Origin: Candidatus Omnitrophota bacterium | GTDB lineage: Bacteria; Omnitrophota; Gorgyraeia; JABMSB01 | Length of the DNA: 56,054 nt | Assembly: GCA_013202205.1 (NCBI GenBank) | Contig: JABMSB010000012.1 | Coordinates: 1 to 56,054 of the forward strand | Reading direction: 5' to 3' | Shown here: in pieces, positions 1 to 56,054 of the stretch | Layout: the number at the start of each line of letters is the position of its first letter | Numbering within the stretch: position 1 is the stretch's first letter | The notes under the pieces: model-generated | Told to the model about the DNA's origin: nothing | What the model saw: the letters and a program-made list of their open reading frames with translations, nothing else | The model's database searches: none | Program-made: the position numbers and the translations under genes

Positions 1-129
1 ATGGAGAAGAATATGAGCTGCGGTATCGGCAAATGCGGCCATTGCCGCCTGGGCAATTATTACGCCTGTAAGGACGGCCCGGTATTTACGTATGACCAGA
101 TAAAGGATGCCCCGGCCATTTGGGACTAA
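1..129 (+). CDS. C-terminal fragment of an FAD/NAD(P)-binding [2Fe-2S] oxidoreductase (sulfhydrogenase gamma HydG / AsrB / PyrK-like); 5' partial
   Basis: Frame 1 reads [42 protein letters not shown], with the CxxxxCxxC...CxDGPVF [2Fe-2S] motif that ends this family. Not in the supplied ORF track. Confidence 0.85.
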
Positions 130-145
130 TATATAGAGGAAAGGC

Positions 146-634
146 ATGAAGAAGCTGCTCATAGATCTGGAAAAGGTGAAGCTGCACACAAGCTGCAGCG
201 AGAACTGTTCCTATTTCTATCATCCGAAGAATGAAGGCGTAGCTTCGCTTATAGAGTTTGCCAACTTTGCCTTAGTCTGCCGTAAGTGTGAAGATGAGCC
301 TTGCGTTAGCGCCTGCCGGTTCAATGCGTTGGAGAAGAAAGAGGATAAGGTCTTAAAGAGGTACCTCTTTAAATGCGTGAGTTGTAAATCATGTTCCTAC
401 GCGTGCCATTCCGGGGTTATATTGCCTGAGTCGATACCCTTTATAGCTTCTACGTGCGACTGGTGTATCGGTAGGTTGAAAGGCAATGACCTGCCGGTCT
501 GCGTAAAGGGATGCACCTGCGGCGTTGTCAAGTACGGGGATTTTGAAGCAGACGAATCGAAGAATATATATGCCATAAATGATAATCTCCTCATCCACTC
601 GATCCATTGGGTAAGGGAGGAAGCCAAGGCTTAA
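146..634 (+). CDS. 4Fe-4S dicluster electron-transfer protein (CooF/HydN/DmsB-like)
   Basis: CRKCEDEPCVSAC, CVSCKSCSYAC and CDWC...PVCVKGC motifs; first cluster motif degenerate. Confidence 0.85.
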   Translation: MKKLLIDLEKVKLHTSCSENCSYFYHPKNEGVASLIEFANFALVCRKCEDEPCVSACRFNALEKKEDKVLKRYLFKCVSCKSCSYACHSGVILPESIPFIASTCDWCIGRLKGNDLPVCVKGCTCGVVKYGDFEADESKNIYAINDNLLIHSIHWVREEAKA

Positions 635-640
635 CCACAT

Positions 641-1567
641 ATGAAGACGATAGTACAATTTTTAATATTTCCGGGATTTTTGTTTACAGCAGTAGTCGGT
701 CTTATAGCCAGCTGGATCGACAGGAAGGTCACCGCTCGCGTGCAGTGGCGTGTCGGACCGCCGTGGTATCAGCCATTTGTCGATATGGTTAAACTATTGG
801 GTAAAGAGACTATAATTCCAAAAGGTACTTCGGCCGTCACATTCTTGACCGCGCCCTTGGTAGGACTGGCGAGCGTAACCCTTATATCGATGCTCCTTTG
901 GCTTACGCTGCTTAATCCCGGTAAGGGTTTCATAGGCGATCTCATAGTCGTCTTATATCTGTCGGTCATACCCGCAGTCAGTATTATCATAGGAGGATTT
1001 GCCTCACGCAATCCCCTGGCGTCGCTTGGCGCTTCGCGCGAGATGAAGCTCGTCTTGGGCTATGAGCTCCCGTTTGTCCTGGCGCTCCTTGTGCCGGTGA
1101 TAAAGGCCGGCGGTTCGATCAGGCTGGATGAGATAGTCGCTTCCCAGATGGCAACAGGTGCGACGGCAACAAGCCTATCAGGGGTTTTGGCATTGATCGT
1201 TGCGATAATGTGCATGCAGGCAAAGCTTACACTGGTACCCTTTGACCTGCCCGAGGCAGAGACAGAGCTTATGGGAGGGGCATATATAGAATATTCAGGG
1301 CCCCCACTGGCCGTATATAAATTGACCAAGCATATGTTTATGTTTGCGCTACCCATATTTCTCGTTATGACATTTATGGGCGGTTTTGGGCCGAGCCCAA
1401 TTTCTTTGATATTAGGACTCTTAAAATATGTGGCACTTCTCGTTATCATAGTACTTATAAGGAATACGAATCCCAGGGTTAGGATAGATCAGGCAGTCAG
1501 GTTCTTCTGGGGTCCAATGACCCTATTTGCAATAGTGGCCGTGGCATTGGCATTTTTGGGATGGTAA
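641..1567 (+). CDS. Complex I subunit 1 family membrane subunit (NuoH/MbhM/EchB-like)
   Basis: DRKVTARVQWRVGPP, QPFVDMVKLLGKE, PFDLPEAETEL..G..EYSG; about 8 TM segments. Confidence 0.95.
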   Translation: MKTIVQFLIFPGFLFTAVVGLIASWIDRKVTARVQWRVGPPWYQPFVDMVKLLGKETIIPKGTSAVTFLTAPLVGLASVTLISMLLWLTLLNPGKGFIGDLIVVLYLSVIPAVSIIIGGFASRNPLASLGASREMKLVLGYELPFVLALLVPVIKAGGSIRLDEIVASQMATGATATSLSGVLALIVAIMCMQAKLTLVPFDLPEAETELMGGAYIEYSGPPLAVYKLTKHMFMFALPIFLVMTFMGGFGPSPISLILGLLKYVALLVIIVLIRNTNPRVRIDQAVRFFWGPMTLFAIVAVALAFLGW

Positions 1568-1571
1568 TATA

Positions 1572-1997
1572 ATGAGCATAAAAATGAAAGCGCTACTAAA
1601 GTCTCCGTGGGTATTTCACCTCTCGACAGGCAGCTGCAACAACTGCGATATAGAGATCTTAGATTGTCTCACGCCCAGATTTGACATAGAGAGGTTTGGC
1701 ATGCTTCTTGTGGGTAGTGCCAGGCACGCCGATGTATTACTGGTGACGGGTATTATGACGAGACAGTCGGCTCCCGCGGCAAAACGCGTATATGAACAGA
1801 TGGCCAAACCATGCGTTGTAGTTGCTATAGGGTCGTGCTCTCTCGGACAAGGTATATTCAAAGGCAGCTATAATGCCCCTATACCCGTTGATGAGGTTTT
1901 GCCGGTCGATGCTTATATACCGGGTTGCCCGCCAAAACCTGAGGCGATGATAGCGGGTGTCGTTAAATTGATACAGAAGCTACAAGGAGCAAAATAA
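1572..1997 (+). CDS. Group 4 [NiFe]-hydrogenase small subunit (NuoB/MbhJ/EchC-like)
   Basis: GSCNNCDIE, ADVLLVTG, IGSC, YIPGCPPKPE. Confidence 0.93.
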   Translation: MSIKMKALLKSPWVFHLSTGSCNNCDIEILDCLTPRFDIERFGMLLVGSARHADVLLVTGIMTRQSAPAAKRVYEQMAKPCVVVAIGSCSLGQGIFKGSYNAPIPVDEVLPVDAYIPGCPPKPEAMIAGVVKLIQKLQGAK

Positions 1998-2000
1998 GTT

Positions 2001-2450
2001 ATGATAACCGACAGAGAAGAGGCGATAAAGCTGATCGAACAGAAGTTTGGCAATCGCATCTTGAAATCATTCCGCAAGACGAAGAAGCGCTTATATATCG
2101 ATATTAAGCCAAGCGATGTGCCTGAGGTGGTTGGATTTATATTCCGAGACCTTGGCGCGCGCCATAATATCTCAACAGGCATAGATACCCCGGACGGCAT
2201 AGAGATACTCTATCACCTGGAGCTTGATAAGGCGCTTATAATCATAACCGTACGTACTCTTCTCGATAAGATGAAGCCCAAGGTTCCATCGGTAGCAGCT
2301 TCAATAACGGCATTCGATTGGATCGAGCGTGAGATCCACGATCTCCTGGGTGTGGAGTTTGTAGGGCATCCGGATATGAGGAGACTTTTATTATCAGATG
2401 ATTGGCCTGAGGGAAAACACCCGCTCAGGCGTGATTTTGAGGGGATATAA
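2001..2450 (+). CDS. NuoC/MbhK/EchD-like subunit
   Basis: [38 protein letters not shown]. Confidence 0.93.
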
Positions 2451-3649
2451 TGGCTGAAAAAAGACGCACGATAATTCCGATAGGCCCTTACCATCCGCTC
2501 CAGGAAGAGCCGGAGTTTTATAAGCTCTTTGTGGAAGGTGAGCGTATAGTAGATATTGATGTGAGGATAGGTTATAACCACCGTGGTATTGAGAAACTCG
2601 CCGAATCGAAGCATTATGACCAAATTGTCTATTTGATCGAGAGGATATGCGGTATCTGTTCCACCAGCCACCCGATAGCGTATGTCCAGGCAGTGGAAGA
2701 TATCATGGGGGATATTGAGATACCCGAGAGGGCACTCTATATCCGTTCGATAATAGGTGAGCTAGAGCGGGTCCACTCACACCTTCTATGGCTGGGGCTG
2801 GCAGGACACTTCCTGGGATACAATACCGTATTTATGTGGGCATGGAAATACCGCGAGCCGGTTCTTGATATATTTGAGGTCATATCAGGCAATAGAAACC
2901 ACTATGCAATGCTTAAGCCGGGCGGCGTGCGCCGCGATATAGATGATGATGCGATACCGGGCATCATAAAGATACTCGATGACCTTATCCCGGTACTCGA
3001 TATGTTTAAAGGGGCTGTGCTCGATGATCCGGTACTTGCGGCCCGCTTAAAAGGCGTAGGCATACTTTCCAAAAAAGATATAGTAGAGTATAGCGCCCTG
3101 GGCCCGGTAGCGCGCGCCTCAGGCATAGAGATAGATGTAAGGAAAGACGAACCCTACGCAGCTTATGACAGGGTTAAGTGGAATGTTATTACCCAGCAGG
3201 AAGGGGACGTCTTTGCAAAGGCGGTTGTCAGGATACTCGAGACGTACGAATCGATCAGCATTATAAAGCAGTGCCTGCAGAAGATGCCAAAGGGGCCGAT
3301 CGACGCGGAATTAAAGGACATACCGCCGGGTGAGGGGATAGGGCATCACGAGGCTCCACGCGGTGAGACATTCCATTATGTGCGCTCAGACGGCACAAAC
3401 AGCCCCGTGCGCCACAAGGTGCGCGCCCCGACCTTTATGAATTTCCCTACATTTAAGGCATCGGTGATCGGAGAGCGCGTGGCAGATGCGACGATTATAT
3501 TGGCTGCGATAGATCCATGTTATTGTTGTACGGAACGCATGTCGGTAATAGACAGGAAGAGCGGCAAACAGCTTCTGGCAGGAGAGCAGCTGATCAAACT
3601 CTCCCAGGAGCGAACTAAAGAGATAGCCCGGAAGATGGGCAGGAGTTAG
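2450..3649 (+). CDS. Group 4 membrane-bound [NiFe]-hydrogenase large subunit
   Basis: L1 motif ERICGICS and L2 motif DPCYCCTER both retain the Ni-Fe cysteines. A C-terminal extension of about 36 aa follows the Arg, matching the maturation protease encoded downstream. Confidence 0.93.
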   Translation: MAEKRRTIIPIGPYHPLQEEPEFYKLFVEGERIVDIDVRIGYNHRGIEKLAESKHYDQIVYLIERICGICSTSHPIAYVQAVEDIMGDIEIPERALYIRSIIGELERVHSHLLWLGLAGHFLGYNTVFMWAWKYREPVLDIFEVISGNRNHYAMLKPGGVRRDIDDDAIPGIIKILDDLIPVLDMFKGAVLDDPVLAARLKGVGILSKKDIVEYSALGPVARASGIEIDVRKDEPYAAYDRVKWNVITQQEGDVFAKAVVRILETYESISIIKQCLQKMPKGPIDAELKDIPPGEGIGHHEAPRGETFHYVRSDGTNSPVRHKVRAPTFMNFPTFKASVIGERVADATIILAAIDPCYCCTERMSVIDRKSGKQLLAGEQLIKLSQERTKEIARKMGRS

Positions 3650-3651
3650 GT

Positions 3652-5517
3652 ATGTTCGGTTGTAGTCCGGCAGCAGGTAGTGCGGTAGAGAGCGGCTTAG
3701 CAAAGATAAGCTGCTGCGGATATGTATTGCTATATCCGATACTTATCCCTCTTTTACTGGGTACCTTATGCCTCTTTATCCCTAAGAGGATGCGTTACGC
3801 GAGTGAACTACTGAGTATTTGCACTTCCTTGGCCACGCTGATCATAACGATCTGCCTATTTACAATAAGGCCGTGGGCATTTATTTGGCGAGCATATCCA
3901 CTCCTTAATCTAGATAACCTCTCCTCATTTATAATGGTTGCGATAGCAGCTTTCGGTTTTCTGGTCACTCTATATTCTGTTGGATTCATGAAGGGCAGGT
4001 TACATCTCAATCAGTATTATACGTATCTCCTGTGGACGATCGGTGCTTCCGTGGGGGCGGTTCTCGCAAATAATCTGATTCTATTTTTAGCCTTCTGGGG
4101 ATTTCTTGCGATCACACTATATCTTATGATAAATCTGCAAGAGGGGGAGGGCGTATCAGAGGTTGCCAAAAAGGCGCTGATCATCATAGGCGGTTCCGAC
4201 GCGGTAATCATATTTGGAATTGCCCTGATCTGGCGTATCGCACACTCTTTCGATATGAACGCAATAAATATCGTTATAAATAGCAAACTGTCGGCGGCCG
4301 CCTATCTTTCGCTTGCCATAGGTGCCTTTGCCAAGGCTGGTGCTATGCCGCTACACACGTGGGTACCGGATACCTCTGAGAAGGCCCCGCTACCCGTAGC
4401 AGCTTTTCTGCCCGCATCGCTCGATAAGCTCTTGGGTATATATTTCTTGGTACGCATCTCTACGGATATTTTTAAGTTAAACGTTGCCATGCAGACTTTT
4501 CTGATGGCGCTCGGGAGTTTTACGATCATAGCAGCGGTTATGATGGCGTTGGTACAGCATAATTATAAGCGTCTTTTGGGATACCACGCGGTAAGCCAGG
4601 TGGGATATATGATTCTCGGCATAGGGACCGGAACAGCTATAGGAATTGCCGGAGGGCTCTTCCATATGCTGAATAATGCTATCTATAAATGCTGTCTCTT
4701 TTTTGCCGGAGGTGCGGTGGAAAAAGAGAGGCATACGACAGAACTTGATCAACTGGGAGGGCTGGCGCGGTTTATGCCTATAACCTTTGTCACCTGTTTG
4801 GTCAGTGCCCTTGCCATCTCCGGCGTTCCGCCGCTGAATGGTTTTGCATCTAAATGGATGATCTATCAGGGGGTCATAGAATTAGGAAAGGGTGGCGGCA
4901 GGTTATGGGTCATATGGCTTGTAGCGGCTATGTTTGGAAGCGCGTTGACACTGGCCAGTTTTATGAAACTCATACACGCTACTTTTCTGGGACAGCCTTC
5001 CTCAGATAAGAGGGTCAGCGAAGTGGGTCCTGCCATGTGGGTTCCTATGGTTATCCTGGCAGCAGCCTCTCTTCTATTCGGAATATTCGTTTATAAACTC
5101 CCGCTAAAGTTTCTTATCAATCCTGCGGTAGAGGGGGTTCGTTTAAGCGGTCTTTGGAGCGCGGGGACGGCGACGATCCTTATCATAGTCGGTATAGCAA
5201 TAGGATTTATAATATATCTATTAGGAAATTTAAAGGGGTTAAGACGGGATCCGCATGCCTATACCGGAGGTGAAATCCTGCCGGATGAAGCGCGTGTAAC
5301 GGGTGTGGAGTTCTATAAGAATGTGAAGGAGATGCAACCTTTTGCTACCTTATATAAGCTGGCAGAGAAGAAGGTATTCGATATATATGACATCCTTAAA
5401 GGGATCTTATCTTATTTTACAGGGCTATTTCGCGCGCTCCATACAGGGATATTGCTTACTTATATAACCTGGGTCCTCTTCGGGATCTTGGTATTGCTTT
5501 GGATATTCATGAGGTAA
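3652..5517 (+). CDS. Antiporter-like membrane subunit (NuoL/MrpA/HyfB family)
   Basis: AKAGAMPLHTWVPD, YHAVSQVGYM, HMLNNAIYKCCLF, SGVPPLNGFASKW; lateral helix plus terminal TM. AGGAG SD lies 6 nt before the ATG at 3652. Confidence 0.93.
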   Translation: MFGCSPAAGSAVESGLAKISCCGYVLLYPILIPLLLGTLCLFIPKRMRYASELLSICTSLATLIITICLFTIRPWAFIWRAYPLLNLDNLSSFIMVAIAAFGFLVTLYSVGFMKGRLHLNQYYTYLLWTIGASVGAVLANNLILFLAFWGFLAITLYLMINLQEGEGVSEVAKKALIIIGGSDAVIIFGIALIWRIAHSFDMNAINIVINSKLSAAAYLSLAIGAFAKAGAMPLHTWVPDTSEKAPLPVAAFLPASLDKLLGIYFLVRISTDIFKLNVAMQTFLMALGSFTIIAAVMMALVQHNYKRLLGYHAVSQVGYMILGIGTGTAIGIAGGLFHMLNNAIYKCCLFFAGGAVEKERHTTELDQLGGLARFMPITFVTCLVSALAISGVPPLNGFASKWMIYQGVIELGKGGGRLWVIWLVAAMFGSALTLASFMKLIHATFLGQPSSDKRVSEVGPAMWVPMVILAAASLLFGIFVYKLPLKFLINPAVEGVRLSGLWSAGTATILIIVGIAIGFIIYLLGNLKGLRRDPHAYTGGEILPDEARVTGVEFYKNVKEMQPFATLYKLAEKKVFDIYDILKGILSYFTGLFRALHTGILLTYITWVLFGILVLLWIFMR

Positions 5518-5520
5518 TAT

Positions 5521-6084
5521 ATGGTTGAGATGCTGGGACTATTATTGATATTTATGATAATCGGCGCGGTGATTGCCATCGAGACGAAGAATCTCCTGTC
5601 TAGTGTTATCTCTGTCGGGGCAGTGGGATTTGGCCTTAGCATCGCCTTTCTTATGCTGAGGGCACCGGACATTGCCATCACACAGGTTGTAGTTGAGGTA
5701 TTATGTCTGGTCATATTGATACGGGCGACGATCAGCAGGGATGTGACGGGCATAAGTTGTGACAGGGAGTTCTTTGCCGTTGTCTGTGCTGCCGTATTCT
5801 TAATTGCCATATTTCTCTTTGGCATAAAAGCGCTCTTGGCCCTTCCTGAGTTTGGTACGCCCGTGATGTTACTTATCAAGAGTGCGCCCACAAATACATA
5901 CATAAGCGAGGGGCTTAAGCAGACCGGTGCGGCAAACATCGTCTCCGCCATATTGCTCGATTATAGGGCCTATGATACCCTTGGAGAGGCAACAGTACTA
6001 TTTACGGCGATACTTGGCGGTTTGGCCATTTTGCGCAGGAAGGCCAAAAAAGAGGTAACGCAGATAGTCGAAGATAAGGAATAG
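5521..6084 (+). CDS. DUF4040/MbhD plus MbhE-like fusion (equivalent to the MrpA C-terminal part)
   Basis: APDIAITQVVVE followed by GAANIVSAILLDYRAYDTLGEATVLF. Confidence 0.88.
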   Translation: MVEMLGLLLIFMIIGAVIAIETKNLLSSVISVGAVGFGLSIAFLMLRAPDIAITQVVVEVLCLVILIRATISRDVTGISCDREFFAVVCAAVFLIAIFLFGIKALLALPEFGTPVMLLIKSAPTNTYISEGLKQTGAANIVSAILLDYRAYDTLGEATVLFTAILGGLAILRRKAKKEVTQIVEDKE

Positions 6085-6088
6085 ATAA

Positions 6089-6580
6089 ATGAAAGGCATG
6101 ACGCTCATAGTAAAGACGGTAACACGGTGGGTCAAGGGTTTTATATTCCTGTTCGGGCTATATATCATATTATTTGGGCACCTGACCCCGGGCGGCGGAT
6201 TTGCAGGAGGGGTAATACTCGCATGTTCATATATTCTCCTTACTCTCGCCTACAGCAAGGAAGTGGCACACAGGAGTCTTTCCAGGGCAGTTGCATCTGA
6301 GCTCGATAGTGTTGGGGCGCTCATCTTTCTTTCGATAGCGCTTTTGGGGATCTATTTTGGGGGTGGCTTCTTTGTCAATTTCATACATCGGCTCAGCCCC
6401 GGTGAACCATTCCGTTTTTTGAGTGCGGGTATAATACCACTATGTAATGTGGCCATAGGTATTAAGGTTGGCTCATCATTATTTATGATATTTGTGATAC
6501 TTTCCGCGATGCGTGTCATCGTCCGTAAGTCGGATAATGGCCGCGAGATTATAGATAATAGGAGAAAACATCCGAGATGA
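6089..6580 (+). CDS. mnhB: MrpB/MnhB (MbhF-like) subunit
   Basis: GHLTPGGGFAGG signature. Confidence 0.9.
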   Translation: MKGMTLIVKTVTRWVKGFIFLFGLYIILFGHLTPGGGFAGGVILACSYILLTLAYSKEVAHRSLSRAVASELDSVGALIFLSIALLGIYFGGGFFVNFIHRLSPGEPFRFLSAGIIPLCNVAIGIKVGSSLFMIFVILSAMRVIVRKSDNGREIIDNRRKHPR

Positions 6581-6924
6581 TATATCTGTTGACGTTCGTC
6601 TTATTCTCGATAGGATTATATGGCGTAGTGACCAAGAAGAACACGGTCAAGATCGTGATAAGCCTGGTTATAATGGAGTACGCGGTTAATCTTTTTCTGG
6701 TCCTTTTGGGTTATCGAAAAGGCGGCATAGCCCCGATAATGGAGAAGGGGCAGGAGATCCAGGAGTTTGCCGCTGCCACCGTTGACCCCTTGCCGCAGGC
6801 CTTGGTCCTTACAGCCATCGTTATCGGCCTGGGTGTCTTGGCCCTTATGGTATCGTTGTGCATAAGGTTGTATGAAAAGTACGGCACTTTTGATATTTCT
6901 GAAATGAAGAGGTTAAAAGGATGA
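6577..6924 (+). CDS. mnhC: MrpC/MnhC (NuoK-like) subunit
   Basis: VDPLPQALVLTAIVIG signature; ATGA overlap with the upstream gene. Confidence 0.92.
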   Translation: MIYLLTFVLFSIGLYGVVTKKNTVKIVISLVIMEYAVNLFLVLLGYRKGGIAPIMEKGQEIQEFAAATVDPLPQALVLTAIVIGLGVLALMVSLCIRLYEKYGTFDISEMKRLKG

Positions 6925-8435
6925 ATATAATCCCTCTATTTATAGCGATTCCTCTTGGGTTTGCGTTTCTCATACCCATGTTTTCACGCAAGGTTAGGTG
7001 GCTGCCCGATATGCTCGGCAACCTCGCTACACTATCTTTGGTGATACTGTCTTTCTACACGATAGGCCGGACGGGTAACTATTATATGGGTGGCTGGAGG
7101 CCGCCTATAGGTATAAATCTGGTTCTCGATGGGTTCAGTTCACTTATGTTGATTATGGTAAGCGGTGTCTCCTTTGCCGCAACGCTCTTTTCAGTCCAAT
7201 ATATGGAGAAGTATACCTCGAAGCTGAGGTATTATAGCCTCTTTCTTCTTATGGTTGCAGGTATGAACGGTGTTGCCCTGACAGGAGACATGTTCAATCT
7301 TTATGTATTTCTGGAAATAGCATCCATCGCCTCCTATGCATTGGTAGGATTTGGCTGTGACCATGAAGAACTCGAGGCCTCCTTTAAGTATCTTGTGCTT
7401 GGGAGTATAGCATCTACATTCATACTCTTTGGTATTGCACTCATTTATGGTATGACAGGCTCACTCAATATGGCACACGTCGGTCAAATGATACAACAAC
7501 AGGGGATGGGGCCAACCCTCCTCTTTGCCATGGTGATGTTTTTAATGGGGTTTGGTCTTAAGGCAGCGCTTGTACCGTTCCACGCATGGCTGCCTGACGC
7601 ACACCCATCAGCGCCTGCACCCATATCCGCGATGCTTTCGGGTGTCCTTATAAAGGTCCTCGGTGTATATGCGATGATGAGGATCTTCTTCAACGTAATC
7701 GGCGTGGATGAAAAGTTGAGTTGGGTCTTCATAGGGGCAGGTGTGATCTCTATGGTAGTCGGCGGCCTTCTGGCATTAGGCCAATGGGATTATAAGCGTC
7801 TTTTGGCCTACTCCTCTATCAGCCAGATGGGTTATGTGATTCTTGCTATTGGCGTTGGTGGTATGGCTATGGCGAGAGGCGGCGCGGGTGCCAATTCCGT
7901 TGCAGCCCTGGCCCTGCTGGGAGGGCTCTTCCACCTTATTAACCACGCCACCTTCAAATCGCTGATGTTTTTGACAAGCGGATCGGTCGTCTACGGCACT
8001 AATACCAGGGACTTAAAGAAGATGGGGGGTCTATTCTACAAGATGCCCATAACGGGTCTTTGTGCTATGGTGGGAAGCCTCTCTATAGCGGGATTGCCGC
8101 CTTTTAATGGATTCTGGTCTAAATTGATAATAATTCTTGCATGTGTAAAGGCAGGTTTTTATGGTATCGCGCTGGTAGCAGTTGCAGTCTCTGTAATAAC
8201 CCTTGCCTACTATCTTAAATTACAGAAATACGCCTTCTTTGGCGAGGTGGGTGAAGGTTTGAAAGACGTAAAAGAGTCACCGTCGCTTATGTGTTTATCC
8301 ATGGGTATCCTTGCGGTCTTATGTGTAGGTTTAAGTCTTTTACTATTGCCGGGCCCCAGAGCTGTGTTGCTCGATCCCGCCGTGGAAGCGGTCTTGCAAG
8401 GCACAGATTACATAACGGTAGTTTTAGGAAGATAA
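6921..8435 (+). CDS. mnhD: MrpD/MnhD antiporter-like subunit (MbhH/NuoN-like)
   Basis: GDMFNLYVFLEI, KAALVPFHAWLPDAH, KRLLAYSSISQMGY, GLPPFNGFWSK. Confidence 0.93.
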   Translation: MNIIPLFIAIPLGFAFLIPMFSRKVRWLPDMLGNLATLSLVILSFYTIGRTGNYYMGGWRPPIGINLVLDGFSSLMLIMVSGVSFAATLFSVQYMEKYTSKLRYYSLFLLMVAGMNGVALTGDMFNLYVFLEIASIASYALVGFGCDHEELEASFKYLVLGSIASTFILFGIALIYGMTGSLNMAHVGQMIQQQGMGPTLLFAMVMFLMGFGLKAALVPFHAWLPDAHPSAPAPISAMLSGVLIKVLGVYAMMRIFFNVIGVDEKLSWVFIGAGVISMVVGGLLALGQWDYKRLLAYSSISQMGYVILAIGVGGMAMARGGAGANSVAALALLGGLFHLINHATFKSLMFLTSGSVVYGTNTRDLKKMGGLFYKMPITGLCAMVGSLSIAGLPPFNGFWSKLIIILACVKAGFYGIALVAVAVSVITLAYYLKLQKYAFFGEVGEGLKDVKESPSLMCLSMGILAVLCVGLSLLLLPGPRAVLLDPAVEAVLQGTDYITVVLGR

Positions 8436-8443
8436 TTTTCAAG

Positions 8444-8953
8444 ATGAGAAGATTAACCCTATTTTTAATTTCGTTTCTGACATGGTGGCTCTTAACTTGG
8501 CCGTATGATTTCTCAAGCGGCCAGATGGATTGGCAGTCTTTTGCGCTCGGCATCTTTGCCGCGGGGCTCGTCTCGCTGCTCTTTGTCAGCATCTTCACAA
8601 AGAGCCCGCACAAGCTCTTTATCTTAAAGAGGTATCTATGGTTCCTCTATTACATACCCGTCTTCTTCTATTATTGCGTTAAGGCAAATCTCGATGTCGT
8701 TTACCGTGTATTACACCCTAAGATGCCCATCAACCCCGGGATAGTCAAGGTACGTACCAAATTAAAGAGCGAATCGGCTATAACCGCCCTGTGCAATTCA
8801 ATCACCCTTACGCCAGGTACACTATCGGTCGATCTTACAGATGATGGGTACATATATATTCATTGGATCAACGTTACATCACAGGACACAAAGAAGGCCA
8901 CCGAGGAGATAGTCACAAAGTTCGAGAAGATACTAGAAAGGATATTCGAATAA
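8444..8953 (+). CDS. mnhE: MrpE/MnhE (MbhA-like) subunit
   Basis: KANLDVVYRVL, PGIVKV, NSITLTPGTLSVD, YIHWI. Start moved to ATG 8444, just after the mnhD stop. Confidence 0.9.
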   Translation: MRRLTLFLISFLTWWLLTWPYDFSSGQMDWQSFALGIFAAGLVSLLFVSIFTKSPHKLFILKRYLWFLYYIPVFFYYCVKANLDVVYRVLHPKMPINPGIVKVRTKLKSESAITALCNSITLTPGTLSVDLTDDGYIYIHWINVTSQDTKKATEEIVTKFEKILERIFE

Positions 8954-9213
8954 TGCTGTATAATGTATTTTTTGGGATACTATTGACCTGCTCTTTTCTC
9001 TGTCTTTACAGGGTGGGGAGGGGGCCTACTGCGCCCGATAGGACAGTGGCTATAGATATACTGGGTATAGTGGTAGTCGGTTTCTGCGCGGTCTTATCCC
9101 TTATGACTGGAAAAGATTTTTACATGAATGTAGCGATAGCCTGGGCCTTATTGAGCTTCATCGGCACCCTGGCATTGGCAAAACATCTTGCAGGGAGGGG
9201 CTTCGATGAGTAG
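8953..9213 (+). CDS. mnhF: MrpF/MnhF (MbhB-like) subunit
   Basis: RVGRGPTAPDRTVAID; TAATG overlap gives the start at 8953. Confidence 0.9.
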   Translation: MLYNVFFGILLTCSFLCLYRVGRGPTAPDRTVAIDILGIVVVGFCAVLSLMTGKDFYMNVAIAWALLSFIGTLALAKHLAGRGFDE

Positions 9214-9541
9214 CCTTATAGGTTTGATCCTCATGGGTATAGGATTATTATTCGACCTCTTCGGCTGCATCGGTCTCGTCCGTCTGCCGGATGTATATAA
9301 CAGGCTCCAGGCGGCAACCAAATGCGTTACGCTCGGCACATGTTTCTTATTGAGTGGGGTGATGGTCTCAGAAGGTGTATCTGCCTTGAGTGTAAAGGCA
9401 TTGGTCTGCATGATATTTATTCTCATCATCTCTCCGACCGCGGCACATGCCATAGCCCGCGGCGCGCATCTTTCCGGAGTGAAGCTTTGGGAAGGTTCTG
9501 TCTGTGACAAGTATGCGGAAGATAGAGAAGGGAAGAAGTAG
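9206..9541 (+). CDS. mnhG: MrpG/MnhG (MbhC-like) subunit
   Basis: GLVRLPDVYNRLQAATK..TLG, SPTAAHAIAR. Confidence 0.92.
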   Translation: MSSLIGLILMGIGLLFDLFGCIGLVRLPDVYNRLQAATKCVTLGTCFLLSGVMVSEGVSALSVKALVCMIFILIISPTAAHAIARGAHLSGVKLWEGSVCDKYAEDREGKK

Positions 9542-10144
9542 ATGAAATATCCAAAACTGCGCGAACTTAAAGAAGCGATAAAGGCGTTAATAATGGGCCC
9601 TTATACGTCAAGTTTTCCCTTTAAGCCGCATGTGCCGCCAAAACAATTCCGCGGCAGGCCCAAATATGACGATAAGGAATGCATAGGCTGCCTGGCATGT
9701 GAAAACGTCTGTCCGGCCGGCGCCATAGACCATGAAGAGATAAAAAGGGGTGATAAACAGATAAGGCATATTACCACTCACCACGATCAGTGTATATTCT
9801 GCGGACACTGCCAGGTAAACTGCACCACCGAGAAGGGCATAATGCTCTCCAATGAATTTGATCTGGCCACCTTTGACAGAAAGGACTCATTCCACGACGT
9901 TGAGAAGGAGCTTGCCCTGTGCGAATGCTGCGGTGAAGTCGTAGCTTGCCAGGACCATCTCGTATGGATAAGCAAGCGCCTGGGGAGCCTCTCTTTCTCA
10001 AACCCCACGATATATCTGGCACACCTTAAGCAGTTAGGGGTGGTGGATGAGAATATCCAGGCTGCGGCAGAGGCGATGAGCCGCGGAGACCGCATGAAGA
10101 TCCTCTGTGTTGAATGCCGCCGTAAGGCCTCCCTAGAAAAATAA
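9542..10144 (+). CDS. 2x[4Fe-4S] subunit (NuoI/HycF/MbhN-like)
   Basis: FRGRP, CIGCLACENVCP, CIFCGHCQVNC, plus C-terminal CECC...CVEC as in HycF-type subunits. Confidence 0.9.
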   Translation: MKYPKLRELKEAIKALIMGPYTSSFPFKPHVPPKQFRGRPKYDDKECIGCLACENVCPAGAIDHEEIKRGDKQIRHITTHHDQCIFCGHCQVNCTTEKGIMLSNEFDLATFDRKDSFHDVEKELALCECCGEVVACQDHLVWISKRLGSLSFSNPTIYLAHLKQLGVVDENIQAAAEAMSRGDRMKILCVECRRKASLEK

Positions 10145-10147
10145 TCG

Positions 10148-10606
10148 ATGGACCAAAGACTAAAAGAAAAATTGAAGGCCTTCCTTAAAGGGAAGGCCGT
10201 CTTATTGGGTATAGGAAATATCCTAAAAGGCGATGATGGGATCGGCCCCGAGCTAATAAAGAGATTATCGGGACGTGTAGATTATAAGCTGATCGATTGC
10301 GGTACGACGCCTGAGAATTATGTCGGCCCCATACAAAAAGAGAATCCCGATACACTCATCTTGATAGACTGCGCCGACTTTGGAGCCGCGCCGGGTGAGA
10401 TAGGTATATTCGAGAAGGATAGAATTAAAGAAGTAGGCCTTACGACACACGACGCCTCGTGCAAACTCCTGATGGAAGTCCTATCAGAAACCATCCCGTC
10501 GATATTTATGATCGCTATCCAACCCGGATCGACGCAATTCGGTGAGAGTTTAAGTGCCGAAGCAGAAGAAGCCCTCCGAAAATTAGAAGAAATCCTCACC
10601 CAATAG
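10148..10606 (+). CDS. hycI: Hydrogenase maturation endopeptidase (HycI-like)
   Basis: LGIGNILKGDDGIGP, DCGTTPEN, LIDCADFG, TTHD. Confidence 0.9.
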   Translation: MDQRLKEKLKAFLKGKAVLLGIGNILKGDDGIGPELIKRLSGRVDYKLIDCGTTPENYVGPIQKENPDTLILIDCADFGAAPGEIGIFEKDRIKEVGLTTHDASCKLLMEVLSETIPSIFMIAIQPGSTQFGESLSAEAEEALRKLEEILTQ

Positions 10607-10632
10607 TATATCCCGGCCTCTTTCATTTTAGG

Positions 10633-10661
10633 TTGACCGAAGGGTAGAATATCTATATAAT
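10633..10661 (+). promoter_or_regulatory. Sigma70-type promoter of the flavoprotein operon
   Basis: TTGACC-N17-TATAAT; the ATG follows only 9 nt later with no SD. Confidence 0.7.
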
Positions 10662-10670
10662 AATAACGCT

Positions 10671-11252
10671 ATGAGAAGAAAAAAATATATATTGGCAATA
10701 GCAGGCAGCTCCCGAAAAGGGGGTAATACGGATATGCTGCTCGATGAATTCCTGCGAGGAGCAAAGGGCGCCGGTGTAAAGACAGAGAAGGTCGCTCTGC
10801 GTGATTTGAATATCAAACATTGCACCTCTTGCAGCAAGTGTTTTAAGACAGGAAGATGCGTGATTAAAGATGATATGCGCGCGCTATATCCGAAATTGGT
10901 CAAGGCCGATATATTGGTTGTGACATCACCTGTAGCCTTTAGCGGTATCTTCAGCAGGCCGAAGACGATGATAGATCGCTGCCAGGCATTGTGGGCAAGG
11001 AGACATATACTTGGCAAAGACCTTAGGGGTGGACGACGCAATATGATAGGAGTTTTTATTTCAACGGGTGGTTCCAATTCTAAGATGACATTTCGCGGAT
11101 CGATAGATACGATGACGACATTCTTCAATACGCTGCAAAGGGCTCGTAAATATCGACTTCTTTTCGGGTCGATAGACAAAAAAGGTGATATAAAGAGGTT
11201 GAAGGGTGCGCTGATGAGCGCTTATAAGCTTGGGAAGCGCATAACCGGATAA
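10671..11252 (+). CDS. Iron-sulfur flavoprotein (Isf) / NADPH-dependent FMN reductase family
   Basis: GSSRKGGNT flavodoxin motif and the compact CTSCSKC.....C cluster motif. Confidence 0.88.
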   Translation: MRRKKYILAIAGSSRKGGNTDMLLDEFLRGAKGAGVKTEKVALRDLNIKHCTSCSKCFKTGRCVIKDDMRALYPKLVKADILVVTSPVAFSGIFSRPKTMIDRCQALWARRHILGKDLRGGRRNMIGVFISTGGSNSKMTFRGSIDTMTTFFNTLQRARKYRLLFGSIDKKGDIKRLKGALMSAYKLGKRITG

Positions 11253-11267
11253 TGGAAAGGAGTTATC

Positions 11268-11507
11268 ATGGCTGACAAAAATGTAACGGTCTATTCAACA
11301 CAGACATGTCCCTACTGCAAGATGGTGAAGGAATTTTTAAAGGAGAATGGTGTAGCTTTTAAAGAGGTCGATGTTGCGGCTGATCCTAAGGAAGCCGAGG
11401 CCCTTGTAGCGCGTACAGGCCAGATGGGTGTGCCGCAAATAGACATAGACGGCGATGTTGTCGTAGGATTTGATAAGGATAAGCTTAAGAAGAAGCTGGG
11501 TTTGTAA
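11268..11507 (+). CDS. Glutaredoxin-like protein (NrdH/YruB family)
   Basis: CPYC active site, GQMGVPQI, VVVGFD. Confidence 0.92.
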   Translation: MADKNVTVYSTQTCPYCKMVKEFLKENGVAFKEVDVAADPKEAEALVARTGQMGVPQIDIDGDVVVGFDKDKLKKKLGL

Positions 11508-11531
11508 TATAACATTCTATAGAGGTGTCAT

Positions 11532-11804
11532 ATGCACTGGAAACCTTTCTTAATTGCGTTTGGTACTATCTTTTTGGCTGAGCTGGGCGATAAGACCCAG
11601 CTTGCGGTTATCGGCTTGGCGGCGTACTCACGCAATCTGCCGGCCGTATTTCTGGGGGCGGTCTGCGCCTTAAGTGTAGTTACTCTCATTGGCGTTATGT
11701 TCGGAGGCGCTATTATTAAATTTATACCCACTCATACACTACACGTTGTCATCGGATCGGTCTTTATCATCGTGGGCCTTCTGATGGTTACAGGACGATT
11801 ATAG
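11532..11804 (+). CDS. Half-size TMEM165/GDT1 (UPF0016) Ca2+/Mn2+ transporter, single repeat
   Basis: One copy of the family motif FLAELGDKTQL; about 3 TM segments in 90 aa. Confidence 0.88.
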   Translation: MHWKPFLIAFGTIFLAELGDKTQLAVIGLAAYSRNLPAVFLGAVCALSVVTLIGVMFGGAIIKFIPTHTLHVVIGSVFIIVGLLMVTGRL

Positions 11805-11808
11805 CAAT

Positions 11809-13251
11809 ATGCCCATTACTGCAAAGAGAAATACCCTCGAGAAAGACGCGATATCACCCCTCATCGAAGAGATAGAGCTTAAGCCCACTCCCTCCGAGAT
11901 AGTCCGCATATTTGAGGATGCCCCATACACATCTTTATTTGAGAGCCAGATGGACCACGGTAAACTGGGCCGTTTTTCAATCCTTTGCAGTGATCCGTTC
12001 ATGGTCTTTAAGTCAAATGGCAGGGAAGCCCATTTAATCTCCGGCAAAGGAGAGCGTTTATTAAATGGCAATCCCTTTAAGCTTCTCAAGGAACTGCTCG
12101 CTAAGTACAAAATCCCCGCGCAGGAGGCGAGTTTGCCTTTTTATGGAGGCGTTGTGGGTTTCTTCGGTTATGATATGGGAAGATGCCTTGAAAAGATACC
12201 GTCTATGGCAAAGAACGATCTCAAGGCCCCGGAGTGCATTCTGGGTTTCTATGATAGGGCCTTGATCTTCGATCACTTGATGAATAAGAAATATGTTGTC
12301 TCGTCCGGTTTGCCGGAATCGAATCCTGAGAAAGCTAAGCGCAGGGCAAAGGCAAGGCTTGAAGAATTAAAAGAGATCCTGTCGCTCTCTATAGACACAC
12401 GCGCAAGCAGTACCAGGAAGAGAAAACCACCTAAATTGAGTTCTAATTTTACCAAAGCTACCTATAGACAGGCAATCGGTCGGATAAAGGACTATATAGC
12501 CGCGGGTGACGTATATCAGGTAACCCTCTCACAGCGTTTCGATTGTGAACTCCGGGTGAAACCGGCTGAGTTATACAGGCGGCTTAAAGCTATAAATCCC
12601 GCGCCATTTGCGTCATTCCTGAATTTTGAGGATGTGAAGATAGTCAGTTCTTCACCCGAGCGGTTTATCTCTATAAGAGACGGCGAAGTCCATACGCGGC
12701 CGATAAAAGGGACGAGCCCCAGAGGTAGCAGCACAAAAGAAGACGATTCTTTTAAGGAACTCCTTAAGGCCAGCCAGAAGGATAGGGCAGAACACGTGAT
12801 GATAGTAGATCTTGAGCGTAACGATCTTGGCCGAGTCTGTGAATATGGCAGTATATCCGTCAGCGAGTTTGAGCTGATAGAGAAGTATTCGACAGTCTTT
12901 CATATGGTATCGACTGTGCGCGGCAAATTAAGAGAGGGCAAGGATGCGATCGATTGCCTTATGAACTCATTTCCGGGCGGGTCAATAACAGGTGCGCCCA
13001 AGATCCGCTCTATGGAGGTTATCGAGGAGCTTGAACCGACGAGGCGTTCCGTATATACAGGAGCCATAGGCTATATAGGTTTTGACGGAAATATGGATAC
13101 ATCGATCGTGATACGTACATTCATAATTAAAGGTAAGAAGGTATATTTTCAGGTGGGAGGAGGTATTGTCTGGGATTCTGACCCTGATGCAGAATATCAG
13201 GAGACGCTCGATAAGGCCAAGGCACTGATCGAGGTAATATCAAATGGCTAA
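11809..13251 (+). CDS. pabB: Aminodeoxychorismate synthase component I
   Basis: GDVYQV, SSSPERF, RPIKGT (the PIKGT variant is typical of PabB rather than TrpE), KDRAEHVMIVDLERNDL, FPGGSITGAPK. Confidence 0.88.
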   Translation: MPITAKRNTLEKDAISPLIEEIELKPTPSEIVRIFEDAPYTSLFESQMDHGKLGRFSILCSDPFMVFKSNGREAHLISGKGERLLNGNPFKLLKELLAKYKIPAQEASLPFYGGVVGFFGYDMGRCLEKIPSMAKNDLKAPECILGFYDRALIFDHLMNKKYVVSSGLPESNPEKAKRRAKARLEELKEILSLSIDTRASSTRKRKPPKLSSNFTKATYRQAIGRIKDYIAAGDVYQVTLSQRFDCELRVKPAELYRRLKAINPAPFASFLNFEDVKIVSSSPERFISIRDGEVHTRPIKGTSPRGSSTKEDDSFKELLKASQKDRAEHVMIVDLERNDLGRVCEYGSISVSEFELIEKYSTVFHMVSTVRGKLREGKDAIDCLMNSFPGGSITGAPKIRSMEVIEELEPTRRSVYTGAIGYIGFDGNMDTSIVIRTFIIKGKKVYFQVGGGIVWDSDPDAEYQETLDKAKALIEVISNG

Positions 13252-14134
13252 GAAAAGAATAAAAGAAGAGAGATGCGTAGTCATAAACGGCAAGTTTTGC
13301 CCTGAGTCAAAGGCCGTGATCTCCGTCTTTGATAAGGGGTTTCTTTACGGAGACGGTGCTTTTGAGACTATGAGAGGTTATGGCGGCCGTATCTTCAGGT
13401 TCGAAGAACACTACCGACGATTGAGCTGGGCACTTGAGTATCTCGAGATAGATATCTCTTACGATAGTGGTGAGATAAGGGACCTGATACGGCAATTGAT
13501 GAAGAAGAATTTTGCTAAAGACGCCTATATACGCGTAACTGTGACAAGGGGATCGGGAGATGGGCGTATAGATATAGAGGATAAATCCTCGCCAACGGTG
13601 CTCATTGTCGTTAAACCCTTTACGCCATATGATAAGAAATTTTGCCGGGAAGGCATGACTGCCCGCATGAGCGGCATACGCCGCAATGATAAATCCCCGG
13701 TACCACAGCTCAAAACACTCAATTATCTCGAACCGATCCTTGCCAGGAGGGAAGCCAGGGAGGCCGGTGCGGACGAGGGCATATTAATTGATAACCAGGG
13801 ACGGGTGATGGGCGGGGCGGTATCGAATATTTTCGTAGTTGACGATAGGGGTCTTGTGACCCCGGCGGAAGGTTACGCGATATTAAGCGGTATCACGCGC
13901 AAGGCCGTATTAGAGATCGCCAAGGATATGCGGATGAAGGCGGTCGAAAGCCATATTTCTATAGATGAGCTCCTGAGTGCCAAAGAGGTATTCATAACGA
14001 ATACGCTAATGGAGATCATGCCCGTTGTTGAGATAGACGGCAAGATCATCGGCAATGGCAAGCCAGGCCCTACAACCAAAAAGATAAGCAAGGCATATAA
14101 GGAACTTGTTACTAAGGAGACGGGTACCGGGTAA
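13244..14134 (+). CDS. Class IV PLP enzyme (probable 4-amino-4-deoxychorismate lyase, PabC/IlvE family)
   Basis: FLYGDGAFETMR, LKTLNY (Schiff-base Lys), ILSGITR; overlaps the pabB stop. Confidence 0.82.
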   Translation: MAKKRIKEERCVVINGKFCPESKAVISVFDKGFLYGDGAFETMRGYGGRIFRFEEHYRRLSWALEYLEIDISYDSGEIRDLIRQLMKKNFAKDAYIRVTVTRGSGDGRIDIEDKSSPTVLIVVKPFTPYDKKFCREGMTARMSGIRRNDKSPVPQLKTLNYLEPILARREAREAGADEGILIDNQGRVMGGAVSNIFVVDDRGLVTPAEGYAILSGITRKAVLEIAKDMRMKAVESHISIDELLSAKEVFITNTLMEIMPVVEIDGKIIGNGKPGPTTKKISKAYKELVTKETGTG

Positions 14135-14153
14135 GGTACATGGCAGAAACGGC

Positions 14154-14182
14154 TTGACAAGCAGCACCCGTGGGTGTTTAAT
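14154..14182 (+). promoter_or_regulatory. Sigma70-type promoter upstream of the TPP riboswitch
   Basis: TTGACA-N17-TTTAAT. Confidence 0.65.
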
Positions 14183-14191
14183 ATAGTACAC

Positions 14192-14287
14192 AAATACGGG
14201 GAGCCTCTATGGGAGGGGCTGAGAAAAGGGTAATACCCTTGACCCGAAGAACCTGACCTGGATAATTCCAGCGTAGGGAAGGTGAAT
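14192..14287 (+). ncRNA. TPP (THI-box) riboswitch aptamer; ends approximate
   Basis: GGGG...GCTGAGA...ACCCG...ACCTGA CCTGGATAATTCCAGCGTAGGGAA matches the TPP consensus and precedes a thiamine gene. Confidence 0.95.
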
Positions 14288-14295
14288 GTGAAATG

Positions 14296-14329
14296 GCCGC
14301 GCTGGACGCTGGAGTGCGGCTTACTATTT
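14296..14329 (+). terminator. Probable expression-platform terminator of the TPP riboswitch
   Basis: Stem GCCGCGCT/AGTGCGGC (one G-U pair) followed by TTACTATTT, just upstream of the thi4 SD. Confidence 0.55.
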
Positions 14330-14345
14330 ATAAGGAGGAGGAAGC

Positions 14346-15137
14346 ATGGAAAAGTTTCATCCTGTATCGGAGGCATCGATTACGAGGGCGATCACGGAGG
14401 AGTTCCTTAAGGAGTTCAGCGATGGGATAGTCTCCGACGTTATAATCGTTGGAGCAGGCCCGAGCGGACTAGTAGCGGCAAGGGACTTAGCAAAGAAGAA
14501 CGTCAAGGTAGTAGTTATTGAGGCAAATAACTATCTCGGCGGAGGTTTTTGGATTGGCGGATATCTTATGAATAAATTGACGGTTCGTAAGCCGGGTGAA
14601 TCTGTTCTCGATGAGATAGGAGTTCCCTATAAGGAGTTTGAAGAGGGCCTCTTTGTAGCCGATGGCCCACATGCATGCTCAAAACTTATTGCCGCGGCGT
14701 GTGATGCAGGTGTTAAGGTTTTAAACATGACGAAGGTGGATGATGTCGTTTGCAGAAAAGGCAGGGTAGAAGGTGTAGTCATCAACTGGACACCCGTTGG
14801 CGCGTTACCACGCGCAATCACATGCGTAGATCCTGTTGCGCTTGAAGCAAAGGTCGTTATCGATGCGACAGGCCATGATGCCCATGTTGCCCGCGCCCTC
14901 CAGAGAAGAAATCTCCTTAAGATGGAAGAATTTGGTGTGATGGATGTCGTTGCTTCAGAGGATGCCATAGTCGAGAAGACCTCAGAAGTCTTCCCGGGGC
15001 TTATTGTCTGTGGAATGGCAGTTTCAACCGTCTTTGGTCTGCCGAGAATGGGCCCGACCTTTGGCGGTATGCTCATATCAGGGAAGAGGGCAGCTGAGAT
15101 AGCCATAGCTAGCGTTTTAGATAAGGCACTAGTTTAA
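14346..15137 (+). CDS. thi4: Thi4-family thiazole synthase (Cys-type)
   Basis: VGAGPSG FAD motif, GGGFWIGG, TCVDP (Cys160), IDATGHD, PRMGPTFGGMLISG; lies under a TPP riboswitch. Confidence 0.93.
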   Translation: MEKFHPVSEASITRAITEEFLKEFSDGIVSDVIIVGAGPSGLVAARDLAKKNVKVVVIEANNYLGGGFWIGGYLMNKLTVRKPGESVLDEIGVPYKEFEEGLFVADGPHACSKLIAAACDAGVKVLNMTKVDDVVCRKGRVEGVVINWTPVGALPRAITCVDPVALEAKVVIDATGHDAHVARALQRRNLLKMEEFGVMDVVASEDAIVEKTSEVFPGLIVCGMAVSTVFGLPRMGPTFGGMLISGKRAAEIAIASVLDKALV

Positions 15138-15160
15138 TAGAAAAGTAGCTATATAGATCT

Positions 15161-15200
15161 ATGCTTACAGGGTAGGCTTACGCCTACCCTGTAGCATTTA
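15161..15200 (+). terminator. Strong hairpin after thi4, probable terminator
   Basis: ACAGGGTAGGC-TTAC-GCCTACCCTGT is a perfect 11-bp stem, extendable by ATGCT/AGCAT; the U-tract is short. Confidence 0.6.
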
Positions 15201-15288
15201 TAGTTGTAACAATATATAAATAAATGGGTTATGATCATAAATTCTTGAAAAAAGACCCTATAAAAACCATATTTTTCCAAAAAAATGC

Positions 15289-15317
15289 TTGACAAACCTT
15301 TTTTTTAATGGTATACT
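15289..15317 (+). promoter_or_regulatory. Sigma70-type promoter of the Rrf2/sulfur operon
   Basis: TTGACA-N17-TATACT with an A-rich upstream tract. Confidence 0.8.
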
Positions 15318-15329
15318 TGACATTGTCAA
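15317..15329. promoter_or_regulatory. Palindromic operator candidate over the transcription start
   Basis: TTGACA-T-TGTCAA perfect dyad directly after the -10 element. Confidence 0.5.
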
Positions 15330-15356
15330 TTGAGAATACGATAAATAGAGGTATTT

Positions 15357-15812
15357 ATGAAGCTGTCCAAGAAGACAGAATATGCGCTCAAAGCCCTGAT
15401 AGAATTGACCATCGATTACGATAAGGGTATCAATGTTACCTTGATCAACGATATAGCTGGGCGTGAAAATATACCACCCAGATATTTGGAGCAGATTCTG
15501 TTAAGGCTTAAGAATTCAGGGATATTAATCAGTAAGCGCGGGGTAGGAGGCGGATATGCTTTAAGCCGGCCGCCTGAAGAGATTAGCATGGGAGATGTGA
15601 TAAGAGAGGTTGAGGGATCGCTGGTCTCTAAAAATAGAAAGGTCGTAAATATCAGCGCCTCAGATGAAATGTCTTATGGCTTAAATAACGTTATGGCGGA
15701 GGCAACAGACGCCATGAAGAAGGTATTTGACAATATATCGCTAAAGGAGATGGCAGAGAGGATTTTCTATTCGATCGAGGCCAAGAAAGATATTCCGAAC
15801 TATGTTATATAG
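15357..15812 (+). CDS. Rrf2-family regulator, CymR-like (no Fe-S cysteines)
   Basis: EYALKAL, IPPRYLEQIL, SKRGVGGGYAL, VIREVEG; contains no Cys; ends ...IPNYVI. Confidence 0.9.
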   Translation: MKLSKKTEYALKALIELTIDYDKGINVTLINDIAGRENIPPRYLEQILLRLKNSGILISKRGVGGGYALSRPPEEISMGDVIREVEGSLVSKNRKVVNISASDEMSYGLNNVMAEATDAMKKVFDNISLKEMAERIFYSIEAKKDIPNYVI

Positions 15813-15820
15813 GTGAAGAG

Positions 15821-15934
15821 ATGGGAAGGCCGATGGAAAGAGAAGGGGTTAGGGCGGGGAAGGGCCACCGAAAAGAGATTGATTATTGTATGGGCATGCG
15901 ATGCTTTCCCGGTAGAAGGGAGCTGCTTATGTAA
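15821..15934 (+). CDS. Putative 37-aa leader peptide (MGRPMEREGVRAGKGHRKEIDYCMGMRCFPGRRELLM)
   Basis: AGGTGA SD at 15811-15816, ATG 15821, TAA 15932-15934; has a YCMGMRC segment. Read manually; not in the track. Confidence 0.35.
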   Translation: MGRPMEREGVRAGKGHRKEIDYCMGMRCFPGRRELLM

Positions 15935-15963
15935 TGTTGCCAAAGTTATTTACAAAAGCGAGA

Positions 15964-15998
15964 CCCACTACCAAAGAAGAGGTGAGTGGGATTTTTTT
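15964..15998 (+). terminator. Intrinsic terminator/attenuator hairpin upstream of DUF2061-cysH
   Basis: CCCACT-ACC...GGT-G-AGTGGG followed by A and seven T, immediately before the AAGGAGG SD. Confidence 0.6.
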
Positions 15999-16009
15999 AA
16001 GGAGGAGAG

Positions 16010-16231
16010 ATGGAACAGCACCGAAGGACCCTGGTCAAGACTATAACCTGGCGCGTAATAGCGTTATTTACCACTATTATTGTGGTCTATGCATATAGCG
16101 GTGATGTCAAAAAATCATTCGTAGTCGGAGGCGTGGCAAACGGCCTTAAGATGATATTCTATTATGTACATGAGCGAGTCTGGAATAGGTCGAAATTCGG
16201 AATAACTAAACCACCGGAGTATCAGATATAA
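16010..16231 (+). CDS. DUF2061 small membrane protein
   Basis: RTLVKTITWRVIA...YYVHERVWNR; AAGGAGG SD; ends ...PPEYQI. Confidence 0.85.
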   Translation: MEQHRRTLVKTITWRVIALFTTIIVVYAYSGDVKKSFVVGGVANGLKMIFYYVHERVWNRSKFGITKPPEYQI

Positions 16232-16266
16232 TTTGATGCGCCACAAAAGAGAAGGAGAGACAAGAG

Positions 16267-16983
16267 ATGAGCTTGTTGGAGAACAAGGAAGATCTGAAGG
16301 TGTTGGTGGAAGAGCTTAATTTCAAAGAGAAGGTTGAGCGTTCCAAGGCGATAATAAGCCAGGCATATGAAAAATATGGCGATGGCCTCGTTGTTGCAAA
16401 CAGCCTGGGCAAAGATTCCTTAGCAGTATGGGATCTTGCCAAGCGCGTAAACCCCAAGATTAGGGGTTTTATTGTAACGACACGCTATAAGCCAAAGGAG
16501 ACTGTCAAATTCATGGATGAGGAAGTCAAGATGTATCCGGAGCTTGAGGTCTACAAGTACGACGCAAAGATCCCGGAGCGTCTCTACGAAACGGATCCCG
16601 ATAAGTGCTGTGATCTCCTAAAGGTTATACCGGTCAAACAGGCTGTCGACAGGATGGGTGTTAAGTGCTGGGTCACCGGGCTGCGCTGCACAGAAGGGCG
16701 CACGCGCACGGACTTCAAAGAAGTAGAAGAGAGAGATGCCGGCCTGATTAAGCTAAACCCCATACTTATATGGAAAGAGCGTGAGGTCTGGCAGTATCTC
16801 GCCCTATACGGCGTTAGGGTAAATCCATTATATGCAGAAGGATATCGCTCGTTAGGTTGTGAGCCCTGCACGAGGATTACAAACGAGGACAATGAACGGG
16901 CCGGCCGTTGGATAGGTACGAGTAAATGCGGCGGTGAATGCGGTATACATACAAGGCCGCTAACTGATGGAGAAGGCATATGA
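16267..16983 (+). CDS. cysH: APS/PAPS reductase, [4Fe-4S]-containing APS-reductase type
   Basis: DKCCDLLKV, WVTGLR, GYRSLGCEPCT, ECGIH. Confidence 0.9.
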   Translation: MSLLENKEDLKVLVEELNFKEKVERSKAIISQAYEKYGDGLVVANSLGKDSLAVWDLAKRVNPKIRGFIVTTRYKPKETVKFMDEEVKMYPELEVYKYDAKIPERLYETDPDKCCDLLKVIPVKQAVDRMGVKCWVTGLRCTEGRTRTDFKEVEERDAGLIKLNPILIWKEREVWQYLALYGVRVNPLYAEGYRSLGCEPCTRITNEDNERAGRWIGTSKCGGECGIHTRPLTDGEGI

Positions 16984-17474
16984 AAAGCAAGTCTAACGCC
17001 CTGCAATATTATCCGCTTGCCGTAAAGCTGTCCGATGGGGTTGCGTTAGTTGTCGGCGGGGGTAAGGTTGCAGAGCGTAAGATAGCCACACTTCGGGATT
17101 GCAGAGCCAGGATACGTATGGTATCCCCGGGGGCAACAGATCTATTGAGGCGCCTTGCAAAGATGGGAAAGATTGAATGGGTCCGCCGCCATCTTCGGGA
17201 TAGTGATGTAAGAGGCGCGCGTATCGTAGTTGCAGCTACAGATGACAGGGATGTTAATGAAAGGGTCAGTCGATTGGCACGGAAACATCGGGTTTGGGTT
17301 AATGTTGTAGACAAACCGATTTTGAGTGATTTTATATCACCTGCGCTCTTTCGCACAAAAAAGAGCATAGTGACTGTCTATACGGATGGCAGGGATCCGG
17401 TGCTCTCTCGCGACCTTAAGAATTTCCTGAAGGAGAGATGGGATGATTTCTTATCTTATAGGGATAGATTATAG
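16980..17474 (+). CDS. Precorrin-2 dehydrogenase/ferrochelatase (SirC / CysG N-terminal-like), C-terminally short
   Basis: YYPLAVKL, VVGGGKVAERK, AATDD..VN, WVNVVD.P..SDFISPA. Confidence 0.88.
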   Translation: MKSKSNALQYYPLAVKLSDGVALVVGGGKVAERKIATLRDCRARIRMVSPGATDLLRRLAKMGKIEWVRRHLRDSDVRGARIVVAATDDRDVNERVSRLARKHRVWVNVVDKPILSDFISPALFRTKKSIVTVYTDGRDPVLSRDLKNFLKERWDDFLSYRDRL

Positions 17475-18468
17475 TACCGCTTCAATAGAGGAGCGGGAAA
17501 GGGCTTATCGCCTGCGCCGCAGGATAGAGGCATATTGGCGATTTGTGAATCCGGGCGGTGTTGCAGTGCTTACTACCTGTAACAGGATTGAAATATACGG
17601 TATTTCATCCAGTCGGGGTGAGGCTGAAGCTTTTGGGATATTGTTCCGGCAGAAGTTCAAGAGCTGTTTTAAGAACGGATACGTCATATACGGTGACAAT
17701 GGTCTCTTCGCTCATGCCATTCGGTTAGCCTGTGGCCTCAAATCCAGAATAAAAGGTGAACCCCAGATAGTAGAGCAGTTGGAGGTATGGCTCGATCATA
17801 AGAGTTTTCCCGGTCCCCTCAAAAGTATCTTAAGCAGGGCCCTCGAATCCGGCAAAGAGGTTCGCGCGAGATCCGGCATAGATAGAAATAAGGTCGATAT
17901 TGCGGATCTTGTACTCAATGATCTTGGTATGGAGGTTGCCTCCGGACGAAGGGCGAAGGTGCTAGTTATGGGCACGGGCAAGATCGCATCTTTGATTGCC
18001 GAGAAACAACCCGGATCAGTATACATAATATTCGCCGCGCGCAAAAAGCTCGCGAAGGCCAAGAGGCTTGCGAAGCTGGCAGGAGGCGAGGCGATATTAT
18101 ATGAAGAGATAGATAGATATCTGGATTCAGCGGATGCGGTAGTAAGTGCTACTTCCAGCCCTCATCGCGTCTTAGCCGCGCGCAATTTTGCCTCGGCGAT
18201 TAAGACGCGCAGGACGCCTTTATATATTTATGACCTGGCCATGCCTCGCGACGTTGCGCCGGATATCCATAAGATACCTTTTGTAGTAATGAGAGATGTC
18301 GAGGGTCTGATAGAGAGGTTTTATCGTAAAGAGAGCGGCATAACCAGGAGCCTTGAGCTTGCATCGAAGCTCATAGGGTCAAAGATTGCCGAATATAAGG
18401 AGTCGACAGGTGTTAAAGAGTATACTGATTGGCACACGGCCCAGCCGATTGGCATTGAAGCAGGTTGA
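17443..18468 (+). CDS. hemA: Glutamyl-tRNA reductase, divergent and short
   Basis: TTCNRIEIY (catalytic Cys), GEPQI, GTGKIA, SATSSPH, DLAMPRDV; 341 aa. Confidence 0.85.
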   Translation: MISYLIGIDYSTASIEERERAYRLRRRIEAYWRFVNPGGVAVLTTCNRIEIYGISSSRGEAEAFGILFRQKFKSCFKNGYVIYGDNGLFAHAIRLACGLKSRIKGEPQIVEQLEVWLDHKSFPGPLKSILSRALESGKEVRARSGIDRNKVDIADLVLNDLGMEVASGRRAKVLVMGTGKIASLIAEKQPGSVYIIFAARKKLAKAKRLAKLAGGEAILYEEIDRYLDSADAVVSATSSPHRVLAARNFASAIKTRRTPLYIYDLAMPRDVAPDIHKIPFVVMRDVEGLIERFYRKESGITRSLELASKLIGSKIAEYKESTGVKEYTDWHTAQPIGIEAG

Positions 18469-19063
18469 TGAGATCGCCCGGCGCCTGCCCGAGATCGATT
18501 TCGATATAGTCCCGATTGAGACGAGAGGGGATAAGGATAAGGTCACGCCATTGACAGGACCGAATAAGGACGATTTCTTTACATATGAGATAGAGAAGGC
18601 GCTTCTGGAGGGCGAGATAGATGTCGCAGTCCATAGCGCAAAGGATCTTGAAGAGGTACCTCCTCAAGGACTTGTGATAGCTGCTAGGACAGGCTCCGTC
18701 AGCCCATTCGAATGTCTGATATCAAAAGGGGATCTTAAATTGAAGGAGCTTCCCCCCGGTGCGGTAGTTGGAACCAGCAGCCACAAGCGCAAAACCGCGG
18801 TTATCAATTTCAGAAGGGATCTTAAGGTTAAGGATATTCGCGGCAATATAGATGAGCGCATAAGACAGCTTGAAGAAGGCAAATTTGACGCGATCATTAT
18901 AGCGCACGCCGCATTGATCAGGCTTGGGTTTGAGGAGAGGATTTCAGAGATAATACCGCCGGACATTATCGCGCCGCACCCGCTTCAGGGAAGGCTGTCG
19001 ATACAGGTCCGCGCTGACAGAAAAGAGCTGATAGGCCTATTTGGGAGCATCGATGGAGAGTAA
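18410..19063 (+). CDS. hemC: Hydroxymethylbilane synthase-like protein lacking domain 3
   Basis: IGTRPSRLA, ETRGD, AVHSAKD, VGTSS, IRGNIDER; stops after LQGRLSIQVR. GTG start at 18410 with AAGGAG SD. Confidence 0.88.
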   Translation: MLKSILIGTRPSRLALKQVDEIARRLPEIDFDIVPIETRGDKDKVTPLTGPNKDDFFTYEIEKALLEGEIDVAVHSAKDLEEVPPQGLVIAARTGSVSPFECLISKGDLKLKELPPGAVVGTSSHKRKTAVINFRRDLKVKDIRGNIDERIRQLEEGKFDAIIIAHAALIRLGFEERISEIIPPDIIAPHPLQGRLSIQVRADRKELIGLFGSIDGE

Positions 19064-19772
19064 AAGAGGAAGGGTATATATAATCGGAGCAGGACCGGGA
19101 GACCCCGAGCTTATTACCGTCGGAGGGCTCAAGGCCTTGAAAAGGGCAGATTGCGTCCTGTATGACTTCTTGAGCAACTCAGAGCTGCTTAAGCATGCGA
19201 AAGATTCGTGCGAGCGGATATGCGTCGGCAAGGCGGACGGGTTACACTTAAAAGAGCAGGGTGAGATAAATCGCCTGCTCTATAAAAAGAGCAAGGAATA
19301 TAGAGTGACCGTACGCCTTAAAGGCGGTGATCCATTTATATTCAGCCGCGGCGCTGAGGAGGCGAGATATCTTAAGAAGAAAGGGGTGCGGGTTGAGGTG
19401 ATACCGGGCATTACATCAGCGATCGCAGGCCCCGAGAGTTTCGGTATCCCGCTTACGGTGAAGAATAAGATCTCATCGGTAGCTATAATAACCGGAAGAA
19501 AGAAGGATACAAACGCAGAGATAGAAGCGCCAAGGTGCGGCACGCTGGTCTATCTTATGGCCGTTGGCAATATCTCAAATGTCGTAAAGGCGCTGCGCAG
19601 GAATAAGTGGAGTGAGGCGACACCATGCGCTTTTATTGAACGCGCAACTCGAAAAGATACGCGCATTATACATGCCACCATTGCGACAATAGAAGAAGAG
19701 GCGCAGAGGGCGAAGATAAGGCCGCCGGCTGTTTTGGTTGTAGGGGAGGTAGTCAATTATGGCAAAGAGTAG
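19053..19772 (+). CDS. cobA: Uroporphyrinogen-III C-methyltransferase (stand-alone, no HemD fusion)
   Basis: VYIIGAGPGDPELIT, RLKGGDPFIFSRGAEE, VIPGITS, PPAVLVVGEVV. Confidence 0.93.
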   Translation: MESKRGRVYIIGAGPGDPELITVGGLKALKRADCVLYDFLSNSELLKHAKDSCERICVGKADGLHLKEQGEINRLLYKKSKEYRVTVRLKGGDPFIFSRGAEEARYLKKKGVRVEVIPGITSAIAGPESFGIPLTVKNKISSVAIITGRKKDTNAEIEAPRCGTLVYLMAVGNISNVVKALRRNKWSEATPCAFIERATRKDTRIIHATIATIEEEAQRAKIRPPAVLVVGEVVNYGKE

Positions 19773-20706
19773 ATATGGGGTCGATATAGATTCTTTGGTT
19801 TATCCGGTCTTTGTAAGGCAGGGCATAGATCTACAGCAACCCATTCCCTCAATGCCGGGGGTCTATAGATTTTCGCCTGATAGTCTGGCGAAAGAAGTCG
19901 ATCGACTTTTGAAGATAGGGATCAAGAAGATCCTACTTTTCGGTATAACAGAAGAGAAGGACGAATGCGGTACAGCCGCTTATGGTGATAAGAGTATAGT
20001 ATCGACCACGATCGGCCTGTTAAAGCATCTATTCCCTGAGCTGATTATTATGACGGACGTTTGCCTGTGTGCCTACACATCACATGGCCACTGCGGTATC
20101 TTAAATAGATCGAGCGACGATGTCTTAATAAATAAAGATAAGACACTTCATGCATTATCAGAGATGGCTCTTTCGCATGCAGCCGCAGGCGCCGATTATG
20201 TAGCACCCTCGGCCATGGCTGAAGGACAGGTAAGTTCTATAAGAAAGGCGCTGGATGGAAATGGTTTTAAAGAGACGCGGATCATGGGGTATTCTGCCAA
20301 GTACGCCTCGCAGTTTTACGGCCCATTCAGGGATATTGCCGATTCAGCCCCGCGATTTGGTGATAGATGCCAGTATCAGCTGGGTTGGACAGAGAGGGAA
20401 CGCGCATTCTCAAAGATCGAGGATGACATAAGAGAGGGGGCAGATATCGTCATGGTCAAGCCTGCCCTCGCATATCTCGACATCATACGAGAAGCCAGGG
20501 ATAAGTTTCGCCATAGATTAGCAGCATACAACGTGAGCGGGGAGTATGCCATGATAAAGGCAGGCGCACAATCCGGATATTGGGATGAAGAAGAGGCAGT
20601 CTTTGAAGTCATGACCGCGATAAAGAGGGCAGGTGCCGATATTGTCATAACATACCATGCCCCGGACATAGCAAGATGGCTGAATCGAGGAGGAGTCCCT
20701 CAGTGA
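19759..20706 (+). CDS. hemB: Porphobilinogen synthase (Zn-type)
   Basis: DVCLCAYTSHGHC, APSAM, YSAKYAS.FYGPFRD, VMVKP, AYNVSGEYAMIKA. Confidence 0.95.
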   Translation: MAKSRYGVDIDSLVYPVFVRQGIDLQQPIPSMPGVYRFSPDSLAKEVDRLLKIGIKKILLFGITEEKDECGTAAYGDKSIVSTTIGLLKHLFPELIIMTDVCLCAYTSHGHCGILNRSSDDVLINKDKTLHALSEMALSHAAAGADYVAPSAMAEGQVSSIRKALDGNGFKETRIMGYSAKYASQFYGPFRDIADSAPRFGDRCQYQLGWTERERAFSKIEDDIREGADIVMVKPALAYLDIIREARDKFRHRLAAYNVSGEYAMIKAGAQSGYWDEEEAVFEVMTAIKRAGADIVITYHAPDIARWLNRGGVPQ

Positions 20707-21965
20707 GAAGAGTTGTCGATAACAAGAAGAGCACCAAGATTATAAAGGCGGCAAAATGCGTTTTGGTGGGCGGCGTAAATAGTCCTGTCCGTTCATTTTC
20801 ATATGTCGGAGGAGATCCCATACCTATCTATTCAGGCCGCGGATCGCGGATCTGCGATTACGACCACAACTGGTATATAGATTATGTCCTTTCTTACGGG
20901 GCCCTTATCCTTGGGCATACACGGCCTGAGGTTATGCAGAGCATAAAGCAGACGGCCGATTTGGGTGTGGGATTTGGCGCTACCCATAAGCTGGAGGTAG
21001 AGTTGGCGGAGCGCATTAAGGCCGCGATACCGCTCCTAAAGAAGATCCGCTTTGTCTCATCCGGCACAGAAGCTGTAATGGGTGCCGTAAGGCTTGCCCG
21101 AGGTGTAACCGGCAGGAGCAAGATAATAAAGTTTGAGAGGTCTTATCACGGTCACGCCGATTATCTCTTAAAGAAGGCAGGCTCCGGCCTGGCAACGATG
21201 GAGTTGCCTCTAAGTAAGGGGGTGCCAAAGAGCCTCCTGCAAGATACAATTATTGCCCGATACGGGGATAGAAATGAGATAGATAAGATATTTGCGAAGT
21301 TCGGGCCGGATATCGCGGCCATTCTTGTGGAGCCTGTAGGAGGAAATGACGGCGTTGTTTTACCCGATAAAAATTTTCTTAAAATTTTAAGACGAATAAC
21401 AAAAAGATACGGGACGCTATTAATTTTTGATGAGGTTATAACAGGATTTCGTTTCCATTTTGGTTCTGCCGCTGCCTATTTTGGCATAAGGCCGGATATT
21501 ATCTGTCTGGGTAAAATAATAGGCGGAGGATTACCCATCGGGGCATATGGTGGGAGCAAGAGAGTAATGGATCAGTTGGCCCCGCTCGGCGGTGTCTATC
21601 AGGCATCTACCTTTGCAGGAAATCCGGTCGTCATGAGCGCAGGCCTAAGCACTCTTAAAGTCCTGGCTTCATCGAGAAGAGATTACAGGCGGTTGGATAG
21701 ATTGGCCCTCTATTTAAGCCGGGCCGTCTTGGAGGAAGCTCGAAAACAGAGAATAGATCTATCGATAAGGCAATTCAAGGGTATCTTCAGCATCCATTTT
21801 AAAAAGAAGAGCCATTTTAAGGTCTTCTACAGAGAGCTCTTAAATGCGGGGGTCTATTTAGCACCGTCAGAACATGAGTCAAATTTTATCTCATTTGCGC
21901 ATACAAAAAAAGATATAGATAAGACGATCGGGATCGCGAAGAAGGCATTGTGCCTTTTAAAATAA
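20703..21965 (+). CDS. hemL: Glutamate-1-semialdehyde 2,1-aminomutase
   Basis: GGVNSPVR, VSSGTEA, YHGHAD, FDEVITGFR, LGKIIGGGLP; GTG start overlaps the hemB stop (GTGA). Confidence 0.95.
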   Translation: MRRVVDNKKSTKIIKAAKCVLVGGVNSPVRSFSYVGGDPIPIYSGRGSRICDYDHNWYIDYVLSYGALILGHTRPEVMQSIKQTADLGVGFGATHKLEVELAERIKAAIPLLKKIRFVSSGTEAVMGAVRLARGVTGRSKIIKFERSYHGHADYLLKKAGSGLATMELPLSKGVPKSLLQDTIIARYGDRNEIDKIFAKFGPDIAAILVEPVGGNDGVVLPDKNFLKILRRITKRYGTLLIFDEVITGFRFHFGSAAAYFGIRPDIICLGKIIGGGLPIGAYGGSKRVMDQLAPLGGVYQASTFAGNPVVMSAGLSTLKVLASSRRDYRRLDRLALYLSRAVLEEARKQRIDLSIRQFKGIFSIHFKKKSHFKVFYRELLNAGVYLAPSEHESNFISFAHTKKDIDKTIGIAKKALCLLK

Positions 21966-21976
21966 GGAGAAAAACG

Positions 21977-22693
21977 ATGACAAAGGATATAGATTACGAT
22001 GCTCTGAAAAAGAGAGGTTTTTTGCGGCAGAAACAAGAGGGCCTCTTTTTGCTGAGGGCAAGGGGCGCAAAAGGCAACTATACGAGAGAAGAGTTTCTTA
22101 TCTTTGGTGATATATCGAGGAAATATGGTAAGGGGATTATCCATGCCACCACACGCCAGGGGCTCGAGATACCATTTATCCGCTTCGAAGATATAGAGAA
22201 TGTTGAGAGAGAGATATTGGAGGCAGGTATCCAGCCCGGGACATCAGGCCCACGCATACGGACAACGACCACCTGCCCGGGTAATAACTGGTGCAAGAGC
22301 GGGCTCATCGACCCATTTTCGTTATACGATAGAATAGAAAAAGATATCGGGATAAGATGCGGGATGGACCTACCCCACAAATTTAAGATAGCCATATCCG
22401 GATGCCCCAACAAGTGCACGAGGGCAAATAGCACCGAAATAGGCATACACGGCCAATCGGATACCTCAGGTCCGGAAAGAAGGATAGGGTATACTGTCTA
22501 TCTGGGGGGATGCGGCGGCAGAACACCCCATGAGGGCTTTAAGCTCGATAAAGTTTTTACAGAAGATGAAGTCTTATCTATAGTTGAGAGAGTGGTCAGG
22601 TTTTATAAAGAGAATGCCAAGTCGCGCCAGCGCCTGGCACTCTTGATAAAAGAGAGAGGCAAAGGTCTTTTCTTAAAAGAGGTTGGGTTATAA
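21977..22693 (+). CDS. Low-molecular-weight siroheme-[4Fe-4S] sulfite/nitrite reductase (single-repeat, alSir-like)
   Basis: HATTRQGLE, RIRTTTTCPGNNWC and FKIAISGCPNKC give the Cx5C...Cx3C ligands; about 238 aa with no ferredoxin insertion. Confidence 0.85.
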   Translation: MTKDIDYDALKKRGFLRQKQEGLFLLRARGAKGNYTREEFLIFGDISRKYGKGIIHATTRQGLEIPFIRFEDIENVEREILEAGIQPGTSGPRIRTTTTCPGNNWCKSGLIDPFSLYDRIEKDIGIRCGMDLPHKFKIAISGCPNKCTRANSTEIGIHGQSDTSGPERRIGYTVYLGGCGGRTPHEGFKLDKVFTEDEVLSIVERVVRFYKENAKSRQRLALLIKERGKGLFLKEVGL

Positions 22694-22726
22694 AAGGAAG
22701 GCACACCTATTCGATCTCCTTTTGGA

Positions 22727-22755
22727 TTGACAATGGACCCCTTTTGTAGTAATAT
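22727..22755 (+). promoter_or_regulatory. Sigma70-type promoter candidate
   Basis: TTGACA-N17-TAATAT. Confidence 0.55.
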
Positions 22756-22786
22756 TACCTTATAATATTACTAATTTAAGGATATC

Positions 22787-23686
22787 ATGAGCCTGATACC
22801 TAAATTCAGGAAATCACCTAAAATCGTCCCCACAAAGTCGGTTCAGCCAGAACCGACTAAGCCAAAAGAGAAGACGTCAGGTAAGCGCCTTAATAGTATA
22901 ACGATCGGTATACTGCTGCTCTGTCTGGCAAATATGATCTTCCTCATTTTAAGCCTCTCATTCTACATCAATAAGGCCTCTGATGAGGCGGCAACCTTTG
23001 CTGCTTCTGAAAGCGGAGAACGCCTTGGACATCACAGGGGTATCATAGCTAAAGAGGTAGCTGTGATGCGCAAGACTGCGGATGTTTTGAAGGAAGAGGT
23101 GGATTCACAGGCCACCTCGGTCTCAAATATGGAGAAGGAGCTAAGTGAAAAGATCGAAGAGCAAAAGTCAGCATCCCAGGAATTGCAAAAGCTGGACAGT
23201 ATGATGGCGGAGATGAAGAGGGGTCTGATGGAGACGGTTACCAATAGAGATTCCCTTATGAACGAGATAGTAAGGTTAATCAAACAGAATAAGGTATTGA
23301 AGATAAAGCTCATACAGCTGGGCAGCGCAAGAGAGATTTTGACAAATAAGATGACAGAGATACTCGGCGCCATACGGAAAGATATGGAGGTTGCCAGGTT
23401 GGCAGCTAAGCTGGAGGAGCCCAAGGATGACGGGGGCAGTATCCTGCGCATAAATAGGGAGAAGAATTTTATAATAACCGACATGGGCCAGGAGGATGGT
23501 TTAGAGATGGGTAATCTCCTCGAGGTTTACCATGGCAAGATACTCGTCGGTGAGCTGGAGGTTGAGCGGGTTATGGATAACCTCTCCATAGGTAAAGTGA
23601 TGCCGGGTTGGCTTGAAGATGAAGTGATCCGCAAGGGTGATCGAACAGTGCTAAAAAAAGAAGAGGAAAGCGCAAGCGGTATCTGA
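22787..23686 (+). CDS. Hypothetical membrane-anchored coiled-coil protein with a C-terminal beta-rich domain
   Basis: One TM (ITIGILLLCLANMIFLILSLSFYI), a long heptad-like region, then ILRINREKNFIITDMG...LEVYHG..LVGELEV, which resembles a FlgT C-terminal-like barrel. Confidence 0.7.
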   Translation: MSLIPKFRKSPKIVPTKSVQPEPTKPKEKTSGKRLNSITIGILLLCLANMIFLILSLSFYINKASDEAATFAASESGERLGHHRGIIAKEVAVMRKTADVLKEEVDSQATSVSNMEKELSEKIEEQKSASQELQKLDSMMAEMKRGLMETVTNRDSLMNEIVRLIKQNKVLKIKLIQLGSAREILTNKMTEILGAIRKDMEVARLAAKLEEPKDDGGSILRINREKNFIITDMGQEDGLEMGNLLEVYHGKILVGELEVERVMDNLSIGKVMPGWLEDEVIRKGDRTVLKKEEESASGI

Positions 23687-23706
23687 TTAGAAAGAGACCA
23701 ATAGGA

Positions 23707-23762
23707 GGTGACATCGCCGATTTCTTAAATAAACAAGAGTGGGCGTCGTCACCAATTTTTTT
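23707..23762 (+). terminator. Imperfect hairpin plus T7, terminator candidate
   Basis: GGTGAC..CGCC...GGCG..GTCACC followed by AATTTTTTT. Confidence 0.4.
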
Positions 23763-24752
23763 ATGAGAAAGCCCAAATATTTAGATGCTTTTGATTCAGG
23801 GTTGCTGCACGTAAAAGTAGAGGAGCTTTACGGGATATTGAGGGACTGTCACCTCTGTCCACGCGATTGCGGCGCAGATCGCATCAACGGTGAAAACGGC
23901 GCGTGCAGATATGGTCCATCCGCCGTAGTATATAGCTACGGCCTCCACCCGGGCGAAGAGCCTCCGGTCTCAGGTACAAGCGGTTCCGGTACGATCTTCT
24001 TCTCGGGGTGTCCCTTAAGGTGTGTCTATTGCCAGAATTATACATTCAGCCAGGGAAGAGAAGGCGCGATCGTCCCGCCCTCGAAACTGGCCGATATGAT
24101 GCTCACCATGCAGGGAAAAGGCGCGCATAATATCAACCTAGTTACGCCGACACATTTCTTAAGAGATATAATAGAGGCGCTCATCATAGCTATTGGGAAG
24201 GGGTTAGAGATACCCCTCGTCTATAATACAGTCGGGTATGAATTGCCAAAGACGCTCTCGCTCTTGGAAGGTGTTGTCGATATCTACTTAGCCGATATGC
24301 GCTATGGGGAAGATAGGCTTGGGCAAAAATTTTCAAATATTACAGATTATGCTTCCGTGAATAAGGTAGCTATAAAAAGGATGCATGAACAGGTAGGCGA
24401 TCTCGTGATCGATGATGATGGTATAGCCGTTAAAGGACTTATAGTGCGCCACCTTGTTTTACCAAATGGTGTAGCGGGCACGGGAAAGACATTCAAATTT
24501 TTGGCGGATGAGGTCTCACCCAATACATATATCAGCCTTATGTCTCAATACAGACCGCTAAATAAAGCTAAAAAATATCCGGAGTTGGCCCGGCCAATAA
24601 CCGAGGAAGAGTATGATACCGCAAAGGCCATGATGGAAGAGGCGGGGCTGCAAAACGGGTGGATTCAGGAATTCTCAAGCCCGGGTGAAGAATCTTCATA
24701 TGAAGGACCTAGGATAAAGCCGAACATAGAAGGATCCCCAGACCTCTGGTAA
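23763..24752 (+). CDS. Radical SAM protein, PflX-like
   Basis: N-terminal CHLCPRDC, HPGEEP, GSGTIFFSGCPLRCVYCQN, NINLVTPTH, VRHLVLP, MSQYRP; start uncertain (23739 or 23763). Confidence 0.88.
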   Translation: MRKPKYLDAFDSGLLHVKVEELYGILRDCHLCPRDCGADRINGENGACRYGPSAVVYSYGLHPGEEPPVSGTSGSGTIFFSGCPLRCVYCQNYTFSQGREGAIVPPSKLADMMLTMQGKGAHNINLVTPTHFLRDIIEALIIAIGKGLEIPLVYNTVGYELPKTLSLLEGVVDIYLADMRYGEDRLGQKFSNITDYASVNKVAIKRMHEQVGDLVIDDDGIAVKGLIVRHLVLPNGVAGTGKTFKFLADEVSPNTYISLMSQYRPLNKAKKYPELARPITEEEYDTAKAMMEEAGLQNGWIQEFSSPGEESSYEGPRIKPNIEGSPDLW

Positions 24753-24771
24753 TCCGAGAGGTGAATTTGCT

Positions 24772-24799
24772 TTGATTTTTGGGATATTTTATATATAAT
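24772..24799 (+). promoter_or_regulatory. Promoter candidate for the moxR-bat operon
   Basis: TTGATT-N16-TATAAT in an AT-rich intergenic region. Confidence 0.45.
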
Positions 24800-24879
24800 G
24801 ATATACAATGATATATGATACCATATGGTAATTAGGTGCTATAAGTAACTATTTGGAATAATACAAAGGAGGTAGGGAT

Positions 24880-25860
24880 ATGGATATAAGAGCGATAAAT
24901 GAGATGGTGAAGAAGGAGAGCATATTTGTCCAACAGCTCTTGCAGGAGATGAAAAAATCTATTGTGGGCCAGGACTATCTGTTGGAGAGGCTCTTATTAG
25001 CGCTTTTGGCCAATGGCCATATATTAATAGAAGGCGTGCCGGGGCTGGCGAAGACGATGTCAGTGCGCGTCTTGGCAAGCGCGATAAGTACCGGTTACCA
25101 GAGGCTGCAGTTTACACCTGACCTCTTACCGGCCGATCTCATAGGTACGCTCGTCTACAATCCTAAGGATGGAGGATTTGTGACGAAGAAAGGCCCCATA
25201 TTTTCCAATATAATCCTTGCCGATGAGATAAACCGCGCCCCAGCCAAGGTCCAATCGGCACTCCTTGAAGCGATGCAGGAACGCCAGGTTACGATAGGTG
25301 ATGAGACCTTCAAACTCGATGACCCATTTCTGGTACTTGCGACACAGAACCCCATTGAGCAGGAAGGTACATACCCATTGCCGGAAGCGCAGATTGACCG
25401 CTTTATGCTTAAGGTAAATATAACCTATCCGAATAAGAAAGAAGAGAGGGAGATAGTCGAACGCTGGGCCACAAAGGATGAGCTGAGCGTCAAGAAGGTC
25501 GTCTCGCCCAAGGATATAATAAAGGCGCGTGATGTTGTAAAAGAAGTTTACATAGACGATAAGGTAAAGGACTACATTATCGATATAGTATTTGCCACGC
25601 GCAACCCGGAAGATTATAAACTCGACATGAAGAACCTTATCGGCTACGGCGCTTCGCCGCGCGCCTCACTTTATCTCACCAGGTGCGCCAAGGCCTACGC
25701 ATTCATAAGAGGGCGTGGATATGTAACACCGGAGGATGTGAAGGCGATAGGTATGGACGTGCTGCGCCACCGCGTAATAGTAACTTATGAAGCGGAAGCG
25801 GAGGAGAAGCGCTCAGAGGACCTGATAAAACGTATATTTGACGAAATAGAAGTTCCTTAA
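24880..25860 (+). CDS. moxR: MoxR-family AAA+ ATPase
   Basis: EGVPGLAKT (Walker A), QFTPDLLPAD, LADEINRAPAKVQSALLEAMQE, ATQNPIEQEGTYPLPEAQIDRF, GASPRA. Confidence 0.96.
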   Translation: MDIRAINEMVKKESIFVQQLLQEMKKSIVGQDYLLERLLLALLANGHILIEGVPGLAKTMSVRVLASAISTGYQRLQFTPDLLPADLIGTLVYNPKDGGFVTKKGPIFSNIILADEINRAPAKVQSALLEAMQERQVTIGDETFKLDDPFLVLATQNPIEQEGTYPLPEAQIDRFMLKVNITYPNKKEEREIVERWATKDELSVKKVVSPKDIIKARDVVKEVYIDDKVKDYIIDIVFATRNPEDYKLDMKNLIGYGASPRASLYLTRCAKAYAFIRGRGYVTPEDVKAIGMDVLRHRVIVTYEAEAEEKRSEDLIKRIFDEIEVP

Positions 25861-25869
25861 AAAACTCAT

Positions 25870-26751
25870 ATGATACCGAAAGAAGTCCTTAAGAACGTCA
25901 GGCGTATTGAGATAACGACGAAGCGGCTCGTCAATGAGGTCTTCAGCGGCGAATATAAGTCGACCTTTAAGGGCCGTGGTATGGAATTCTCCGAGGTGCG
26001 CCAGTATGTGGTAGGGGATGATATACGATCCATAGACTGGAATGTCACCGCCAGGATGAACCAGCCTTTTGTCAAGAAGTTCGTCGAGGAACGCGAACTC
26101 TCCATAATATTTCTCTTCGATGTTTCGGCCTCAAGCTTCTTCGGCACCCGCAATAAGTTTAAGAGGGAGCTGGCCGCCGAAGTTGCGGCACTCCTGACCT
26201 TCAGCGCCATCCGCAATAACGACAAGGTCGGGCTTATAATCTTCAGCGACAGAATAGAGAAGTTCATCCCGCCAAAGAAGACATCTGTCCACGCACTGCA
26301 CGTAATAAGGGATCTCTTGTACTATAAGCCGAAAGGCAAGGGCACCGACATAGCTGCGGCCCTCAAGTACCTTAGTAAGGTCGCTACAAAGAGCTCCATC
26401 ATCTTCCTTATGTCTGATTTTATGGATGAGAATTTCAGGAGGCCCCTCTCCATTGCCAGCCGCAAGCACGATATAATAGCCATCAATGTATCCGACCCGG
26501 CAGAAGATATACTTTCATCTATCGGCTTGGTTGAGGTTGAGGATCTTGAGACCGGCAGGCGAAAGGTGATAGATACCCACGATAAGTCCGCTGTAAGAGA
26601 ATATAATAAAGTGCGTACCAAGCAACGCAATTCTCTCAGGGATCTCTTTGGCGCGGAAGACGTAGATTATATCGAGATGCGCACAGACGTGCCATATATA
26701 AATTCACTATTAGGTTTCTTCCGTAAAAGGGGAAAGCGTTACCGGCGATGA
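25870..26751 (+). CDS. DUF58 (vWA-like) protein
   Basis: FKGRGMEFSEVRQYVVGDDIRSIDWNVTAR, FVEERE, DVSAS, SDF. Confidence 0.95.
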   Translation: MIPKEVLKNVRRIEITTKRLVNEVFSGEYKSTFKGRGMEFSEVRQYVVGDDIRSIDWNVTARMNQPFVKKFVEERELSIIFLFDVSASSFFGTRNKFKRELAAEVAALLTFSAIRNNDKVGLIIFSDRIEKFIPPKKTSVHALHVIRDLLYYKPKGKGTDIAAALKYLSKVATKSSIIFLMSDFMDENFRRPLSIASRKHDIIAINVSDPAEDILSSIGLVEVEDLETGRRKVIDTHDKSAVREYNKVRTKQRNSLRDLFGAEDVDYIEMRTDVPYINSLLGFFRKRGKRYRR

Positions 26752-27773
26752 ATAAGGTAGTTACAATAATATCTGTATGTTGCTTAAGCCTATTGGCGGT
26801 TGTCTCAGGGGCTGAGGCCGGGCAACTCTTGGCTACGGCCATGGCAGATCGCACTACGATAAATGTCGGCGACCAGATAAGGCTTATACTCGAGCTTGAG
26901 GCTACCCCTGACGTAGAGGTCATATTGCCCACTGAAGTCGATTTCGGTGATTTAGAGCTTTTGGGTAAGAAGGTCCTTGACCCAAAACGGATGGAGACAG
27001 GTACAGTTGTACAAAAAATAGTATATACCCTCACAGTTTTCAAGACGGGCGATACGGCTATTTCGCCCATAAAGGTTGCCTATATAGATGGGGATAAAGA
27101 ACTCTCAACCTTAAGCCAGAGGATAGATATCCGCGTAGAGAGCGTGCTCAAGGGAGATCTGAAAGGTAAGGATATACGGCCGTTAAAAGGGCAGGTGTCA
27201 TTGGGCAGAGGAGTGGTATCCAATCTCTTAAGGGCTCTTTTGGCGCTTCTTTGTTTGGTCGGCGCCGTATACTTATTTTTATATATTAAAAGAAGACGGG
27301 ATGAGTTGGCGCAGAACCTGAAGGCCCCGGAGAGACCCCCGCACGAAGTAGCATATGAAGCACTCAACAAACTTAAAGAGTCCCCACTCCTTAAAGATGG
27401 GAAGGTAAAAGAGTATTATATAGAATTGAGCTGGATAGTCCGTTTCTATCTGGAGAAGAGGTTTAAGGTCTCTATGACTGACCGGACTACGGATGAGATA
27501 TTCCATATTATGCGGGAGAATAAGATAGAGCACAGTACTGTTGAGCTGGTACACGATTTTTTGGTTTCGAGTGATCTGGTAAAGTTTGCCAAGTGGACGC
27601 CGCTTCCGATAGGCATAACTAATGATACGAATAGGGGCTACAAAATAGTAGATACCACAAAGATAGAAGAGGTGGCCGAGGAGCCGGAAGATGCCAAATC
27701 GACAGAAAAGAAGGTCTATATCGGCGTCAAAAAGAGAAGAAATGTAAAGAGGGGGAAAGGCCAGAACAAGTAA
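26748..27773 (+). CDS. Bat-operon membrane protein (signal peptide, BatD-like Ig domain, TM, PPHEVAY cytoplasmic domain)
   Basis: Signal-like N-terminus, DIRPLKG, TM segment, LSWIVRFYLE, TTDE, DLVKFAK; sits between DUF58 and batA. Confidence 0.75.
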   Translation: MNKVVTIISVCCLSLLAVVSGAEAGQLLATAMADRTTINVGDQIRLILELEATPDVEVILPTEVDFGDLELLGKKVLDPKRMETGTVVQKIVYTLTVFKTGDTAISPIKVAYIDGDKELSTLSQRIDIRVESVLKGDLKGKDIRPLKGQVSLGRGVVSNLLRALLALLCLVGAVYLFLYIKRRRDELAQNLKAPERPPHEVAYEALNKLKESPLLKDGKVKEYYIELSWIVRFYLEKRFKVSMTDRTTDEIFHIMRENKIEHSTVELVHDFLVSSDLVKFAKWTPLPIGITNDTNRGYKIVDTTKIEEVAEEPEDAKSTEKKVYIGVKKRRNVKRGKGQNK

Positions 27774-28763
27774 ATGAGATTCTTAAATCCACTATTCCTT
27801 ATCCTGCTAATTCTCGTGCCGGTCATCGTTTTGGTAAAGGTGACCTTATTTAAAAAAGGCGACCCCAGCATCGGCTACAGCACACTCTCGGCAATGGATA
27901 AGTTTAAGCCGTCATTGCGCCTTGGCTTAAGACGAATACCGCTATTTTTAAGATATACAGCGCTTGTATTGCTGGTCGTGGCAATGGCCCGGCCACAGGC
28001 AGGCCTTACCAAAAGGGAGATCACCTCACACGGCATAGACATAATGCTTGTGCTCGATACATCCGGAAGCATGCAGGCGCTCGACTTCCAGCCCAAGAAC
28101 AGGCTTATGGCTGCCAAGGAGGTTATAAAGGATTTCATAAGCGGCCGCAGGGAAGATAGGATTGGATTGGTCGTATTTTCAAAAGGTGCTTTTACGCAAT
28201 GTCCCCTTACGCTCGACTATGATATTCTTCTTAAATTAGTCGATAGGGTTGACTTCGGCATGATGGAAGACGGGACTGCCATAGGGAGTGCCATATCGGT
28301 CGCGGTAAATCGTTTGAAAAGCTCTAAGGCAAAGTCGAGGGTCATAATCCTTCTCACAGACGGCATAAATAATGCCGGCAAGGTCGATCCTTTTACAGCA
28401 GCAAAAATAGCTACCAGTTTTGGCATAAAGATATATACGATAGGTGCAGGGAAGCCCGGCCCGACGATGCTGCCTATCAATGATCCCGTATACGGTAAAC
28501 GCATCGTTAAGGCCGAAATAGAACTCGATGAGGATACCCTTACCAAGGTTGCGAGGGAGACGGGGGGGTTATATTTCAGGGCAAAAGACGAACGCGCGCT
28601 TAAAGGGATCTATGAACGCATAAGTAAGATGGAGAAGGTGGAGATAAAGTCGCGCACCTTTGCGCAATATAAGGAGGTTGCGCCGAAGCTATTGGCCCCG
28701 GCTATCATGCTCTTATTGCTCGAGATATTATTGAGTAATACGGTGTTTAAGAAGTTGCCATAA
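27774..28763 (+). CDS. batA: vWA-domain protein BatA
   Basis: GIDIMLVLDTSGSM (MIDAS), DRIGLVVF, QCPLTLD, GTAIG, LTDGINNAG, IYTIG, TGGLYFRA. Confidence 0.9.
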   Translation: MRFLNPLFLILLILVPVIVLVKVTLFKKGDPSIGYSTLSAMDKFKPSLRLGLRRIPLFLRYTALVLLVVAMARPQAGLTKREITSHGIDIMLVLDTSGSMQALDFQPKNRLMAAKEVIKDFISGRREDRIGLVVFSKGAFTQCPLTLDYDILLKLVDRVDFGMMEDGTAIGSAISVAVNRLKSSKAKSRVIILLTDGINNAGKVDPFTAAKIATSFGIKIYTIGAGKPGPTMLPINDPVYGKRIVKAEIELDEDTLTKVARETGGLYFRAKDERALKGIYERISKMEKVEIKSRTFAQYKEVAPKLLAPAIMLLLLEILLSNTVFKKLP

Positions 28764-28782
28764 AGGAAGCCCTTATTTTCTT

Positions 28783-29787
28783 ATGAGATTCGCGAATCCT
28801 GAAATACTAAATTTTCTTTGGTTGGTTCCGCTGCTCTTTATTCTGCTCAGGGCCTGGGCAGGGGGACGCCGAAAACTTCTCCTAAAAGTAGCAGACCTCT
28901 CGCTGATAGAGCGCCTGACCGCTTCTGTAAGTTATAAGAAACGCCTTGCGAAACAGATCCTATTTGTCTTGTCTATCTTCTTTTTGATAGTTGCGCTGGC
29001 GCGGCCCCAATTTGGCGAGAAGAATATAAAACTTAAGCGGTTAGGTATAGATGTGGCGATACTCCTTGATACATCGCTCTCTATGCTGGCGGAGGACATT
29101 AAGCCGAATCGCTTGGAAAAGGCAAAATTTGAGATCCAGTTACTCATAGAGAAGCTCGAAGGCGACCGCATAAGCATAGCCGTATTCAGCGGAAGCCCTA
29201 TGGTGATATGTCCCCCTACGCTCGACTACGAAGCTGCCGCAATGTTTTTAGATGTGATAAATGCTGATATGGCTCCTACACCGGGGACTATGATGGGGCT
29301 TGCAATAGATTCCGCAACACGCCTATTTGATCCAAAGGAGAAGAAATACAAGGTAGTGATACTCATATCTGACGGTGAAGATCAGGGTAGCGATCCTATA
29401 GGCGCGGCAAGGCGCGCATATAGGCAGGGGGTCAGGATATTTACCATAGGCATAGGGTCGAAAGAGGGAGAGCCTATACCCCTAAAGGATGAGAAGGGCA
29501 GGACCACGGGCTATAAGAAGGATAAGTCAGGCGCGGTCGTCCTGACAAAGTTGGGCATTGATACCCTTATGGGCATAGCCGGCGCAGCAGGAGGCGCGTA
29601 TTACACTGCTTCACAGGGTGAATGGGGGCTCGATAAGATATACAGCGCTATGCAGAAGCTTGAGAAGAAGGAGCTGCGGGAGGAGTTTGGACATCAGTAT
29701 GAGGATAGGTTCCAATACCCGCTCGGCCTGGCATTGATACTGCTTATTGTTGAGGCCCTGATTCCTGAACGGCGTAAGGTGAAATAG
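28783..29787 (+). CDS. batB: vWA-domain protein BatB
   Basis: ALARPQFG, LDTSLSMLAEDIKPNRL, ISDGEDQ, FTIGIGS.EGEPIP. Confidence 0.9.
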   Translation: MRFANPEILNFLWLVPLLFILLRAWAGGRRKLLLKVADLSLIERLTASVSYKKRLAKQILFVLSIFFLIVALARPQFGEKNIKLKRLGIDVAILLDTSLSMLAEDIKPNRLEKAKFEIQLLIEKLEGDRISIAVFSGSPMVICPPTLDYEAAAMFLDVINADMAPTPGTMMGLAIDSATRLFDPKEKKYKVVILISDGEDQGSDPIGAARRAYRQGVRIFTIGIGSKEGEPIPLKDEKGRTTGYKKDKSGAVVLTKLGIDTLMGIAGAAGGAYYTASQGEWGLDKIYSAMQKLEKKELREEFGHQYEDRFQYPLGLALILLIVEALIPERRKVK

Positions 29788-29790
29788 ATT

Positions 29791-30708
29791 ATGCGTATAG
29801 TCAAAATGATAGCTATAATAACAATCGGTTTCTTCCTGGTAGGATGGATTGGTGTGGCCGATGAGGTGAATAAGGCGAACAGGCTCTATATGGAAGGCGG
29901 CCTTGATGAGGCGCTTAAGGATTACAGGGAGGCCCAGATAGAGGCTCCGGACAAAAAAGAGATAGACTACAATATAGGGAATGTCCTGTATAAGAAGAGG
30001 GATTACGAAGAGTCGAAGAAGTCTTACGAAAAAGCCACTAAATCAGAAGATGAGACCTTAAGGCATAAGACGCATTACAACCTCGGTAATACAAATTTTC
30101 GGGAAGGGGATTACGAAACGGCCATAGAGAGCTATAAGGATGCGCTCAGGATGAACGAGTTTGACATGGATGCGAAGTTTAACCTCGAGCTGTCCATGAA
30201 ACGCCTGGAAGAGGAAGAGAAGAAAGAAGAGGAAGAGAAGAAGAAAGAGGAAGAAGAAGAAAAGAAGAAGGAGAAAGATAAGAAAGACGAGAAGGAAAAA
30301 GATAAGGATAAGAAAAAAGATAAGGAGAAAGAAGATAAAGAGGAAGAAGAGAAAGAGGATGAGAAGGAGAAGCCGGATCAGAAGAATCAGCCAGACCAAC
30401 AGGATCAGGAAAGAGAGAAAGAGAAGAACCCGATAGATCAGAAAGAGCAGGGGGAGAGACCGGAAGACGAGAAGGAGAAGGATAAAGAAGAAGAGAAGAA
30501 ATTGGGAGATGAACAACCGGAGTCCCAGAAGAAAGAGAAAGAAGAGAAGGAAGAAGAGGAGCAGCAGGCCCCGCAATCCCAAAGAGAGAAGCCGATATCT
30601 GAGGAGGACGCCGAACGCATCCTGAATGCCCTGCAGGAGGATGAGAAGAATTACCTCGGTTCAAAGAAGGACCAGCAGAAACGCTGGAAGGTTGAAAAAG
30701 ATTGGTAA
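29791..30708 (+). CDS. batC: TPR protein BatC with a charged low-complexity linker
   Basis: YNIGNVLY, HYNLGNTNF, AKFNLEL; E/K/D/Q-rich tract; AERILNAL...EKDW C-terminus. Confidence 0.88.
   Translation: MRIVKMIAIITIGFFLVGWIGVADEVNKANRLYMEGGLDEALKDYREAQIEAPDKKEIDYNIGNVLYKKRDYEESKKSYEKATKSEDETLRHKTHYNLGNTNFREGDYETAIESYKDALRMNEFDMDAKFNLELSMKRLEEEEKKEEEEKKKEEEEEKKKEKDKKDEKEKDKDKKKDKEKEDKEEEEKEDEKEKPDQKNQPDQQDQEREKEKNPIDQKEQGERPEDEKEKDKEEEKKLGDEQPESQKKEKEEKEEEEQQAPQSQREKPISEEDAERILNALQEDEKNYLGSKKDQQKRWKVEKDW
30208..30560 (+). repeat. Purine-rich low-complexity coding tract (E/K/D/Q)
   Basis: Runs of GAA/GAG/AAG/AAA/GAT codons inside batC; boundaries approximate. Confidence 0.8.
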
Positions 30709-30720
30709 ATGTAGTAAAAT

Positions 30721-33399
30721 ATGGGTCCTATGATTAAGAGATTATTTTTAATAATTCTAACTTTTCTGATTGCCGGATCTGCGGCCGCGCAGGATATTAT
30801 CTTTGATGCGGATGTGGATAAGGACAGCATAACGATGAATGAGCAGATGCTTCTTACCCTGACTGTAAGGGGCAGTGTCCAGAACATGGGCAGGCCGCAG
30901 ATGCCGAATATAGACGGGTTTTCAATATACTCGAGCGGCAATTCTCAGAATATATCGATCATACAGGGTAGGGTTTCGAGCCTATTTGCCTATAACTATA
31001 CCCTGATACCAAAGCGGCCGGGTAAGTTTACGATAGGTTCCTGCTATATAGATGTTGGTGGTAGAAGTTACAAGACAAATCCTATCGCGGTCGAAGTCGT
31101 CTCTGGTTCTGTAAGCGGCAAAGTACCACCACCCAAAGTGTCGCCTACACCGCCATCCGTAAGTCCGCGTTCGCGGCGGCCATCGAGAATCACTACAGAG
31201 GCAGGAGGCGATGAGAACCTCTTTATCGTAGCCGAGGTCGACAAATATAGAGCTTATGTAAATGAACAGATAACGCTTACATTTTACTTTTATCGCGCGG
31301 TAAGGCTTCTCGAGAATCCCGAATACGCGCCACCCGATACAACGGGATTTTGGGTTGAGGACCTGCCTCCCCAGAAGAATTACTACGATACAGTAGGCGG
31401 CAAGAGATATTTGGTCGCGGAGCTTAAGACAGCACTCTTCCCGACATCTCCGGGTAAATATGAGATAGGTCCGGCTACTCTACGCTGTATAGTCGAGACG
31501 AGAGGAAGGGGATCTGTCTTTGAGATGGACCCGTTCGATATATTCCACCGGGACATCTCAGACCTATTTGGGGGTGGTAAGGCAGTTATGCTAAAATCGA
31601 GGCCGATAGATATAGAGGTCCTGCCGCTCCCCGAAGAAGGTAAACCAAAAGAGTTTGCAGGCAGTGTCGGTGATTACCAGGTAAGCGCATCTTTGGATAA
31701 GGCCGAAGTGGAGGCCACGCAGCCCGTAACATTGGAGCTGCGCGTAAAAGGCAAAGGTAATGTGAAGACGGTAGCGAAACCGGAACTCCCGGCAATGGCA
31801 AACTTTAAGACGTATGATTCAGGGAGTACGACGAATACATCGAAGGAGAGCTATACCGTCCAGGGAGAGAAGATATTCAAATATATACTTATACCAAAGA
31901 AGGAAGGTAAATACGACATACCGGGGTTGGATCTTACCTATTTCGATCCGGACAAACGCAAATATATCACGAAGGCGGCAAATTCCCTTCATCTATCCGT
32001 TGCGCCGGCGCCCAAAGACGCAAAGGCGGGGCCGATGATAAGCTTCACCCCGGAAAAAGAGTCGGTCCGTTTTTTAGGGCGCGACATACATTATATAAGG
32101 CCCGAGATAGGGTCCCTAGAGACCAAGCACTGGTTGACGCGCCAGGTAGCCGCATCAATACTCGGCATACCAGCGTTCCTATTTTTGATAGCGCTTGCCT
32201 ATAATAGGCATAGCAGTCGGTTGGCTACAGATACAAGTTATGCGCGCCATACGAGGGCCCAGCGCAGGGCAAAGAACATGTTAAGACGGGCGAACGCGCT
32301 TCTCGGTAAGGCAAAGTCAAAAGAATTTACCTCTGCTTTATGGAAGGCGCTATCGGAATATATAGCCGATAGATTGAATGTCCCTCCCGCTACCATCAAT
32401 GCCGACTATGTGAGAGATGAGTTGACGAAACGCGATGTTGCCAGTAGCATAGTAGATATGGCAAATGACTGTTGCCAGGAGCTTGAGGTAGCACAATTTG
32501 CGCCGATGGAACCAAACGAAGCGTCACTCCGCTCCCTGCTTGATAAGACCGAGGAGGTTATAGTGGAATTGGAGCGCTCTAAGTTCTACAAAAAGAAGAA
32601 GAACGGCCAAGGCAAAAAGATAATAGGCCTTATCGTCGTGTTATTAATCGCGCAAGGAGTCTTCTTATCTCTTGCTTCCTTTGCTGAACCGGATGTTGCT
32701 GAAGGGTCTCCTTATGAGGTCCTCTTCGGTGAGGCGAACGAGGCATATAAGGCGCAGGATTACCAAAGGGCGATCTCAACATATGGAGAGATACTCGACC
32801 GTGGCATCATATCGGTCAATATATATTACAACCTGGGCAATACATATTACAAGCTCGGCGAACTTGCTCCCGCTATCTTAAATTACGAACGTGGATTAAA
32901 GATCAATCCCGGTGACGCTCAACTGATAGATAACCTTGCCCTGGCCCGTTCCCGTACGGTCGACAAGATAACGGTTGCCGGGAAGAATTATCTGGTATGG
33001 CTGACCGAAAGGCTATTAGGGTTGCTTCCTTACAGGTCCTTTGCCGTCTTTACGCTGGTGGTCTATCTATTATTTATGATTATCGCAATATCAGGTCTAT
33101 TATCAAGGCCTGCAAGGCCGCAGGTCTTTAAGGCCGCTGTTATCTTAGGATGCATATTTATAGCCGGATTACTGTTATTTATGACCGACAGATATTTGGA
33201 GAAGAACCGGATACCCGCTATCGCTATGAAAGAGGAAATCCCTGTGCGTTATGGACCGTCGGAAGCCGATACGATAGCCTTTAATGTGCACAGCGGTACG
33301 AAGGTCTTTATCACCGGTTCTGAGGGTAGCTGGTATCAGATAAGGCTGGAGAGCAACGAAGGCGGCTGGGTCAATATGGAGGCGCTGGAGAAGATTTAA
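30721..33399 (+). CDS. batD: BatD-BatE fusion (BatD Ig domains, TM, TPR, SH3)
   Basis: BatD-like repeats, TM near aa 480, a second signal-like segment, [12 protein letters not shown], and a C-terminal SH3-like WYQIRL...GWV. Confidence 0.85.
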
Positions 33400-33413
33400 A
33401 CGGAGGGATCAAG

Positions 33414-33449
33414 ATGGCAAAGAAGAAAGCCTTCAAGCAGATCTCATGA
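33414..33449 (+). CDS. Putative 11-aa upstream micro-[14 protein letters not shown] coupled to mnmG
   Basis: GGAGG SD at 33402-33406; its TGA overlaps the mnmG ATG (ATGA). Confidence 0.35.
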
Positions 33450-35263
33450 AGATATTCGATATTATTGTTGTTGGCGCAGGACATGCCGGCGTCGAAGCTG
33501 CCCTCGCAGCCTCGAGAATGGGATCGTCTGTCTGCATGGTGACGATGAGCCTCGACACTATAGGTTTCATGTCTTGCAATCCCGCTATCGGAGGCCTGGC
33601 CAAGGGGCAGCTCGTCAAGGAGTTAGATGCGCTCGGCGGTGAGATGGGTAAAGCCACAGACCGCACCGGCATACAATTCCGCACCCTCAATGCCTCGAAG
33701 GGGCCGGCAGTACGTTCCTCACGCGCACAGGTCGATAGGCAAAGATACCGCCTTTACATGAAGTCGGTCGTTGAAAACCAGGATCGCCTCGAGATAAAAG
33801 AGGGTATGGTCGATAGGCTTATCGTAGAGGAAGAAAGAATAAGAGGTATCGTTACGGAAATGGAGGAGGAGATCCGCGCTAAGGCGGTCGTGCTCACACC
33901 GGGCACGTTCCTTAACGGTTTAATGCATATAGGGCTTAAGAGCTTTCCCGGAGGACGGATTGGGGAGAGGGCATCGGAAGGTTTACCAAACTATCTTCGC
34001 ACCCTCGGATTTACCATAGGAAGGCTTAAGACAGGGACCACACCGCGGCTCGATGGCAGGACCATAAATTTCTCACACCTTAAGGCTCAACATAGTGACG
34101 ACCCTCCAAACCCATTTTCATTTTCGACAAAAAAGATCACGCAGGAGCAGCTCCCCTGTTTTATAACATATACCAACACCCGTACGCACCAGATTATTCG
34201 GGAGGGTTTCGATAGATCACCCCTTTATACAGGCGTGATTAAATCGACAGGAGTAAGATACTGCCCCTCGATAGAGGATAAGGTGGTACGTTTTTCAGAA
34301 CGAGAGAGGCACCAGATATTTCTTGAGCCCGAAGGGCTTGATACATATGAATATTATCCCAATGGTATCTCGACGAGCCTGCCCCTTGATGTCCAGGAGG
34401 CGATGATCCATTCGATTGAGGGGCTGGAAGAGGCGCGGATTACCCGTGCAGGATACGGCATAGAATATGATTTTGCCGACGCAAGAGAGCTCTATCCGAC
34501 ACTAGAGACGAAAAGAATCAAAGGATTATATTTCGCAGGCCAGATAAATGGTACTACAGGGTATGAAGAGGCAGCAGCCCAAGGGTTCGTAGCCGGCGTG
34601 AATGCTGCACTGAAGGTTAAAGGTAGCGAACCATTCATCCTTGACAGGTCTCAAGGATATATAGGTGTTTTGATAGATGATCTTGTGACCAAGGGTACGA
34701 ATGAGCCATATAGAATGTTTACCTCGCGCGCGGAATATCGGTTGGTGTTACGAGAGGACAACGCGGATCTGCGGCTTAAGCCCTTGGGGTATCGGCTTGG
34801 CCTCATAGCAAAAGATGATTACGAAAGTGTAGTGCTGAAACAGAAGAGGGTAGAGGCAGAGCTCCGGCGCCTCAAAACAACATTTGCAGGCGGCGTGAGC
34901 CTTGAGAAATTTTTGCGCAGGCCCGGCGCGACTTACAGGGATATCATCGACACAGGAAAGGGCGACAGCAATCTGAATGAAAAAGAGATCTTTCAGGTTG
35001 AGGTGAGCGCAAAGTACCACGGGTTTATTGAGAGGCAGGCGCGCGATATAGAATCCTTTAAAAAGCTGGAGAGGATCAATATACCGCCGGAGTTCGATTA
35101 TGAGAGGATGCCGAGTCTCTCAAAAGAGGTGAAGGAGAAGCTTGATGCCGCACGGCCATTATCCCTTGGACAGGCCTCGCGCATCTCCGGCATAACGCCC
35201 GTGGCTATATCGGTGCTTATGGTCTATCTCAAACGGGCGAGGGAGCTGAATGTCAAAAGATAA
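33446..35263 (+). CDS. mnmG: tRNA uridine-5-carboxymethylaminomethyl(34) synthesis enzyme
   Basis: [75 protein letters not shown]. Confidence 0.97.
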
Positions 35264-35906
35264 TTACAGAAAAGTAAAAGAGTTTGCAATACAAAACGGC
35301 GCGGCGCTCTTTGGCGCAGCCCCGACGAGCGCGCTTGGAGGTAACGTTTTAGATATCGATATCAAGGGTTTCGACAGTGCCATATCGATGGCCGTTCGGC
35401 TTTCAAAATCTATTCTAGATACGCTCATCGACCATCCGACGAAACTTTATTACCACCATTACCGGCAGGCAAATATGTTTCTGGACCGGTTGGCTTTTAC
35501 AATAGCAAATTTTATTCAGGAGGCGGGTTTTCAAGCGCTTCCTGTTCCGGCTTCACAGATCGTAGACTGGGAGAACCAAAAAGCGCACCTCTCCCACAAG
35601 GCTGTTGCTGAAGCTGCGGGGCTGGGATGGATAGGCAGAAATAATTTGCTTGTAAATCCTGAGCTTGGCGCGCAGATTCGCCTTATAACCATTTTGACAG
35701 ACATGCCTCTTATTTCGGATGGGCCAATTAAAGATAGTTGCGGCGATTGCCACGATTGCGTGGATGCCTGCCCAGCCGGAGCGATCAAGAAGGATCTTAA
35801 AGATTTCGATCATCAGGCCTGTTATCAAAAGCTTAAGGAATTTCGAAAGCTCGGGTTTACGGATCAATTTATTTGTGGAATCTGCGTCAAAAATTGCCAT
35901 CCTTAG
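35250..35906 (+). CDS. Short epoxyqueuosine reductase (QueG)/reductive dehalogenase-like 4Fe-4S protein
   Basis: [49 protein letters not shown]. Confidence 0.75.
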
Positions 35907-35943
35907 CTCTATATTATACCTAAATAAATATATAAAATAGCCA

Positions 35944-35972
35944 TTGACGCCCTCTTGTTATTTTGTTAAAAT
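35944..35972 (+). promoter_or_regulatory. Sigma70 promoter with extended -10 for the carA-pur operon
   Basis: TTGACG-N17-TAAAAT, with TG at 35964-35965. Confidence 0.75.
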
Positions 35973-35993
35973 ATTGCCTAAATTAGTAAGGAG

Positions 35994-37126
35994 ATGATGA
36001 GCAGAAGCGCGTTACTTGTACTTGAGGATGGCACCACCTTTGAAGGGACATCTTTCGGCGCTGAAGGAGAAGTCACAGGAGAAGCTATCTTCAATACGGC
36101 AATGACCGGCTACCAGGAGGTCCTTACAGATCCTTCTTATAAGGGCCAGATGGTAGCGATGACGTACCCATTGATCGGCAATTATGGCACGAATCCCTCC
36201 GATGTAGAATCCAGAAGCATATTCCTGCAAGCCTTAATAATTAAAGAACTTAGCGCAATACCCAGCAACTTCAGATCGAAGTGGACCCTTGATCAATACC
36301 TGAAAGATGGCGGCATTATGGGTATTCAGGGGGTTGATACCCGCGCCTTAACCAGGCATATAAGAATCCAGGGGGCAATGAAGGGGATCCTCTCTACCAA
36401 GGATCTCGATTCGGCCAGCTTAACCAAGAAGGCAAAGGATTCACCGGGCCTCATAGGCCGGGACCTGGTTAAGGAAGTCACCTGCGACAAGGAGTATGAA
36501 TGGCGGATGGACAATTGGGATTTTGGGTTAACGATACAAAAGCCCAAGGGTAAACGTAAGTTCTCAGTTATAGCTTATGACTTTGGTATAAAGTATAACA
36601 TTTTGCGTCTACTCGAGATGTATGGCTGCAAGGTTACGGTAGTTCCCGCAAAGACTAAAGCAAAATACGTCCTCTCCAAAGATCCGGATGGCATATTCCT
36701 CTCAAACGGCCCCGGCGATCCCGCAGCCGTCTCTTATGCGATAGAAGAGGTGCGACAGCTTTTCGGGAAGAAGCCGATATTCGGCATATGCCTGGCCACC
36801 AGATACTCGGTCTCGCACTGGGAGGCAAGACATACAAGCTTAAATTCGGACATCACGGCGGCAACCAGCCCGTGATGGACCTCAAGACGAAGAAGGTCGC
36901 CATAACGGCCCAGAACCACGGATTTGCCGTCGATATAAAATCGATAAAGGATAAGGACGTGGAGCTTACACATATCAATTTGAACGATAAGACGGCCGAA
37001 GGGTTGCGCCATAAAAAGTACCCTCTCTTTGGTGTACAGTACCATCCCGAGGCAGGACCCGGGCCCCACGACGCTACGTATCTTTTTGAAGAATTCATCA
37101 AAATGATGGAGAAGAAAGATGGCTAG
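35994..37126 (+). pseudogene. carA: Carbamoyl-phosphate synthase small subunit split by a 1-nt deletion (pseudogene or sequence error)
   Basis: The 5' ORF has [24 protein letters not shown] and FGICL, then loses frame. The other frame continues [10 protein letters not shown]...HHGGNQPV...AQNHGF...[11 protein letters not shown]. One G is missing at about 36794-36795; adding it gives about 377 aa. Confidence 0.92.
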
Positions 37127-38663
37127 CCAAGAGATAATTTTAGTAATAGATTTCGGATCCCAGTATAACCAGCTCATAGCGCGCCGCGTAAGAGAGCACA
37201 AGGCCTACTGCCGTATCGTCTCACCTAGGATAAGCCTAAAAAAGATAAAAGAGATCAATCCTAAAGGCATAATCCTATCCGGCGGCCCTTCGAGCGTCTA
37301 TCAGAAGAACGCCCCAAGGATAGATAAGAAGATATTGCGTTTAGGGATCCCGGTCTTAGGCATATGCTACGGCATGCAATTTTTGGCCAACGCGTGCGGG
37401 GGCAGGGTGGAACGCGCCAAAAAGAGGGAATATGGATACGCGGAACTTATGGTCGATGACGCGAGAGACCTATTTTCCGGGATTCCGCGTCAATCTCAAT
37501 CTTGGATGAGCCATGGGGACAAGATAATCAAGGTCCCGCCAAATATGGTACCACTTGCCCATACATCAAATACACGCGTGGCGGCATTTGCAGATCGCGA
37601 TGCCAAGATCTATGGTGTGCAGTTTCATCCTGAGGTGGCGCATACCGAACAGGGCATGGCGATATTGTGGAATTTTCTCTATCGCATATGCCGCTGCAGC
37701 GGCGATTGGACAATGGCATCTTTCATCAATGAAGCTGTACAAGAAATACAAAGCGTTGTGGGTGATGAGAAGGTTGTGCTTGGTTTAAGCGGCGGAGTCG
37801 ATTCATCCGTGACAGCGGTCTTGATGAATAAGGCCATAGGGAAGAGGCTCTATTGCGTCTTTGTAGATAACGGTGTCTTAAGAAAAGATGAAGCTGTGAG
37901 GGTGCGCGATGTATTTGCCAAGCGCCTGAAGGTAAACCTAAAGGTTGTCGATGCATCGAAGCATTTCCTGCGCAAATTAAAAGGCATCACCGATCCGGAG
38001 CGCAAACGTAAGATCATAGGCAATGAGTTTATCCATATATTTGAGAAAGAGGCAAAGAGGATAGGCAACGCGAAGTTCCTCGCTCAGGGCACGCTCTATC
38101 CCGATGTCATAGAGTCGAAATCGGCTTTCGGCGGCCCCAGCGCGACCATAAAGACACACCACAACGTAGGGGGGTTACCTAAGAAGATGAAGCTGAAATT
38201 GGTAGAGCCCCTGCGGGATCTCTTCAAGGATGAGGTGCGCCTCTTGGGAGAGGAGATGGGGATGCCGGAGGATATCGTATGGCGCCAGCCATTTCCCGGG
38301 CCGGGTCTTGCGGTCCGCATAGTGGGTGAAGTTACGAAGGCCCGATGTGATATATTGCGGGAGGTCGATTATATAATAGTCAATGAGATAAAGAAGACAG
38401 GTCTTTACCGCAAGCTCTGGCAGTCATTTGGCGTACTCTTGCCGATAAAGTCTGTCGGTGTAATGGGTGATGAGAGGACATACGAACATGTAGTTGCAAT
38501 ACGCGCGGTTACGAGCCAGGATGCGATGACGGCCGACTGGGCGAAGATCCCATACGATATATTAGCAAAGATCTCCAATCGCATAATAAACGAGGTTGAC
38601 GGGGTAAATAGAGTTGTCTATGACATATCATCGAAACCGCCATCAACGATAGAATGGGAGTAA
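37119..38663 (+). CDS. guaA: GMP synthase (glutamine-hydrolysing)
   Basis: [64 protein letters not shown]. Confidence 0.97.
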
Positions 38664-38666
38664 GAG

Positions 38667-41600
38667 GTGCCGAAGCGTACTGATATAAAGAAGATCATGA
38701 TAATCGGATCCGGGCCTATAGTCATTTCGCAGGCCTGTGAGTTCGACTATTCTGGCACACAGGCGTGCAAGGCCCTCAGGGAGGAAGGATATAAGGTAAT
38801 CCTCGTCAACTCCAACCCAGCTACCATAATGACTGATCCGGATTTCGCCGATAGGACCTACATAGAGCCGGTAACCCCCGAGATAGTTGCCAAGATCATA
38901 GAGAGAGAGCGTCCTGATGCCCTGCTGCCCACGCTCGGCGGCCAGACAGGCTTAAATACCGCCGTTAAGGTCTACGAAATGGGTATATTGAAAAAGTATA
39001 AGGTAGAGATGATAGGCGCCAAGTACGAATCGATAAAGAAGGCCGAGGATAGAAACCTCTTTAAGAAGGCGATGGAAAAGATAGGCCTCGATCTCCCAAA
39101 GAGCGGTTTGGCCCATTCCATGGAAGAGGCGAAACAGATAGTTAAAAAAATAGGTTTCCCCGTGATTATAAGGCCCAGTTTTACGCTCGGCGGGACCGGA
39201 GGAGGCGTTGCAAATAATGCCGAGGAGTTTGCACTCCAGGCCGCCTTAGGGCTTGAAAATAGTATGACTAAAGAGATACTCATTGAAGAATCTATCCTTG
39301 GGTGGAAGGAGTATGAGTTTGAGGTGATGAGGGACCTCAAGGATAATGTAGTTATCATATGCTCAATAGAGAACTTCGATCCGATGGGGATACATACAGG
39401 TGATTCGATAACGGTTGCGCCTGCGCAGACACTGACTGACAGGGAATATCAGAGGATGCGTGATGCTTCCATAGCCGTCATACGGGAGATAGGTGTTGAG
39501 ACGGGCGGTTCGAATATACAATTTGCCGTTAACCCCGAGGATGGCCGCATGGTAGTAATAGAGATGAATCCGAGGGTTTCACGCAGCTCTGCCTTAGCCA
39601 GCAAGGCGACGGGATTTCCGATCGCGAAGTTCGCGGCAAAGCTTTCTGTAGGATACACGCTCGATGAAATACCTAACGATATAACAAAAAAGACTCCGGC
39701 GAGTTTTGAGCCGACGATAGATTATTGTGTAGTTAAGATACCGCGTTTTACATTTGAAAAATTCCCTAAAGCAGATCCAACACTTACCATATCGATGAAA
39801 TCTGTCGGTGAGACGATGGCGATAGGCAGGACCTTCAAAGAAGCATTGCAGAAAGGTCTGAGAGGGTTGGAGGTAGGTGTCAGCGGCCTTGACGGTAAAG
39901 GAGGCATAACAGACTTAAATAAACCCGTAAGTGACTATATGCTCGAGACGAAATTAAAGGTCCCCACTGCCGAGAGGATATTCTATATAAAGAGGGCAAT
40001 ATTGGATGGATGGTCAACAGATGAGATCTACAAACTCTCACATATAGATCCGTGGTTTCTTGAAAATATAAGGGAGATTTGCGAGCTCGAGAAACGCATA
40101 ATAAAAGAGGCCGAACGCGGCAATATTCCGGTCACCTTGCTCAAGAAGGCCAAGGAGACAGGATTTAGCGATCTGCACCTCTCAAAGCTCTTAAATGCCA
40201 GCGAAGAGGTTATAAGACAGACGAGAAAGAAGAACGGTATAGAGCCGGTCTATAAGCTCGTCGATACGTGCGGCGCGGAATTCGAGGCCTACACGCCTTA
40301 CTACTATTCCACATATGAGATCGAAGATGAGGTGCGCCGTTCAAGGAAGAAGAAGATCATGATACTCGGCGGCGGCCCAAACCGTATAGGCCAGGGCATA
40401 GAATTCGATTACTGCTGTGTCCATGCCAGTTTTGCGTTGAAGGAAGACGGTTATGAGACGATAATGGTAAATTCGAATCCCGAGACCGTATCGACCGACT
40501 ATGATACCTCCGATAGATTATATTTTGAGCCATTGACAAAAGAAGATGTCCTCAATATATGCGACAAGGAGAAGCCGGATGGGGTGATAGTCCAATTCGG
40601 CGGCCAGACACCGCTCAATCTTGCAGTGGCTTTGGATAGGGCCGGCGTACCTATAATAGGGACACCCCCGGCGGCCATACACCGCGCGGAAGACAGGGAA
40701 GAATTTAAGCAGATGCTCCAAAAATTAGGTTTAAGGCAGCCTGCCAACGGCACTGCCACATCCTTGCCTGAGGCATACGAAGCTGCCCGAGAGATCGGAT
40801 ATCCCGTTGTGGTGAGGCCTTCATATGTTTTGGGAGGCCGCGCCATGGATATCGTTTACGATGAGTCATCTATGGAAGGTCTTATACGCAATGCCAAAGA
40901 GGCCTCGCCCGAGCACCCTATATTGATAGATAAGTTTATCGAAGATGCCATAGAGGTAGATGTCGACATGGTCTCCGATGGTTCAAAGGGAATTATATGC
41001 GGCATAATGGAACATATAGAGGAGGCCGGTATCCATTCAGGGGATTCGGCTTGTGTCTTGCCGCCCCACACGTTGAGCGATGATATCATAAAAGGTATAA
41101 AAGAGACCACGTACATGCTGGCTGAGGAACTTGGTGTCGTGGGATTGATGAATATCCAATATGCCATAAAAGATGACCTTATCTATGTCCTTGAGGTGAA
41201 TCCGCGCGCAAGCCGGACCGTGCCTTTTGTGAGCAAGGCAACGGGCATACCCTGGGCCAAGGTTGCCGCGCGTGTTATGGCCGGCAAGAAACTAAAAGAT
41301 ATCGGGATAACAAAAGAGGTTAAGCCGAAGTACTTCTCGGTAAAGGAATCCGTGCTCCCATTCTCCAGATTCGCAGGTGTCGATACGGTGCTGGGTCCGG
41401 AGATGAAATCGACCGGCGAGGTAATGGGCATAGATTCCGATTTCGGCATATCATTTGCCAAGGCACAAAGCGGAGCAGGGTTGGATCTGCCCAGCAAGGG
41501 TACGGTATTTTTAAGCGTCAAGAATAGTGATAAACGTGATATAATCTTTATGGCGAAGAAACTGGCAGACCTTAAGTTTAAATTGGTAGCTACTAAGGGT

Positions 41601-41909
41601 ACCGCGAAGGTCCTCAAGGCCAATGGCCTCAAGGTAAAAGCCCTCAAGAGGGTACTGGAGGGCAATCCAAACGCGATAGACCTTATTAAGAGGAATGGTA
41701 TTCAGCTCGTTATAAATACGCCTACGGGTAAAGGGCCAAAGAAGGACCAGGCGTCTATACGCTCTGTTGCGGTTATGCATGGGATACCATGTATCACTAC
41801 GATGGCAGGCGCCCAGGCTACGGTGACAGGCATGGATGCCATGTCGAAGCGAAAGATGAAGGTCAGGTCTTTACAGGAATATCACGGATTGCGTAAAGCA
41901 GCTCTATAA
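38667..41909 (+). CDS. carB: Carbamoyl-phosphate synthase large subunit, canonical copy
   Basis: [74 protein letters not shown] domain. Confidence 0.96.
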
Positions 41910-41923
41910 AGAAGAGGTAATAT

Positions 41924-42169
41924 ATGTTTAACGTGAAGGTAGAAGTTACACTCAAGAAGCAGGTACTCGATCCACAGGGGTTGACGGTAAAGCACGCGCT
42001 CGAATCGCTCGGGTTTAATGAAGTCGATGAAGTAAGGATGGGTAAGTTTCTCGAGCTGAAGATTGAGGCGAAAGACCGCAAAGAGGCAGAAGAGAAGCTG
42101 CGCCGGATGTGCGAGAAGTTGTTGGTTAATCCGGTAATAGAAGATTATACTTACCAGATAGAGGGTTAA
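41924..42169 (+). CDS. purS: Phosphoribosylformylglycinamidine synthase subunit PurS
   Basis: [21 protein letters not shown]. Confidence 0.96.
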
Positions 42170-42171
42170 GG

Positions 42172-42867
42172 ATGAAATTCGGAGTAGTCGTTTTTCCGGG
42201 ATCTAATTGTGACCACGATTGCTATCATGTCTTAAAAGATGCATTGGGGCAAGATACTGCATATATATGGCATAAAGACCGCTCTCTGGATGGGTGTGAC
42301 TGTATAGTCTTGCCGGGTGGATTCAGTTATGGTGATTATCTACGCACGGGCGCGATAGCGAGATTCTCTCCTATAATGAACGAGGTTGAGGGTTTTGCCA
42401 AAAAGGGCGGCATAGTCATTGGAATATGCAATGGTTTTCAGGTTCTTTTGGAGTCGGGCCTCCTCCCGGGCGCAATGAGACATAACGATAGTGTCAAGTT
42501 CGTCTGTAAATTCGTAAATCTGAAGACGGAAAATATTGACACACCTTTTACGAATAGATGCAACAAGGGCCAGGTCTTGAGGATTCCTATTGCGCACGGG
42601 GAAGGCAACTATTATGTGGACGACAATACGCTAAAAGCTCTCAATAAAGAGAATAGAATTATATTCCGCTACTGCGATAAAAATGGTGAGGTAACGCCGG
42701 ATGCGAATCCAAACGGTTCACTCGAAAATATAGCCGGTATAGTAAATAAACCGGGCAATGTACTGGGTATGATGCCGCATCCTGAGAGATGCTCTGAGCC
42801 GGTGCTTGGGTTTGTAGACGGCAAGCTTATATTTGAGTCTATTATAGGATGGCTAAGAAAAAGATGA
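42172..42867 (+). CDS. purQ: Phosphoribosylformylglycinamidine synthase subunit PurQ
   Basis: [42 protein letters not shown]. Confidence 0.97.
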
Positions 42868-45068
42868 TAACAAAAGATATATATAGAGCGCTTGGCCTTC
42901 GAGATGATGAGTACGAGCGCATACTCAAGATCTTGGGACGCGAGCCGACCAAGACAGAGCTTGCGATGTTCTCTGTCGAGTGGTCGGAGCACTGCGGCTA
43001 CCCGCGTTCGCGCAAATACTTAAAGCTTCTGCCGCGAAAGGGGAGATATGAAGTACTCGTGGGCGAGGATGCCGGCGGCATCGTGGTCGGCGATACCGCT
43101 ATCATATTTAAGATGGAGTCGCATAACCATCCTTCCCAGGTCGAACCGAAGCAGGGGGCCGCGACAGGTGTAGGCGGCATAATAAGAGATATCTTCACAA
43201 GCGGCGCGCGCCCGGTAGCTTCGCTTAATTCACTCCGATTCGGGGAACTGACAGACCCATATACCAGATATCTCTTGCGTGGCGTGGTAGACGGAATACA
43301 ATTTTATGGAAATTGCATAGGTGTTCCGACAGTAGGAGGAGAGATATATTTTGATGACGCATATCAGGGCAACTGCCTTGTCAACGCGATGTCCTTGGGC
43401 ATTGCCAAGAGGGAGGATCTGGCAAGGGCTGTTGCACAAGGGACGGGCAATCCGATAATGTATGTCGGTTCTAAGACTGGGCGCGACGGGATAGGCGGCT
43501 GCAGTGTTTTAGCATCTGCGGAATTTGGCGAGGGTGATGCGAAGCGGCCAACGGTCCAGATAGGAGACCCGTTTACAGAAAAATGTCTTATAGAGGCGAC
43601 CATGGAGGCGCTCAAGACCGGGTACATAGTTGGGATTAAGGATATGGGCGCGGCCGGCCTTACCTGCTCATCGAGCGAGATGGCTTCGGCGGGCGGCTGT
43701 GGGATGGAAATAGATATATCTAAGGTGCCGCGGCGCGAAGAAGGGATGGAGCCGTGGGAAGTTATGATGAGTGAATCACAGGAGAGGATGCTCGTCTGCG
43801 TAAAGAAAGGAAAAGAAGAAGAGGTTGCCGAGATCTTTAAGAGGTGGGATTTAGAAGGCGTTGTTATCGGTTATGCAACGGATGATAAAAAGGTCCGCGT
43901 GTTGCACGAAGGAGAGGTCGTTGCCGAGATGCCGACAGCGTGCCTGACAGACCCGCCCCTATATGATATGCCGTACGAGGAACCCGCTTATATAAAGGAG
44001 GTAAGACGTTTTAAGCCATCCAATATAAAGGAACCATCTGATTATAATAAGGTACTTCTCGACCTTCTCGCATCGCCCACAATAACGAATAAGGCATGGG
44101 TCTATGAGCAGTATGACCATATGGTACAGGTAAATACGGCCGTATATCCCGGCTCTGATGCCGCTGTTTTGAGATTAAAGGGTTCAAAGAGAGGTATCGC
44201 CGTTACGACCGATTGCAACGGCCTCTATTGCTATCTTAATCCACGCGTGGGCGCACGCATCGCGGTAGCTGAGGCAGCACGCAATCTCGTATGTACAGGG
44301 GCGCATCCTGCCGGCGCGACCGACTGTCTCAATTTTGGAAACCCTGAGAAGCCGGACCGGTTCTGGCAGTTTAAAAATTGTGTCGAGTCGCTTGCCGAGG
44401 CTTGTGAGTACCTTAATATACCGGTTGTGAGCGGCAATGTATCTTTTTATAATGAGAGCCCCAACGGCCCTATCTTCCCGACGCCGACAATAGGCATGAT
44501 AGGTATCATAGAGGATATAGATAAGCGGTGCACGGCAAATTTCAAAGACGACGGAGACCTTCTCTTTCTTCTCGGGGAATGCAAGGATGAACTGGGGGGT
44601 AGTGAGTATTTGAAGAGGATACACGGAGTTAAGGCAGGGGACGCGCCTGAATGTGACCTTGAGATCGAGAAGAGGCTTCAGGAAGCATGTTTGGAGTTGA
44701 TAGATAAGGGTGCTATAAAGTCCGCGCATGACTGTTCCGAAGGTGGATTGGTTGTAGCGATAGCTGAATCATGTATATCTAGTGAGGGAGAGGAGAAGGG
44801 CGCTGCGATATCGGTACCTGAGATAGGATTTAGAAAGGATTCATATCTATTTGGTGAGACGCAGTCACGTATAGTAATTTCATGCAGTCCAAGAGAGAGA
44901 GAGAGGGTCAAAAAAATAGCCAGCTCACACAAGATCATTGCATCAGAGTTCGGGAAGGTAGGCGGCGATAGCTTGACATTCGAAATCTCAGACAAAAAGG
45001 TGATAAATATTGCCTTAAAGGATTTAATAAAGGCTTGGCGTGGAGGGTTGAAAAAATATGTTTCGTGA
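42849..45068 (+). CDS. purL: Phosphoribosylformylglycinamidine synthase subunit PurL (small type)
   Basis: [48 protein letters not shown]; alternative start at 42864. Confidence 0.97.
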
Positions 45069-46458
45069 GGGGCCTAAAGAAGCATGTGGTGTAATAGGAA
45101 TATTCGGCCATCCTGATGCGGCACGCCTGACATACCTGGGGCTCTATGCCCTGCAGCACCGCGGCCAGGAATCGGCAGGGATAACAGTTTCTGATGGCAA
45201 AAAGATCTCCTCCCACAAAGGGATGGGGTTGGTTGCTGATGTCTTCTCGGGCAATACCCTTGACAAGCTTAAAGGTGACAGGGGGATAGGCCACGTACGT
45301 TATTCTACGACAGGGTCTTCTAATATAAAGAATGCCCAACCGTTTATGGTAGAGTATTCGAGAGGAAAGATTGCCGTAGGCCACAACGGAAATCTCGTCA
45401 ATACAAGAAAGCTGCGCGATGAGCTTGAGGCGCATGGGGCAATATTCCAGACGACGATGGATAGTGAGCTGATAGTCCACCTTATAGCGAATGCCCGAAA
45501 AAAGAAGCTGGAAGATAATGTGGTCTATGCCCTTTCACAGCTAAAAGGGGCGTATTCACTGGTACTGATAACAGAAGATCAGGTAATAGTAGCGCGTGAT
45601 CCCAATGGTTTTCGGCCATTATGCCTTGGCAAGCTCAATGGCGCGTATGTGGTGGCGAGTGAGACGTGCGCATTTGACCTCATCCAGGCAAAGTATGTAA
45701 GGGATATAGAGCCCGGAGAGATACTCTTTATAAAGAAGGACGGCCTGAAGTCCGTGACGCCGTTTAAATCGGTGAAACACTCTTTTTGCATATTCGAATA
45801 TATATATTTCGCAAGGCCTGACAGCAATATATTCGGAAGCAACGTATATTTGACAAGGCGGCGATTGGGAGAGGAGCTTGCTAAGGAGGCGCCGGTCAAG
45901 GCGGATATGGTTATCCCTGTACCCGATTCAGGAAATTACGCCGGCTTAGGATACGCACACGCATCCGGCTTGCCGTTTGAGATGGGCATTGTGCGCAACC
46001 ACTACATAGGAAGGACCTTCATACAACCTTCACAGTATATCAGGGATTTTGGTGTAAAGATAAAGCTGAATCCGGTAAGGGAATTGATAAAGGGTAAAAG
46101 AATAGTCCTGGTAGAAGATTCTATAGTGCGCGGGACGACGAGCCGCACGAGGGTGCGCACGTTAAGGGATATGGGGGCTAAGGAGGTCCATATGTGCGTA
46201 AGCTGCCCGCCCCATATATTTCCTTGTTACTATGGAATAGATTTTCCTACGACCGAGGAGCTGATCGCATCATCAAAATCTGTTGAGAAAATAGCAGATT
46301 TTATAGGCCTTGATAGTTTGCAGTATCTGAGCGTTGAGGGTATGCTCAAATCTATGCCGATCTCAAGAAAAGAGTTCTGCACAGCCTGTTTTACGCGCAA
46401 CTGCCCTGTCGTACCAGATGACGGTGGAACTGATAAGAATGTATTCGAGAGGGATTGA
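45058..46458 (+). CDS. purF: Amidophosphoribosyltransferase (propeptide and [4Fe-4S] type)
   Basis: KEACGVIG, LQHRGQESAG, GHVRYST, CIFEYIYFARPDS, VEDSIVRGTT, CYYGID, FCTACF. Confidence 0.97.
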   Translation: MFREGPKEACGVIGIFGHPDAARLTYLGLYALQHRGQESAGITVSDGKKISSHKGMGLVADVFSGNTLDKLKGDRGIGHVRYSTTGSSNIKNAQPFMVEYSRGKIAVGHNGNLVNTRKLRDELEAHGAIFQTTMDSELIVHLIANARKKKLEDNVVYALSQLKGAYSLVLITEDQVIVARDPNGFRPLCLGKLNGAYVVASETCAFDLIQAKYVRDIEPGEILFIKKDGLKSVTPFKSVKHSFCIFEYIYFARPDSNIFGSNVYLTRRRLGEELAKEAPVKADMVIPVPDSGNYAGLGYAHASGLPFEMGIVRNHYIGRTFIQPSQYIRDFGVKIKLNPVRELIKGKRIVLVEDSIVRGTTSRTRVRTLRDMGAKEVHMCVSCPPHIFPCYYGIDFPTTEELIASSKSVEKIADFIGLDSLQYLSVEGMLKSMPISRKEFCTACFTRNCPVVPDDGGTDKNVFERD

Positions 46459-46499
46459 TACACAGCTTATAATCACATCCAACACAAGAAGGAGGAGTA

Positions 46500-49400
46500 A
46501 TGCCAAGGCGCGATGATATCCATAAGATTCTCATTATCGGTTCAGGCCCCATCATCATAGGACAGGCCTGCGAATTTGACTATTCCGGGACGCAAGCCTG
46601 CAAGGCATTGCGTGAAGAGGGATATGAGGTTGTTCTTGTCAATTCAAATCCAGCCACGATCATGACCGATCCGGGCATGGCCGATAAGACATATATCGAG
46701 CCGCTTACGGTGGAGAGCCTCGAGAAAATAATAGAGAAAGAGAGGCCTGACGCGCTCCTCCCAAACCTGGGCGGCCAGACAGGGCTCAACTTGTCCTCCA
46801 GCCTTTTCAAGGAAGGCATATTAGAAAAATACGGTGTCGAGATAATCGGCGTAAAAGAAGATGCTATAAAACGCGGCGAGGATCGCCTGGCGTTTAAAGA
46901 GACGATGAATAAACTTGGCCTTGAGATCCCGCGATCGAATATAAGTACCTCAGTTGAGGAGGCCGAAAGGATGGCCGAGGAGCTAAAGTACCCTGTTGTC
47001 CTAAGGCCCGCATATACGATGGGTGGCACAGGAGGCGGAATTGCATATAATGTCGAGGAGTTACGAACGATCGTTGCCCGAGGCCTCAGTGTTAGCCTTG
47101 TCAGTCAGGTGTTGGTTGAGGAGTCTGTCATAGGATGGGAAGAGTTGGAGCTTGAAGTGGTACGCGACCACAAAAACCAGCTGATCACGGTATGCTTTAT
47201 AGAAAATATTGATGCTATGGGCGTACATACAGGAGATAGTTTTTGCACAGCCCCCATGCTCACTGTACCTGAGCCGCTACAGAAGAGGATGCAGGATGCA
47301 TCGTACAAAATAGTCGAGGCGATCGGTGTTATCGGCGGGACGAATATACAATTTGCCCATAATCTCAAAGACGATAGATTGGTTGTTATCGAGATCAATC
47401 CACGCACCTCCCGGTCTTCGGCGCTTGCCTCAAAGGCCACAGGTTTTCCTATAGCGCGCATTTCAACGAAGCTGGCCGCGGGTCTTACCATGGATGAGAT
47501 ACCTTACTGGCGCGATGGGACGCTCGAGAAGTATACCCCAAGCGGTGATTATGTAGTCATTAAGTTTGCCCGTTGGGCTTTTGAGAAGTTCCCCCAGGCA
47601 AAAGATATTATAGGCACTCAGATGAAGGCGGTCGGTGAGGTTATGTCAATCGGTAAGACCTTCAAGGAGAGTTTCCAAAAATCGATACGCTCACTCGAAA
47701 TTGGCAGATATGGCCTCGGTGGAGCTAAAGATTTTAAGACGCTCCCTCTCGATCAGCTTAAAGAGCGGCTCGCCGTACCTTCAAGCGAGCGCATCTTTCT
47801 TATTTACGAGGCGCTGCGCAAAGGGATGGGGGTAGAGGATCTTTATAATTTAACATATATCGGACGACGGTTTATCAGTGAGATGAAGGAGTTGGTCGAT
47901 TTTGAAGAAGAGTTGTTGAAAGAGCCATGGAACAGCCTCTCCGATAAGAGCTTGATCAAGGCAAAGGAATGGGGCTTCTCAGACAGGTATCTGGCAGGCC
48001 TATTCGGCATACATGAAGCCGATGTCAGAAAGAGACGCCTCGCGCTTGGAAAATCTGCGCGGTATGAACCAGTACCCGTAAGCGGAGTAGAGAATGCCGC
48101 ATACTACTATTCTACACATTGTATCAAAGAGGATAAGGTGCCTGTTTCTTCAAATAAGAAGATAATGATATTGGGTGGGGGGCCGAACAGGATAGGACAG
48201 GGCATAGAGTTTGATTACACCTGTGTCCACGCGGCATTTGCCTTGCGTGATGAGGGGTATGAGTCGATTATGGTAAATTGCAATCCGGAGACCGTATCGA
48301 CAGATTACGATACCTCCAACAAGCTCTACTTCGAACCCCTTACAGTAGAAGATGTCCTGGCTATCTATGATAAGGAAAAACCCGAAGGCGCCATTGTGCA
48401 GTTTGGCGGGCAGACACCGCTTAATATAGCGCAGGAGTTGAAAGAGTGCGGGGTCAATATTCTTGGGACGACCCCGGAATCGATCCGTTTTGCCGAAGAC
48501 CGGGAGCGGTTTCGTGAGAAGATGATAGCGCTCGGGATTCCGCAGCCGGAAAGCGGCACCGCGCGTTCTCTCGATCAAGCCCTTACGATCGCCAAGGCCA
48601 TCGGTTACCCTTTAATGGTACGGCCATCTTTCGTGCTTGGTGGCAGGGGTATGGAGATCCTTTATGATGAGCAGATGCTGCGTAAATATGCCGTTGAGGC
48701 GATCAAGGTAAGCCCCGAATACCCGATGCTTATCGATAGATTTTTGGAGCAGGCCGTTGAGACGGAGGTCGACGCGCTATGTGATGGCGAAGATACCTTT
48801 GTGGCATCGATCATGGAACATATAGAGCATGCAGGTATCCATTCAGGGGATTCAGCCTGCGCAATTCCAACGAGGACTATAGACCCTAAACACCTGAAGA
48901 CCATAAATGAATATACCGCCCAGATCGCTCGCGAGCTTAAGGTGGTAGGGCTTATGAATATCCAGTATGCGATATGTGATGATAAGGTCTATATCCTTGA
49001 GGCCAATCCAAGGGCATCCCGTACCGTACCGATAGTTTCAAAAATACGAGGTATCCCTATAGCTCGCATTGCAACACTCCTCATGCTCGGTAAGAAAATA
49101 AAAGATTTCCCGGAATTAAAAGATGAGAAGCTGAATTATGTCGGGGTTAAGGAAGCGGTCTTTCCATTTAATATGTTCCCTGAGGTAGATCCACTCCTCG
49201 GTCCTGAGATGAGGGCTACGGGAGAAGTTATGGGTATCGGCGATACATTCGGCCTTGCTTACTATAAGGCAACAGCGGCAGCAGGGACTAAACTTCCCGT
49301 AGATGGGAATGTGTTGATCACCGTTGAGGATAAGGATAAACCGTATCTATTGCCGATAGCAAAGAGGATACACAAGCTAGGATTCTCCATCTATGCGACA

Positions 49401-49742
49401 TCCGGTACAGGTAATTTCCTTAAAGAGAATGGCATACCTACCACCGAGATAAAGAAATTACACGAAGGCAGGCCGAATATCGCAGATGCGATCCAGAATG
49501 GCGAGATTAAGCTTATCATCAATACGCCGGTGGGCAGAAGCAGCCAGTATGATGATAGCTACATTCGCATGAAAGCGATACAGCACAAGATTCCTTATAT
49601 CACCACAATGGCCGCAGCTGAGGCAAGTGTTGAGGGGATCGAGGCTGTCAAGAATAAGAGCATTGCTCCAAAAGCACTACAGGATTATTATAAGGAAGCG
49701 AATAGAGATGCCGGAAAAGTTACTACAAAAACGGGGAACTAA
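46500..49742 (+). CDS. carB: Second, divergent carbamoyl-phosphate synthase large subunit
   Basis: Full two-ATP-grasp architecture ([34 protein letters not shown]) but with the divergent segment [20 protein letters not shown]. Confidence 0.93.
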
Positions 49743-49755
49743 AAAGGGGCCGGAT

Positions 49756-51273
49756 ATGGTAAAAGGAAAAGGTTTTGACAACGAGAAGTATCTGAAGGAG
49801 CAGACTCAGGCGATCTTAGAGCGGGTGGAGCAATTCGGTGACAAGCTCTATCTCGAGTTTGGCGGAAAGATCGTATATGACTACCATGCCTCAAGGGTCT
49901 TGCCGGGGTTTGCGCCCAACGTCAAGATGCAGCTCCTTAAGAAGCTGAAGGATAAGGCAGACATAATACTTTGCATATATGCCGGAGACATCGAACGTAA
50001 AAAGGTTAGGGCCGATTTTGGCATCACCTACGATGCGGATGCCCTCAGGATGATCGACGAATTAAGGGATTGGGGACTTAATATAGCAGCGATAGTAATA
50101 ACCCGCTTTGATGATCAGCCATCGGCTAAGATCTTTAAGAATAAGCTTGAGCGGCGCGGAATAAAGGTCTATACACACCGTTTTACAAAGGGTTATCCGA
50201 CGAATGTCGACCTGATAGTCAGCGACGAAGGTTATGGCGCAAATGCTTATATCGAGACGAAGAAGCCGCTCGTTGTAGTCACAGGGCCCGGTCCCGGAAG
50301 CGGAAAACTTGCCACTTGCCTCTCGCAGCTATATCATGACCATAAGAAGGGGGTCCACTCCGGGTATTCCAAATTCGAAACATTTCCTATATGGTCCATA
50401 CCGCTTAAACATCCCGTAAATGTCGCTTATGAATCGGCCACAGCCGACCTTAGAGATTTTAACATGATAGACCCTTTCCATCTGGAGGCGTATGGCAAGA
50501 CCACGATCAACTACAACCGCGACGTGGAGGTCTTCCCGGTCATTAAGAGGATCCTGCAGAAGATAATGGGGGAGGAGGCGGTATACAAATCGCCAACCGA
50601 TATGGGGGTAAATCGCGCGGGGTTTGGCATAATCGATGACGCAGTTGTAAAAGAGGCAGCCAAGCAGGAGATCCTCAGGAGATACTTCCGCTACGCGTGC
50701 GAGTACGCGCTCGGTTTTGTCGATAAGGAGACGGTCGAGCGGGCTGCACTCCTGGTAGAGGAGATCGGTATGAAGCCTGAGAATAGGGCCGTTGTTGAGC
50801 CGGCGAGAAAAGCCGCAATCGATGCAGAGAAGAAGAACAAGGATACCAGGTCCATATCCTGTGGCGCGGCCATAGAATTACCAAATGGGACAATCGTAAC
50901 AGGGAAGAATTCACCGCTTATGCATGCTCCCTCAAGCCTCACACTGAATGCGGTAAAGACGCTTGCTGAAATACCCGATAAGATACACATCTTATCACCG
51001 GCCACGATAGAATCTATAGGAAAACTGAAGAAGTCTATATCAAACAGGAAGGCGATAAGCCTCGATCTGGAGGAGACGCTCATAGCCCTCAGCATAAGCG
51101 CGGCAACAAATCCTACAGCTCAGTTGGCCATGGAGAAGTTGAAGGACCTGCGCGGCTGCGAGGTCCATCTGAGCCATATGCCTGTGCCGGGTGATGAGGC
51201 GGGCCTGCGCAAATTAGGGATGAACCTGACCAGCGAACCGAACTTCGCCACCGAAAGCCTCTTCATGGATTAG
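49756..51273 (+). CDS. DUF1846 (UPF0371) family protein with a P-loop-like motif
   Basis: [64 protein letters not shown]; start taken at ATG 49756. Confidence 0.9.
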
Positions 51274-51298
51274 CCCCCACCCAAGACGTTTCTCAACT

Positions 51299-51335
51299 CA
51301 ATCGGAGATCTGCCCTATTTCCAATCGGAGATCTG
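51299..51335 (+). repeat. Two 14-bp direct repeats CAATCGGAGATCTG, 23-bp period
   Basis: Exact copies at 51299-51312 and 51322-51335. Confidence 0.9.
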
Positions 51336-51369
51336 TCCCCTACAGGCAGGGCTTCATAAAATTCAAGGA

Positions 51370-51421
51370 GTTATCTACAGGAGTAGGGCACGCTTAAACA
51401 TGCCTGACAGTTGTGGATAGC
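51370..51421. repeat. 52-bp imperfect palindrome, copy 1
   Basis: GTTATCTACA-GGAGTAGGGCACGCTTAAACATGCCTGACAGT-TGTGGATAGC followed by TTTT; 3 differences from copy 2. Confidence 0.92.
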
Positions 51422-51449
51422 TTTTATTCGTTTGCATCATAAAATTCCC

Positions 51450-51478
51450 TTGCATAACCTAATCCTGTGGGATATACT
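51450..51478 (+). promoter_or_regulatory. Promoter candidate for the pilin gene
   Basis: TTGCAT-N17-TATACT; ATG 9 nt downstream, no SD. Confidence 0.6.
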
Positions 51479-51487
51479 ATTTTTATC

Positions 51488-51946
51488 ATGAAAAAATCCT
51501 TTACCCTAATAGAGCTTCTTATCGTAGTCATCATTGTAGGTATCCTGGCTACCGTGGCCTTGCCGCAGTATCAGAAGGTGGTGAAGAAGGCAAGGTGGAC
51601 TGAAGCGGTAAGCATGTTAGGCGCCATTAGAAAGGCGTGTGAGATTTATTACCAGGGGCATGGTGTAAAGCCTCAGAAGTCAGTTGCAAATGACTACATT
51701 TATTTAAATGGTACGGCGAAAGAAGATGAATTTGCATCATGGATTGATATAGAGATTCCCGAGCCTAGACCGCTTGGCAATTGGCGATTTATTTACAGTT
51801 TATATGCTGACAATCGTCCCGACGAAGTAGGTTGGGTTCATGTCGAAGAAAGCGGAGATGATGAATGGACCTCAGGCGAAGATGCCTTTATAAATATCTA
51901 TTATGACGGAAGATTGGTTTCCGGACCAGATGCCCCAGAATTTTAA
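51488..51946 (+). CDS. Type IV pilin-like protein (prepilin N-terminal cleavage/methylation domain)
   Basis: MKKS|FTLIELLIVVIIVGILATVALPQY class III signal; variable acidic C-terminal region. Confidence 0.9.
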   Translation: MKKSFTLIELLIVVIIVGILATVALPQYQKVVKKARWTEAVSMLGAIRKACEIYYQGHGVKPQKSVANDYIYLNGTAKEDEFASWIDIEIPEPRPLGNWRFIYSLYADNRPDEVGWVHVEESGDDEWTSGEDAFINIYYDGRLVSGPDAPEF

Positions 51947-52041
51947 TAATAGATACCATAATTGTTTGCAAATTTAGCCTTACCTCACCTGACCATCCCC
52001 ATAATTTCCTAATCGACTTATCTTGCCTCAAGGAGTATCAA

Positions 52042-52093
52042 GTTATCCACAGGAGTAGGGCACGCTTAAGCATGCCTGACAGTTGTGGATAAC
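52042..52093. repeat. 52-bp imperfect palindrome, copy 2 (arms are perfect DnaA-box sequences)
   Basis: GTTATCCACA-GGAGTAGGGCACGCTTAAGCATGCCTGACAGT-TGTGGATAAC followed by TTTTTTT; centred on GCTT|AAGC. Confidence 0.92.
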
Positions 52094-52102
52094 TTTTTTT
52101 GC

Positions 52103-52131
52103 TTGACAAAGGCGGGATAGTTAGCTATACT
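52103..52131 (+). promoter_or_regulatory. Sigma70 promoter of the marR-efflux operon
   Basis: TTGACA-N17-TATACT; ATG 8 nt downstream. Confidence 0.8.
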
Positions 52132-52137
52132 AACTAT
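52117..52137. promoter_or_regulatory. Probable MarR operator
   Basis: ATAGTTAG-N5-CTAACTAT perfect dyad spanning the -10 element of the marR gene. Confidence 0.75.
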
Positions 52138-52139
52138 TA

Positions 52140-52574
52140 ATGAAGCTAAGGAAATTTGCCGAGAGGATAAGCTATATACACCCCAGCCTGATGAAGGCCT
52201 TTGTCAGCAGCCGGCCCAAGGATATCGCCAAGATATCACTGCCCCAGATACTCATATTGGAGATATTGCTGGTAAAGGGCAAGGCCATTATGAGCGAGCT
52301 TGCAAATGACCTGCGCATAAGTACTGCCGGAACTACAGGGCTTGCGGACAGGATGATCGCAGCCGGATACTTAAAGAGATATCGCAGTAAGGAGGATAGG
52401 CGGCTGGTCTATGTAGAGATGACGGCAAAGGGCAGGCGCACAATAGAGGATATCAGGGCAAGGAGGCTCGGCCTGGTAGAGGACCTATTCAAAGATATCC
52501 CCGAAGATGAGAGGTGTGTATATCTAAATGTCATAGAGAAGATACACCAGAGATTAAAGCAGGGTGATAGATGA
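52140..52574 (+). CDS. MarR-family transcriptional regulator
   Basis: ISLPQILIL, MSELA, TTGLADRMIAAGYLKR..SKEDRRLVYVEMTAKG. Confidence 0.92.
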   Translation: MKLRKFAERISYIHPSLMKAFVSSRPKDIAKISLPQILILEILLVKGKAIMSELANDLRISTAGTTGLADRMIAAGYLKRYRSKEDRRLVYVEMTAKGRRTIEDIRARRLGLVEDLFKDIPEDERCVYLNVIEKIHQRLKQGDR

Positions 52575-54049
52575 TAAATAAATATTTAATAATTCTATTT
52601 TTACTTATCTTTGGCACGAGTTGTATGTTCCTATATACCCTTGAAGCCCAAGAAGAGTTAAGGGATGGGGGCTTAAGACTCTCTTTGGTAGATGTGACGA
52701 AGATTGCCCTAAGGAATAATATCGATATCAAGATAGCCCGTTTCGATACCCTTATAAAGGAGCAGGACCTCGATGATTCGAAATCGATCTTCGATACCGT
52801 GCTCGATTCGTCCATAGGATATGAGGTCGATTCGCGCAAGCGCGCAAGTACGTTATCGGGCACCAAGACGACCACAACAGATTTTGATTTGGGCCTTGAG
52901 AAGAAGCTCGAGACAGGGACTACGGTAGGTGCGGATTTTTCCGTAGGGCGCGATACCAGTGACTCGGCATTTGCGGCAGTCAATCCGAGTTACGAACCCG
53001 AGGTCGGATTTTCAATAAAACAGGAATTTGGAAGGAACTTTTTCGGTATAACCGATAGAGGAGAGGTTGCGATAACGCGGCTGGACATAGAGAACGTAAC
53101 AGAGAAGTCCCTCGACGCAATAGAAGATTCGATAGCATCCGCCCAAAAGGCATACTGGGAAGTTGCCCTTGCTAAAGAGCGCAGAAAGATAAAGGAGGAT
53201 ATGCTTAAGCGGGCCCAGGATCTCTTAAAGGCAAATGAGGGCCGATTCGATATGGGATCGGTTGAGGAGACGGATCTATTGGCTTCAAAGGCCAATGCCG
53301 AGCAGCGCAAAAGTGACCTTTTAGTTGCCGAGGATGAAGCGAAGAGCAAGGTAGAGGAGCTCTTGCTTATCTTAAACCTCGAAGCAGGTATCCCACTAAC
53401 CCTAAAGGACGATTTGGATATCGAAGGCTCTGGCAGGGCAGATCTCAAGCTCTCCATGAATAACGCCATCGAATCGAGGCGTGATTATAAGAGATCCAAG
53501 AATGAGATAGAATCCAATAAGATCAAGATCAAGATGAAGCGTACTGACTTGTGGCCGCAGCTCGATCTCGAAGGTACATTGGCGGTCAATGGATTGGATG
53601 AGAAATATAACGATTCGCTTAAGGATGTTACCAGGGATAATTATAAATACTATATAGGTATAAACGTCTCCATGCCGCTTGAGAATAGAGAAGCGCGGAG
53701 TGCCTATGAGAAGGCAAAGCTGGAAAAGGCGAAGGCCATAGTGAGTCTTCAGCAGGTTGAGCGCAAGATATTGACAGATATAGATAAGAGAGTGAGGGCA
53801 GTCAATGTGGCGCTTAATGTGCTCGAGCACCAGATGCTTGTTGAGGGGTACCAATCGAATAAGCTGGATGAGGAGATGCAGAAGTATAACAGGGGCCGCT
53901 CAGATACCGATACACTCGTTAGGTTCCAGGAGCACCTGCTTACCGCACAACTGGCGACTGCGCAGGCAGCACTCGGTTATAAGACCGCGATTATAGACCT
54001 TGCGGCTACAGAAGATACCCTTCTTCAGAAAGCGGAAGGCGCACGATGA
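52571..54049 (+). CDS. TolC-family outer membrane efflux protein
   Basis: Signal/anchor segment, LSLVDVTKIALRNN, AYWEV, duplicated helical repeats, YNRGRSD..TLV. Confidence 0.85.
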   Translation: MINKYLIILFLLIFGTSCMFLYTLEAQEELRDGGLRLSLVDVTKIALRNNIDIKIARFDTLIKEQDLDDSKSIFDTVLDSSIGYEVDSRKRASTLSGTKTTTTDFDLGLEKKLETGTTVGADFSVGRDTSDSAFAAVNPSYEPEVGFSIKQEFGRNFFGITDRGEVAITRLDIENVTEKSLDAIEDSIASAQKAYWEVALAKERRKIKEDMLKRAQDLLKANEGRFDMGSVEETDLLASKANAEQRKSDLLVAEDEAKSKVEELLLILNLEAGIPLTLKDDLDIEGSGRADLKLSMNNAIESRRDYKRSKNEIESNKIKIKMKRTDLWPQLDLEGTLAVNGLDEKYNDSLKDVTRDNYKYYIGINVSMPLENREARSAYEKAKLEKAKAIVSLQQVERKILTDIDKRVRAVNVALNVLEHQMLVEGYQSNKLDEEMQKYNRGRSDTDTLVRFQEHLLTAQLATAQAALGYKTAIIDLAATEDTLLQKAEGAR

Positions 54050-56054
54050 AACTTGCGGAATTTTCAGTAAAACAATCCCTATTCATTAACCTCTTATCTA
54101 TCTTTCTCGTGATAGCGGGGGCGTTTACCCTTATCAACATGCAGCGAGAGGCCTTTCCTAACATAACCTTCGATATAGTGACGATAACGACTTCGTATCC
54201 CGGTGCATCTCCGGAAGAAGTCGAGAAGCTTATTACAACACCTCTGGAGAAGGAGGTCAAAAAGGTCGACGGGATCAAAGAGATGGTCTCGAGTTCGCGG
54301 GAGAACTCCTCTTTGATATATGTCGAGATAGATCCCGATGCCAGCGACAAGGATAAGGTGGTCAATGATGTGCAGCGCGCTGTGGATAGATTTAACGATC
54401 TACCCGATGACGCCAACGATCCTGTAGTTACCGAAGTGACGACGAAGGAGATGGCGATACTGGAGGTTTCCTTAAGCGGAGATCTGAGCGAAAAGAAGCT
54501 GCAGTTATATGCGGAGTCGCTCGAGGATCGCATCGAGGATATAGACGGGGTCGCCGCCGTCAAAAGAAACGGTTTTAGGGAGAGGGAGATTTGGGTTGAG
54601 GTCGATCCCGAAAAGATGAGAGAGTATTACGTCTCCTTAGAGGAGGTAATGGCCGCTCTTAAGGCACGCAATATCAGTATCTCCGGGGGTGATCTGATAG
54701 AAGGGAGTACAGAGTTTAACATAAGGACGACAGGAGAATTCTACACGGCCAAGGAAGTTGCCGATGTTATTATAAGGGCCAACGATGCCGGCAACTGGCT
54801 GAGGGTAAAAGATGTCGCCGTAGTTAAGGATGGTTACAAAGACGAAAATTTGATACATAAGACCCGCGGTACACAAGCGATAAATCTTGTGGTGACCAAA
54901 AGGGAGTCCGGAGACGCCATAAGTATAGTGGAGGATATAGATAGGGTCCTTGACGATTTTAAGAAGTCAGCCCCGGCCGAACTCCAATTTTCTATAGTGA
55001 AGGATCTCTCATTTTACATAAAGCGCAGGTTGAATGTACTAAAACGGAATGCCGTTATCGGCGTAATCCTCGTCATCTCTTCGCTGCTTCTCTTCTTAAA
55101 CAGGCGCGTGGCGATTATGACTACACTTGGCATACCGATAGCATTTTTGACTACCTTTGCCGTTATGGGATATATGGGCATATCGATAAATCTTATAAGT
55201 ATGTTCGGCCTCATTATTGTCCTGGGCATGATAGTCGATGACGGTATTATAATATCAGAGAACGTCTATAGGCACATGGAGGAAGGGTTATCTCCGCGTC
55301 AGGCCGCTATAGTGGGTACGAGTGAGGTCATGAAGCCGGTATTTGCAACCATAGCCACTACCATGGCTGCATTCTCATCGCTCTTTTTTATGAGTGGGAT
55401 TATGGGTAGATATGTGCGCAATATCCCGATAGTCGTTATTGTGGCATTGATGGCTTCAATGATGGAGGCGTTTATAATACTTCCGTCACACCTGGCTGAC
55501 TTCGTAAGGCCCATAAAGAACAAGGTGGGCAAGATCATGTCGAAGAAGGAGTCGCCGTGGTTTGCTTCAATACTCAATTCTTATACCGCACTCTTAAAGG
55601 GTGCGATGAAGAACAGATATAAGGTCTGTCTCGTGGTTATAGCGGTTTTTATACTTTGCCTGGGTCTCGTCTTCAGCGGTGTTATGAGATTTTCACTTTT
55701 CGGTTCAGGCGGTGTAGAGGAGTTTTATGTAAGGGCTGAAGCGCCTGTCGGTACCCCACTGGAGGTTACCAGCGGGATGGTTTCGAAGATCGAGGATATC
55801 ATAACCACCCTGCCGCCGGAATATATGGATACCTTTACAACTACCGTGGGTCGCAGCGGGGAAGACTATGGATTCGATCCCTATGGCAGACAGGGGAGCA
55901 ACATGGCGCAGATAGCCGTCTATTTGACGCCAAGCCAGACACGGAAACGCGAGGCACAGGATATCATGGAAGATCTGCGCAAGACGGTTGAGGAGGCTAA
56001 GGTGCCGGGCTTTGAAAAGGTTGCCTTCTTTATCCCGGAGCATGGCCCGCCCAA
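54046..56054 (+). CDS. RND (AcrB/AcrD/AcrF family) efflux permease, 3' partial
   Basis: Manual translation from ATG 54046: REAFPNI, YPGASPEEVEKLIT.PLE, GMIVDDGIIISEN, PSH; open to the window end. Absent from the track because it has no stop. Confidence 0.92.
   Translation, partial: MKLAEFSVKQSLFINLLSIFLVIAGAFTLINMQREAFPNITFDIVTITTSYPGASPEEVEKLITTPLEKEVKKVDGIKEMVSSSRENSSLIYVEIDPDASDKDKVVNDVQRAVDRFNDLPDDANDPVVTEVTTKEMAILEVSLSGDLSEKKLQLYAESLEDRIEDIDGVAAVKRNGFREREIWVEVDPEKMREYYVSLEEVMAALKARNISISGGDLIEGSTEFNIRTTGEFYTAKEVADVIIRANDAGNWLRVKDVAVVKDGYKDENLIHKTRGTQAINLVVTKRESGDAISIVEDIDRVLDDFKKSAPAELQFSIVKDLSFYIKRRLNVLKRNAVIGVILVISSLLLFLNRRVAIMTTLGIPIAFLTTFAVMGYMGISINLISMFGLIIVLGMIVDDGIIISENVYRHMEEGLSPRQAAIVGTSEVMKPVFATIATTMAAFSSLFFMSGIMGRYVRNIPIVVIVALMASMMEAFIILPSHLADFVRPIKNKVGKIMSKKESPWFASILNSYTALLKGAMKNRYKVCLVVIAVFILCLGLVFSGVMRFSLFGSGGVEEFYVRAEAPVGTPLEVTSGMVSKIEDIITTLPPEYMDTFTTTVGRSGEDYGFDPYGRQGSNMAQIAVYLTPSQTRKREAQDIMEDLRKTVEEAKVPGFEKVAFFIPEHGPP

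Follow-up and report, generated by a model that had tools for sequence, protein, structure and literature searches.

Conserved C-terminal isoleucine tails on an Rrf2 regulator, a DUF2061 membrane protein and CysH of an Omnitrophota bacterium suggest docking to cysteine synthase CysK

The window, by which we mean the whole stretch of 56,054 nucleotides analysed here (positions 1 to 56,054 of contig JABMSB010000012.1 from a Candidatus Omnitrophota bacterium), contains an operon in which an Rrf2-family regulator, a DUF2061 protein and the reductase CysH are encoded by consecutive genes, followed by genes of the siroheme/haem branch and a sulfite-reductase-like gene. The features are as follows; the promoter was found by direct reading of the sequence, and the genes from 16980 onwards were assigned by Pfam and NCBIfam matches.

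15289..15329, + strand: promoter-like sequence, TTGACA (15289-15294), a 17-nt spacer and TATACT (15312-15317)
15317-15329, + strand: perfect palindrome TTGACATTGTCAA overlapping TATACT, candidate autoregulatory operator for Rrf2
15357..15812, + strand: Rrf2-family regulator, 151 aa, C-terminus DIPNYVI (N-Y-V-I codons 15798-15809)
15813..16009, + strand: 197-nt leader between Rrf2 and DUF2061
16010..16231, + strand: DUF2061 protein, 73 aa, C-terminus KPPEYQI (E-Y-Q-I codons 16217-16228)
16267..16983, + strand: CysH, assimilatory APS/PAPS reductase, 238 aa, C-terminus LTDGEGI (G-E-G-I codons 16969-16980)
16980..22693, + strand: remainder of the operon, consisting of the seven genes below
16980-17474, + strand: CysG N-terminal domain
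17443-18468, + strand: HemA
18386-19063, + strand: HemC
19041-19772, + strand: uroporphyrinogen-III methyltransferase
19759-20706, + strand: HemB
20676-21965, + strand: HemL
21950-22693, + strand: small NIR_SIR sulfite-reductase-like protein

This gene order is common to the Pfam-labelled related locus L001 and to many Omnitrophota loci. The palindrome TTGACATTGTCAA occurs a single time in the window, where 0.06 occurrences are expected; since it is absent from the related loci, it is a weak operator candidate. The hairpins of the leader are kept in six of seven related loci. One of them is located at about 15895-15935. The other, at about 15964-15995, resembles a terminator, is followed by a T-run and lies directly 5' of the ribosome-binding site of DUF2061. 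The leader matched no riboswitch or other Rfam family at E<=1.

According to the ORF translations, a free isoleucine is the last residue of Rrf2, DUF2061 and CysH, and the ORFs and their C-termini are exactly those read in the initial annotation, which had proposed that the ends NYVI, EYQI and GEGI bind cysteine synthase CysK. Six of the 48 genes in the window end in Ile, and the expectation for a run of three such genes in the window alone is 0.014-0.09. For the background we defined the tail pattern as [YFW]xI or GxGI, which has a frequency of 1.3-1.6% among 1,562 unrelated ORFs, and three consecutive genes with this pattern have an expectation of 1-2e-4. The window-only signal of three Ile tails is weak. 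The other Ile-ending ORFs are the following, the first two of which had been named correctly as unrelated ORFs ending in GI.

2001..2450: NuoC-like ORF, ending DFEGI
22787..23686: ORF for a 299-aa protein, ending SASGI
30721..33399: BatD-like ORF, ending EKI

No homologues of these three ORFs were found in 166 loci; we therefore treat their ends as chance, and the NuoC-like, 299-aa and BatD-like proteins were rejected as further tailed partners. The main evidence for the tails of the operon is conservation in orthologues, as judged from sequence comparison: Ile and Tyr at -2 are near-invariant, and the surrounding residues are highly variable. The conservation check suggested with the original proposal found the terminal motif kept in all three proteins, as detailed below. 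Of the predictions in the initial annotation, all those open to computation held, and its interpretation is supported to that extent.

The Rrf2 protein has a clear domain match in Pfam (PF02082, 111.8 bits, E=3.4e-32). There are 0 cysteines in its 151 residues, so that its winged-helix domain is without the three Fe-S cysteine ligands and the protein should carry no Fe-S cluster, which makes it CymR-like. The best specific NCBIfam model is indeed that of CymR (NF047409), but the score of 79.5 bits is below the cut-off of 195, and we therefore file the protein as a CymR-like Rrf2 rather than a CymR orthologue. Ile is the last residue of 102 out of 120 homologues, and 95% of those 102 have Tyr at -2. 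The entropy of this Tyr is 0.28 bit, against 2.2-2.9 bit at the flanking positions. Synteny with sulfur/cysteine genes is seen in the window and in all of the 18 Rrf2-bearing loci.

The DUF2061 protein matches PF09834 over the entire profile (positions 1-52 of 52; 61.9 bits against a gathering threshold of 23.1, E=7.8e-17). The AF2 model has helices at residues 2-30 and 33-60 and a coil at 61-73 with pLDDT of 53-57, so that the protein is predicted to be a two-helix membrane hairpin with a 13-residue flexible tail. From the charge distribution alone, we infer that both ends are cytoplasmic. All 39 close homologues (66-95% identity) end in P-[ED]-Y-x-I; positions -2 (Tyr) and 0 (Ile) are conserved in 100% of them and position -4 (Pro) in 97%. 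The family is widespread, with approximately 6,000 clusters at 50% identity, and the tail is absent from most of its members (archaea, Patescibacteria and tandem-repeat forms). A profile search of a representative library returned mostly tandem DUF2061 proteins and revealed both fusions and independent tailed lineages; the fusions, seen in lineages other than this one, join DUF2061 covalently with APS kinase and with PAP phosphatases. In a neighbour-joining tree of the 50-residue DUF2061 core the tailed forms fall into 3-4 groups, although this core is too short for a reliable tree. Together with the gene neighbourhoods described below, the comparison indicates that the tailed proteins are a subfamily tied to sulfate assimilation. 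Six papers in the literature searched mention the family DUF2061, only in passing and none of them in its title or abstract.

CysH matches PF01507 (134 bits) and NF002537 (168.9 bits, cut-off 154); on the APS-specific model TIGR02055 it scores 130.9 against 235.3, so that this cut-off is not reached. The protein has the Fe-S cysteines C114-C115 and C198-x-x-C201 and the catalytic ECGIH motif with Cys225, after which come the linker TRPLTD and the terminal GEGI. C114, C115, C198, C201 and C225 are invariant in the homologues. The tail had been regarded as the weakest of the three cases; conservation nonetheless held, as Ile is the last residue in 76/120 homologues and 74 of these 76 have the end G-x-G-I, mostly GDGI. 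The linker before G-x-G-I varies between 2, 3, 4 and 5 residues with an entropy of 2.8 bit, and residues 199-238 have pLDDT < 50 in the AF2 model. Since a third of the close CysH homologues are without the tail, catalysis can dispense with it. No CysH-CysK complex was reported in the literature searched.

A cysK gene was found neither in the window, as had been stated before, nor in about 10 kb beyond each window end; the search included Pfam matching of the genes that follow the sulfite reductase gene. In related Omnitrophota, and also in other phyla, the cluster does include a CysK-type gene. These cluster-encoded proteins pass the TIGR01139 cut-off for the cysK equivalog and not that of CysM, and retain the residues needed to bind peptides, namely the T-S-G-N-T loop and the Gln (residues as in PMC12895370). 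To describe the contexts, we used two samples. The first consisted of 80 genome loci anchored on DUF2061, with a tail in 36 and none in 44. CysH, sulfite reductase or CysK is encoded within 8 kb in 29 of the tailed loci (7 without) and in 3 of the tail-less loci (41 without; p=6e-12 over the 80 loci, kinship ignored), and cysK itself lies within 10 kb in 7/36 tailed against 0/44 tail-less loci (p=0.0026, kinship ignored). Note that the Omnitrophota loci in these association statistics represent one clade. Tailed DUF2061 adjoins sulfur genes in Omnitrophota, Sulfurimonas, Sulfuricurvum, Melioribacter, Margulisbacteria, Glassbacteria and Verrucomicrobia, and the gene order in Sulfuricurvum is cysK-DUF2061-cysH. 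The second, independent sample took cysK as its anchor and comprised 80 metagenome loci. Here the neighbouring Rrf2 proteins end in Ile in 26 of 27 cases and CysE ends in G[EL]GI in 6 of 9. When Rrf2 and CysE were set aside, the motif was found in 7 of 155 nearby and 1 of 250 distant genes (p=0.006, kinship ignored). Other tailed proteins near cysK include CysA, with tails E[DY]-Y-x-I, and HPr-like proteins.

Insertion of a C-terminal Ile into CysK has been studied thoroughly as a means of regulation; to our knowledge, only four types of CysK partner with such an Ile are recognised, namely CysE, CymR, the CdiA toxin and EGL-9. [quoted passage not shown] The CymR tail YMFYI is inserted in the CysK active site, as demonstrated by a crystal structure, and the Kd is 25 nM; the CysE tail DDYII is likewise among the CysK ligands (bioRxiv 10.1101/2024.09.19.614015). 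The best known pentapeptide ligand of Salmonella CysK is MNYDI, with a Kd of 220 nM (PMC3805590). The C-terminal Ile is essential both in the GYGI motif of CdiA and in CysE (PMC12895370). The published work thus bears out the literature statements on C-terminal Ile docking by CymR, CdiA and CysE that accompanied the initial annotation (bioRxiv 10.1101/2024.09.19.614015, PMC12895370). In plants, OASTL binds the STAS domain of the sulfate transporter SULTR1;2 with reciprocal regulation (PMC4263312).

The ends NYVI of Rrf2 and EYQI of DUF2061 resemble MNYDI, YMFYI, DDYII and GYGI, and the end GEGI of CysH has the same four residues as the CysE tails that adjoin cysK in the cysK-anchored sample. 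The C-terminus of E. coli CysE is GDGI, which is also the commonest CysH tail. The carrier here is an APS/PAPS reductase three pathway steps upstream and not a serine acetyltransferase, and its tail directly follows the catalytic ECGIH cysteine, unlike the situation in CysE. The Rrf2 protein shares with CymR of Bacillus subtilis and Staphylococcus aureus the lack of Fe-S ligands, the sulfur/cysteine gene context and the aromatic-x-Ile end. In those species the insertion of the CymR tail into the active site makes CysK serve as an OAS sensor. The window Rrf2 differs in its tail N-Y-V-I, with Tyr at -2 in place of the Phe-Tyr of CymR, and in having no adjacent cysK, and the Omnitrophota case is known from genes alone. 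By analogy, the Rrf2 tail is best read as a CymR-like case, that is, an already known kind of CysK partner. CdiA-CT(UPEC536), which binds CysK, and EGL-9, which binds CYSL-1, are unrelated proteins with independently gained GYGI/Ile tails for CysK or a homologue, and the motif is therefore portable; one is a toxin and the other a prolyl hydroxylase, in contrast to the core sulfur-assimilation proteins and the membrane protein that carry the tails here. The complex of SULTR1;2 and OASTL involves a membrane component of sulfate assimilation and is in this respect analogous to DUF2061 and tailed CysA recruiting CysK, although it uses a folded STAS domain with no known use of a C-terminal Ile and DUF2061 has no transporter domain.

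Because the tails are flexible, their ends are conserved behind variable linkers, their chemistry is like that of the ligands and their neighbourhoods across phyla are those of sulfate assimilation and cysK, we consider the three tails to be short linear motifs probably selected to insert their C-terminal Ile into the active site of a CysK encoded elsewhere in the genome (probability roughly 0.6). DUF2061 and CysH are candidate new partners of CysK. Several observations weigh against this reading: the search of the window and its flanks that found no cysK, the close CysH homologues without the tail, the overlap of the CysH Ile codon with the next ATG in the window, L007 and L008, the Rrf2 score below the CymR cut-off, the likeness of [YF]-x-I to PDZ ligands, and the origin of the Omnitrophota loci in a single clade.

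A different receptor for selected tails is unlikely, though it is the alternative that survives best: the tails would dock on a PDZ-type or tail-specific protease, on another fold-type-II PLP enzyme (CysM, cystathionine beta-synthase or the ThrC-like protein of locus L013), or on one another. [YF]-x-I-COOH fits the generic hydrophobic-x-hydrophobic pattern of C-terminal PDZ ligands, other PLP enzymes are present in these clusters, and the distribution of cysK, missing from the window and its flanks and near only a minority of tailed DUF2061 genes, would agree with such a receptor. However, the tails are of two unrelated types, aromatic-x-Ile and G-acid-G-Ile, both of which are proven or canonical CysK ligands, and both types were found on genes flanking cysK in the independent sample. 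The tails are also predicted to face the cytoplasm, whereas most PDZ proteases of bacteria are periplasmic. Nor are such peptides ligands of CysM-type enzymes (PMC3805590, PMC12895370).

For CysH, the tail might instead be a functionless by-product of nucleotide signals, with GGAGAAGG as a Shine-Dalgarno sequence and ATATGA as the overlapping stop and start at the junction with the cysG N-terminal gene. In the window and in loci L007 and L008, the Ile codon ATA does overlap the start codon ATG of the gene that follows. The codons for Gly-Glu/Asp-Gly are 5-12 nt upstream of this ATG, where GGAGAAGG could serve that gene. This origin is improbable and was largely rejected, since GDGI or GEGI is kept intact in L012, L018 and L025, although the following gene there starts past the stop with a Shine-Dalgarno sequence of its own (and is another gene altogether in L012 and L018), and the tail codons vary, with synonymous differences at each third position: Ile is ATA, ATT or ATC, Gly is GGA, GGT, GGC or GGG, and the Asp/Glu codons vary as well. 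GEGI is likewise the end of a second PAPS_reduct paralogue in L025 and, as noted, of CysE beside cysK.

Slightly less probable still are degradation or stability signals that match protein levels to sulfur status without CysK. Conserved, exposed and disordered C-termini are typical positions of degrons, and the presence/absence polymorphism of the CysH tail suggests a regulatory accessory; the motif is nevertheless unlike known bacterial C-degrons, which are of the ssrA-like LAA type, and it matches verified CysK ligands residue for residue and tracks cysK neighbourhoods. Mere coincidence, in which three genes ending in a common residue came to be adjacent, would accord with the Ile ends elsewhere in the window and with the upper Ile-only expectation of 0.09, but is very improbable and for practical purposes refuted by the orthologue data, as the motifs are kept in dozens to a hundred orthologues despite variable linkers, deep divergence of the cores and the low background frequency.

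If the tails dock on CysK as we propose, OAS, the signal of limiting sulfide, would compete for the CysK pocket and release all three partners. At low OAS, Rrf2 and CysK would form a co-repressor complex that shuts the operon, as CymR and CysK do. In CysH, Cys225 is only 13 residues before the terminal Ile in the same disordered tail, and capture by CysK could pull this tail off the active site; APS reduction would then be throttled whenever OAS is missing as the acceptor of sulfide, and OAS would release the tail. The DUF2061 hairpin of the inner membrane would carry a docking tail in place of the fusion partners that it has elsewhere, and this tail may tether or sequester CysK there, with Rrf2 and CysH as competitors. 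The fusions with APS kinase and PAP phosphatases lend indirect support to the membrane tether proposed in the initial annotation. The inhibition of CysH and the tethering by DUF2061 are purely conjectural.

Tails were also seen on proteins beyond CysE, Rrf2/CymR, DUF2061 and CysH: CysA (the sulfate-transporter ATPase), CysN, CysNC, a ThiI-like PP-loop protein, HPr-like proteins, a MetX-like acyltransferase and a LuxR-type response regulator. Tentatively, CysK could act as a hub, a general receptor for portable tails of the form [DEN]-[YF]-x-I or G-x-G-I that were gained independently by many unrelated sulfur-assimilation proteins across bacterial phyla, a generalisation that is possible but to which we give somewhat less than even odds. 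If so, OAS would gate uptake, activation, reduction and transcription together at the post-translational level by evicting all tails, and CysK would be a metabolite-controlled scaffold for the whole pathway. The candidates can be tested with short peptides. A 2026 paper explicitly raises, without settling it, the question of 'alternative regulatory partners' of CysK (PMC12895370).

The sulfate-assimilation gene context and the fusions with APS kinase and PAP phosphatase provide a first functional handle on DUF2061. A CysK-gated APS reductase, if true, would be a new post-translational control point against the build-up of sulfite and sulfide without a carbon acceptor. The tails are also relevant to current efforts at drugging CysK with tail-mimicking peptides. 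Taken at the level of the genes, the conserved tails suggest that CysK may control far more of sulfur metabolism than its few known partners imply.

The Rrf2, DUF2061 and CysH genes follow one another in an array on one strand in this uncultured member of Candidatus Omnitrophota. Searches of Pfam and NCBIfam bear out the three family assignments, and the closest named homologues of the proteins all come from Omnitrophota/Omnitrophica MAGs. The features of the region are as follows.

14187-14296, TPP riboswitch (RF00059, 67 bits), upstream of Thi4
14346-15137, Thi4, sulfide-dependent thiazole synthase, upstream of the three-gene set
15166-15193, terminator hairpin after Thi4
within 15289-15329, sigma-70-like promoter (TTGACA-17-TATACT), overlapped by the perfect palindrome TTGACATTGTCAA
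15357-15812, Rrf2 regulator, 151 aa, C-terminus DIPNYVI
15813-16009, leader (197-nt Rrf2-DUF2061 spacer)
about 15895-15935, leader hairpin
about 15964-15995, terminator-like hairpin with T-run, directly ahead of the DUF2061 ribosome-binding site
16010-16231, DUF2061 protein, 73 aa, C-terminus KPPEYQI
16267-16983, CysH, assimilatory APS/PAPS reductase, 238 aa, C-terminus LTDGEGI
downstream of CysH, siroheme and haem genes
21950-22693, small NIR_SIR sulfite-reductase-like gene, downstream of CysH

The ends NYVI, EYQI and GEGI, described in the initial annotation as resembling tails that bind CysK (O-acetylserine sulfhydrylase, cysteine synthase), were confirmed. As also stated there, cysK lies outside the window; it was found neither within it nor in about 10 kb on either side on matching public contigs. 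The palindrome TTGACATTGTCAA, a candidate Rrf2 operator, occurs once in the window and was absent from all of the related loci. The leader is conserved in the window and in five related loci (L007, L008, L009, L010 and L014), with only four covarying pairs and no family match in an Rfam search, and may control the DUF2061-cysH-siroheme-sulfite reductase operon as a novel attenuator or riboswitch-like element. Elsewhere, the window contains an Mbh/Mrp-type membrane-bound [NiFe] hydrogenase cluster and a MoxR-DUF58-BatA-BatD 'aerotolerance' operon (146-10606, 24880-33399), with hyp maturation genes immediately upstream of the window, and two full-length paralogues of the carbamoyl-phosphate synthase large subunit (38667-41909 and 46500-49742; both 1080 aa, 53% identical), one on each side of purQ/purL/purF-like genes.

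CysE docks onto CysK with its C-terminal tail, which is inserted and whose terminal Ile provides about 80% of the binding energy; O-acetylserine (OAS) displaces this tail (PMC12895370; PMC3805590). A crystal structure shows the S. aureus CymR tail YMFYI in the active site of CysK (Kd 25 nM; bioRxiv 10.1101/2024.09.19.614015), and CdiA-CT docks with GYGI (PMC12895370). The tightest pentapeptide for Salmonella CysK, MNYDI (220 nM; PMC3805590), is one residue away from NYVI of Rrf2 and close to EYQI of DUF2061. Because the window Rrf2 has no cysteine, it carries no Fe-S cluster and is thus CymR-like, although it scores below the CymR equivalog. As of 2026 the recognised partners other than CysE are CdiA, EGL-9 and CymR, and whether there are others is raised as a question (PMC12895370); our literature search found no report of CysH, DUF2061, CysA or CysN in this role, and in plants cysteine synthase binds a sulfate transporter (PMC4263312).

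An alignment scan with one genome per species gave 80 DUF2061 loci from many phyla, in which neighbours were classified locally. CysH, sulfite reductase or CysK was encoded within 8 kb in 29/36 loci with DUF2061 ending [YF]-x-I and in 3/44 tail-less ones (Fisher P = 6e-12, loci counted without correction for phylogeny), and cysK itself was present in the locus in 7/36 and 0/44, respectively (P = 0.0026). Tailed DUF2061 genes were found in sulfate-assimilation clusters of the Omnitrophota clade, Sulfurimonas, Sulfuricurvum (cysK-DUF2061-cysH), Melioribacter, Margulisbacteria and Glassbacteria, and directly after cysA in Verrucomicrobia. The order in L001, from an Omnitrophota single-cell genome, is DUF2061(DYEI)-cysH-siroheme-sulfite reductase-Rrf2(NYCI)-cysK. 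All six cluster-encoded CysKs tested exceeded the cysK equivalog cut-off and none the cysM cut-off, and the Thr-Ser-Gly-Asn-Thr loop and Gln, which hold the peptide carboxylate (PMC12895370), were retained in 7/7 aligned. That the same tails dock onto a receptor other than CysK is unlikely.

The L001 CysK (17260-18225; GCA_042570265.1) aligns over its full length with E. coli/Salmonella CysK (E about 1e-141) and is much nearer to it than the other Omnitrophota CysKs are; this similarity points either to recent acquisition by horizontal transfer or to a fragment from contamination, although its neighbours are typical Omnitrophota genes. The L013, L012, L046 and L062 clusters also encode a ThiS/CysO-like sulfur carrier, a MoeB/ThiF-like activator, a JAMM protease and MetY-like sulfhydrylases, and L001 carries HcyBio and a NIL-ferredoxin, so CysK is combined in these organisms with protein-thiocarboxylate and archaeal-type homocysteine routes.

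In an independent sample of 80 metagenome loci retrieved with an Omnitrophota CysK, 26 of 27 neighbouring Rrf2 proteins ended in Ile (mostly MYYI) and six of nine CysE in G[EL]GI, five of them GEGI, identical to the last four residues of the window CysH. With these two known partner families excluded, the motif occurred in 7/155 genes on the same strand no more than three positions from cysK versus 1/250 farther off (P = 0.006): three HPr-like proteins (GAGI/GGGI), a CysA ATPase (EYDI), a LuxR-type response regulator (EYHI), a MetX-like hydrolase (SYDI) and a DUF2292 protein. In the DUF2061 loci, CysA, CysN/CysNC, a ThrC-like PLP enzyme (HYSI) and a ThiI/NFACT-R PP-loop protein had the same tails. 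Coordinates of several of these carriers are as follows.

L078:8855-9931, L063:2689-4227, L158:3038-4099; L083:8279-9598, L053:3085-4539, L062:7856-9655, CysA (sulfate-transporter ATPase; EDYSI, YEYDI) and CysN/CysNC (sulfate adenylyltransferase; DFAI, EFAI, DFQI) in Verrucomicrobia, Proteobacteria-like and Margulisbacteria loci
L135:4964-5230, L158:4083-4352, L142:135-428, HPr-like (PTS-HPr) small proteins directly upstream of cysK, ending G-[AG]-G-I
L022:17278-18267, L023:7667-8656, L001:8795-9790, L028:8810-9808, PP-loop ThiI-like proteins with C-terminal NFACT-R_2, all four ending in Ile (EYII, EYMI, PFRI, SLRI), between Rrf2 and cysK in L022 and L023 and just upstream of DUF2061 in L001

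The aromatic-x-Ile motif was present in 3/11 CysN and in 3/3 true CysA, a label given to proteins that have either the C-terminal regulatory domain of CysA or the same C-terminus. In L158, CysA, HPr-like and Rrf2 genes precede cysK in succession, each with an Ile tail, and in L135 cysK is flanked by genes for an HPr-like protein, the response regulator and CysE (GLGI). These numbers are small, and their direction is consistent.

For CysH only, the tail might be a by-product of a ribosome-binding site, as in the window its Ile codon ATA shares nucleotides with the ATG of the gene that follows, for which GGAGAAGG is a possible Shine-Dalgarno sequence. However, the tail codons vary across loci at every third position (GGA/GGT/GGC/GGG, GAT/GAC/GAA/GAG, ATA/ATT/ATC), the tail is kept in L012, L018 and L025, where the next gene begins past the stop codon with its own Shine-Dalgarno sequence, and a second PAPS_reduct paralogue in L025 likewise terminates in GEGI. 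Selection therefore acts on the CysH peptide, and the by-product explanation is improbable.

Judged by the window alone, the run of tails is barely above chance, since 6/48 genes end in Ile and 0.014-0.09 runs of three are expected. Aromatic-x-Ile or G-x-G-Ile ends were carried by only 1.3-1.6% of 1,562 unrelated ORFs taken from 160 related loci, so that three such genes side by side are expected 1-2e-4 times. The decisive evidence is conservation in orthologues. All 39 close DUF2061 homologues (66-95% identical) end in P-[ED]-Y-x-I, and distant family members terminate right after the domain, without a tail. The terminal Ile is present in 102/120 Rrf2 homologues (identity down to 41%), 95% of which have Tyr at -2 (Ile being position 0), with an entropy of 2.1-2.9 bits at -1 and -3 to -11 except for 1.6 bit at -10, where a Glu is partly conserved. 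Among CysH homologues (at least 78% identical), 76/120 end in Ile, 74 of these in G-x-G-Ile (68% GDGI), after two to five non-conserved residues following the invariant ECGIHTRPL; those without the Ile tail terminate soon after RPLK. This sequence pattern is the signature expected of an appended short linear motif, and the AlphaFold2 models agree, with a two-helix hairpin (2-30, 33-60) and a 13-residue coil tail in DUF2061 and a disordered final 40 residues in CysH, including catalytic Cys225 and the tail. An Rrf2 subgroup (P0145-P0157; 42-47% identical, 153-162 aa) has an Arg-rich RRRR end and no Ile tail, and is a natural contrast group, presumably functioning without CysK. That the tails are a degron is improbable, and coincidence is scarcely credible.

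From this conservation and gene context we infer binding to CysK and its consequences. Most likely, all three tails would compete for the CysK pocket and be freed by OAS, and Rrf2 would act as a repressor with CysK as co-repressor. The terminal Ile of CysH lies only 13 residues past the catalytic cysteine, on the same mobile tail, which has to close over the active site; if CysK captures this tail, the reductase should thus be switched off when OAS is absent, and OAS should switch it on. DUF2061, predicted to lie at the membrane with N-in/C-in topology, seems to serve as a small anchor for enzymes of sulfate assimilation. In other lineages it is fused N-terminally to APS kinase (L045:4764-5489, L060:9983-10711; Nitrospinota, Gemmatimonadales), and a tandem pair is fused to an Inositol_P/CysQ-type PAP phosphatase and to a PHP-domain protein (P0344, P0400); the fusion partners are enzymes in the APS/PAPS/PAP nucleotide branch, which ties the whole family to sulfate activation. 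In the Omnitrophota lineage a putative CysK-docking tail stands in place of the fusion and would hold CysK at the membrane, by tethering or sequestration.

The proposal in the initial annotation that the three proteins are CysK partners is supported by every test run here, and the three tails seem to be one local instance of a more widespread pattern, in which Rrf2 would be a further case of a known kind of partner, and DUF2061 and CysH are candidates for new partner classes with a known docking mode.

Follow-up and report, generated by a model that had tools for sequence, protein, structure and literature searches.

What primes a hydroxymethylbilane synthase (HemC) that lacks the domain carrying its cofactor, and where does its product go when no uroporphyrinogen III synthase (HemD) is encoded in the same operon? 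Both questions are raised by a contig from a Candidatus Omnitrophota bacterium (the window hereafter, meaning the whole 56,054-nucleotide stretch of DNA that was analysed), in which an otherwise complete siroheme operon includes a hemC of 217 codons and a cobA devoid of any HemD fusion. To our knowledge, all hydroxymethylbilane synthases have been taken to carry a thioether-linked dipyrromethane primer on domain 3. A 2026 review still places dipyrromethane on "a conserved cysteine residue" (PMC13564367).

A clade of HemC proteins without domain 3, with the rest of the active site intact and with complete siroheme operons, amounts to a natural experiment on what the cofactor and domain 3 contribute, priming, chain-length counting and stability being the candidate roles to be told apart. 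The reading that we favour, and consider moderately likely as a whole, is that of a two-domain bilane synthase that would be primed without the canonical Cys-linked cofactor and whose HemD would be encoded elsewhere in the genome.

The siroheme operon and its parts

The operon reads, in order, Rrf2, DUF2061, cysH, sirC, hemA, hemC, cobA, hemB, hemL and sir:

15357..15812, + strand: transcription regulator of the Rrf2 family, heading the cluster (Pfam PF02082, 111.8 bits)
16010..16231, + strand: small conserved ORF of 73 aa, positional equivalent of the DUF2061 gene (BLASTP matches in 14/23 related loci)
16267..16983, + strand: cysH-like PAPS/APS reductase (Pfam PF01507, 134 bits)
16980..17474, + strand: short sirC/cysG-N-like precorrin-2 dehydrogenase, 164 aa (PF13241, 102.8 bits)
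17443..18468, + strand: short hemA, glutamyl-tRNA reductase, 341 aa (GlutR_N and Shikimate_DH only)
18410..19063, + strand: two-domain ("mini") hemC, coding for domains 1 and 2 only of porphobilinogen deaminase, 217 aa, with its end at the hinge that precedes domain 3
19053..19772, + strand: cobA, uroporphyrinogen-III C-methyltransferase, 239 aa, without HemD domain (PF00590, TP_methylase, only)
19759..20706, + strand: hemB, porphobilinogen synthase (PF00490, 425 bits)
20676..21965, + strand: hemL, glutamate-1-semialdehyde aminomutase (PF00202, 223.6 bits)
21950..22693, + strand: small sulfite/nitrite reductase hemoprotein, 247 aa (PF03460 and PF01077)

The neighbours of hemC are early tetrapyrrole genes, with hemA upstream and cobA-hemB-hemL downstream, and this order is kept in 23 related loci from other genomes (about 20 species) that have the cysH-sirC-hemA-hemC-cobA-hemB-hemL-sulfite reductase operon in common. 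Among these loci, sirC is present in all 23, a cysH-like gene in 20 (median identity 80%), a syntenic hemL in 19 and the small sulfite/nitrite reductase gene in 17, and an Rrf2 homologue occupies the equivalent position in 15 of them as well as in L001 and L002. The hemC of the window is the sole HemC of a siroheme operon serving the small sulfite reductase, which is the likely consumer of siroheme. Beyond the ten known genes, the only families recurring in the operon flanks of the 23 related loci are antisense shadow ORFs, a cysteine synthase and a phosphate transporter.

No NCBIfam model matches the 73-aa ORF, whose equivalence to the DUF2061 gene is positional, the gene found at this position in L002 and L088 carrying PF09834 (DUF2061). 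SirC aligns with positions 2-140 of 205 of TIGR01470 (cysG_Nterm). HemA, whose gene overlaps hemC by 59 nt, is without the C-terminal dimerisation domain and covers positions 3-332 of 416 of TIGR01035 at 148 bits, short of the 209.55-bit cut-off; HemA ORFs measure 331-355 aa in domain-3-less loci compared with mostly 407-440 aa in those Bacteroidota-type three-domain loci where a full-length HemA ORF was seen. CobA scores 258.6 bits against TIGR01469 (cut-off, 185) and stops a few residues past the methylase domain, the end of its gene being overlapped by hemB. Among the other genes of the window, carA displays one apparent single-base frameshift.

HemC ends at the hinge before domain 3

The hemC ORF extends from a GTG at 18410 to a TAA at 19061-19063, with an AAGGAG located 7 nt 5' of the GTG; the other start offered by the ORF finder is a TTG at 18386. 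Its product matches PF01379 over profile positions 1-205 of 207 (213.5 bits), has no Pfam match to PF03900 (domain 3), and aligns with positions 1-215 only of the 293 positions of NCBIfam model TIGR00212, although with a score (214 bits) above the cut-off of 164. Alignment to an E. coli HemC sequence places the C-terminus at about E. coli residues 219-222, that is, at the hinge before domain 3 (domain limits as in PMC3945110). The ATG of cobA at 19053 overlaps the hemC stop and thus leaves no space for a hidden or frameshifted domain 3. In hydroxymethylbilane synthases, domains 1 and 2 adopt a fold like that of periplasmic binding proteins and form the catalytic cleft. An AlphaFold2 model of the protein has a mean pLDDT of 90.7 and, in Foldseek comparisons, matches the solved hydroxymethylbilane synthases (HMBS) 1PDA, 4MLQ, 7CCY and 4HTG with query-normalised TM-scores of 0.80-0.92. 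The HemC of the window truly lacks the cofactor-bearing domain 3, which bears out the original prediction that the protein stops at about residue 217, where cobA begins, and that nothing equivalent to GGCQVP (Cys242) is encoded.

A clade of two-domain HemC proteins spread over several phyla

Homologues of similar length from Omnitrophota fall into at least 120 protein clusters. All of the 120 that were examined, at 59-81% identity, measure 195-240 aa, with 116 falling within 212-226 aa, and PF01379 is their only domain. In a wider sample, 104 domain-3-less HemCs were compared with 128 three-domain relatives. Ninety-nine of the 104, with the window HemC placed inside, make up one pure clade in a simple neighbour-joining tree without support values; the five outliers resemble truncated canonical proteins. 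Members of the clade share the signature D60-F61-F62-T63 ("DFFT"), A82, E22 and HSAKD and end at the hinge, and the HemC of the window displays KDDFFT, HSAKD and E21. On these sequence comparisons, 18410-19063 is placed as an intact member of a monophyletic clade of predicted two-domain hydroxymethylbilane synthases.

The clade is spread over several phyla, including Omnitrophota, Elusimicrobiota, Spirochaetota and other lineages, across which it would have diversified after a single loss of domain 3. Its members are also found as SirC-HemA-HemC, HemA-HemC, HemC-HemD and HemC-CobA-HemD fusions, and in the clade loci examined the mini-HemC always adjoins hemB, hemL and sulfite reductase. The two-domain HemC clade is large, conserved and apparently unstudied, and is not a quirk of one contig; we found no published account of a domain-3-less HemC variant in the literature on natural domain-3-less HemC, on Omnitrophota siroheme or hemD, or on chlamydial HemC. 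Such proteins are labelled hydroxymethylbilane synthase without comment in annotations, and whether mini-HemCs work decides how the pathway is to be reconstructed in Omnitrophota and related uncultured phyla.

Active-site and cofactor-site residues

The window HemC holds the HSAKD motif with the equivalent of Asp84, together with R11, S13, Q19, F62, S81, K83, S128/129, R132, R149, R155, R176 and Q198. Invariant or near-invariant in the 104 domain-3-less proteins are R11, S13, Q19, F62, S81, K83, D84, S128, S129, R132, R149, R155, A170, R176, Q198 and G199. The statement in the original prediction that the HSAKD Asp and most of the Arg motifs are kept agrees with the presence of the Asp84 equivalent and of R11, R132, R149, R155 and R176, position 131 being a lysine. 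Given that the catalytic cleft is complete, the mini-HemC most likely still joins four porphobilinogens into a linear bilane.

Two codons of hemC bear on the attachment of the cofactor:

18785..18787, + strand: codon of Lys126, which takes the place of E. coli Arg131, a cofactor-binding arginine (R in 128/128 three-domain relatives)
18713..18715, + strand: codon of Cys102, the sole cysteine of the window HemC, which aligns with E. coli Ala107 (Cys in 107/120 close relatives)

Residues found at position 131 in the clade are R (52), K (16), N (7), S (7) and A (5) out of 99, and in the 120 close relatives of the window HemC, K (98), N (13) and R (4). Replacing either R131 or R132 of the E. coli enzyme by leucine abolishes cofactor binding (PMC3945110); Arg132 is retained in the window HemC. 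Lys59, found in 79 of the 128 three-domain relatives, is lost from the window HemC and is not among the six commonest residues at this position in the clade, and the adjacent G60 is replaced by Asp in 95/99 clade members. This Asp was considered as a covalent anchor and rejected on the grounds that Asn, Gly, Arg or Ala takes its place in 14/120 close relatives. The position of Cys102 is occupied by Ser (7), Ala (5) or Arg (1) in the remaining close relatives; 11 of the 120 have no cysteine anywhere, and no cysteine is universal in the short family.

Priming of the bilane chain

The absence of Cys242 and Arg232 together with domain 3, the loss of Lys59, the lack of conservation of Arg131 and the lack of a universal cysteine make canonical priming improbable. 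The chain probably starts from something other than the canonical thioether-linked dipyrromethane, and priming without a canonical Cys-linked cofactor is, as far as residue conservation can tell, most likely. Possible primers would be a non-covalently held one or the first substrate directly, and the domain-2 cysteine found in most members may at best be an optional anchor. The non-covalent use of the cofactor put forward in the original prediction gains independent support insofar as the anchor would not be the canonical cysteine (no Cys is conserved and Arg131 is relaxed).

Alternatively, dipyrromethane may have been moved to a domain-2 cysteine (Cys102, or position 172 in the HemC-CobA-HemD group) to which it would be covalently attached, catalysis being otherwise canonical. 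This we find unlikely, if worth serious attention. A cysteine at E. coli position 107 or 172 occurs in 76/104 domain-3-less proteins compared with 9/128 three-domain proteins, these being raw counts in which shared ancestry is ignored; which of the two positions is used depends on the subclade. In simulations of the E. coli enzyme, position 172 makes contact with the polypyrrole as it grows (PMC3945110), and the frequency of Cys102 among close relatives is in line with such a role. However, 28 of the 104 proteins have neither cysteine and 8 are cysteine-free in their HemC part, and Cys102 was rejected as an obligatory new anchor, and kept as an optional one, in view of the 13 close relatives with Ser, Ala or Arg at this position, 11 of which are without any cysteine. 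Variation of this extent at 107/172 is unlike what is expected of an obligatory catalytic nucleophile, and the relaxation of R131 points to a changed cofactor site. Priming without the canonical Cys-linked cofactor is the reading that we retain.

The missing HemD

That cobA has no HemD fusion and that no hemD lies in the cluster, as originally predicted, is what we found: CobA has the TP_methylase domain only, and PF02602 is absent from the window. More specifically, neither PF02602 nor PF03900 had a Pfam match in + strand ORFs of at least 110 aa from the window, and home-made HMMs, those of the census of loci, which were compared with Pfam on a subset only, detected neither domain 3 nor HemD in its six-frame ORFs of at least 60 aa. 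The same type of search (home-made HMM, six-frame ORFs of at least 60 aa) revealed HemD within 10 kb in 0/23 related loci and in most control loci.

CobA-HemD or HemC-CobA-HemD proteins are encoded within the operon in L004, L017, L023, L027, L085, L086 and L088, and sister lineages, including other Omnitrophota, have a CobA-HemD of 460-470 aa at the position of the window's cobA. In the sister lineages, a mini-HemC is usually partnered by an ordinary HemD that its own operon encodes as a fusion with CobA. Since the sister mini-HemCs are fused or adjacent to ordinary HemD, the enzyme would normally feed a canonical uroporphyrinogen III synthase. The sub-lineage of the window has cleanly lost the HemD module of CobA-HemD, and the absence of HemD from the operon is specific to this sub-lineage, with the uroporphyrinogen III synthase most likely encoded elsewhere in the genome. 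A remote HemD is more likely than a different route to uroporphyrinogen III; this second option of the original prediction is disfavoured by the finding of the same mini-HemC fused or adjacent to ordinary HemD in sister lineages, Omnitrophota included.

Searches for a stand-alone Omnitrophota HemD gave five matches with a single HemD-domain query, of which the two whose contexts were checked turned out to be a frameshifted fusion (L088) and part of a canonical hemC-hemD pair (L087). With a nine-sequence profile, nearly all of the best 120 matches listed were CobA-HemD fusions of other lineages; 116 of the 120 are TP_methylase + HEM4 fusions of 351-507 aa, and 13 of the 120 bear an Omnitrophota or Omnitrophica name. 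P0323, the one match on a long contig that looked like a stand-alone HemD, was dismissed because directly 5' of it lies a cobA ORF that had not been called and is read in another frame.

We regard it as improbable that the sub-lineage lacks a uroporphyrinogen III synthase altogether, the inversion of ring D being performed by the mini-HemC or another enzyme of the cluster, or type-I isomers being used. In 23 loci of about 20 species, neither the operon nor the 10 kb flanking it on each side contains HemD, which would fit this scenario, as would the clean removal of the module from cobA with all other pathway genes still clustered. However, the HemC of L017, a locus with CobA-HemD, groups with the window type by neighbour-joining, and no residue was found to track the absence of HemD. 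The candidate marker His166 ("AHAAL") failed in that it occurs alongside CobA-HemD in L017 and is replaced by R, Q, Y or G in several of the HemD-less loci. The idea that the operon flanks conceal a HemD analogue was likewise discarded, the extra recurrent families being limited to the shadow ORFs, cysteine synthase and phosphate transporter mentioned above. Further, the sole earlier claim of a bifunctional HMBS, that from Plasmodium, was refuted by experiment (PMC8698207), and HemD is well known for its divergence and for being frequently scattered around genomes (PMC13564367).

Slimmer still are the prospects of the broadest proposal, in which bilane synthesis without covalent dipyrromethane throughout the clade would be accompanied, in one Omnitrophota sub-lineage, by the lack of a uroporphyrinogen III synthase, with either an unrecognised III-forming activity or a siroheme-like cofactor of a different isomer. 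The HemD-less sub-lineage provides a defined and cheap test case for the long-standing puzzle of "missing" uroporphyrinogen III synthases.

Other explanations for the absence of domain 3

Split enzymes being common in small genomes, a separate small domain-3-like protein bearing the cofactor cysteine could conceivably dock onto the two-domain enzyme. We rate this explanation lower again: there is no domain-3-like ORF in the window and none that recurs in the flanks of the 23 related loci; SirC, HemA, CobA and HemD are each fused to mini-HemC somewhere, domain 3 never; many fusions end with HemC, or have HemD or CobA following after a linker of 20-40 residues; and R131, too, is relaxed.

It is very improbable that the short gene is an inactive remnant whose task has passed to a canonical hemC (with hemD) at another site, a purely formal possibility named in the original prediction. 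HemC is conserved to the same degree as HemB and HemL (median identities over the related loci of 60.7%, 60.2% and 55.9%, respectively), its active-site residues are invariant, and it belongs to an old and sizeable clade with in-frame fusions to other pathway enzymes. In the census, none of the 28 domain-3-less sources (27 loci and the window) has a canonical hemC within 10 kb.

Finally, the chances that domain 3 was taken out by a deletion or mis-join at about 19063, an eventuality raised in the original prediction, are negligible considering the same architecture in at least 120 protein clusters and in 23 loci of independent assemblies, and the 100% identity of a Logan assembly of run SRR28106056 to window positions 16750-19404, which span the hemC/cobA junction; the recurrence of the architecture and the overlapping cobA start together rule out an assembly error or a hidden frameshifted domain 3.

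Comparison with known systems

Canonical three-domain HemC proteins (E. coli 1PDA, B. megaterium 4MLQ and human 3ECR) are homologous to the window HemC in domains 1 and 2, with 32-37% identity, share with it Asp84, the catalytic residue, and nearly all of the residues that bind pyrrole, and occupy the same position in the pathway, between hemB and the uroporphyrinogen-level enzymes. The window HemC differs from them in being without domain 3 (Cys242, Arg232), in the loss of Lys59, in the G60 to D change and in a residue, Arg131, that its clade does not conserve. HemC-HemD and CobA-HemD fusions follow a similar pathway logic, and relatives in the clade occur as HemC-HemD, HemC-CobA-HemD and CobA-HemD; unlike these fusion proteins, the HemC and CobA of the window are separate and both without HemD. 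In the clade fusions, HemD or CobA comes directly after domain 2/1 with no domain 3, whereas domain 3 is still there in other HemC-HemD fusions, of 550-600 aa.

The HMBS of Plasmodium falciparum is another deaminase whose HemD partner was not found, and was once proposed to supply this activity itself. It yields hydroxymethylbilane only, and the claim of a bifunctional deaminase/cosynthase has been refuted (PMC8698207). Unlike the window HemC, it has a normal domain 3.

One short HemC family is catalogued, NCBIfam NF002202 (PRK01066.1), a 241-position hydroxymethylbilane synthase equivalog that spans the two N-terminal domains only and which we take to be the short HemC of Chlamydia, of about 241 aa. 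The window HemC aligns with positions 20-230 of 241 of this model at 165.7 bits, below the cut-off of 251, and is therefore not a member; clade members score 166-200 bits compared with 121-137 bits for truncated canonical proteins, all below the same cut-off. The literature on chlamydial HemC yielded neither biochemistry nor a discussion of the missing domain for the NF002202 family. The 17 distinct solved HMBS sequences are all at least 310 aa long. The window HemC, with its 217 aa, offers a minimal scaffold for mechanistic and structural studies.

A two-domain HemC in a compact siroheme cluster

Essentially every plausible gene of the window (56,054 bp, ~47-50% G+C) lies on the + strand, where the short hemC occupies the following setting:

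15357-22693, + strand: compact cluster, in the order Rrf2 regulator, small conserved ORF, cysH-like PAPS reductase, short sirC/cysG-N-like dehydrogenase, hemA, hemC, cobA, hemB, hemL, small sulfite/nitrite reductase hemoprotein
18410 (GTG) to 19061-19063 (TAA), + strand: hemC, 217 aa, with AAGGAG 7 nt 5' of the start
19053 (ATG), + strand: start of cobA, overlapping the hemC stop; 239 aa, methylase domain only

Pfam matched HemC (hydroxymethylbilane synthase, HMBS) to positions 1-205 of the 207 in PF01379 (213.5 bits) and returned no match to domain 3 (PF03900); the NCBIfam model TIGR00212 is spanned over just 1-215 of its 293 positions, at 214 bits, above the equivalog cut-off of 164. Aligned with the E. 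coli HemC sequence, which served solely as a positional ruler for numbering, the protein ends at about residues 219-222. The hinge of the E. coli enzyme is formed by residues 218-221 and its domain 3 by residues 222-313 (PMC3945110); the window protein stops at the hinge preceding domain 3. Neither HemD (uroporphyrinogen III synthase, PF02602) nor HemC domain 3 was detected in the window, by Pfam among all + strand ORFs of at least 110 aa or by home-made HMMs among six-frame ORFs of at least 60 aa. The factual statements of the original prediction, a HemC without domain 3, a cobA without HemD and a cluster without hemD, are therefore all correct.

The short gene is neither an artefact nor a relic

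A mis-join or deletion at the end of hemC, raised in the original prediction as grounds for discarding it, is not borne out: a Logan assembly made from run SRR28106056 shows 100% identity over window positions 16750-19404, the hemC/cobA junction included. Searched against 5.8 billion protein clusters, the window HemC gave 949 matches, the best 120 of which (its close relatives) are 59-81% identical to it, carry PF01379 alone and measure 195-240 aa (212-226 aa in 116/120), those bearing a name being Candidatus Omnitrophota. The same operon is found on a closed-looking 1.99-Mb contig with one HemC match. From the GTDB set (one genome per species) the best 80 loci were used, 23 of them without domain 3, and four more obtained through protein look-ups brought the domain-3-less loci to 27, the window excluded. 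The window order cysH, sirC, hemA, hemC, cobA, hemB, hemL, sir is kept in 23/27, and median identities to the window proteins (HemC 60.7%, HemB 60.2%, HemL 55.9%, HemA 40.4%) place the conservation of HemC at the level of HemB and HemL and above that of HemA. The AlphaFold2 model of the window HemC is confident (mean pLDDT 90.7, pTM 0.84), its sole weak stretch being residues 41-60, aligned with the E. coli 'active-site loop' (40-63), and it matches all solved HMBS structures, every one three-domain and at least 310 aa long, with query-normalised TM-scores of 0.80-0.92. The short hemC is thus neither an artefact nor a decaying remnant.

Most domain-3-less HemC proteins form one large clade

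Among the best 150 hits of an exhaustive HMMER search over 1.84 billion 50%-identity representatives, 79 lack domain 3 according to a home-made domain-3 HMM, and Pfam agreed for 10/10 checked. Domain-3-less HemCs, whose named members belong to Omnitrophota, Elusimicrobiota and Spirochaetota, occur as stand-alone proteins of ~215 aa, as HemA-HemC and SirC-HemA-HemC (~700 aa, HemC at the C-terminal end), as HemC-HemD (435-463 aa) and as HemC-CobA-HemD fusions (635-687 aa) in which a mere 20-40-residue linker takes the place of domain 3. A neighbour-joining tree built from 233 HemC N-terminal regions places 99 of the 104 domain-3-less sequences in one clade, free of three-domain ones; the five outliers have the motifs of canonical HemC, and their scores resemble those of truncated canonical proteins. 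Given the purity of this clade and its clear residue signature, a single ancient loss of domain 3 is most likely. The two-domain enzyme has most likely been retained since then in siroheme/sulfite-reductase operons.

Residues distinguishing the clade (n=99) from three-domain relatives (n=128), E. coli numbering
G60: clade, D 95; three-domain, G 102
L61: clade, F 94; three-domain, F 69, V 23, L 16
M82: clade, A 93 (HSAKD); three-domain, L 51, M 30, H 20, A 14
Y22: clade, E 91; three-domain, mixed (H 29, F 14, Y 14)
K59: clade, K outside the six commonest residues; three-domain, K 79

Active site and cofactor attachment

The residues that in E. coli are catalytic or make contact with the cofactor or the growing chain (PMC3945110) are all invariant or almost invariant in the clade: R11, S13, Q19, F62, S81, K83, D84, S128, S129, R132, R149, R155, A170, R176, Q198 and G199. 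Their conservation suggests that the two-domain enzyme would still bind porphobilinogen units and join them. Gone together with domain 3 are the attachment point, Cys242, and Arg232. Arg131, present in 128/128 three-domain relatives, is relaxed in the clade (n=99: R 52, K 16, N 7, S 7, A 5, T 3), as is Thr127; the 120 close relatives have K 98, N 13 and R 4 at position 131, and the window residue is Lys126. The E. coli R131L and R132L mutants are unable to bind the cofactor (PMC3945110).

A serious rival is that the anchor has been relocated, the cofactor being covalently held by a cysteine of domain 2. Cys102, the lone cysteine of the window HemC (aligned with E. coli Ala107), is kept in 107/120 close relatives (otherwise Ser 7, Ala 5, Arg 1), and cysteine at position 107 or 172, the choice differing between subclades, is strikingly enriched in domain-3-less over three-domain sequences (76/104 versus 9/128); in simulations of the E. 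coli enzyme, position 172 is in contact with the polypyrrole (PMC3945110). Yet 28/104 domain-3-less sequences have neither cysteine, and 11 full-length close relatives (n=120) contain none at all, so that no cysteine is universal. We infer instead that the two-domain enzyme probably does not use the canonical, obligatory Cys-linked dipyrromethane: chains would start from a non-covalently held primer or directly from the first substrate molecule, and a domain-2 cysteine would be an optional anchor at most. A HemC working without canonical cofactor attachment, as originally proposed, is plausible from these sequence comparisons, and strengthened by the relaxed Arg131 and the lack of a universal cysteine, although unproven.

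The HemD question

HemD is common in operons of the same clade: CobA-HemD is encoded in the related loci L017, L023, L027 and L086, HemC-CobA-HemD in L004 (protein P0130, from an Omnitrophota MAG) and L088, and in L085 a cobA ORF lies directly upstream of hemD in another reading frame. These domains were combined into a HemD profile, among whose 120 top matches 116 are TP_methylase + HEM4 proteins of 351-507 aa; 13/120 bear Omnitrophota or Omnitrophica names, most of the 120 having no name. Together, the same-operon HemD and these profile matches suggest that an ordinary uroporphyrinogen III synthase would normally receive the product of the two-domain HemC. The HemD module is cleanly removed in the window's sub-lineage (23 loci), where cobA ends a few residues past the methylase domain, with hemB overlapping; no extra conserved ORF was seen in the operon flanks.

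A putative HemD elsewhere in the genome is most probable for this sub-lineage; HemD is poorly conserved, and an annotated HemD is still missing in some haem-making organisms (PMC13564367). Genuine absence of HemD from the sub-lineage appears quite improbable. The different route to uroporphyrinogen III put forward in the original prediction is not supported, since HemD is found in operons of the same clade and no HemC residue was found to track its absence; as L017, with its CobA-HemD, is moreover placed among HemD-less sequences in the neighbour-joining tree, nothing points to a takeover of the isomerase function by HemC, and the one precedent claimed for a bifunctional enzyme of this kind, in Plasmodium, has been refuted (PMC8698207).

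Relation to known HemC proteins

The window protein is homologous to canonical HMBS and would be expected to work alike, but it lacks two features of that enzyme, domain 3 with its cofactor cysteine and Arg131, and is therefore filed as a distinct two-domain variant rather than an ordinary member. A 241-position equivalog of the same name, NCBIfam NF002202 (PRK01066.1), which we take to be the chlamydial HemC model, indicates that a short HemC is already in databases. The window HemC aligns with its positions 20-230 at 165.7 bits, below the cut-off of 251; among 10 other representatives, seven clade members scored 173-200 bits and three truncated canonical proteins 121-137 bits. In the literature, of which our coverage is incomplete, no mention or study of a naturally domain-3-less HemC came up, and the cysteine-linked cofactor is the sole form described in a haem-biosynthesis review of 2026 (PMC13564367). 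The two-domain HemC is a new, widespread variant of the textbook enzyme.

Neighbouring pathway genes and other features

HemA (17443-18468, 341 aa) is without the C-terminal dimerisation domain. Its match to TIGR01035 extends from position 3 to 332 of the 416 in the model and scores 148 bits, short of the 209.55-bit cut-off. HemA ORFs measure 331-355 aa in the loci with a two-domain HemC (L001-L027 and the window), and the full-length ones, where seen in Bacteroidota-type three-domain loci, are mostly 407-440 aa. As the short HemA accompanies the short HemC, C-terminal domains were lost together from two pathway enzymes. The two genes overlap by 59 nt in the window (18410-18468) and by 14 nt in L001, the 1.99-Mb relative, and are fused in frame in L022, L023, L027 and L085.

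The sirC/cysG-N-like protein (16980-17474) is just 164 aa long and matches TIGR01470 from position 2 to 140 of its 205. Neither the cluster nor the rest of the window showed a sirohydrochlorin ferrochelatase (SirB/CbiX/CbiK type), so that iron insertion, a further step of siroheme synthesis, likewise has no gene assigned to it here. The sulfite reductase, 247 aa in the window, is much larger in the CobA-HemD relatives L017 (JAUYBI010000019.1), L086 and L088, the large forms being a duplicated NIR_SIR of ~740-800 aa or NIR_SIR with TusA; the small reductase may have emerged in step with HemD loss. Six GTDB records with the same operon and a HemC 57-68% identical to that of the window (L005, L008, L010, L011, L016, L020) are titled 'uncultured Planctomycetia bacterium', labels that are probably loose because the closest named relatives are Omnitrophota.

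Elsewhere in the window, carA (35994-37126) is split into two overlapping ORFs by a sequencing error or a true frameshift, one base apparently missing at ~36793 ('CTGG-CCAC'), within GICLGHQ, presumably the catalytic motif of its glutamine amidotransferase domain. Two full-length carB-like genes (38667-41909 and 46500-49742, 1080 aa each) enclose purQ, purL and purF. No tRNA genes were found in the 56-kb window, and GC skew is positive over positions 1-56054 (0.06-0.23). Positions 146-10606 encode an Mbh/Mrp-type membrane-bound [NiFe] hydrogenase or complex-I-like module with a maturation protease (HycI), and positions 24880-33399 a complete 'aerotolerance' operon (MoxR, DUF58, BatA/BatB, TPR, BatD).

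Follow-up and report, generated by a model that had tools for sequence, protein, structure and literature searches.

Introduction

Spd_0310, a DUF1846 protein of Streptococcus pneumoniae, has been renamed PyrJ (bioRxiv 10.1101/2024.09.24.614635). According to the accessible portion of that preprint, pneumococcal pyrJ is synthetic-lethal with pyrG, cytidine rescues the defect, and the purified protein forms CTP from UTP when given ammonia but not when given glutamine. Its N-terminal domain is described there as P-loop ATPase-like, and about 31% of the genomes that carry pyrJ lack pyrG. The same protein had earlier been read as hemin-binding, in the part of that report available (PMC9238395). 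PyrG, which consists of PF06418 and a class-I GATase, catalyzes the same net reaction as reported for PyrJ; however, the two folds are unrelated, and PyrG has a glutaminase domain.

A comparable case has been made for carbamoyl phosphate synthetase (CPS). In Bacteroides thetaiotaomicron a lone CarB2, BT3866, has no glutaminase partner and has been proposed to be an ammonium-dependent CPS (Liu et al. 2021, PMC8121099). In the accessible text of that study, BT3866 matters for fitness with ammonium and carAB only without it. The authors note that ammonia is known to serve E. coli CarB by itself, and state that CarB2 still needs biochemical confirmation (PMC8121099).

Here we consider a locus in which genes related to both systems are neighbors. 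It lies in a stretch of 56,054 nucleotides (contig JABMSB010000012.1 of assembly GCA_013202205.1), referred to below as the window, from a Candidatus Omnitrophota MAG. We put at roughly 80% the probability that carB2 and pyrJ of this locus form an ammonia-route pyrimidine pair, a PyrJ CTP synthase and a CarA-independent CPS, linked by their nitrogen donor.

Organization of the Locus

Nine co-directional genes, carA-guaA-carB1-purS-purQ-purL-purF-carB2-pyrJ, span positions 35994-51273, with carB2 and the DUF1846 gene as the final two (Table 1). The string comprises amide-nitrogen steps of nucleotide synthesis. Spacing and strand are the basis for regarding it as an operon; promoter and terminator scans gave chance-level results only. 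The TAA of carB2 ends at 49742 and the ATG of pyrJ lies at 49756, leaving a 13-nt spacer (49743-49755), just as the first-pass annotation had described for the DUF1846 gene on the same strand. In a mechanical list of open reading frames the pyrJ frame begins at GTG 49627, inside carB2; homologs match the ATG start.

Table 1. Features of the nine-gene string (positions in the window)
Feature	Position	Strand	Basis
carA, CPS small subunit (glutaminase)	35994..37126	+	Pfam PF00988 and truncated PF00117
guaA, GMP synthase (glutamine-hydrolysing)	37119..38663	+	Pfam GATase, NAD_synthase-like, and GMP_synt_C
carB1, canonical CPS large subunit, CarA-linked clade	38667..41909	+	Pfam; NCBIfam NF003671, 1722.5 bits
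purS	41924..42169	+	Pfam PF02700
purQ, FGAM synthase glutaminase	42172..42867	+	Pfam GATase_5
purL	42849..45068	+	Pfam AIRS / AIRS_C / FGAR-AT linker
purF, amidophosphoribosyltransferase	45058..46458	+	NCBIfam TIGR01134, 544 bits (cut-off 350)
carB2, CPS large subunit, carA-unlinked "YWRDG" clade	46500..49742	+	1080 aa; Pfam; NCBIfam CarB equivalogs
YWRDG signature of the CarB2 clade, residues 336-340	47505..47519	+	translation reads IPYWRDGT
AAAGGGG ribosome-binding site of pyrJ	49743..49749	+	read from sequence, within the 13-nt spacer
pyrJ (DUF1846/UPF0371), 505 aa	49756..51273	+	Pfam PF08903 and PF20921; NCBIfam NF010184
TGPGPGSGK, P-loop-like motif of PyrJ ([10 protein letters not shown])	50281..50307	+	translation; orthologs

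The genome also contains pyrD, pyrF, and two carbamoyltransferases. The purine-side glutamine amidotransferases purF, purQ, and guaA are present together with glnA, so there is no general avoidance of glutamine in this organism. Both the canonical propeptide and the Cys are seen at the N terminus of PurF ([14 protein letters not shown]).

CarB2 had been called an orphan. The term is apt insofar as purF, not carA, lies directly upstream of its gene, but it does not hold for the genome, which has a single carA 9.6 kb upstream of carB2 in the same gene string. The loss of a single base near 36793, within the GICLGHQ catalytic-Cys motif, splits carA into two frames in the window (35994-36875 and 36659-37126). 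A public run yields an independent contig of 11.6 kb with an extra C behind 36793 that restores TGC CTC GGC CAC CAG (C-L-G-H-Q), and the two sequences show no other difference over 1001 bases. It is probable that carA is intact in this genome, and CarB2 could therefore also use CarA here.

A Predicted Ammonia-Dependent CTP Synthase

The product of the last gene matches both DUF1846 models, PF08903 (E = 1.3e-172, positions 2-332 of 333) and DUF1846_C, PF20921 (E = 5.4e-54, positions 2-153 of 153), and scores 769.2 bits against NCBIfam NF010184 (cut-off 631), a family still named "hypothetical protein." Among solved structures it matches 7f00, which is SPD_0310 and hence PyrJ (E = 1.9e-154, residues 3-503 against 4-494), and 3bh1, Corynebacterium diphtheriae DIP2346 (E = 7.4e-162). 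The window protein shares with both the full-length PF08903 and PF20921 regions and the conserved [13 protein letters not shown] motif. The P-loop-like motif noted at first pass is present as TGPGPGSGK; it is kept in 3bh1, and seven of its nine residues (T176, P178, G179, P180, S182, G183, and K184) are invariant across 22 aligned PyrJ orthologs.

The window protein is a PyrJ ortholog and most likely makes CTP from UTP, ATP, and free ammonia, an activity transferred from the pneumococcal ortholog, which falls in the class of about 60% identity and whose activity is known only from a preprint. The earlier remark that DUF1846 has no assigned function has been overtaken by the report that pneumococcal PyrJ is an ammonia-only CTP synthase (bioRxiv 10.1101/2024.09.24.614635). 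The family is said in the accessible text of that preprint to occur mostly in Firmicutes and Actinobacteria, whereas the window PyrJ belongs to Candidatus Omnitrophota and is encoded directly behind an orphan carB; the words "carbamoyl" and "carA" are absent from the preprint's main text.

A Pfam search for PyrG in this genome gave no match, nor did tblastn (E up to 1e-3) with the PyrG of a relative as query, which leaves PyrJ as the one CTP synthase found in the assembly. The assembly is 91.9% complete, and the missing pyrG may be an assembly gap. Among sampled genomes that have CarB2, PyrJ, and carA, with CarB2-type counted among the matches listed, pyrG is present in 40 of 43.

CarB2 and Its Clade

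CarB2 has the full CarB architecture: PF25596 twice, PF02786 twice, the oligomerisation domain PF02787, and the MGS-like domain PF02142. It exceeds the cut-offs of NF003671 (1512.7 bits against 599) and TIGR01369 (1365.5 bits against 1027) and is 53% identical to CarB1 of the same genome. Its best solved relative is E. coli CarB (PDB 1BXR/1JDB; 1147 bits over residues 1-1049), which has the same four-domain layout. The residues of the E. coli carboxyphosphate site, which we take to be R129, R169, E215, H243, N283, Q285, E299, N301, and R303, are all identical in the alignment of CarB2 with 1bxr. They are invariant in 20 CarB2-type sequences (numbering is shifted by one after residue 275), as are Y336 and G340 of the YWRDG signature.

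CarB2 differs from E. coli CarAB: it belongs to a separate clade, it lacks an adjacent carA, and most of its clade-specific substitutions lie in one domain. The tree, of 82 rows, was built with FastTree only and from loci fetched with CarB2-derived peptides, so its sampling is biased; it resolves two clades, each with support of 100. The CarB1-type clade (23 rows, 17 with carA directly upstream) includes CarB1 of the window, and those 17 are among its 22 other rows. The CarB2-type clade (59 rows) spans at least 12 phyla, including Bacteroidota; in the 2.5 kb upstream, 48 of its members lack carA, two have it, and eight run into a contig edge. Seventeen positions discriminate the CarB2 clade, among them N336Y in the IPYWRDGT segment that replaces the LMNDITGGRT region of E. 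coli CarB. Twelve of the 17 fall in the ammonia-receiving carboxyphosphate domain, as against two in the homologous carbamoyl-phosphate domain.

BT3866 and the window CarB2 are both full-length CarB proteins whose genes lie apart from carA, and the BT3866 genome has a carA-carB pair as well. The window protein clusters with carA-unlinked CarB of Bacteroidales/Bacteroidaceae MAGs (66-68% identity); BT3866 itself is likened by description. CarB2 of the window is most likely a CarA-independent CPS that forms carbamoyl phosphate from bicarbonate, two ATP, and free ammonia.

A different reading would make CarB2 an ordinary second large subunit, dependent on glutamine and sharing CarA with CarB1, with the position of pyrJ reflecting the organization of a pyrimidine operon. 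The arginine-specific and pyrimidine-specific CPS of Bacillus provide a model. The occurrence of one carA and two carB genes in a single string, with carA intact in the independent contig, is in keeping with this reading, as is the retention of the entire CarB architecture including the allosteric MGS-like domain; at one locus, in Pelovirga (L069), the order is carA-carB2-carB1. The concentration of clade-specific substitutions in the ammonia-receiving domain speaks against it. So do the fitness data from B. thetaiotaomicron, in which, as far as the accessible text goes, cofitness with carA is seen for carB (r = 0.85) and is lacking for carB2 (r = -0.02) (PMC8121099).

Distribution across the Omnitrophota Class

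The gene content of 201 genomes from the Omnitrophota class of the window MAG bears on the same question. CarB2-type proteins were defined by at least 68% identity, every other CarB having at most 57%. PyrJ is present in 111 genomes, pyrG in 143, carA in 151, and CarB2-type in at least 86. CarB2-type and PyrJ occur together in at least 76 of the 201; among the matches listed, PyrJ accompanies CarB2-type in 76 of 86 genomes and is found in 35 of the 115 others ([[76,10],[35,80]]). The co-occurrence of YWRDG-type CarB with DUF1846 that the first-pass annotation had asked about is thus borne out within the class. Similarly, full pyrG is lacking in 40 of the 50 genomes without carA but in 18 of the 151 with it ([[40,10],[18,133]]). 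The sampled genomes are related rather than independent, and Fisher values for these tables therefore overstate the case.

At least 40 genomes have all four genes, and at least 30 have CarB2 and PyrJ without carA or pyrG. With CarB2-type counted among the matches listed, 67 have carA and pyrG only, 19 have PyrJ, carA, and pyrG, and 11 have PyrJ and carA without pyrG. PyrJ is kept in 48 of the 58 genomes that lack full pyrG, which is equivalent to 48 of the 111 PyrJ genomes. Genomes with CarB2 and PyrJ only fall under 17 family codes, 15 of which include another sampled genome with both carA and pyrG retained; this indicates that the joint absence arose repeatedly. In one genome (G022) remnants of carA (positions 2-40 of 126), the C terminus of carB1, and pyrG (positions 1-113 of 265) adjoin an intact carB2-purF-pyrJ.

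There are exceptions, many of them incomplete MAGs: nine of the 201 genomes lack both pyrG and PyrJ, and among the matches listed ten CarB2-type genomes lack PyrJ and 14 carA-less genomes lack CarB2-type.

Sharing of CarA finds some support here, since carA is present in at least 50 of the CarB2-type genomes (86 among the matches listed). At least 36 of the 50 carA-less genomes have CarB2-type, however, and nearly all of these have a single CarB match, so that CarB2 is often the sole CPS, a situation not described for BT3866 in the accessible text of that study (PMC8121099). Two genomes in the group of at least 30 with CarB2 and PyrJ only are single contigs (G035 and G155), and these carA-less genomes keep pyrF and two carbamoyltransferases; OMP decarboxylase (pyrF) and two carbamoyltransferase genes were found in all five genomes of this type that were tested. 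Carbamate kinase gave no match above cut-off in a 41-genome sample that included four of them (G009, G029, G031, and G035). On balance we consider a shared, glutamine-dependent role for CarB2 unlikely.

Proximity of carB2 and pyrJ

Among the matches listed, both genes could be placed in 75 genomes. In 27 of these, from 10 family codes, pyrJ follows carB2 on the same strand within 300 nt, and in 14 more the two lie within 10 kb, for a total of 41. Two random genes on a 1.5-Mb genome would be expected within 10 kb of each other about 1.3% of the time, and the adjacency is far above chance. It occurs in many genomes of the class and thus is not peculiar to this genome, the circumstance that the first-pass annotation had held would count against a relationship. 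The gene order is carA-carB1-pyrG-carB2-pyrJ in one relative (G032) and carB2-pyrJ-pyrG in another (G002), so that pyrG itself lies in the same cluster. In the remaining genomes, among the matches listed, the pair lies on different contigs (31 of 75) or far apart on one contig (three); in two single-contig genomes the distances are 0.5 and 1.5 Mb.

It had been suggested that the DUF1846 protein is a physical partner of CarB2 that takes the place of CarA by delivering nitrogen, by regulating the enzyme, or by consuming carboxy- or carbamoyl-phosphate. The tight spacing with a ribosome-binding site would suit such a partner, as would the direct adjacency and co-occurrence just described and the missing carA at 48 of 59 clade members. 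E. coli CPS forms tetramers. PyrJ, too, is a homotetramer, in the part of the structural report available (PMC9238395). Yet PyrJ has a demonstrated reaction of its own, UTP to CTP, and no amidotransferase domain: a Pfam search at E up to 0.001 found two DUF1846 domains only and no GATase family. The evidence gives no support to PyrJ as a nitrogen supplier or regulator of CarB2, or as a substitute for CarA. Nor is the partnership obligate, since, among the matches listed, PyrJ stands without CarB2-type in 35 genomes and CarB2-type without PyrJ in 10, and in two single-contig genomes the genes are widely separated. Outside this class PyrJ was found in none of five CarB2-type genomes from five other phyla, and pyrJ in none of the flanks of 56 CarB2-type loci not titled Omnitrophota. 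The B. thetaiotaomicron control genome, unlike that of the window, gave no match to PF08903, although its CarB2 is functional by the fitness data in the accessible text (PMC8121099). A CarA-like complex is accordingly very improbable.

It might also be argued that no special logic underlies the pairing, pyrJ simply residing among nucleotide-synthesis genes with carB2 as one possible neighbor. In relatives pyrJ is indeed found beside purL, purF, pyrG, guaA, a carA'-carB' pair, or none of these, and in nine of 21 no car gene lies within about 8 kb of it; the genomes in which the pair is separated are of the same tenor. Against this stand the frequency and breadth of direct adjacency, the correlated presence of the two genes, and the tendency of carA and pyrG to be absent together. 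The carA' genes adjoining pyrJ in four relatives (G010, G017, G030, and G034) lack both the catalytic Cys and the His-Pro-Glu motif, and carA'-carB' is predicted to be a second ammonia-type CPS linked to pyrJ. That another CPS beside pyrJ has a dead glutaminase favors ammonia as the common donor over generic clustering. A pairing with no special logic is highly unlikely.

A Proposed Shared Nitrogen Donor

By analogy with the published enzymes, we infer that PyrJ and CarB2 of the window have the activities reported for their relatives. CarB2 would then catalyze the first nitrogen-adding step of pyrimidine synthesis and PyrJ the last, each with free ammonia as donor. The genes would be linked because these two steps share that donor and not because their products bind each other. 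Co-occurrence, adjacency, and the genomes without carA and pyrG all point to a link through pathway and nitrogen donor rather than through a complex like that with CarA. We found no published description of a joint replacement of CarA and PyrG by CarB2 and PyrJ.

In this Omnitrophota class the carB2-pyrJ pair is a conserved unit, which occurs together with CarA/CarB1 and PyrG or else, as many genomes show, in their place. In many relatives of the window organism CarB2 and PyrJ would thus stand in for the glutamine-dependent CarA and PyrG.

The carB2-pyrJ gene pair

The DUF1846 gene follows carB2 on the same strand and encodes a TGPGPGSGK motif, as the first-pass annotation described and as the ORF list, nucleotide sequence, Pfam and translation confirm. 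The 13 nucleotides that separate the carB2 stop codon from the ATG contain AAAGGGG. The product matches PF08903 (E 1.3e-172) and PF20921 (E 5.4e-54) in Pfam, as well as the solved chains 3bh1 (E 7.4e-162) and 7f00 (E 1.9e-154). Chain 7f00 is SPD_0310, originally presented as a hemin-binding protein (PMC9238395).

The annotation had regarded DUF1846 as a family with no assigned function, a view that is now outdated. According to a 2024 preprint (10.1101/2024.09.24.614635), spd_0310 is synthetic-lethal with pyrG, cytidine rescues the loss, and purified Spd_0310 converts UTP to CTP with ammonia, not with glutamine. The authors name this ammonia-using CTP synthase PyrJ, describe the N-domain as P-loop ATPase-like and the C-domain as cytidine-deaminase-like, and find pyrG missing from about 31% of pyrJ genomes; until PyrJ, by their account, PyrG was the only known CTP synthase. 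This preprint is the sole relevant work on PyrJ that our literature search found. A DUF1846 gene of C. difficile is among the essential genes listed in a further study (PMC12157513).

It had also been proposed that the DUF1846 protein may be a new partner of CarB2 that replaces CarA, the glutaminase small subunit of carbamoyl-phosphate synthetase (CPS). This proposal is not borne out: the protein is identified as PyrJ, for which a CTP-synthase reaction is reported, and PyrJ is absent from all five of the tested genomes of other phyla with a CarB2-type gene (carA is present in 4/5 and pyrG in 4/5). CarB2 is thus independent of PyrJ, and the pairing is a trait of Omnitrophota. A complex prediction for CarB2 residues 1-400 with PyrJ, run without controls, returned no verdict (score 0.00) and carries no weight on the question of binding. 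The pair itself is genuine and conserved, and consists of PyrJ beside an orphan CarB2, tied by pathway and nitrogen donor. As it stands in this window, it is an already known kind of gene pair within a nucleotide operon, and the result is a modest one.

Coordinates of the features discussed (L-numbers, fetched loci; G-numbers, sampled genomes; C-numbers, contigs)
Feature	Sequence	Position	Strand	Remarks
carB2 ORF	window	46500-49742	+	1080 aa; TAA ends at 49742; complete CarB architecture (Pfam)
IPYWRDGT of CarB2	window	47499-47522	+	from translation
DUF1846 gene (pyrJ)	window	49627-51273	+	frame in ORF list; ATG at 49756 is the start backed by homologs
TGPGPGSGK of DUF1846 protein	window	50281-50307	+	from translation
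Nucleotide gene string	window	35994-51273	+	nine genes
carA frame break	window	36780-36800		base missing
Hydrogenase cluster	window	146-10606
MoxR-DUF58-BatA/B/C/D operon	window	24880-33399		aerotolerance type
ORF, 299 aa	window	22787-23686
ORF, 341 aa	window	26748-27773		within MoxR-DUF58-BatA/B/C/D operon
Genes 3' of pyrJ	window	51467-56052		directly 3'
carA' gene	L039	7739-8803		Cys and His/Glu of glutaminase triad lost
carA' gene	L038	7136-8203		Cys and His/Glu of glutaminase triad lost
carA' gene	L044	11188-12237		Cys and His/Glu of glutaminase triad lost
carA' gene	L036	16682-17725		Cys and His/Glu of glutaminase triad lost
PurF paralogue	G000, contig C30	10856-12289	-
PurF paralogue	L071	9246-10688
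PurF paralogue	L040	10756-12147
PurF paralogue	L029	7201-8586
carB2-purF-pyrJ-PurF-like cluster and flanks	G022 (L029; contig C12)	~38.7-47.3 kb		cluster intact, gene remnants in flanks

CarB2 as a distinct clade

CarB2 scores above the cut-off of both CarB equivalog models of NCBIfam. Among solved structures E. coli CarB is its best match; in an alignment of the two the residues that we take to be catalytic are identical. CarB1 and CarB2 of the window share 53% identity across 1074 residues, and the closest matches of CarB2 among named genomes are Candidatus Omnitrophota MAGs (74-81% identity). Among 79 loci fetched with CarB2, 61 are CarB2-type (61-81% identity) and 18 CarB1-type; carA lies upstream in only 1/61 of the former and in 14/18 of the latter. 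Genes for pyrJ occur in the flanks of 3/5 Omnitrophota-titled CarB2-type loci versus 0/56 of the others. A FastTree analysis of 82 full-length CarB proteins, namely the two of the window and the 80 ORFs from loci L026-L125 that reach 1000 aa (shorter or broken copies having been dropped), separates the two types with support of 100 on each side.

Seventeen positions, among them K214E, S233F, Q254L, Y261Q and N336Y, are differently conserved in the two clades, 12 of them in the carboxyphosphate domain and 2 in the homologous carbamoyl-phosphate domain; locus L103, which contains an in-frame stop, was omitted from one CarB2-type alignment. The clade-discriminating changes S233F and Q254L adjoin C232 and A251, which presumably belong to the constriction of the ammonia tunnel of E. 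coli CPS; we regard this as a lead only.

A lone CarB2 with a phenotype is BT3866 of Bacteroides thetaiotaomicron. The report on it (Liu et al. 2021, PMC8121099) describes a protein without a glutaminase partner that is important when ammonium is supplied, whereas carAB matters only without ammonium. Its authors state that the eubacterial CPSs found to date are all glutamine-dependent, and propose BT3866 as an ammonium-dependent CPS, for which they consider confirmation still needed.

Distribution in the class

A first sample comprised 40 relatives and the window's own genome. Matches to PyrJ were found in 22/41 genomes, to pyrG in 33/41, to carA in 36/41, and to a CarB2-type protein (at least 69% identity) in 16/41. 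All eight pyrG-less genomes have PyrJ, and all 19 PyrJ-less genomes have pyrG. The five carA-less genomes (G006, G009, G029, G031 and G035) are exactly those in which a CarB2-type protein is the only CarB, and pyrG is missing from every one of them. Genes for OMP decarboxylase and two carbamoyltransferases were sought in five carA-less genomes of the class, four of them from this sample (G009, G029, G031 and G035) and two of the five single-contig assemblies, and are present in 5/5. Carbamate kinase was considered as another source of carbamoyl phosphate in carA-less genomes and was dropped, since TIGR00746 gave no match above its cut-off in any of the 41 genomes; two sub-threshold matches both fall in carA-bearing genomes. 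With the pyrimidine genes kept and no carbamate kinase above cut-off, the search left CarB2 as the sole candidate for supplying carbamoyl phosphate in the carA-less genomes.

The sample was extended to 201 genomes of the class, with PyrJ in 111 (plus 4 tiny fragments), pyrG in 143 (plus 3 fragments or weak matches), carA in 151 (plus 1 remnant) and a CarB2-type gene in at least 86 (among the best 150 of 300 matches, G006 being added from the first sample). The pairing proposed earlier does extend across genomes: with CarB2-type genes taken from the matches listed, 76 genomes have both CarB2 and PyrJ, 10 CarB2 without PyrJ, 35 PyrJ without CarB2, and 80 neither. Absence of carA and of pyrG is likewise associated, 40 genomes lacking both, 10 carA only and 18 pyrG only, with 133 retaining both. 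Fisher tests give very small values for both tables, with the caveat that relatives do not count as independent observations. A rough check on the part played by ancestry is that the state with CarB2 and PyrJ only is spread over at least 17 family codes, 15 of which also include a sampled member with carA and pyrG.

Gene states among the 201 sampled genomes (CarB2-type among the matches listed)
State	Genomes
carA + pyrG only	67
All four genes	at least 40
CarB2 + PyrJ only	at least 30 (two single-contig)
PyrJ + carA + pyrG	19
PyrJ + carA, pyrG absent	11
CarB2 + carA + pyrG	at least 7
Nine other states	between 1 and 5 each (4 genomes lack all four genes)

Adjacency was counted in the 75 genomes in which both genes could be placed, again among the matches listed. 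In at least 27, from 10 family codes, carB2 is followed by pyrJ on one strand at less than 300 nt; the two lie within 10 kb in 14 more, far apart on one contig in 3, and on different contigs in 31. Searches by tblastn of stretches of about 18 kb around pyrJ in 21 relatives of the first sample placed a carB2-type gene directly upstream in 4, with pur or gua genes between the two in 3 more; 5 have either a distinct carA'/carB' pair or a fragment of carB1 in the vicinity, and 9 have no car gene there.

Irregular CarB genes were met in the same material. CarB1-type genes of G014, G017, G030 and other genomes appear as half-length ORFs of about 550 aa, with the N-half and the C-half matched separately, a sign that carB may be split. 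Single in-frame TGA, TAA or TAG codons interrupt otherwise full-length CarB matches in G028, G007, G036, G027 and others, and may reflect errors, pseudogenes or the limits of neighbouring frames.

Genomic setting of the pair

The pair closes a string of nine genes on one strand, carA, guaA, carB1, purS, purQ, purL, purF, carB2 and the DUF1846 gene, with intergenic gaps of -19 to 41 nt. The string covers amide-nitrogen steps of both purine and pyrimidine synthesis: CPS, GMP synthase, FGAM synthase, PRPP amidotransferase and CTP synthase. The CTP-synthase slot is held by pyrJ here and by pyrG in the relatives G032 and G002. Scans of 35400-52200 yielded promoter-like and terminator-like sites at chance level (25 and 16, with 24.0 and 15.2 expected, respectively), so these scans do not define operon boundaries; no Rfam family reached its gathering score in 33000-53000, and hence no known riboswitch or leader was found.

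The carA gene of the string lacks a base within the catalytic GICLGHQ motif and so falls into two frames. Were it a pseudogene, both CarBs would be orphans. We reject this reading, as the frame is intact in an independent 11.6-kb contig from a freshwater metagenome run, where an extra C behind 36793 restores it and the sequence is otherwise identical over 1001 bases; the window itself may stem from that run, and rare variants are lost from contigs. Runs X2 and X3, with no contig across the site, are uninformative. Probably the frameshift arose in assembly or reflects a minor variant within the MAG.

The window's genome (1.50 Mb, 94 contigs, 91.9% complete) yielded no pyrG with the Pfam model or tblastn. 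Because pyrG is present in 40/43 sampled genomes with CarB2, PyrJ and carA (among the matches listed) and the assembly is 92% complete, this absence may be an assembly gap. The genome has pyrD, pyrF and two carbamoyltransferase genes; a general avoidance of glutamine is rejected by the presence of glnA, guaA, purQ and canonical purF.

Directly 3' of pyrJ is a gene for a small pilin-like protein, which carries a type IV pilin N-methylation motif; it is followed by genes for MarR, an outer-membrane efflux protein (OEP) and an AcrB-type pump truncated by the window end. Upstream of the string is an Mbh/Mrp-type membrane-bound [NiFe] hydrogenase cluster (NADHdh, Complex1_49kDa/NiFeSe, MbhD/E, MnhB, MNHE and HycI protease), suggestive of anaerobic life with hydrogen cycling. 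Siroheme and sulfite-reduction genes, the MoxR-Bat operon and mnmG also lie upstream. Pfam (E <=1e-5) assigns no family to the ORFs of 299 and 341 aa.

Altered glutaminases and possible gene decay

The use of ammonia gains additional support from altered glutaminases near the pair, as it does from the clade-discriminating CarB positions described above. In some relatives pyrJ adjoins a second kind of CPS. In the products of the carA' genes beside it in G010, G017, G030 and G034, Ser or Gly stands where the catalytic Cys is expected and His-Pro-Glu is missing; the partner of these genes is a third CarB type, about 60% identical to CarB1.

A PurF-like gene shows a similar substitution. Its product is 28-36% identical to PurF and scores 207.5 bits against a TIGR01134 cut-off of 350; in 5 of the 6 N-termini read (MSG or MGG), Ser or Gly replaces the catalytic Cys. 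The gene follows carB2-type in 9/61 loci and flanks pyrJ in G015 and G022; it often adjoins carB2-type or pyrJ in Omnitrophota and Thermodesulfobacteriota. The window's genome has one such gene, unlinked, on another contig. The paralogue may be an ammonia-using PRPP amidotransferase.

In G022 the intact cluster is flanked by remnants of carA (2-40 of 126), the carB1 C-terminus and pyrG (1-113 of 265), which look like canonical genes caught in decay.

Implications

It seems somewhat more probable than the contrary (about 0.55) that CarB2 and PyrJ, often with the PurF paralogue that lacks the catalytic cysteine, make up a dedicated route that uses ammonia in the nitrogen-adding steps of nucleotide synthesis, that this route has wholly replaced CarA and PyrG in at least 30 of the 201 sampled Omnitrophota (about 1 in 7; two of them single-contig), and that the CarB2 clade, found among mostly anaerobic bacteria of at least 12 phyla, is a family of stand-alone ammonia-dependent CPSs. 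Where the pyrimidine pathway is retained with only CarB2 and PyrJ, gene presence implies that no glutaminase is needed for CarB2 to work, and that PyrJ can serve alone as CTP synthase in a phylum outside Firmicutes and Actinobacteria.

The present analysis adds counts of how often the two genes co-occur and adjoin each other in the class, and of the joint replacement of carA and pyrG. Our search found no paper that describes the joint replacement, co-occurrence or adjacency, and none that links CarB2 with DUF1846/PyrJ (bioRxiv supplements, with Figs S13 and S14 of the preprint, lay outside the search). Annotation is affected as well: the NCBIfam name of the DUF1846 family is still "hypothetical protein", and CarB2 is automatically named "glutamine-hydrolyzing".

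The distribution provides comparative-genomic support, independent of experiments, for both recent reassignments, that of CarB2 and that of PyrJ. CarA and PyrG are, to our knowledge, commonly regarded as near-universal. If the proposed route is correct, there would be bacteria without a glutamine-dependent carbamoyl-phosphate synthetase and without the canonical CTP synthase.

Follow-up and report, generated by a model that had tools for sequence, protein, structure and literature searches.

A single pilin gene between two copies of one hairpin

The window (the whole stretch of DNA that was analyzed, 56,054 nt) consists of co-directional housekeeping genes of an uncultured Omnitrophota bacterium. 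Among the genes recognized by Pfam are those for a Mbh-type hydrogenase and for thiamine, haem, purine, and carbamoyl-phosphate, as well as a MoxR/Bat cluster. Omnitrophota are also named as the source of the pilin and DUF1846 homologs in the records of these proteins. Near one end of the window, a DUF1846 gene is followed by a pilin gene and then by marR, and all genes around this junction lie on the plus strand. The start of the DUF1846 gene is taken as called in contig L001 from JGI. The features of the locus, all on the plus strand, are these:

49708..51273, +: DUF1846/UPF0371 gene (Pfam DUF1846 N-terminal domain, E 1.6e-172; C-terminal domain, E 6.3e-54)
51299..51338, +: two 17-nt units CAATCGGAGATCTG(C/T)CC with a 23-nt period in the 3' spacer of the DUF1846 gene (repeat search)
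51351..51368, +: left-flank motif CTTCATAAAATTCAAGGA, similar to the DNA on the left of the marR-side element in relatives
51369..51428, +: copy 1 of the repeated element, an imperfect palindrome (51368-51423) plus TTTTATT (repeat search, fold, covariance model at 88.1 bits)
51450..51478, +: putative pilin promoter, TTGCAT-17-TATACT (read by eye from the sequence)
51488..51946, +: type IV pilin-like gene, 152 aa, MKKS-FTLIELL... (PF07963, TIGR02532, profiles, AF2 model)
52041..52100, +: copy 2 of the repeated element, a palindrome (52040-52095) plus T7 (52094-52100) (repeat search, fold, covariance model at 94.5 bits)
52103..52139, +: marR promoter, TTGACA-17-TATACT, with an inverted repeat (promoter scan, 11/12)
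52140-52574, +: marR (Pfam MarR)
52571-54049, +: outer-membrane efflux protein gene (Pfam OEP)
54046 onward, +: RND pump gene (Pfam ACR_tran)

Because the RND pump gene follows marR and the outer-membrane efflux protein gene, these genes can be read as an efflux operon. Between the DUF1846 gene and this operon there is a single gene, at 51488-51946. A preliminary description of the DNA had stated that the interval holds exactly one promoter and one pilin gene. The single pilin gene stands, whereas its putative promoter falls below the threshold of our consensus scan, which reported only the promoter of marR. The −10 element of the pilin promoter would end 9 nt ahead of the ATG, which suggests that the pilin mRNA is probably leaderless.

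The enclosed protein carries the pilin N-methylation motif (PF07963, TIGR02532), and profile searches match it to PilA, PilE, and geopilin entries of the PDB with E-values down to 1e-15. Its FTLIELL segment, including the glutamate at position 5, is invariant among the homologs aligned, and residue −1 is serine in place of the usual glycine. The AF2 model (pLDDT 88.7) predicts a 52-residue N-terminal helix (residues 7-58) followed by a beta-sheet, and in a fold search with this model pilins rank first, with weak matches. Judged from its leader, its hydrophobic helix with Glu5, and its predicted alpha-beta fold, the enclosed gene is a type IV pilin.

The gene had also been described as more AT-rich than its neighbors, and this is correct. 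At 0.436, its GC content lies below the gene mean of 0.477 (z −2.3), and GC3 is low as well, at 0.418 (z −2.6). Comparable values are found in two pilin paralogs of the same genome (GC3 0.431 and 0.448), and the base composition is therefore rejected as a sign of foreign origin. The pilin gene appears to be an ordinary chromosomal paralog rather than cargo. Its nearest homologs are 55-58% identical, whereas relatives of MarR reach 88-91%.

Anatomy of the repeated hairpin

The 60-nt direct copies (51369-51428 and 52041-52100) are separated by 672 nt from start to start and are 93% identical over their 60 nt; within the palindrome, 52 of 56 positions agree. Differences between copy 1 and copy 2 fall at repeat positions 8 (T/C), 30 (A/G), 52 (G/A), and 58 (A/T). 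The number of differences depends on the frame chosen, with three in the 52-nt core used by the preliminary description and four in the 56-nt frame, and our repeat search recovered the two direct copies 672 bp apart with 3 of 52 positions different, just as reported earlier. When the window was searched for the 40-nt core with up to three mismatches, the only two sites in 56 kb (0.00 expected) were these known copies.

Both copies consist of an imperfect palindrome of 56 nt with a T-run behind it. Copy 2 is centered on TT|AA, and its arms (52040-52067 and 52068-52095) are 79% complementary, in agreement with the symmetry given in the preliminary description. The T-runs that had been reported after both copies are indeed present on the plus strand, as TTTTATT at 51422-51428 after copy 1 and as T7 at 52094-52100 after copy 2. 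The sequence TCAAGGAG was likewise said to precede each copy. It does so (51363-51370 and 52028-52035), but not in the same register, because it is shifted by 7 nt in copy 2.

The RNA of the plus strand is predicted to fold at −25.6 kcal/mol for copy 1 (z −3.9) and at −35.2 kcal/mol for copy 2 (z −6.3). Both outer-stem changes in copy 1 are U·G wobbles on the plus strand (pairs 13-52 and 8-57), which upholds another point of the preliminary description. On the minus strand, copy 1 folds more weakly (−16.2 kcal/mol) because the two stem substitutions that are U·G on the plus strand become A·C. The stem comprises ~24-26 pairs with internal loops, and its base beside the U-run is A/U-rich (GGAUAAC). 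A simple terminator consensus scan called neither hairpin. The distance from stop codon to hairpin is 95 nt for the DUF1846 gene and copy 1 and 94 nt for the pilin gene and copy 2, and the next −35 element lies 7-27 nt beyond the end of each copy.

Two further short motifs are embedded in the element. The tetranucleotide GTAG (52054-52057 and 51382-51385) stands ahead of the inner stem GGCACGC/GCATGCC, inside the larger palindrome. In addition, the outer arms correspond to the DnaA-box consensus, with TTATCCACA at 52043-52051 and its inverse at 52084-92. The window has three perfect DnaA-box 9-mers, against ~0.4 expected by our own length-based estimate, and two of them are located in the arms of copy 2. 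No Rfam family matches the element at gathering thresholds, and relaxed E-values gave chance-level matches only.

The marR side of the locus in relatives

The nearest relatives of the DUF1846 protein (83-86% amino acid identity) have a different downstream gene, GATase_7, and are therefore uninformative as empty sites. Informative relatives were reached through MarR, namely P0242 (91% amino acid identity, contig L099) and P0243 (88%, contig L100) (ENA ERZ24794672). Of the 39 nt that run from the −35 element to the marR ATG, L099 and L100 preserve 37-38, although identity at 4-fold sites is only 0.7-0.83. A perfect inverted repeat, ATAGTTAG-N5-CTAACTAT (52117-52137), spans the −10 element and is a likely MarR operator, and the start of the marR mRNA looks leaderless. 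Since the marR promoter already contains this invariant repeat, there is no need to invoke the hairpin as a MarR site, and the idea that it is the MarR operator was set aside.

In L099, a 56-nt palindrome occupies the same position upstream of marR and is perfectly paired. Only 35 of its 56 bases are identical to those of copy 2, which is near the level of 4-fold sites (0.67-0.73). In five pairs both partners have changed, and pairing holds in 87% of cells, as opposed to 35-49% with slid partners. The structure of the hairpin has thus been kept in this relative where its sequence has not, with the compensatory changes coming from L099 as the single relative. What L099 does retain are the outer arms (CTATCCACA and TGTGGATAA), AGTAG (and hence GTAG), and the central TTAA, whereas the inner stem has changed. 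An insert of 12 nt separates the hairpin from the T7, and the left flank, ACTTATCTTG, is that of window positions 52015-52024 in the 3' UTR of the pilin gene.

The arrangement in L100 is simpler. A homologous left flank is followed only by AGTTGAGAAACGC and then by the promoter, and both hairpin and T-run are absent. This remnant resembles the end of the right arm, AGTTGTGGATAAC, as if the element had been deleted between two AGTT repeats. Because L100 lacks both the hairpin and the T-run, the element is dispensable. Moreover, the DNA beside the marR promoter in L099 and L100 is homologous to the pilin 3' UTR, so the right-hand junction shows conservation and not variability.

The two copies are more alike than the orthologous elements are. 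Copy 2 on the marR side would be the ancestral one, an old and structurally constrained hairpin at the junction of the pilin 3' UTR and marR that can nevertheless be lost. We infer from the same alignments that copy 1 is a recent and sharply bounded duplicate, because 52 identical positions of 56 are far above the orthologous similarity and because the flanks of the element in the two intergenic regions show no significant homology (p 0.13 and 0.16). Clear homology extends over 60 nt, and perhaps over ~80 nt if the left flank is counted. That flank, CTTCATAAAATTCAAGGA, matches L099 at 18 of 25 positions (our own ungapped comparison) and L100 at ~19 of 23 (with one gap), and was probably part of the copied unit, even if this evidence is weak when taken alone.

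Copy number and spread

A third copy was revealed neither by BLAST nor by a covariance model built from the two copies (R1), whether in the window itself or on contigs L003, L015, and L017. Together these give ~86 kb of the same genome; the three contigs were assigned to it by GC content (0.47-0.49) and tetranucleotide correlation (r 0.93-0.94). The three public collections were equally empty. The apical 24-mer has 0 matches in the genome, metagenome, and viral contig collections. A pattern that fixes the outer stems and leaves the interior flexible likewise has 0 matches in the metagenome and viral contigs, although the source contig itself is evidently absent from these collections. A BLAST search of plasmids and phages with the pilin module gave no match.

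An association of the element with pilin genes, as the preliminary description had envisaged, was not found either. The element is absent from the five other homologs examined, which are the same-genome paralogs P0009 and P0008 and the closer homologs P0005, P0002, and P0003 from other organisms. The two paralogs are complete genes in unrelated operon contexts, and the window contains no partial or silent promoterless pilin copies. Among 80 diverse pilin loci there are no flanking hairpin pairs, only coding repeats between paralogs; this set serves as a control only, being dominated by generic N-terminal pilin matches from many phyla. Nor does the element keep company with a recombinase or a REP-associated transposase, since Pfam finds no integrase, transposase, RAYT (Y1), or other recombinase among the ~50 open reading frames of the window. 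A regular-expression search for attC cores (RYYYAAC...GTTRRRY) returned 0 in the whole window and none in 51200-52250 on either strand.

More distant likenesses do occur in the same genome. A hairpin after thi4 (15157-15211) is a weak match to the covariance model (E ~0.01). Perfect intergenic palindromes of 26-28 nt centered on CTTAAG were found at L003:5193, L015:10042, and L017:1462 (three in ~29 kb), and the apical core of our element matches the core of this family at 14 of 16 positions. Near matches, with at most three mismatches, occur four times in the window against 0.22 expected. GTAG is missing from all three of these family members. The 16-mer REP-like core has five matches in the viral contigs, which by our own estimate is the chance level for a database of that size.

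Strain comparison and assembly breaks

The locus is spanned by JGI contigs from two samples (3300032738 and 3300032608), and these are 100% identical across it. Differences that seemed to distinguish strains in L002 and L003 were discarded, since each is located at a contig end away from the locus.

A third sample is represented by the Logan assembly of SRR28106056. Here the flanking genes were assembled, but the assembly breaks off at 51308 and resumes exactly at 52041, where copy 2 begins, and the exact pilin protein is on no Logan contig. The left break, at the end of Logan contig L014, falls within the 17-nt repeat of the DUF1846 spacer and is inconsistent with a simple deletion between copy 1 and copy 2. 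Repeat collapse does not explain the gap because the two copies share no 31-mer. Low coverage or hairpin-related drop-out can explain it.

Competing explanations for the paired copies

The headline proposal for this arrangement came with the preliminary description, which saw in the copies a pair of recombination sites bounding a pilin module that could be excised, inserted, or swapped. The geometry is suggestive, with one open reading frame and its own putative promoter lying between direct repeats in 0.67 kb, the size of a cassette, and 52 identical positions of 56 would suffice for homologous recombination. The Logan contigs that skip the pilin gene without a shared 31-mer, and the low identity of the pilin homologs relative to that of the MarR relatives, can be read in the same direction. 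However, none of the tests run on copies, pilin loci, recombinases, attC sites, strains, or relatives lent the proposal support. The locus is invariant in the two JGI samples, the left Logan break does not fit the deletion, and the sequence to the left of the marR-side element in L099 and L100 is homologous to the pilin 3' UTR. L100 is not an empty site, because it has lost the hairpin but kept the left flank. With no further copy in the ~86 kb or the collections scanned, and no other examined pilin homolog flanked in this manner, we judge the cassette to be highly improbable. Integron cassettes likewise present a single open reading frame of ~0.7 kb between imperfect palindromes of ~60 nt in direct orientation, but the ends here, 5'-GTTATCC...GGATAAC-3', are the reverse of RYYYAAC...GTTRRRY, and there are no R''/R' cores. 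The gene moreover has its own putative promoter, the window has no integrase and only these two sites in place of an array, and the repeat includes T-runs. In IS200/IS605-type elements and PATEs, their passenger-carrying derivatives, the two ends bear directly oriented subterminal hairpins that resemble each other, and terminal inverted repeats and target duplication are lacking. The present locus shares these traits, but it has no TnpA or TnpB, no second whole unit, and a right junction that is conserved in relatives. In the antigenic variation of Neisseria pilE/pilS, a conserved Sma/Cla repeat lies downstream from the pilin gene, and the silent copies are promoterless and 5'-truncated but have conserved blocks in common with the expressed gene. 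A repeat 3' of the pilin gene and several paralogs with conserved ends and variable middles recall that system, but here the repeat is found 5' of the gene too and includes a T-run of the terminator type. A different reading makes the palindrome a binding site in double-stranded DNA for a protein that works as a dimer or in pairs. Two inverted DnaA boxes or a site for a regulator shared by the pilin and marR promoters would be examples, and the site would act on the promoters downstream. The excess of perfect DnaA boxes, the closeness of both copies to the next −35 elements, and the preservation in L099 of arms, AGTAG, and central TTAA while the inner stem changed all speak for it, as does the retention of the L099 hairpin despite its detachment from the T-run. 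Yet conservation of a 9-bp stem at a neutral identity of ~0.7 is only marginally unexpected (p ~0.04, our own estimate), and the changes in copy 1 strike both half-sites and do so as RNA-compatible wobbles. The compensatory changes of the inner stem favor pairing over base-specific recognition, the marR promoter already possesses an operator-like repeat, and near-identity over 60 nt that includes the T-run would be unusual for operators. A protein-binding site is accordingly improbable in our estimation.

More weight is due to the possibility that the hairpin is, or derives from, a small self-copying palindrome of the REP/REPIN or MITE kind, in which case copy 1 would be a new insertion, its position beside the pilin gene incidental, and termination a side effect. 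REP families are dispersed, at roughly one member per 10 kb. The 56-nt element has only two adjoining copies in ~86 kb and is longer than a typical REP, the window encodes no RAYT or other transposase, and neither a target-site duplication nor a terminal inverted repeat beyond the palindrome is present. The element is also not a REPIN, because its arms are not REP-like palindromes themselves. Against this stand several likenesses. Homology between the copies is sharply limited to the palindrome, the T-run, and ~20 nt, with flanks that are not significant, and the duplication is recent relative to the divergence of the orthologs. REPs and REPINs, with their RAYT transposases, are defined as extragenic imperfect palindromes with GTAG on the 5' side (PMC3116915, PMC3337134), and our element may share this trait, being an extragenic imperfect palindrome with GTAG ahead of its inner stem, albeit within the larger palindrome. 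The same genome contains the REP-like CTTAAG family, with its 14 of 16 matching apical positions and its four near matches in the window, as well as the weakly matching hairpin after thi4. The similarity to the CTTAAG palindromes is short, however, and may reflect convergence of GC-rich stems. On balance we regard an origin by REP- or MITE-like copying as unlikely. A hybrid account can also be formulated, in which a copy-and-paste terminator module related to the CTTAAG palindromes installs insulated single-gene units and homologous or site-specific recombination between copies could then delete or exchange the pilin gene, which would be a previously undescribed route to pilin variation, but it has very little probability in our view.

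Putative terminators that would insulate the pilin gene

The reading we favor, as a probable one and without great confidence, is that the hairpins with their U-runs are putative terminators or insulators that separate the DUF1846 gene, the pilin gene, and the efflux operon, copy 2 being ancestral and copy 1 recently added. The preliminary description had kept a duplicated long terminator as its conservative fallback, and this alternative agrees with the evidence. In the plus-strand RNA, each copy would form a long hairpin with imperfect pairing, directly ahead of a U-run. The transcript of the upstream DUF1846 gene would end at copy 1, right before the pilin promoter, and copy 2 would stop transcription of the pilin gene right before the promoter of marR and the efflux genes. 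If both copies do terminate transcription, the pilin gene would become a self-contained, monocistronic, and probably leaderless unit. The hairpins may possibly serve as 3'-end stabilizers as well. Candidate routes by which copy 1 could have arisen include short-patch ectopic conversion, REP/MITE-like copying of the palindrome, and a tandem duplication of the pilin unit of which copy 1 would be a remnant.

The stem of an intrinsic terminator is typically short, G+C-rich, 5-14 bp long, and abuts the U-tract, although these traits are not strictly defining. The present hairpins resemble such terminators in being stable on the sense strand, in being followed by a U-run, and in their position between a stop codon and the following promoter, and the structure of this element has been held by compensatory changes despite sequence drift. 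They differ in that the stem extends over ~24-26 pairs and 56 nt, is interrupted by internal loops, and is rich in A/U at its base, in that two copies 93% identical lie 672 nt apart, and in that the U-run of L099 is 12 nt off the stem. Their capacity to terminate is something we infer from predicted folds and positions.

Several considerations weigh against the terminator reading, besides the atypical stem that the consensus scan did not call. L100 does without both hairpin and T-run. A recent duplicate of 60-80 nt placed 672 nt away is without an ordinary mechanism. The L099 palindrome, perfect and yet set apart from its T7, suggests that the element may do more than terminate transcription, or something else. 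Finally, a REP-like family of palindromes in the same genome has a core similar to the apex of the element. The compensatory changes are also weakened as evidence because palindromes can correct themselves by template switching.

Significance for Omnitrophota

Omnitrophota rely heavily on type IV pili for a presumed host-attached lifestyle (PMC10066038). For this reason a real pilin-exchange mechanism would matter, and nothing that we found points to one. The element is an intergenic hairpin of a known kind, either terminator-type or REP-like. The sharply bordered copying of a 60-80-nt palindrome may be linked to the REP-like palindromes of this genome, and REP-type elements are not known to us from Omnitrophota. 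If the favored reading is true, the locus would represent ordinary gene punctuation, in which a terminator hairpin was duplicated and a pilin paralog came to be transcribed alone. The value would then lie mainly in annotation, with three transcription units, promoters of an apparently leaderless type, and a likely MarR operator marked. The locus would also offer a worked example, from an uncultured phylum, of a hairpin that has been kept through compensatory change.

Arms and apex of the pilin-flanking hairpin

The outer stem arms of the hairpin that flanks the pilin gene correspond, in inverted orientation, to the DnaA-box consensus TTATCCACA in copy 2 (52043-52051 on the + strand and 52084-52092 on the - strand). 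Each copy 1 arm, at 51371-51379 and 51412-51420, matches this consensus with one mismatch. The portion of the hairpin that is kept in L099, a contig of a relative found through MarR, consists of these DnaA-box-like outer arms. This resemblance could have arisen by chance, or the arms could serve as a site for DnaA or another protein.

Perfect intergenic palindromes of 26-28 nt with a CTTAAG centre, such as TGTGGCGCAGGCTTAAGCCTGCGCCACA, are present on other contigs assigned to the window's genome (L003:5193-5220, L015:10042-10069 and L017:1462-1487). Between copies there is a compensatory G/C swap, and a T-run is absent 3' of each of them. We regard these palindromes as a REP-like family, to which both the apex of the pilin-flanking hairpin and a hairpin located 3' of thi4 look related.

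Features of the thi4 locus
14187-14296, TPP riboswitch (67.2 bits), 5' of thi4
14346-15137, thi4 gene
15166-15193, thi4 3' hairpin, TACAGGGTAGGCTTACGCCTACCCTGTA

Other features of the window and its contigs

The carA gene (35994-37126) is apparently split by a frameshift: it may be a pseudogene, the frameshift may be programmed, or the assembly may be wrong here. Two carbamoyl-phosphate synthase large-subunit paralogs lie less than 8 kb apart, with purS/Q/L/F-type genes between them.

Carbamoyl-phosphate genes and the DUF1846 3' spacer
35994-36875, carA ORF 1, CPSase small-chain domain and GATase positions 3-81
36788-37126, carA ORF 2, overlapping ORF 1, GATase 81-190
38667-41909, large-subunit paralog, full-length (1080 aa)
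46500-49742, large-subunit paralog, full-length (1080 aa)
51299-51338, DUF1846 3' spacer, two 17-nt units, CAATCGGAGATCTG(C/T)CC, 23 nt apart

The first 17-nt unit contains the end of the Logan contig L014 (51308). Discrepancies between contigs were encountered at two places, both outside the hairpin locus. In the JGI contig L002 (sample 3300032608, positions 1-580), unrelated sequence begins inside the carB 3' end (window ~49500), and the Logan contig L003 differs at eight positions from window 55953-56022, within the final 100 nt. These are either chimeric contig ends or co-existing variants.

Pilin homologs

The pilin leader (51488-51502) comprises only four residues, MKKS, and carries Ser at position -1 rather than the near-universal Gly; across family members this position is S, A or G. 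The closest homolog by identity, P0003 (58%), is one of at least three pilin genes arrayed head to tail at spacings of 28-98 nt (L098:1-1030, ENA ERZ24794676), and no hairpins lie between these genes. In another organism (GC 0.40), pilin paralog P0005 is directly followed by a single AAA_14/DUF4143 ATPase gene enclosed by two repeats.

Repeats beside P0005
L004:5405-5466, 62-nt direct repeat
L004:6765-6826, 62-nt direct repeat

Their terminal part, GGTTCGAATCCCTGCCTCTCCGCCA, resembles a tRNA 3' end, and the repeats look like att-site remnants from a small integrated element.

Promoter of marR and putative promoter of the pilin gene

52103-52139, marR promoter, TTGACA-17-TATACT
52117-52137, perfect inverted repeat ATAGTTAG-N5-CTAACTAT, spanning the marR -10 element

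Only 8 nt separate the end of the marR -10 element from the ATG, and an identical TATACT lies 9 nt upstream of the pilin ATG. Given this spacing, both mRNAs look leaderless. Because 37-38 of 39 nt in the marR promoter region are unchanged in two relatives, the inverted repeat over the -10 element is likely to be an operator through which MarR would regulate its own gene.
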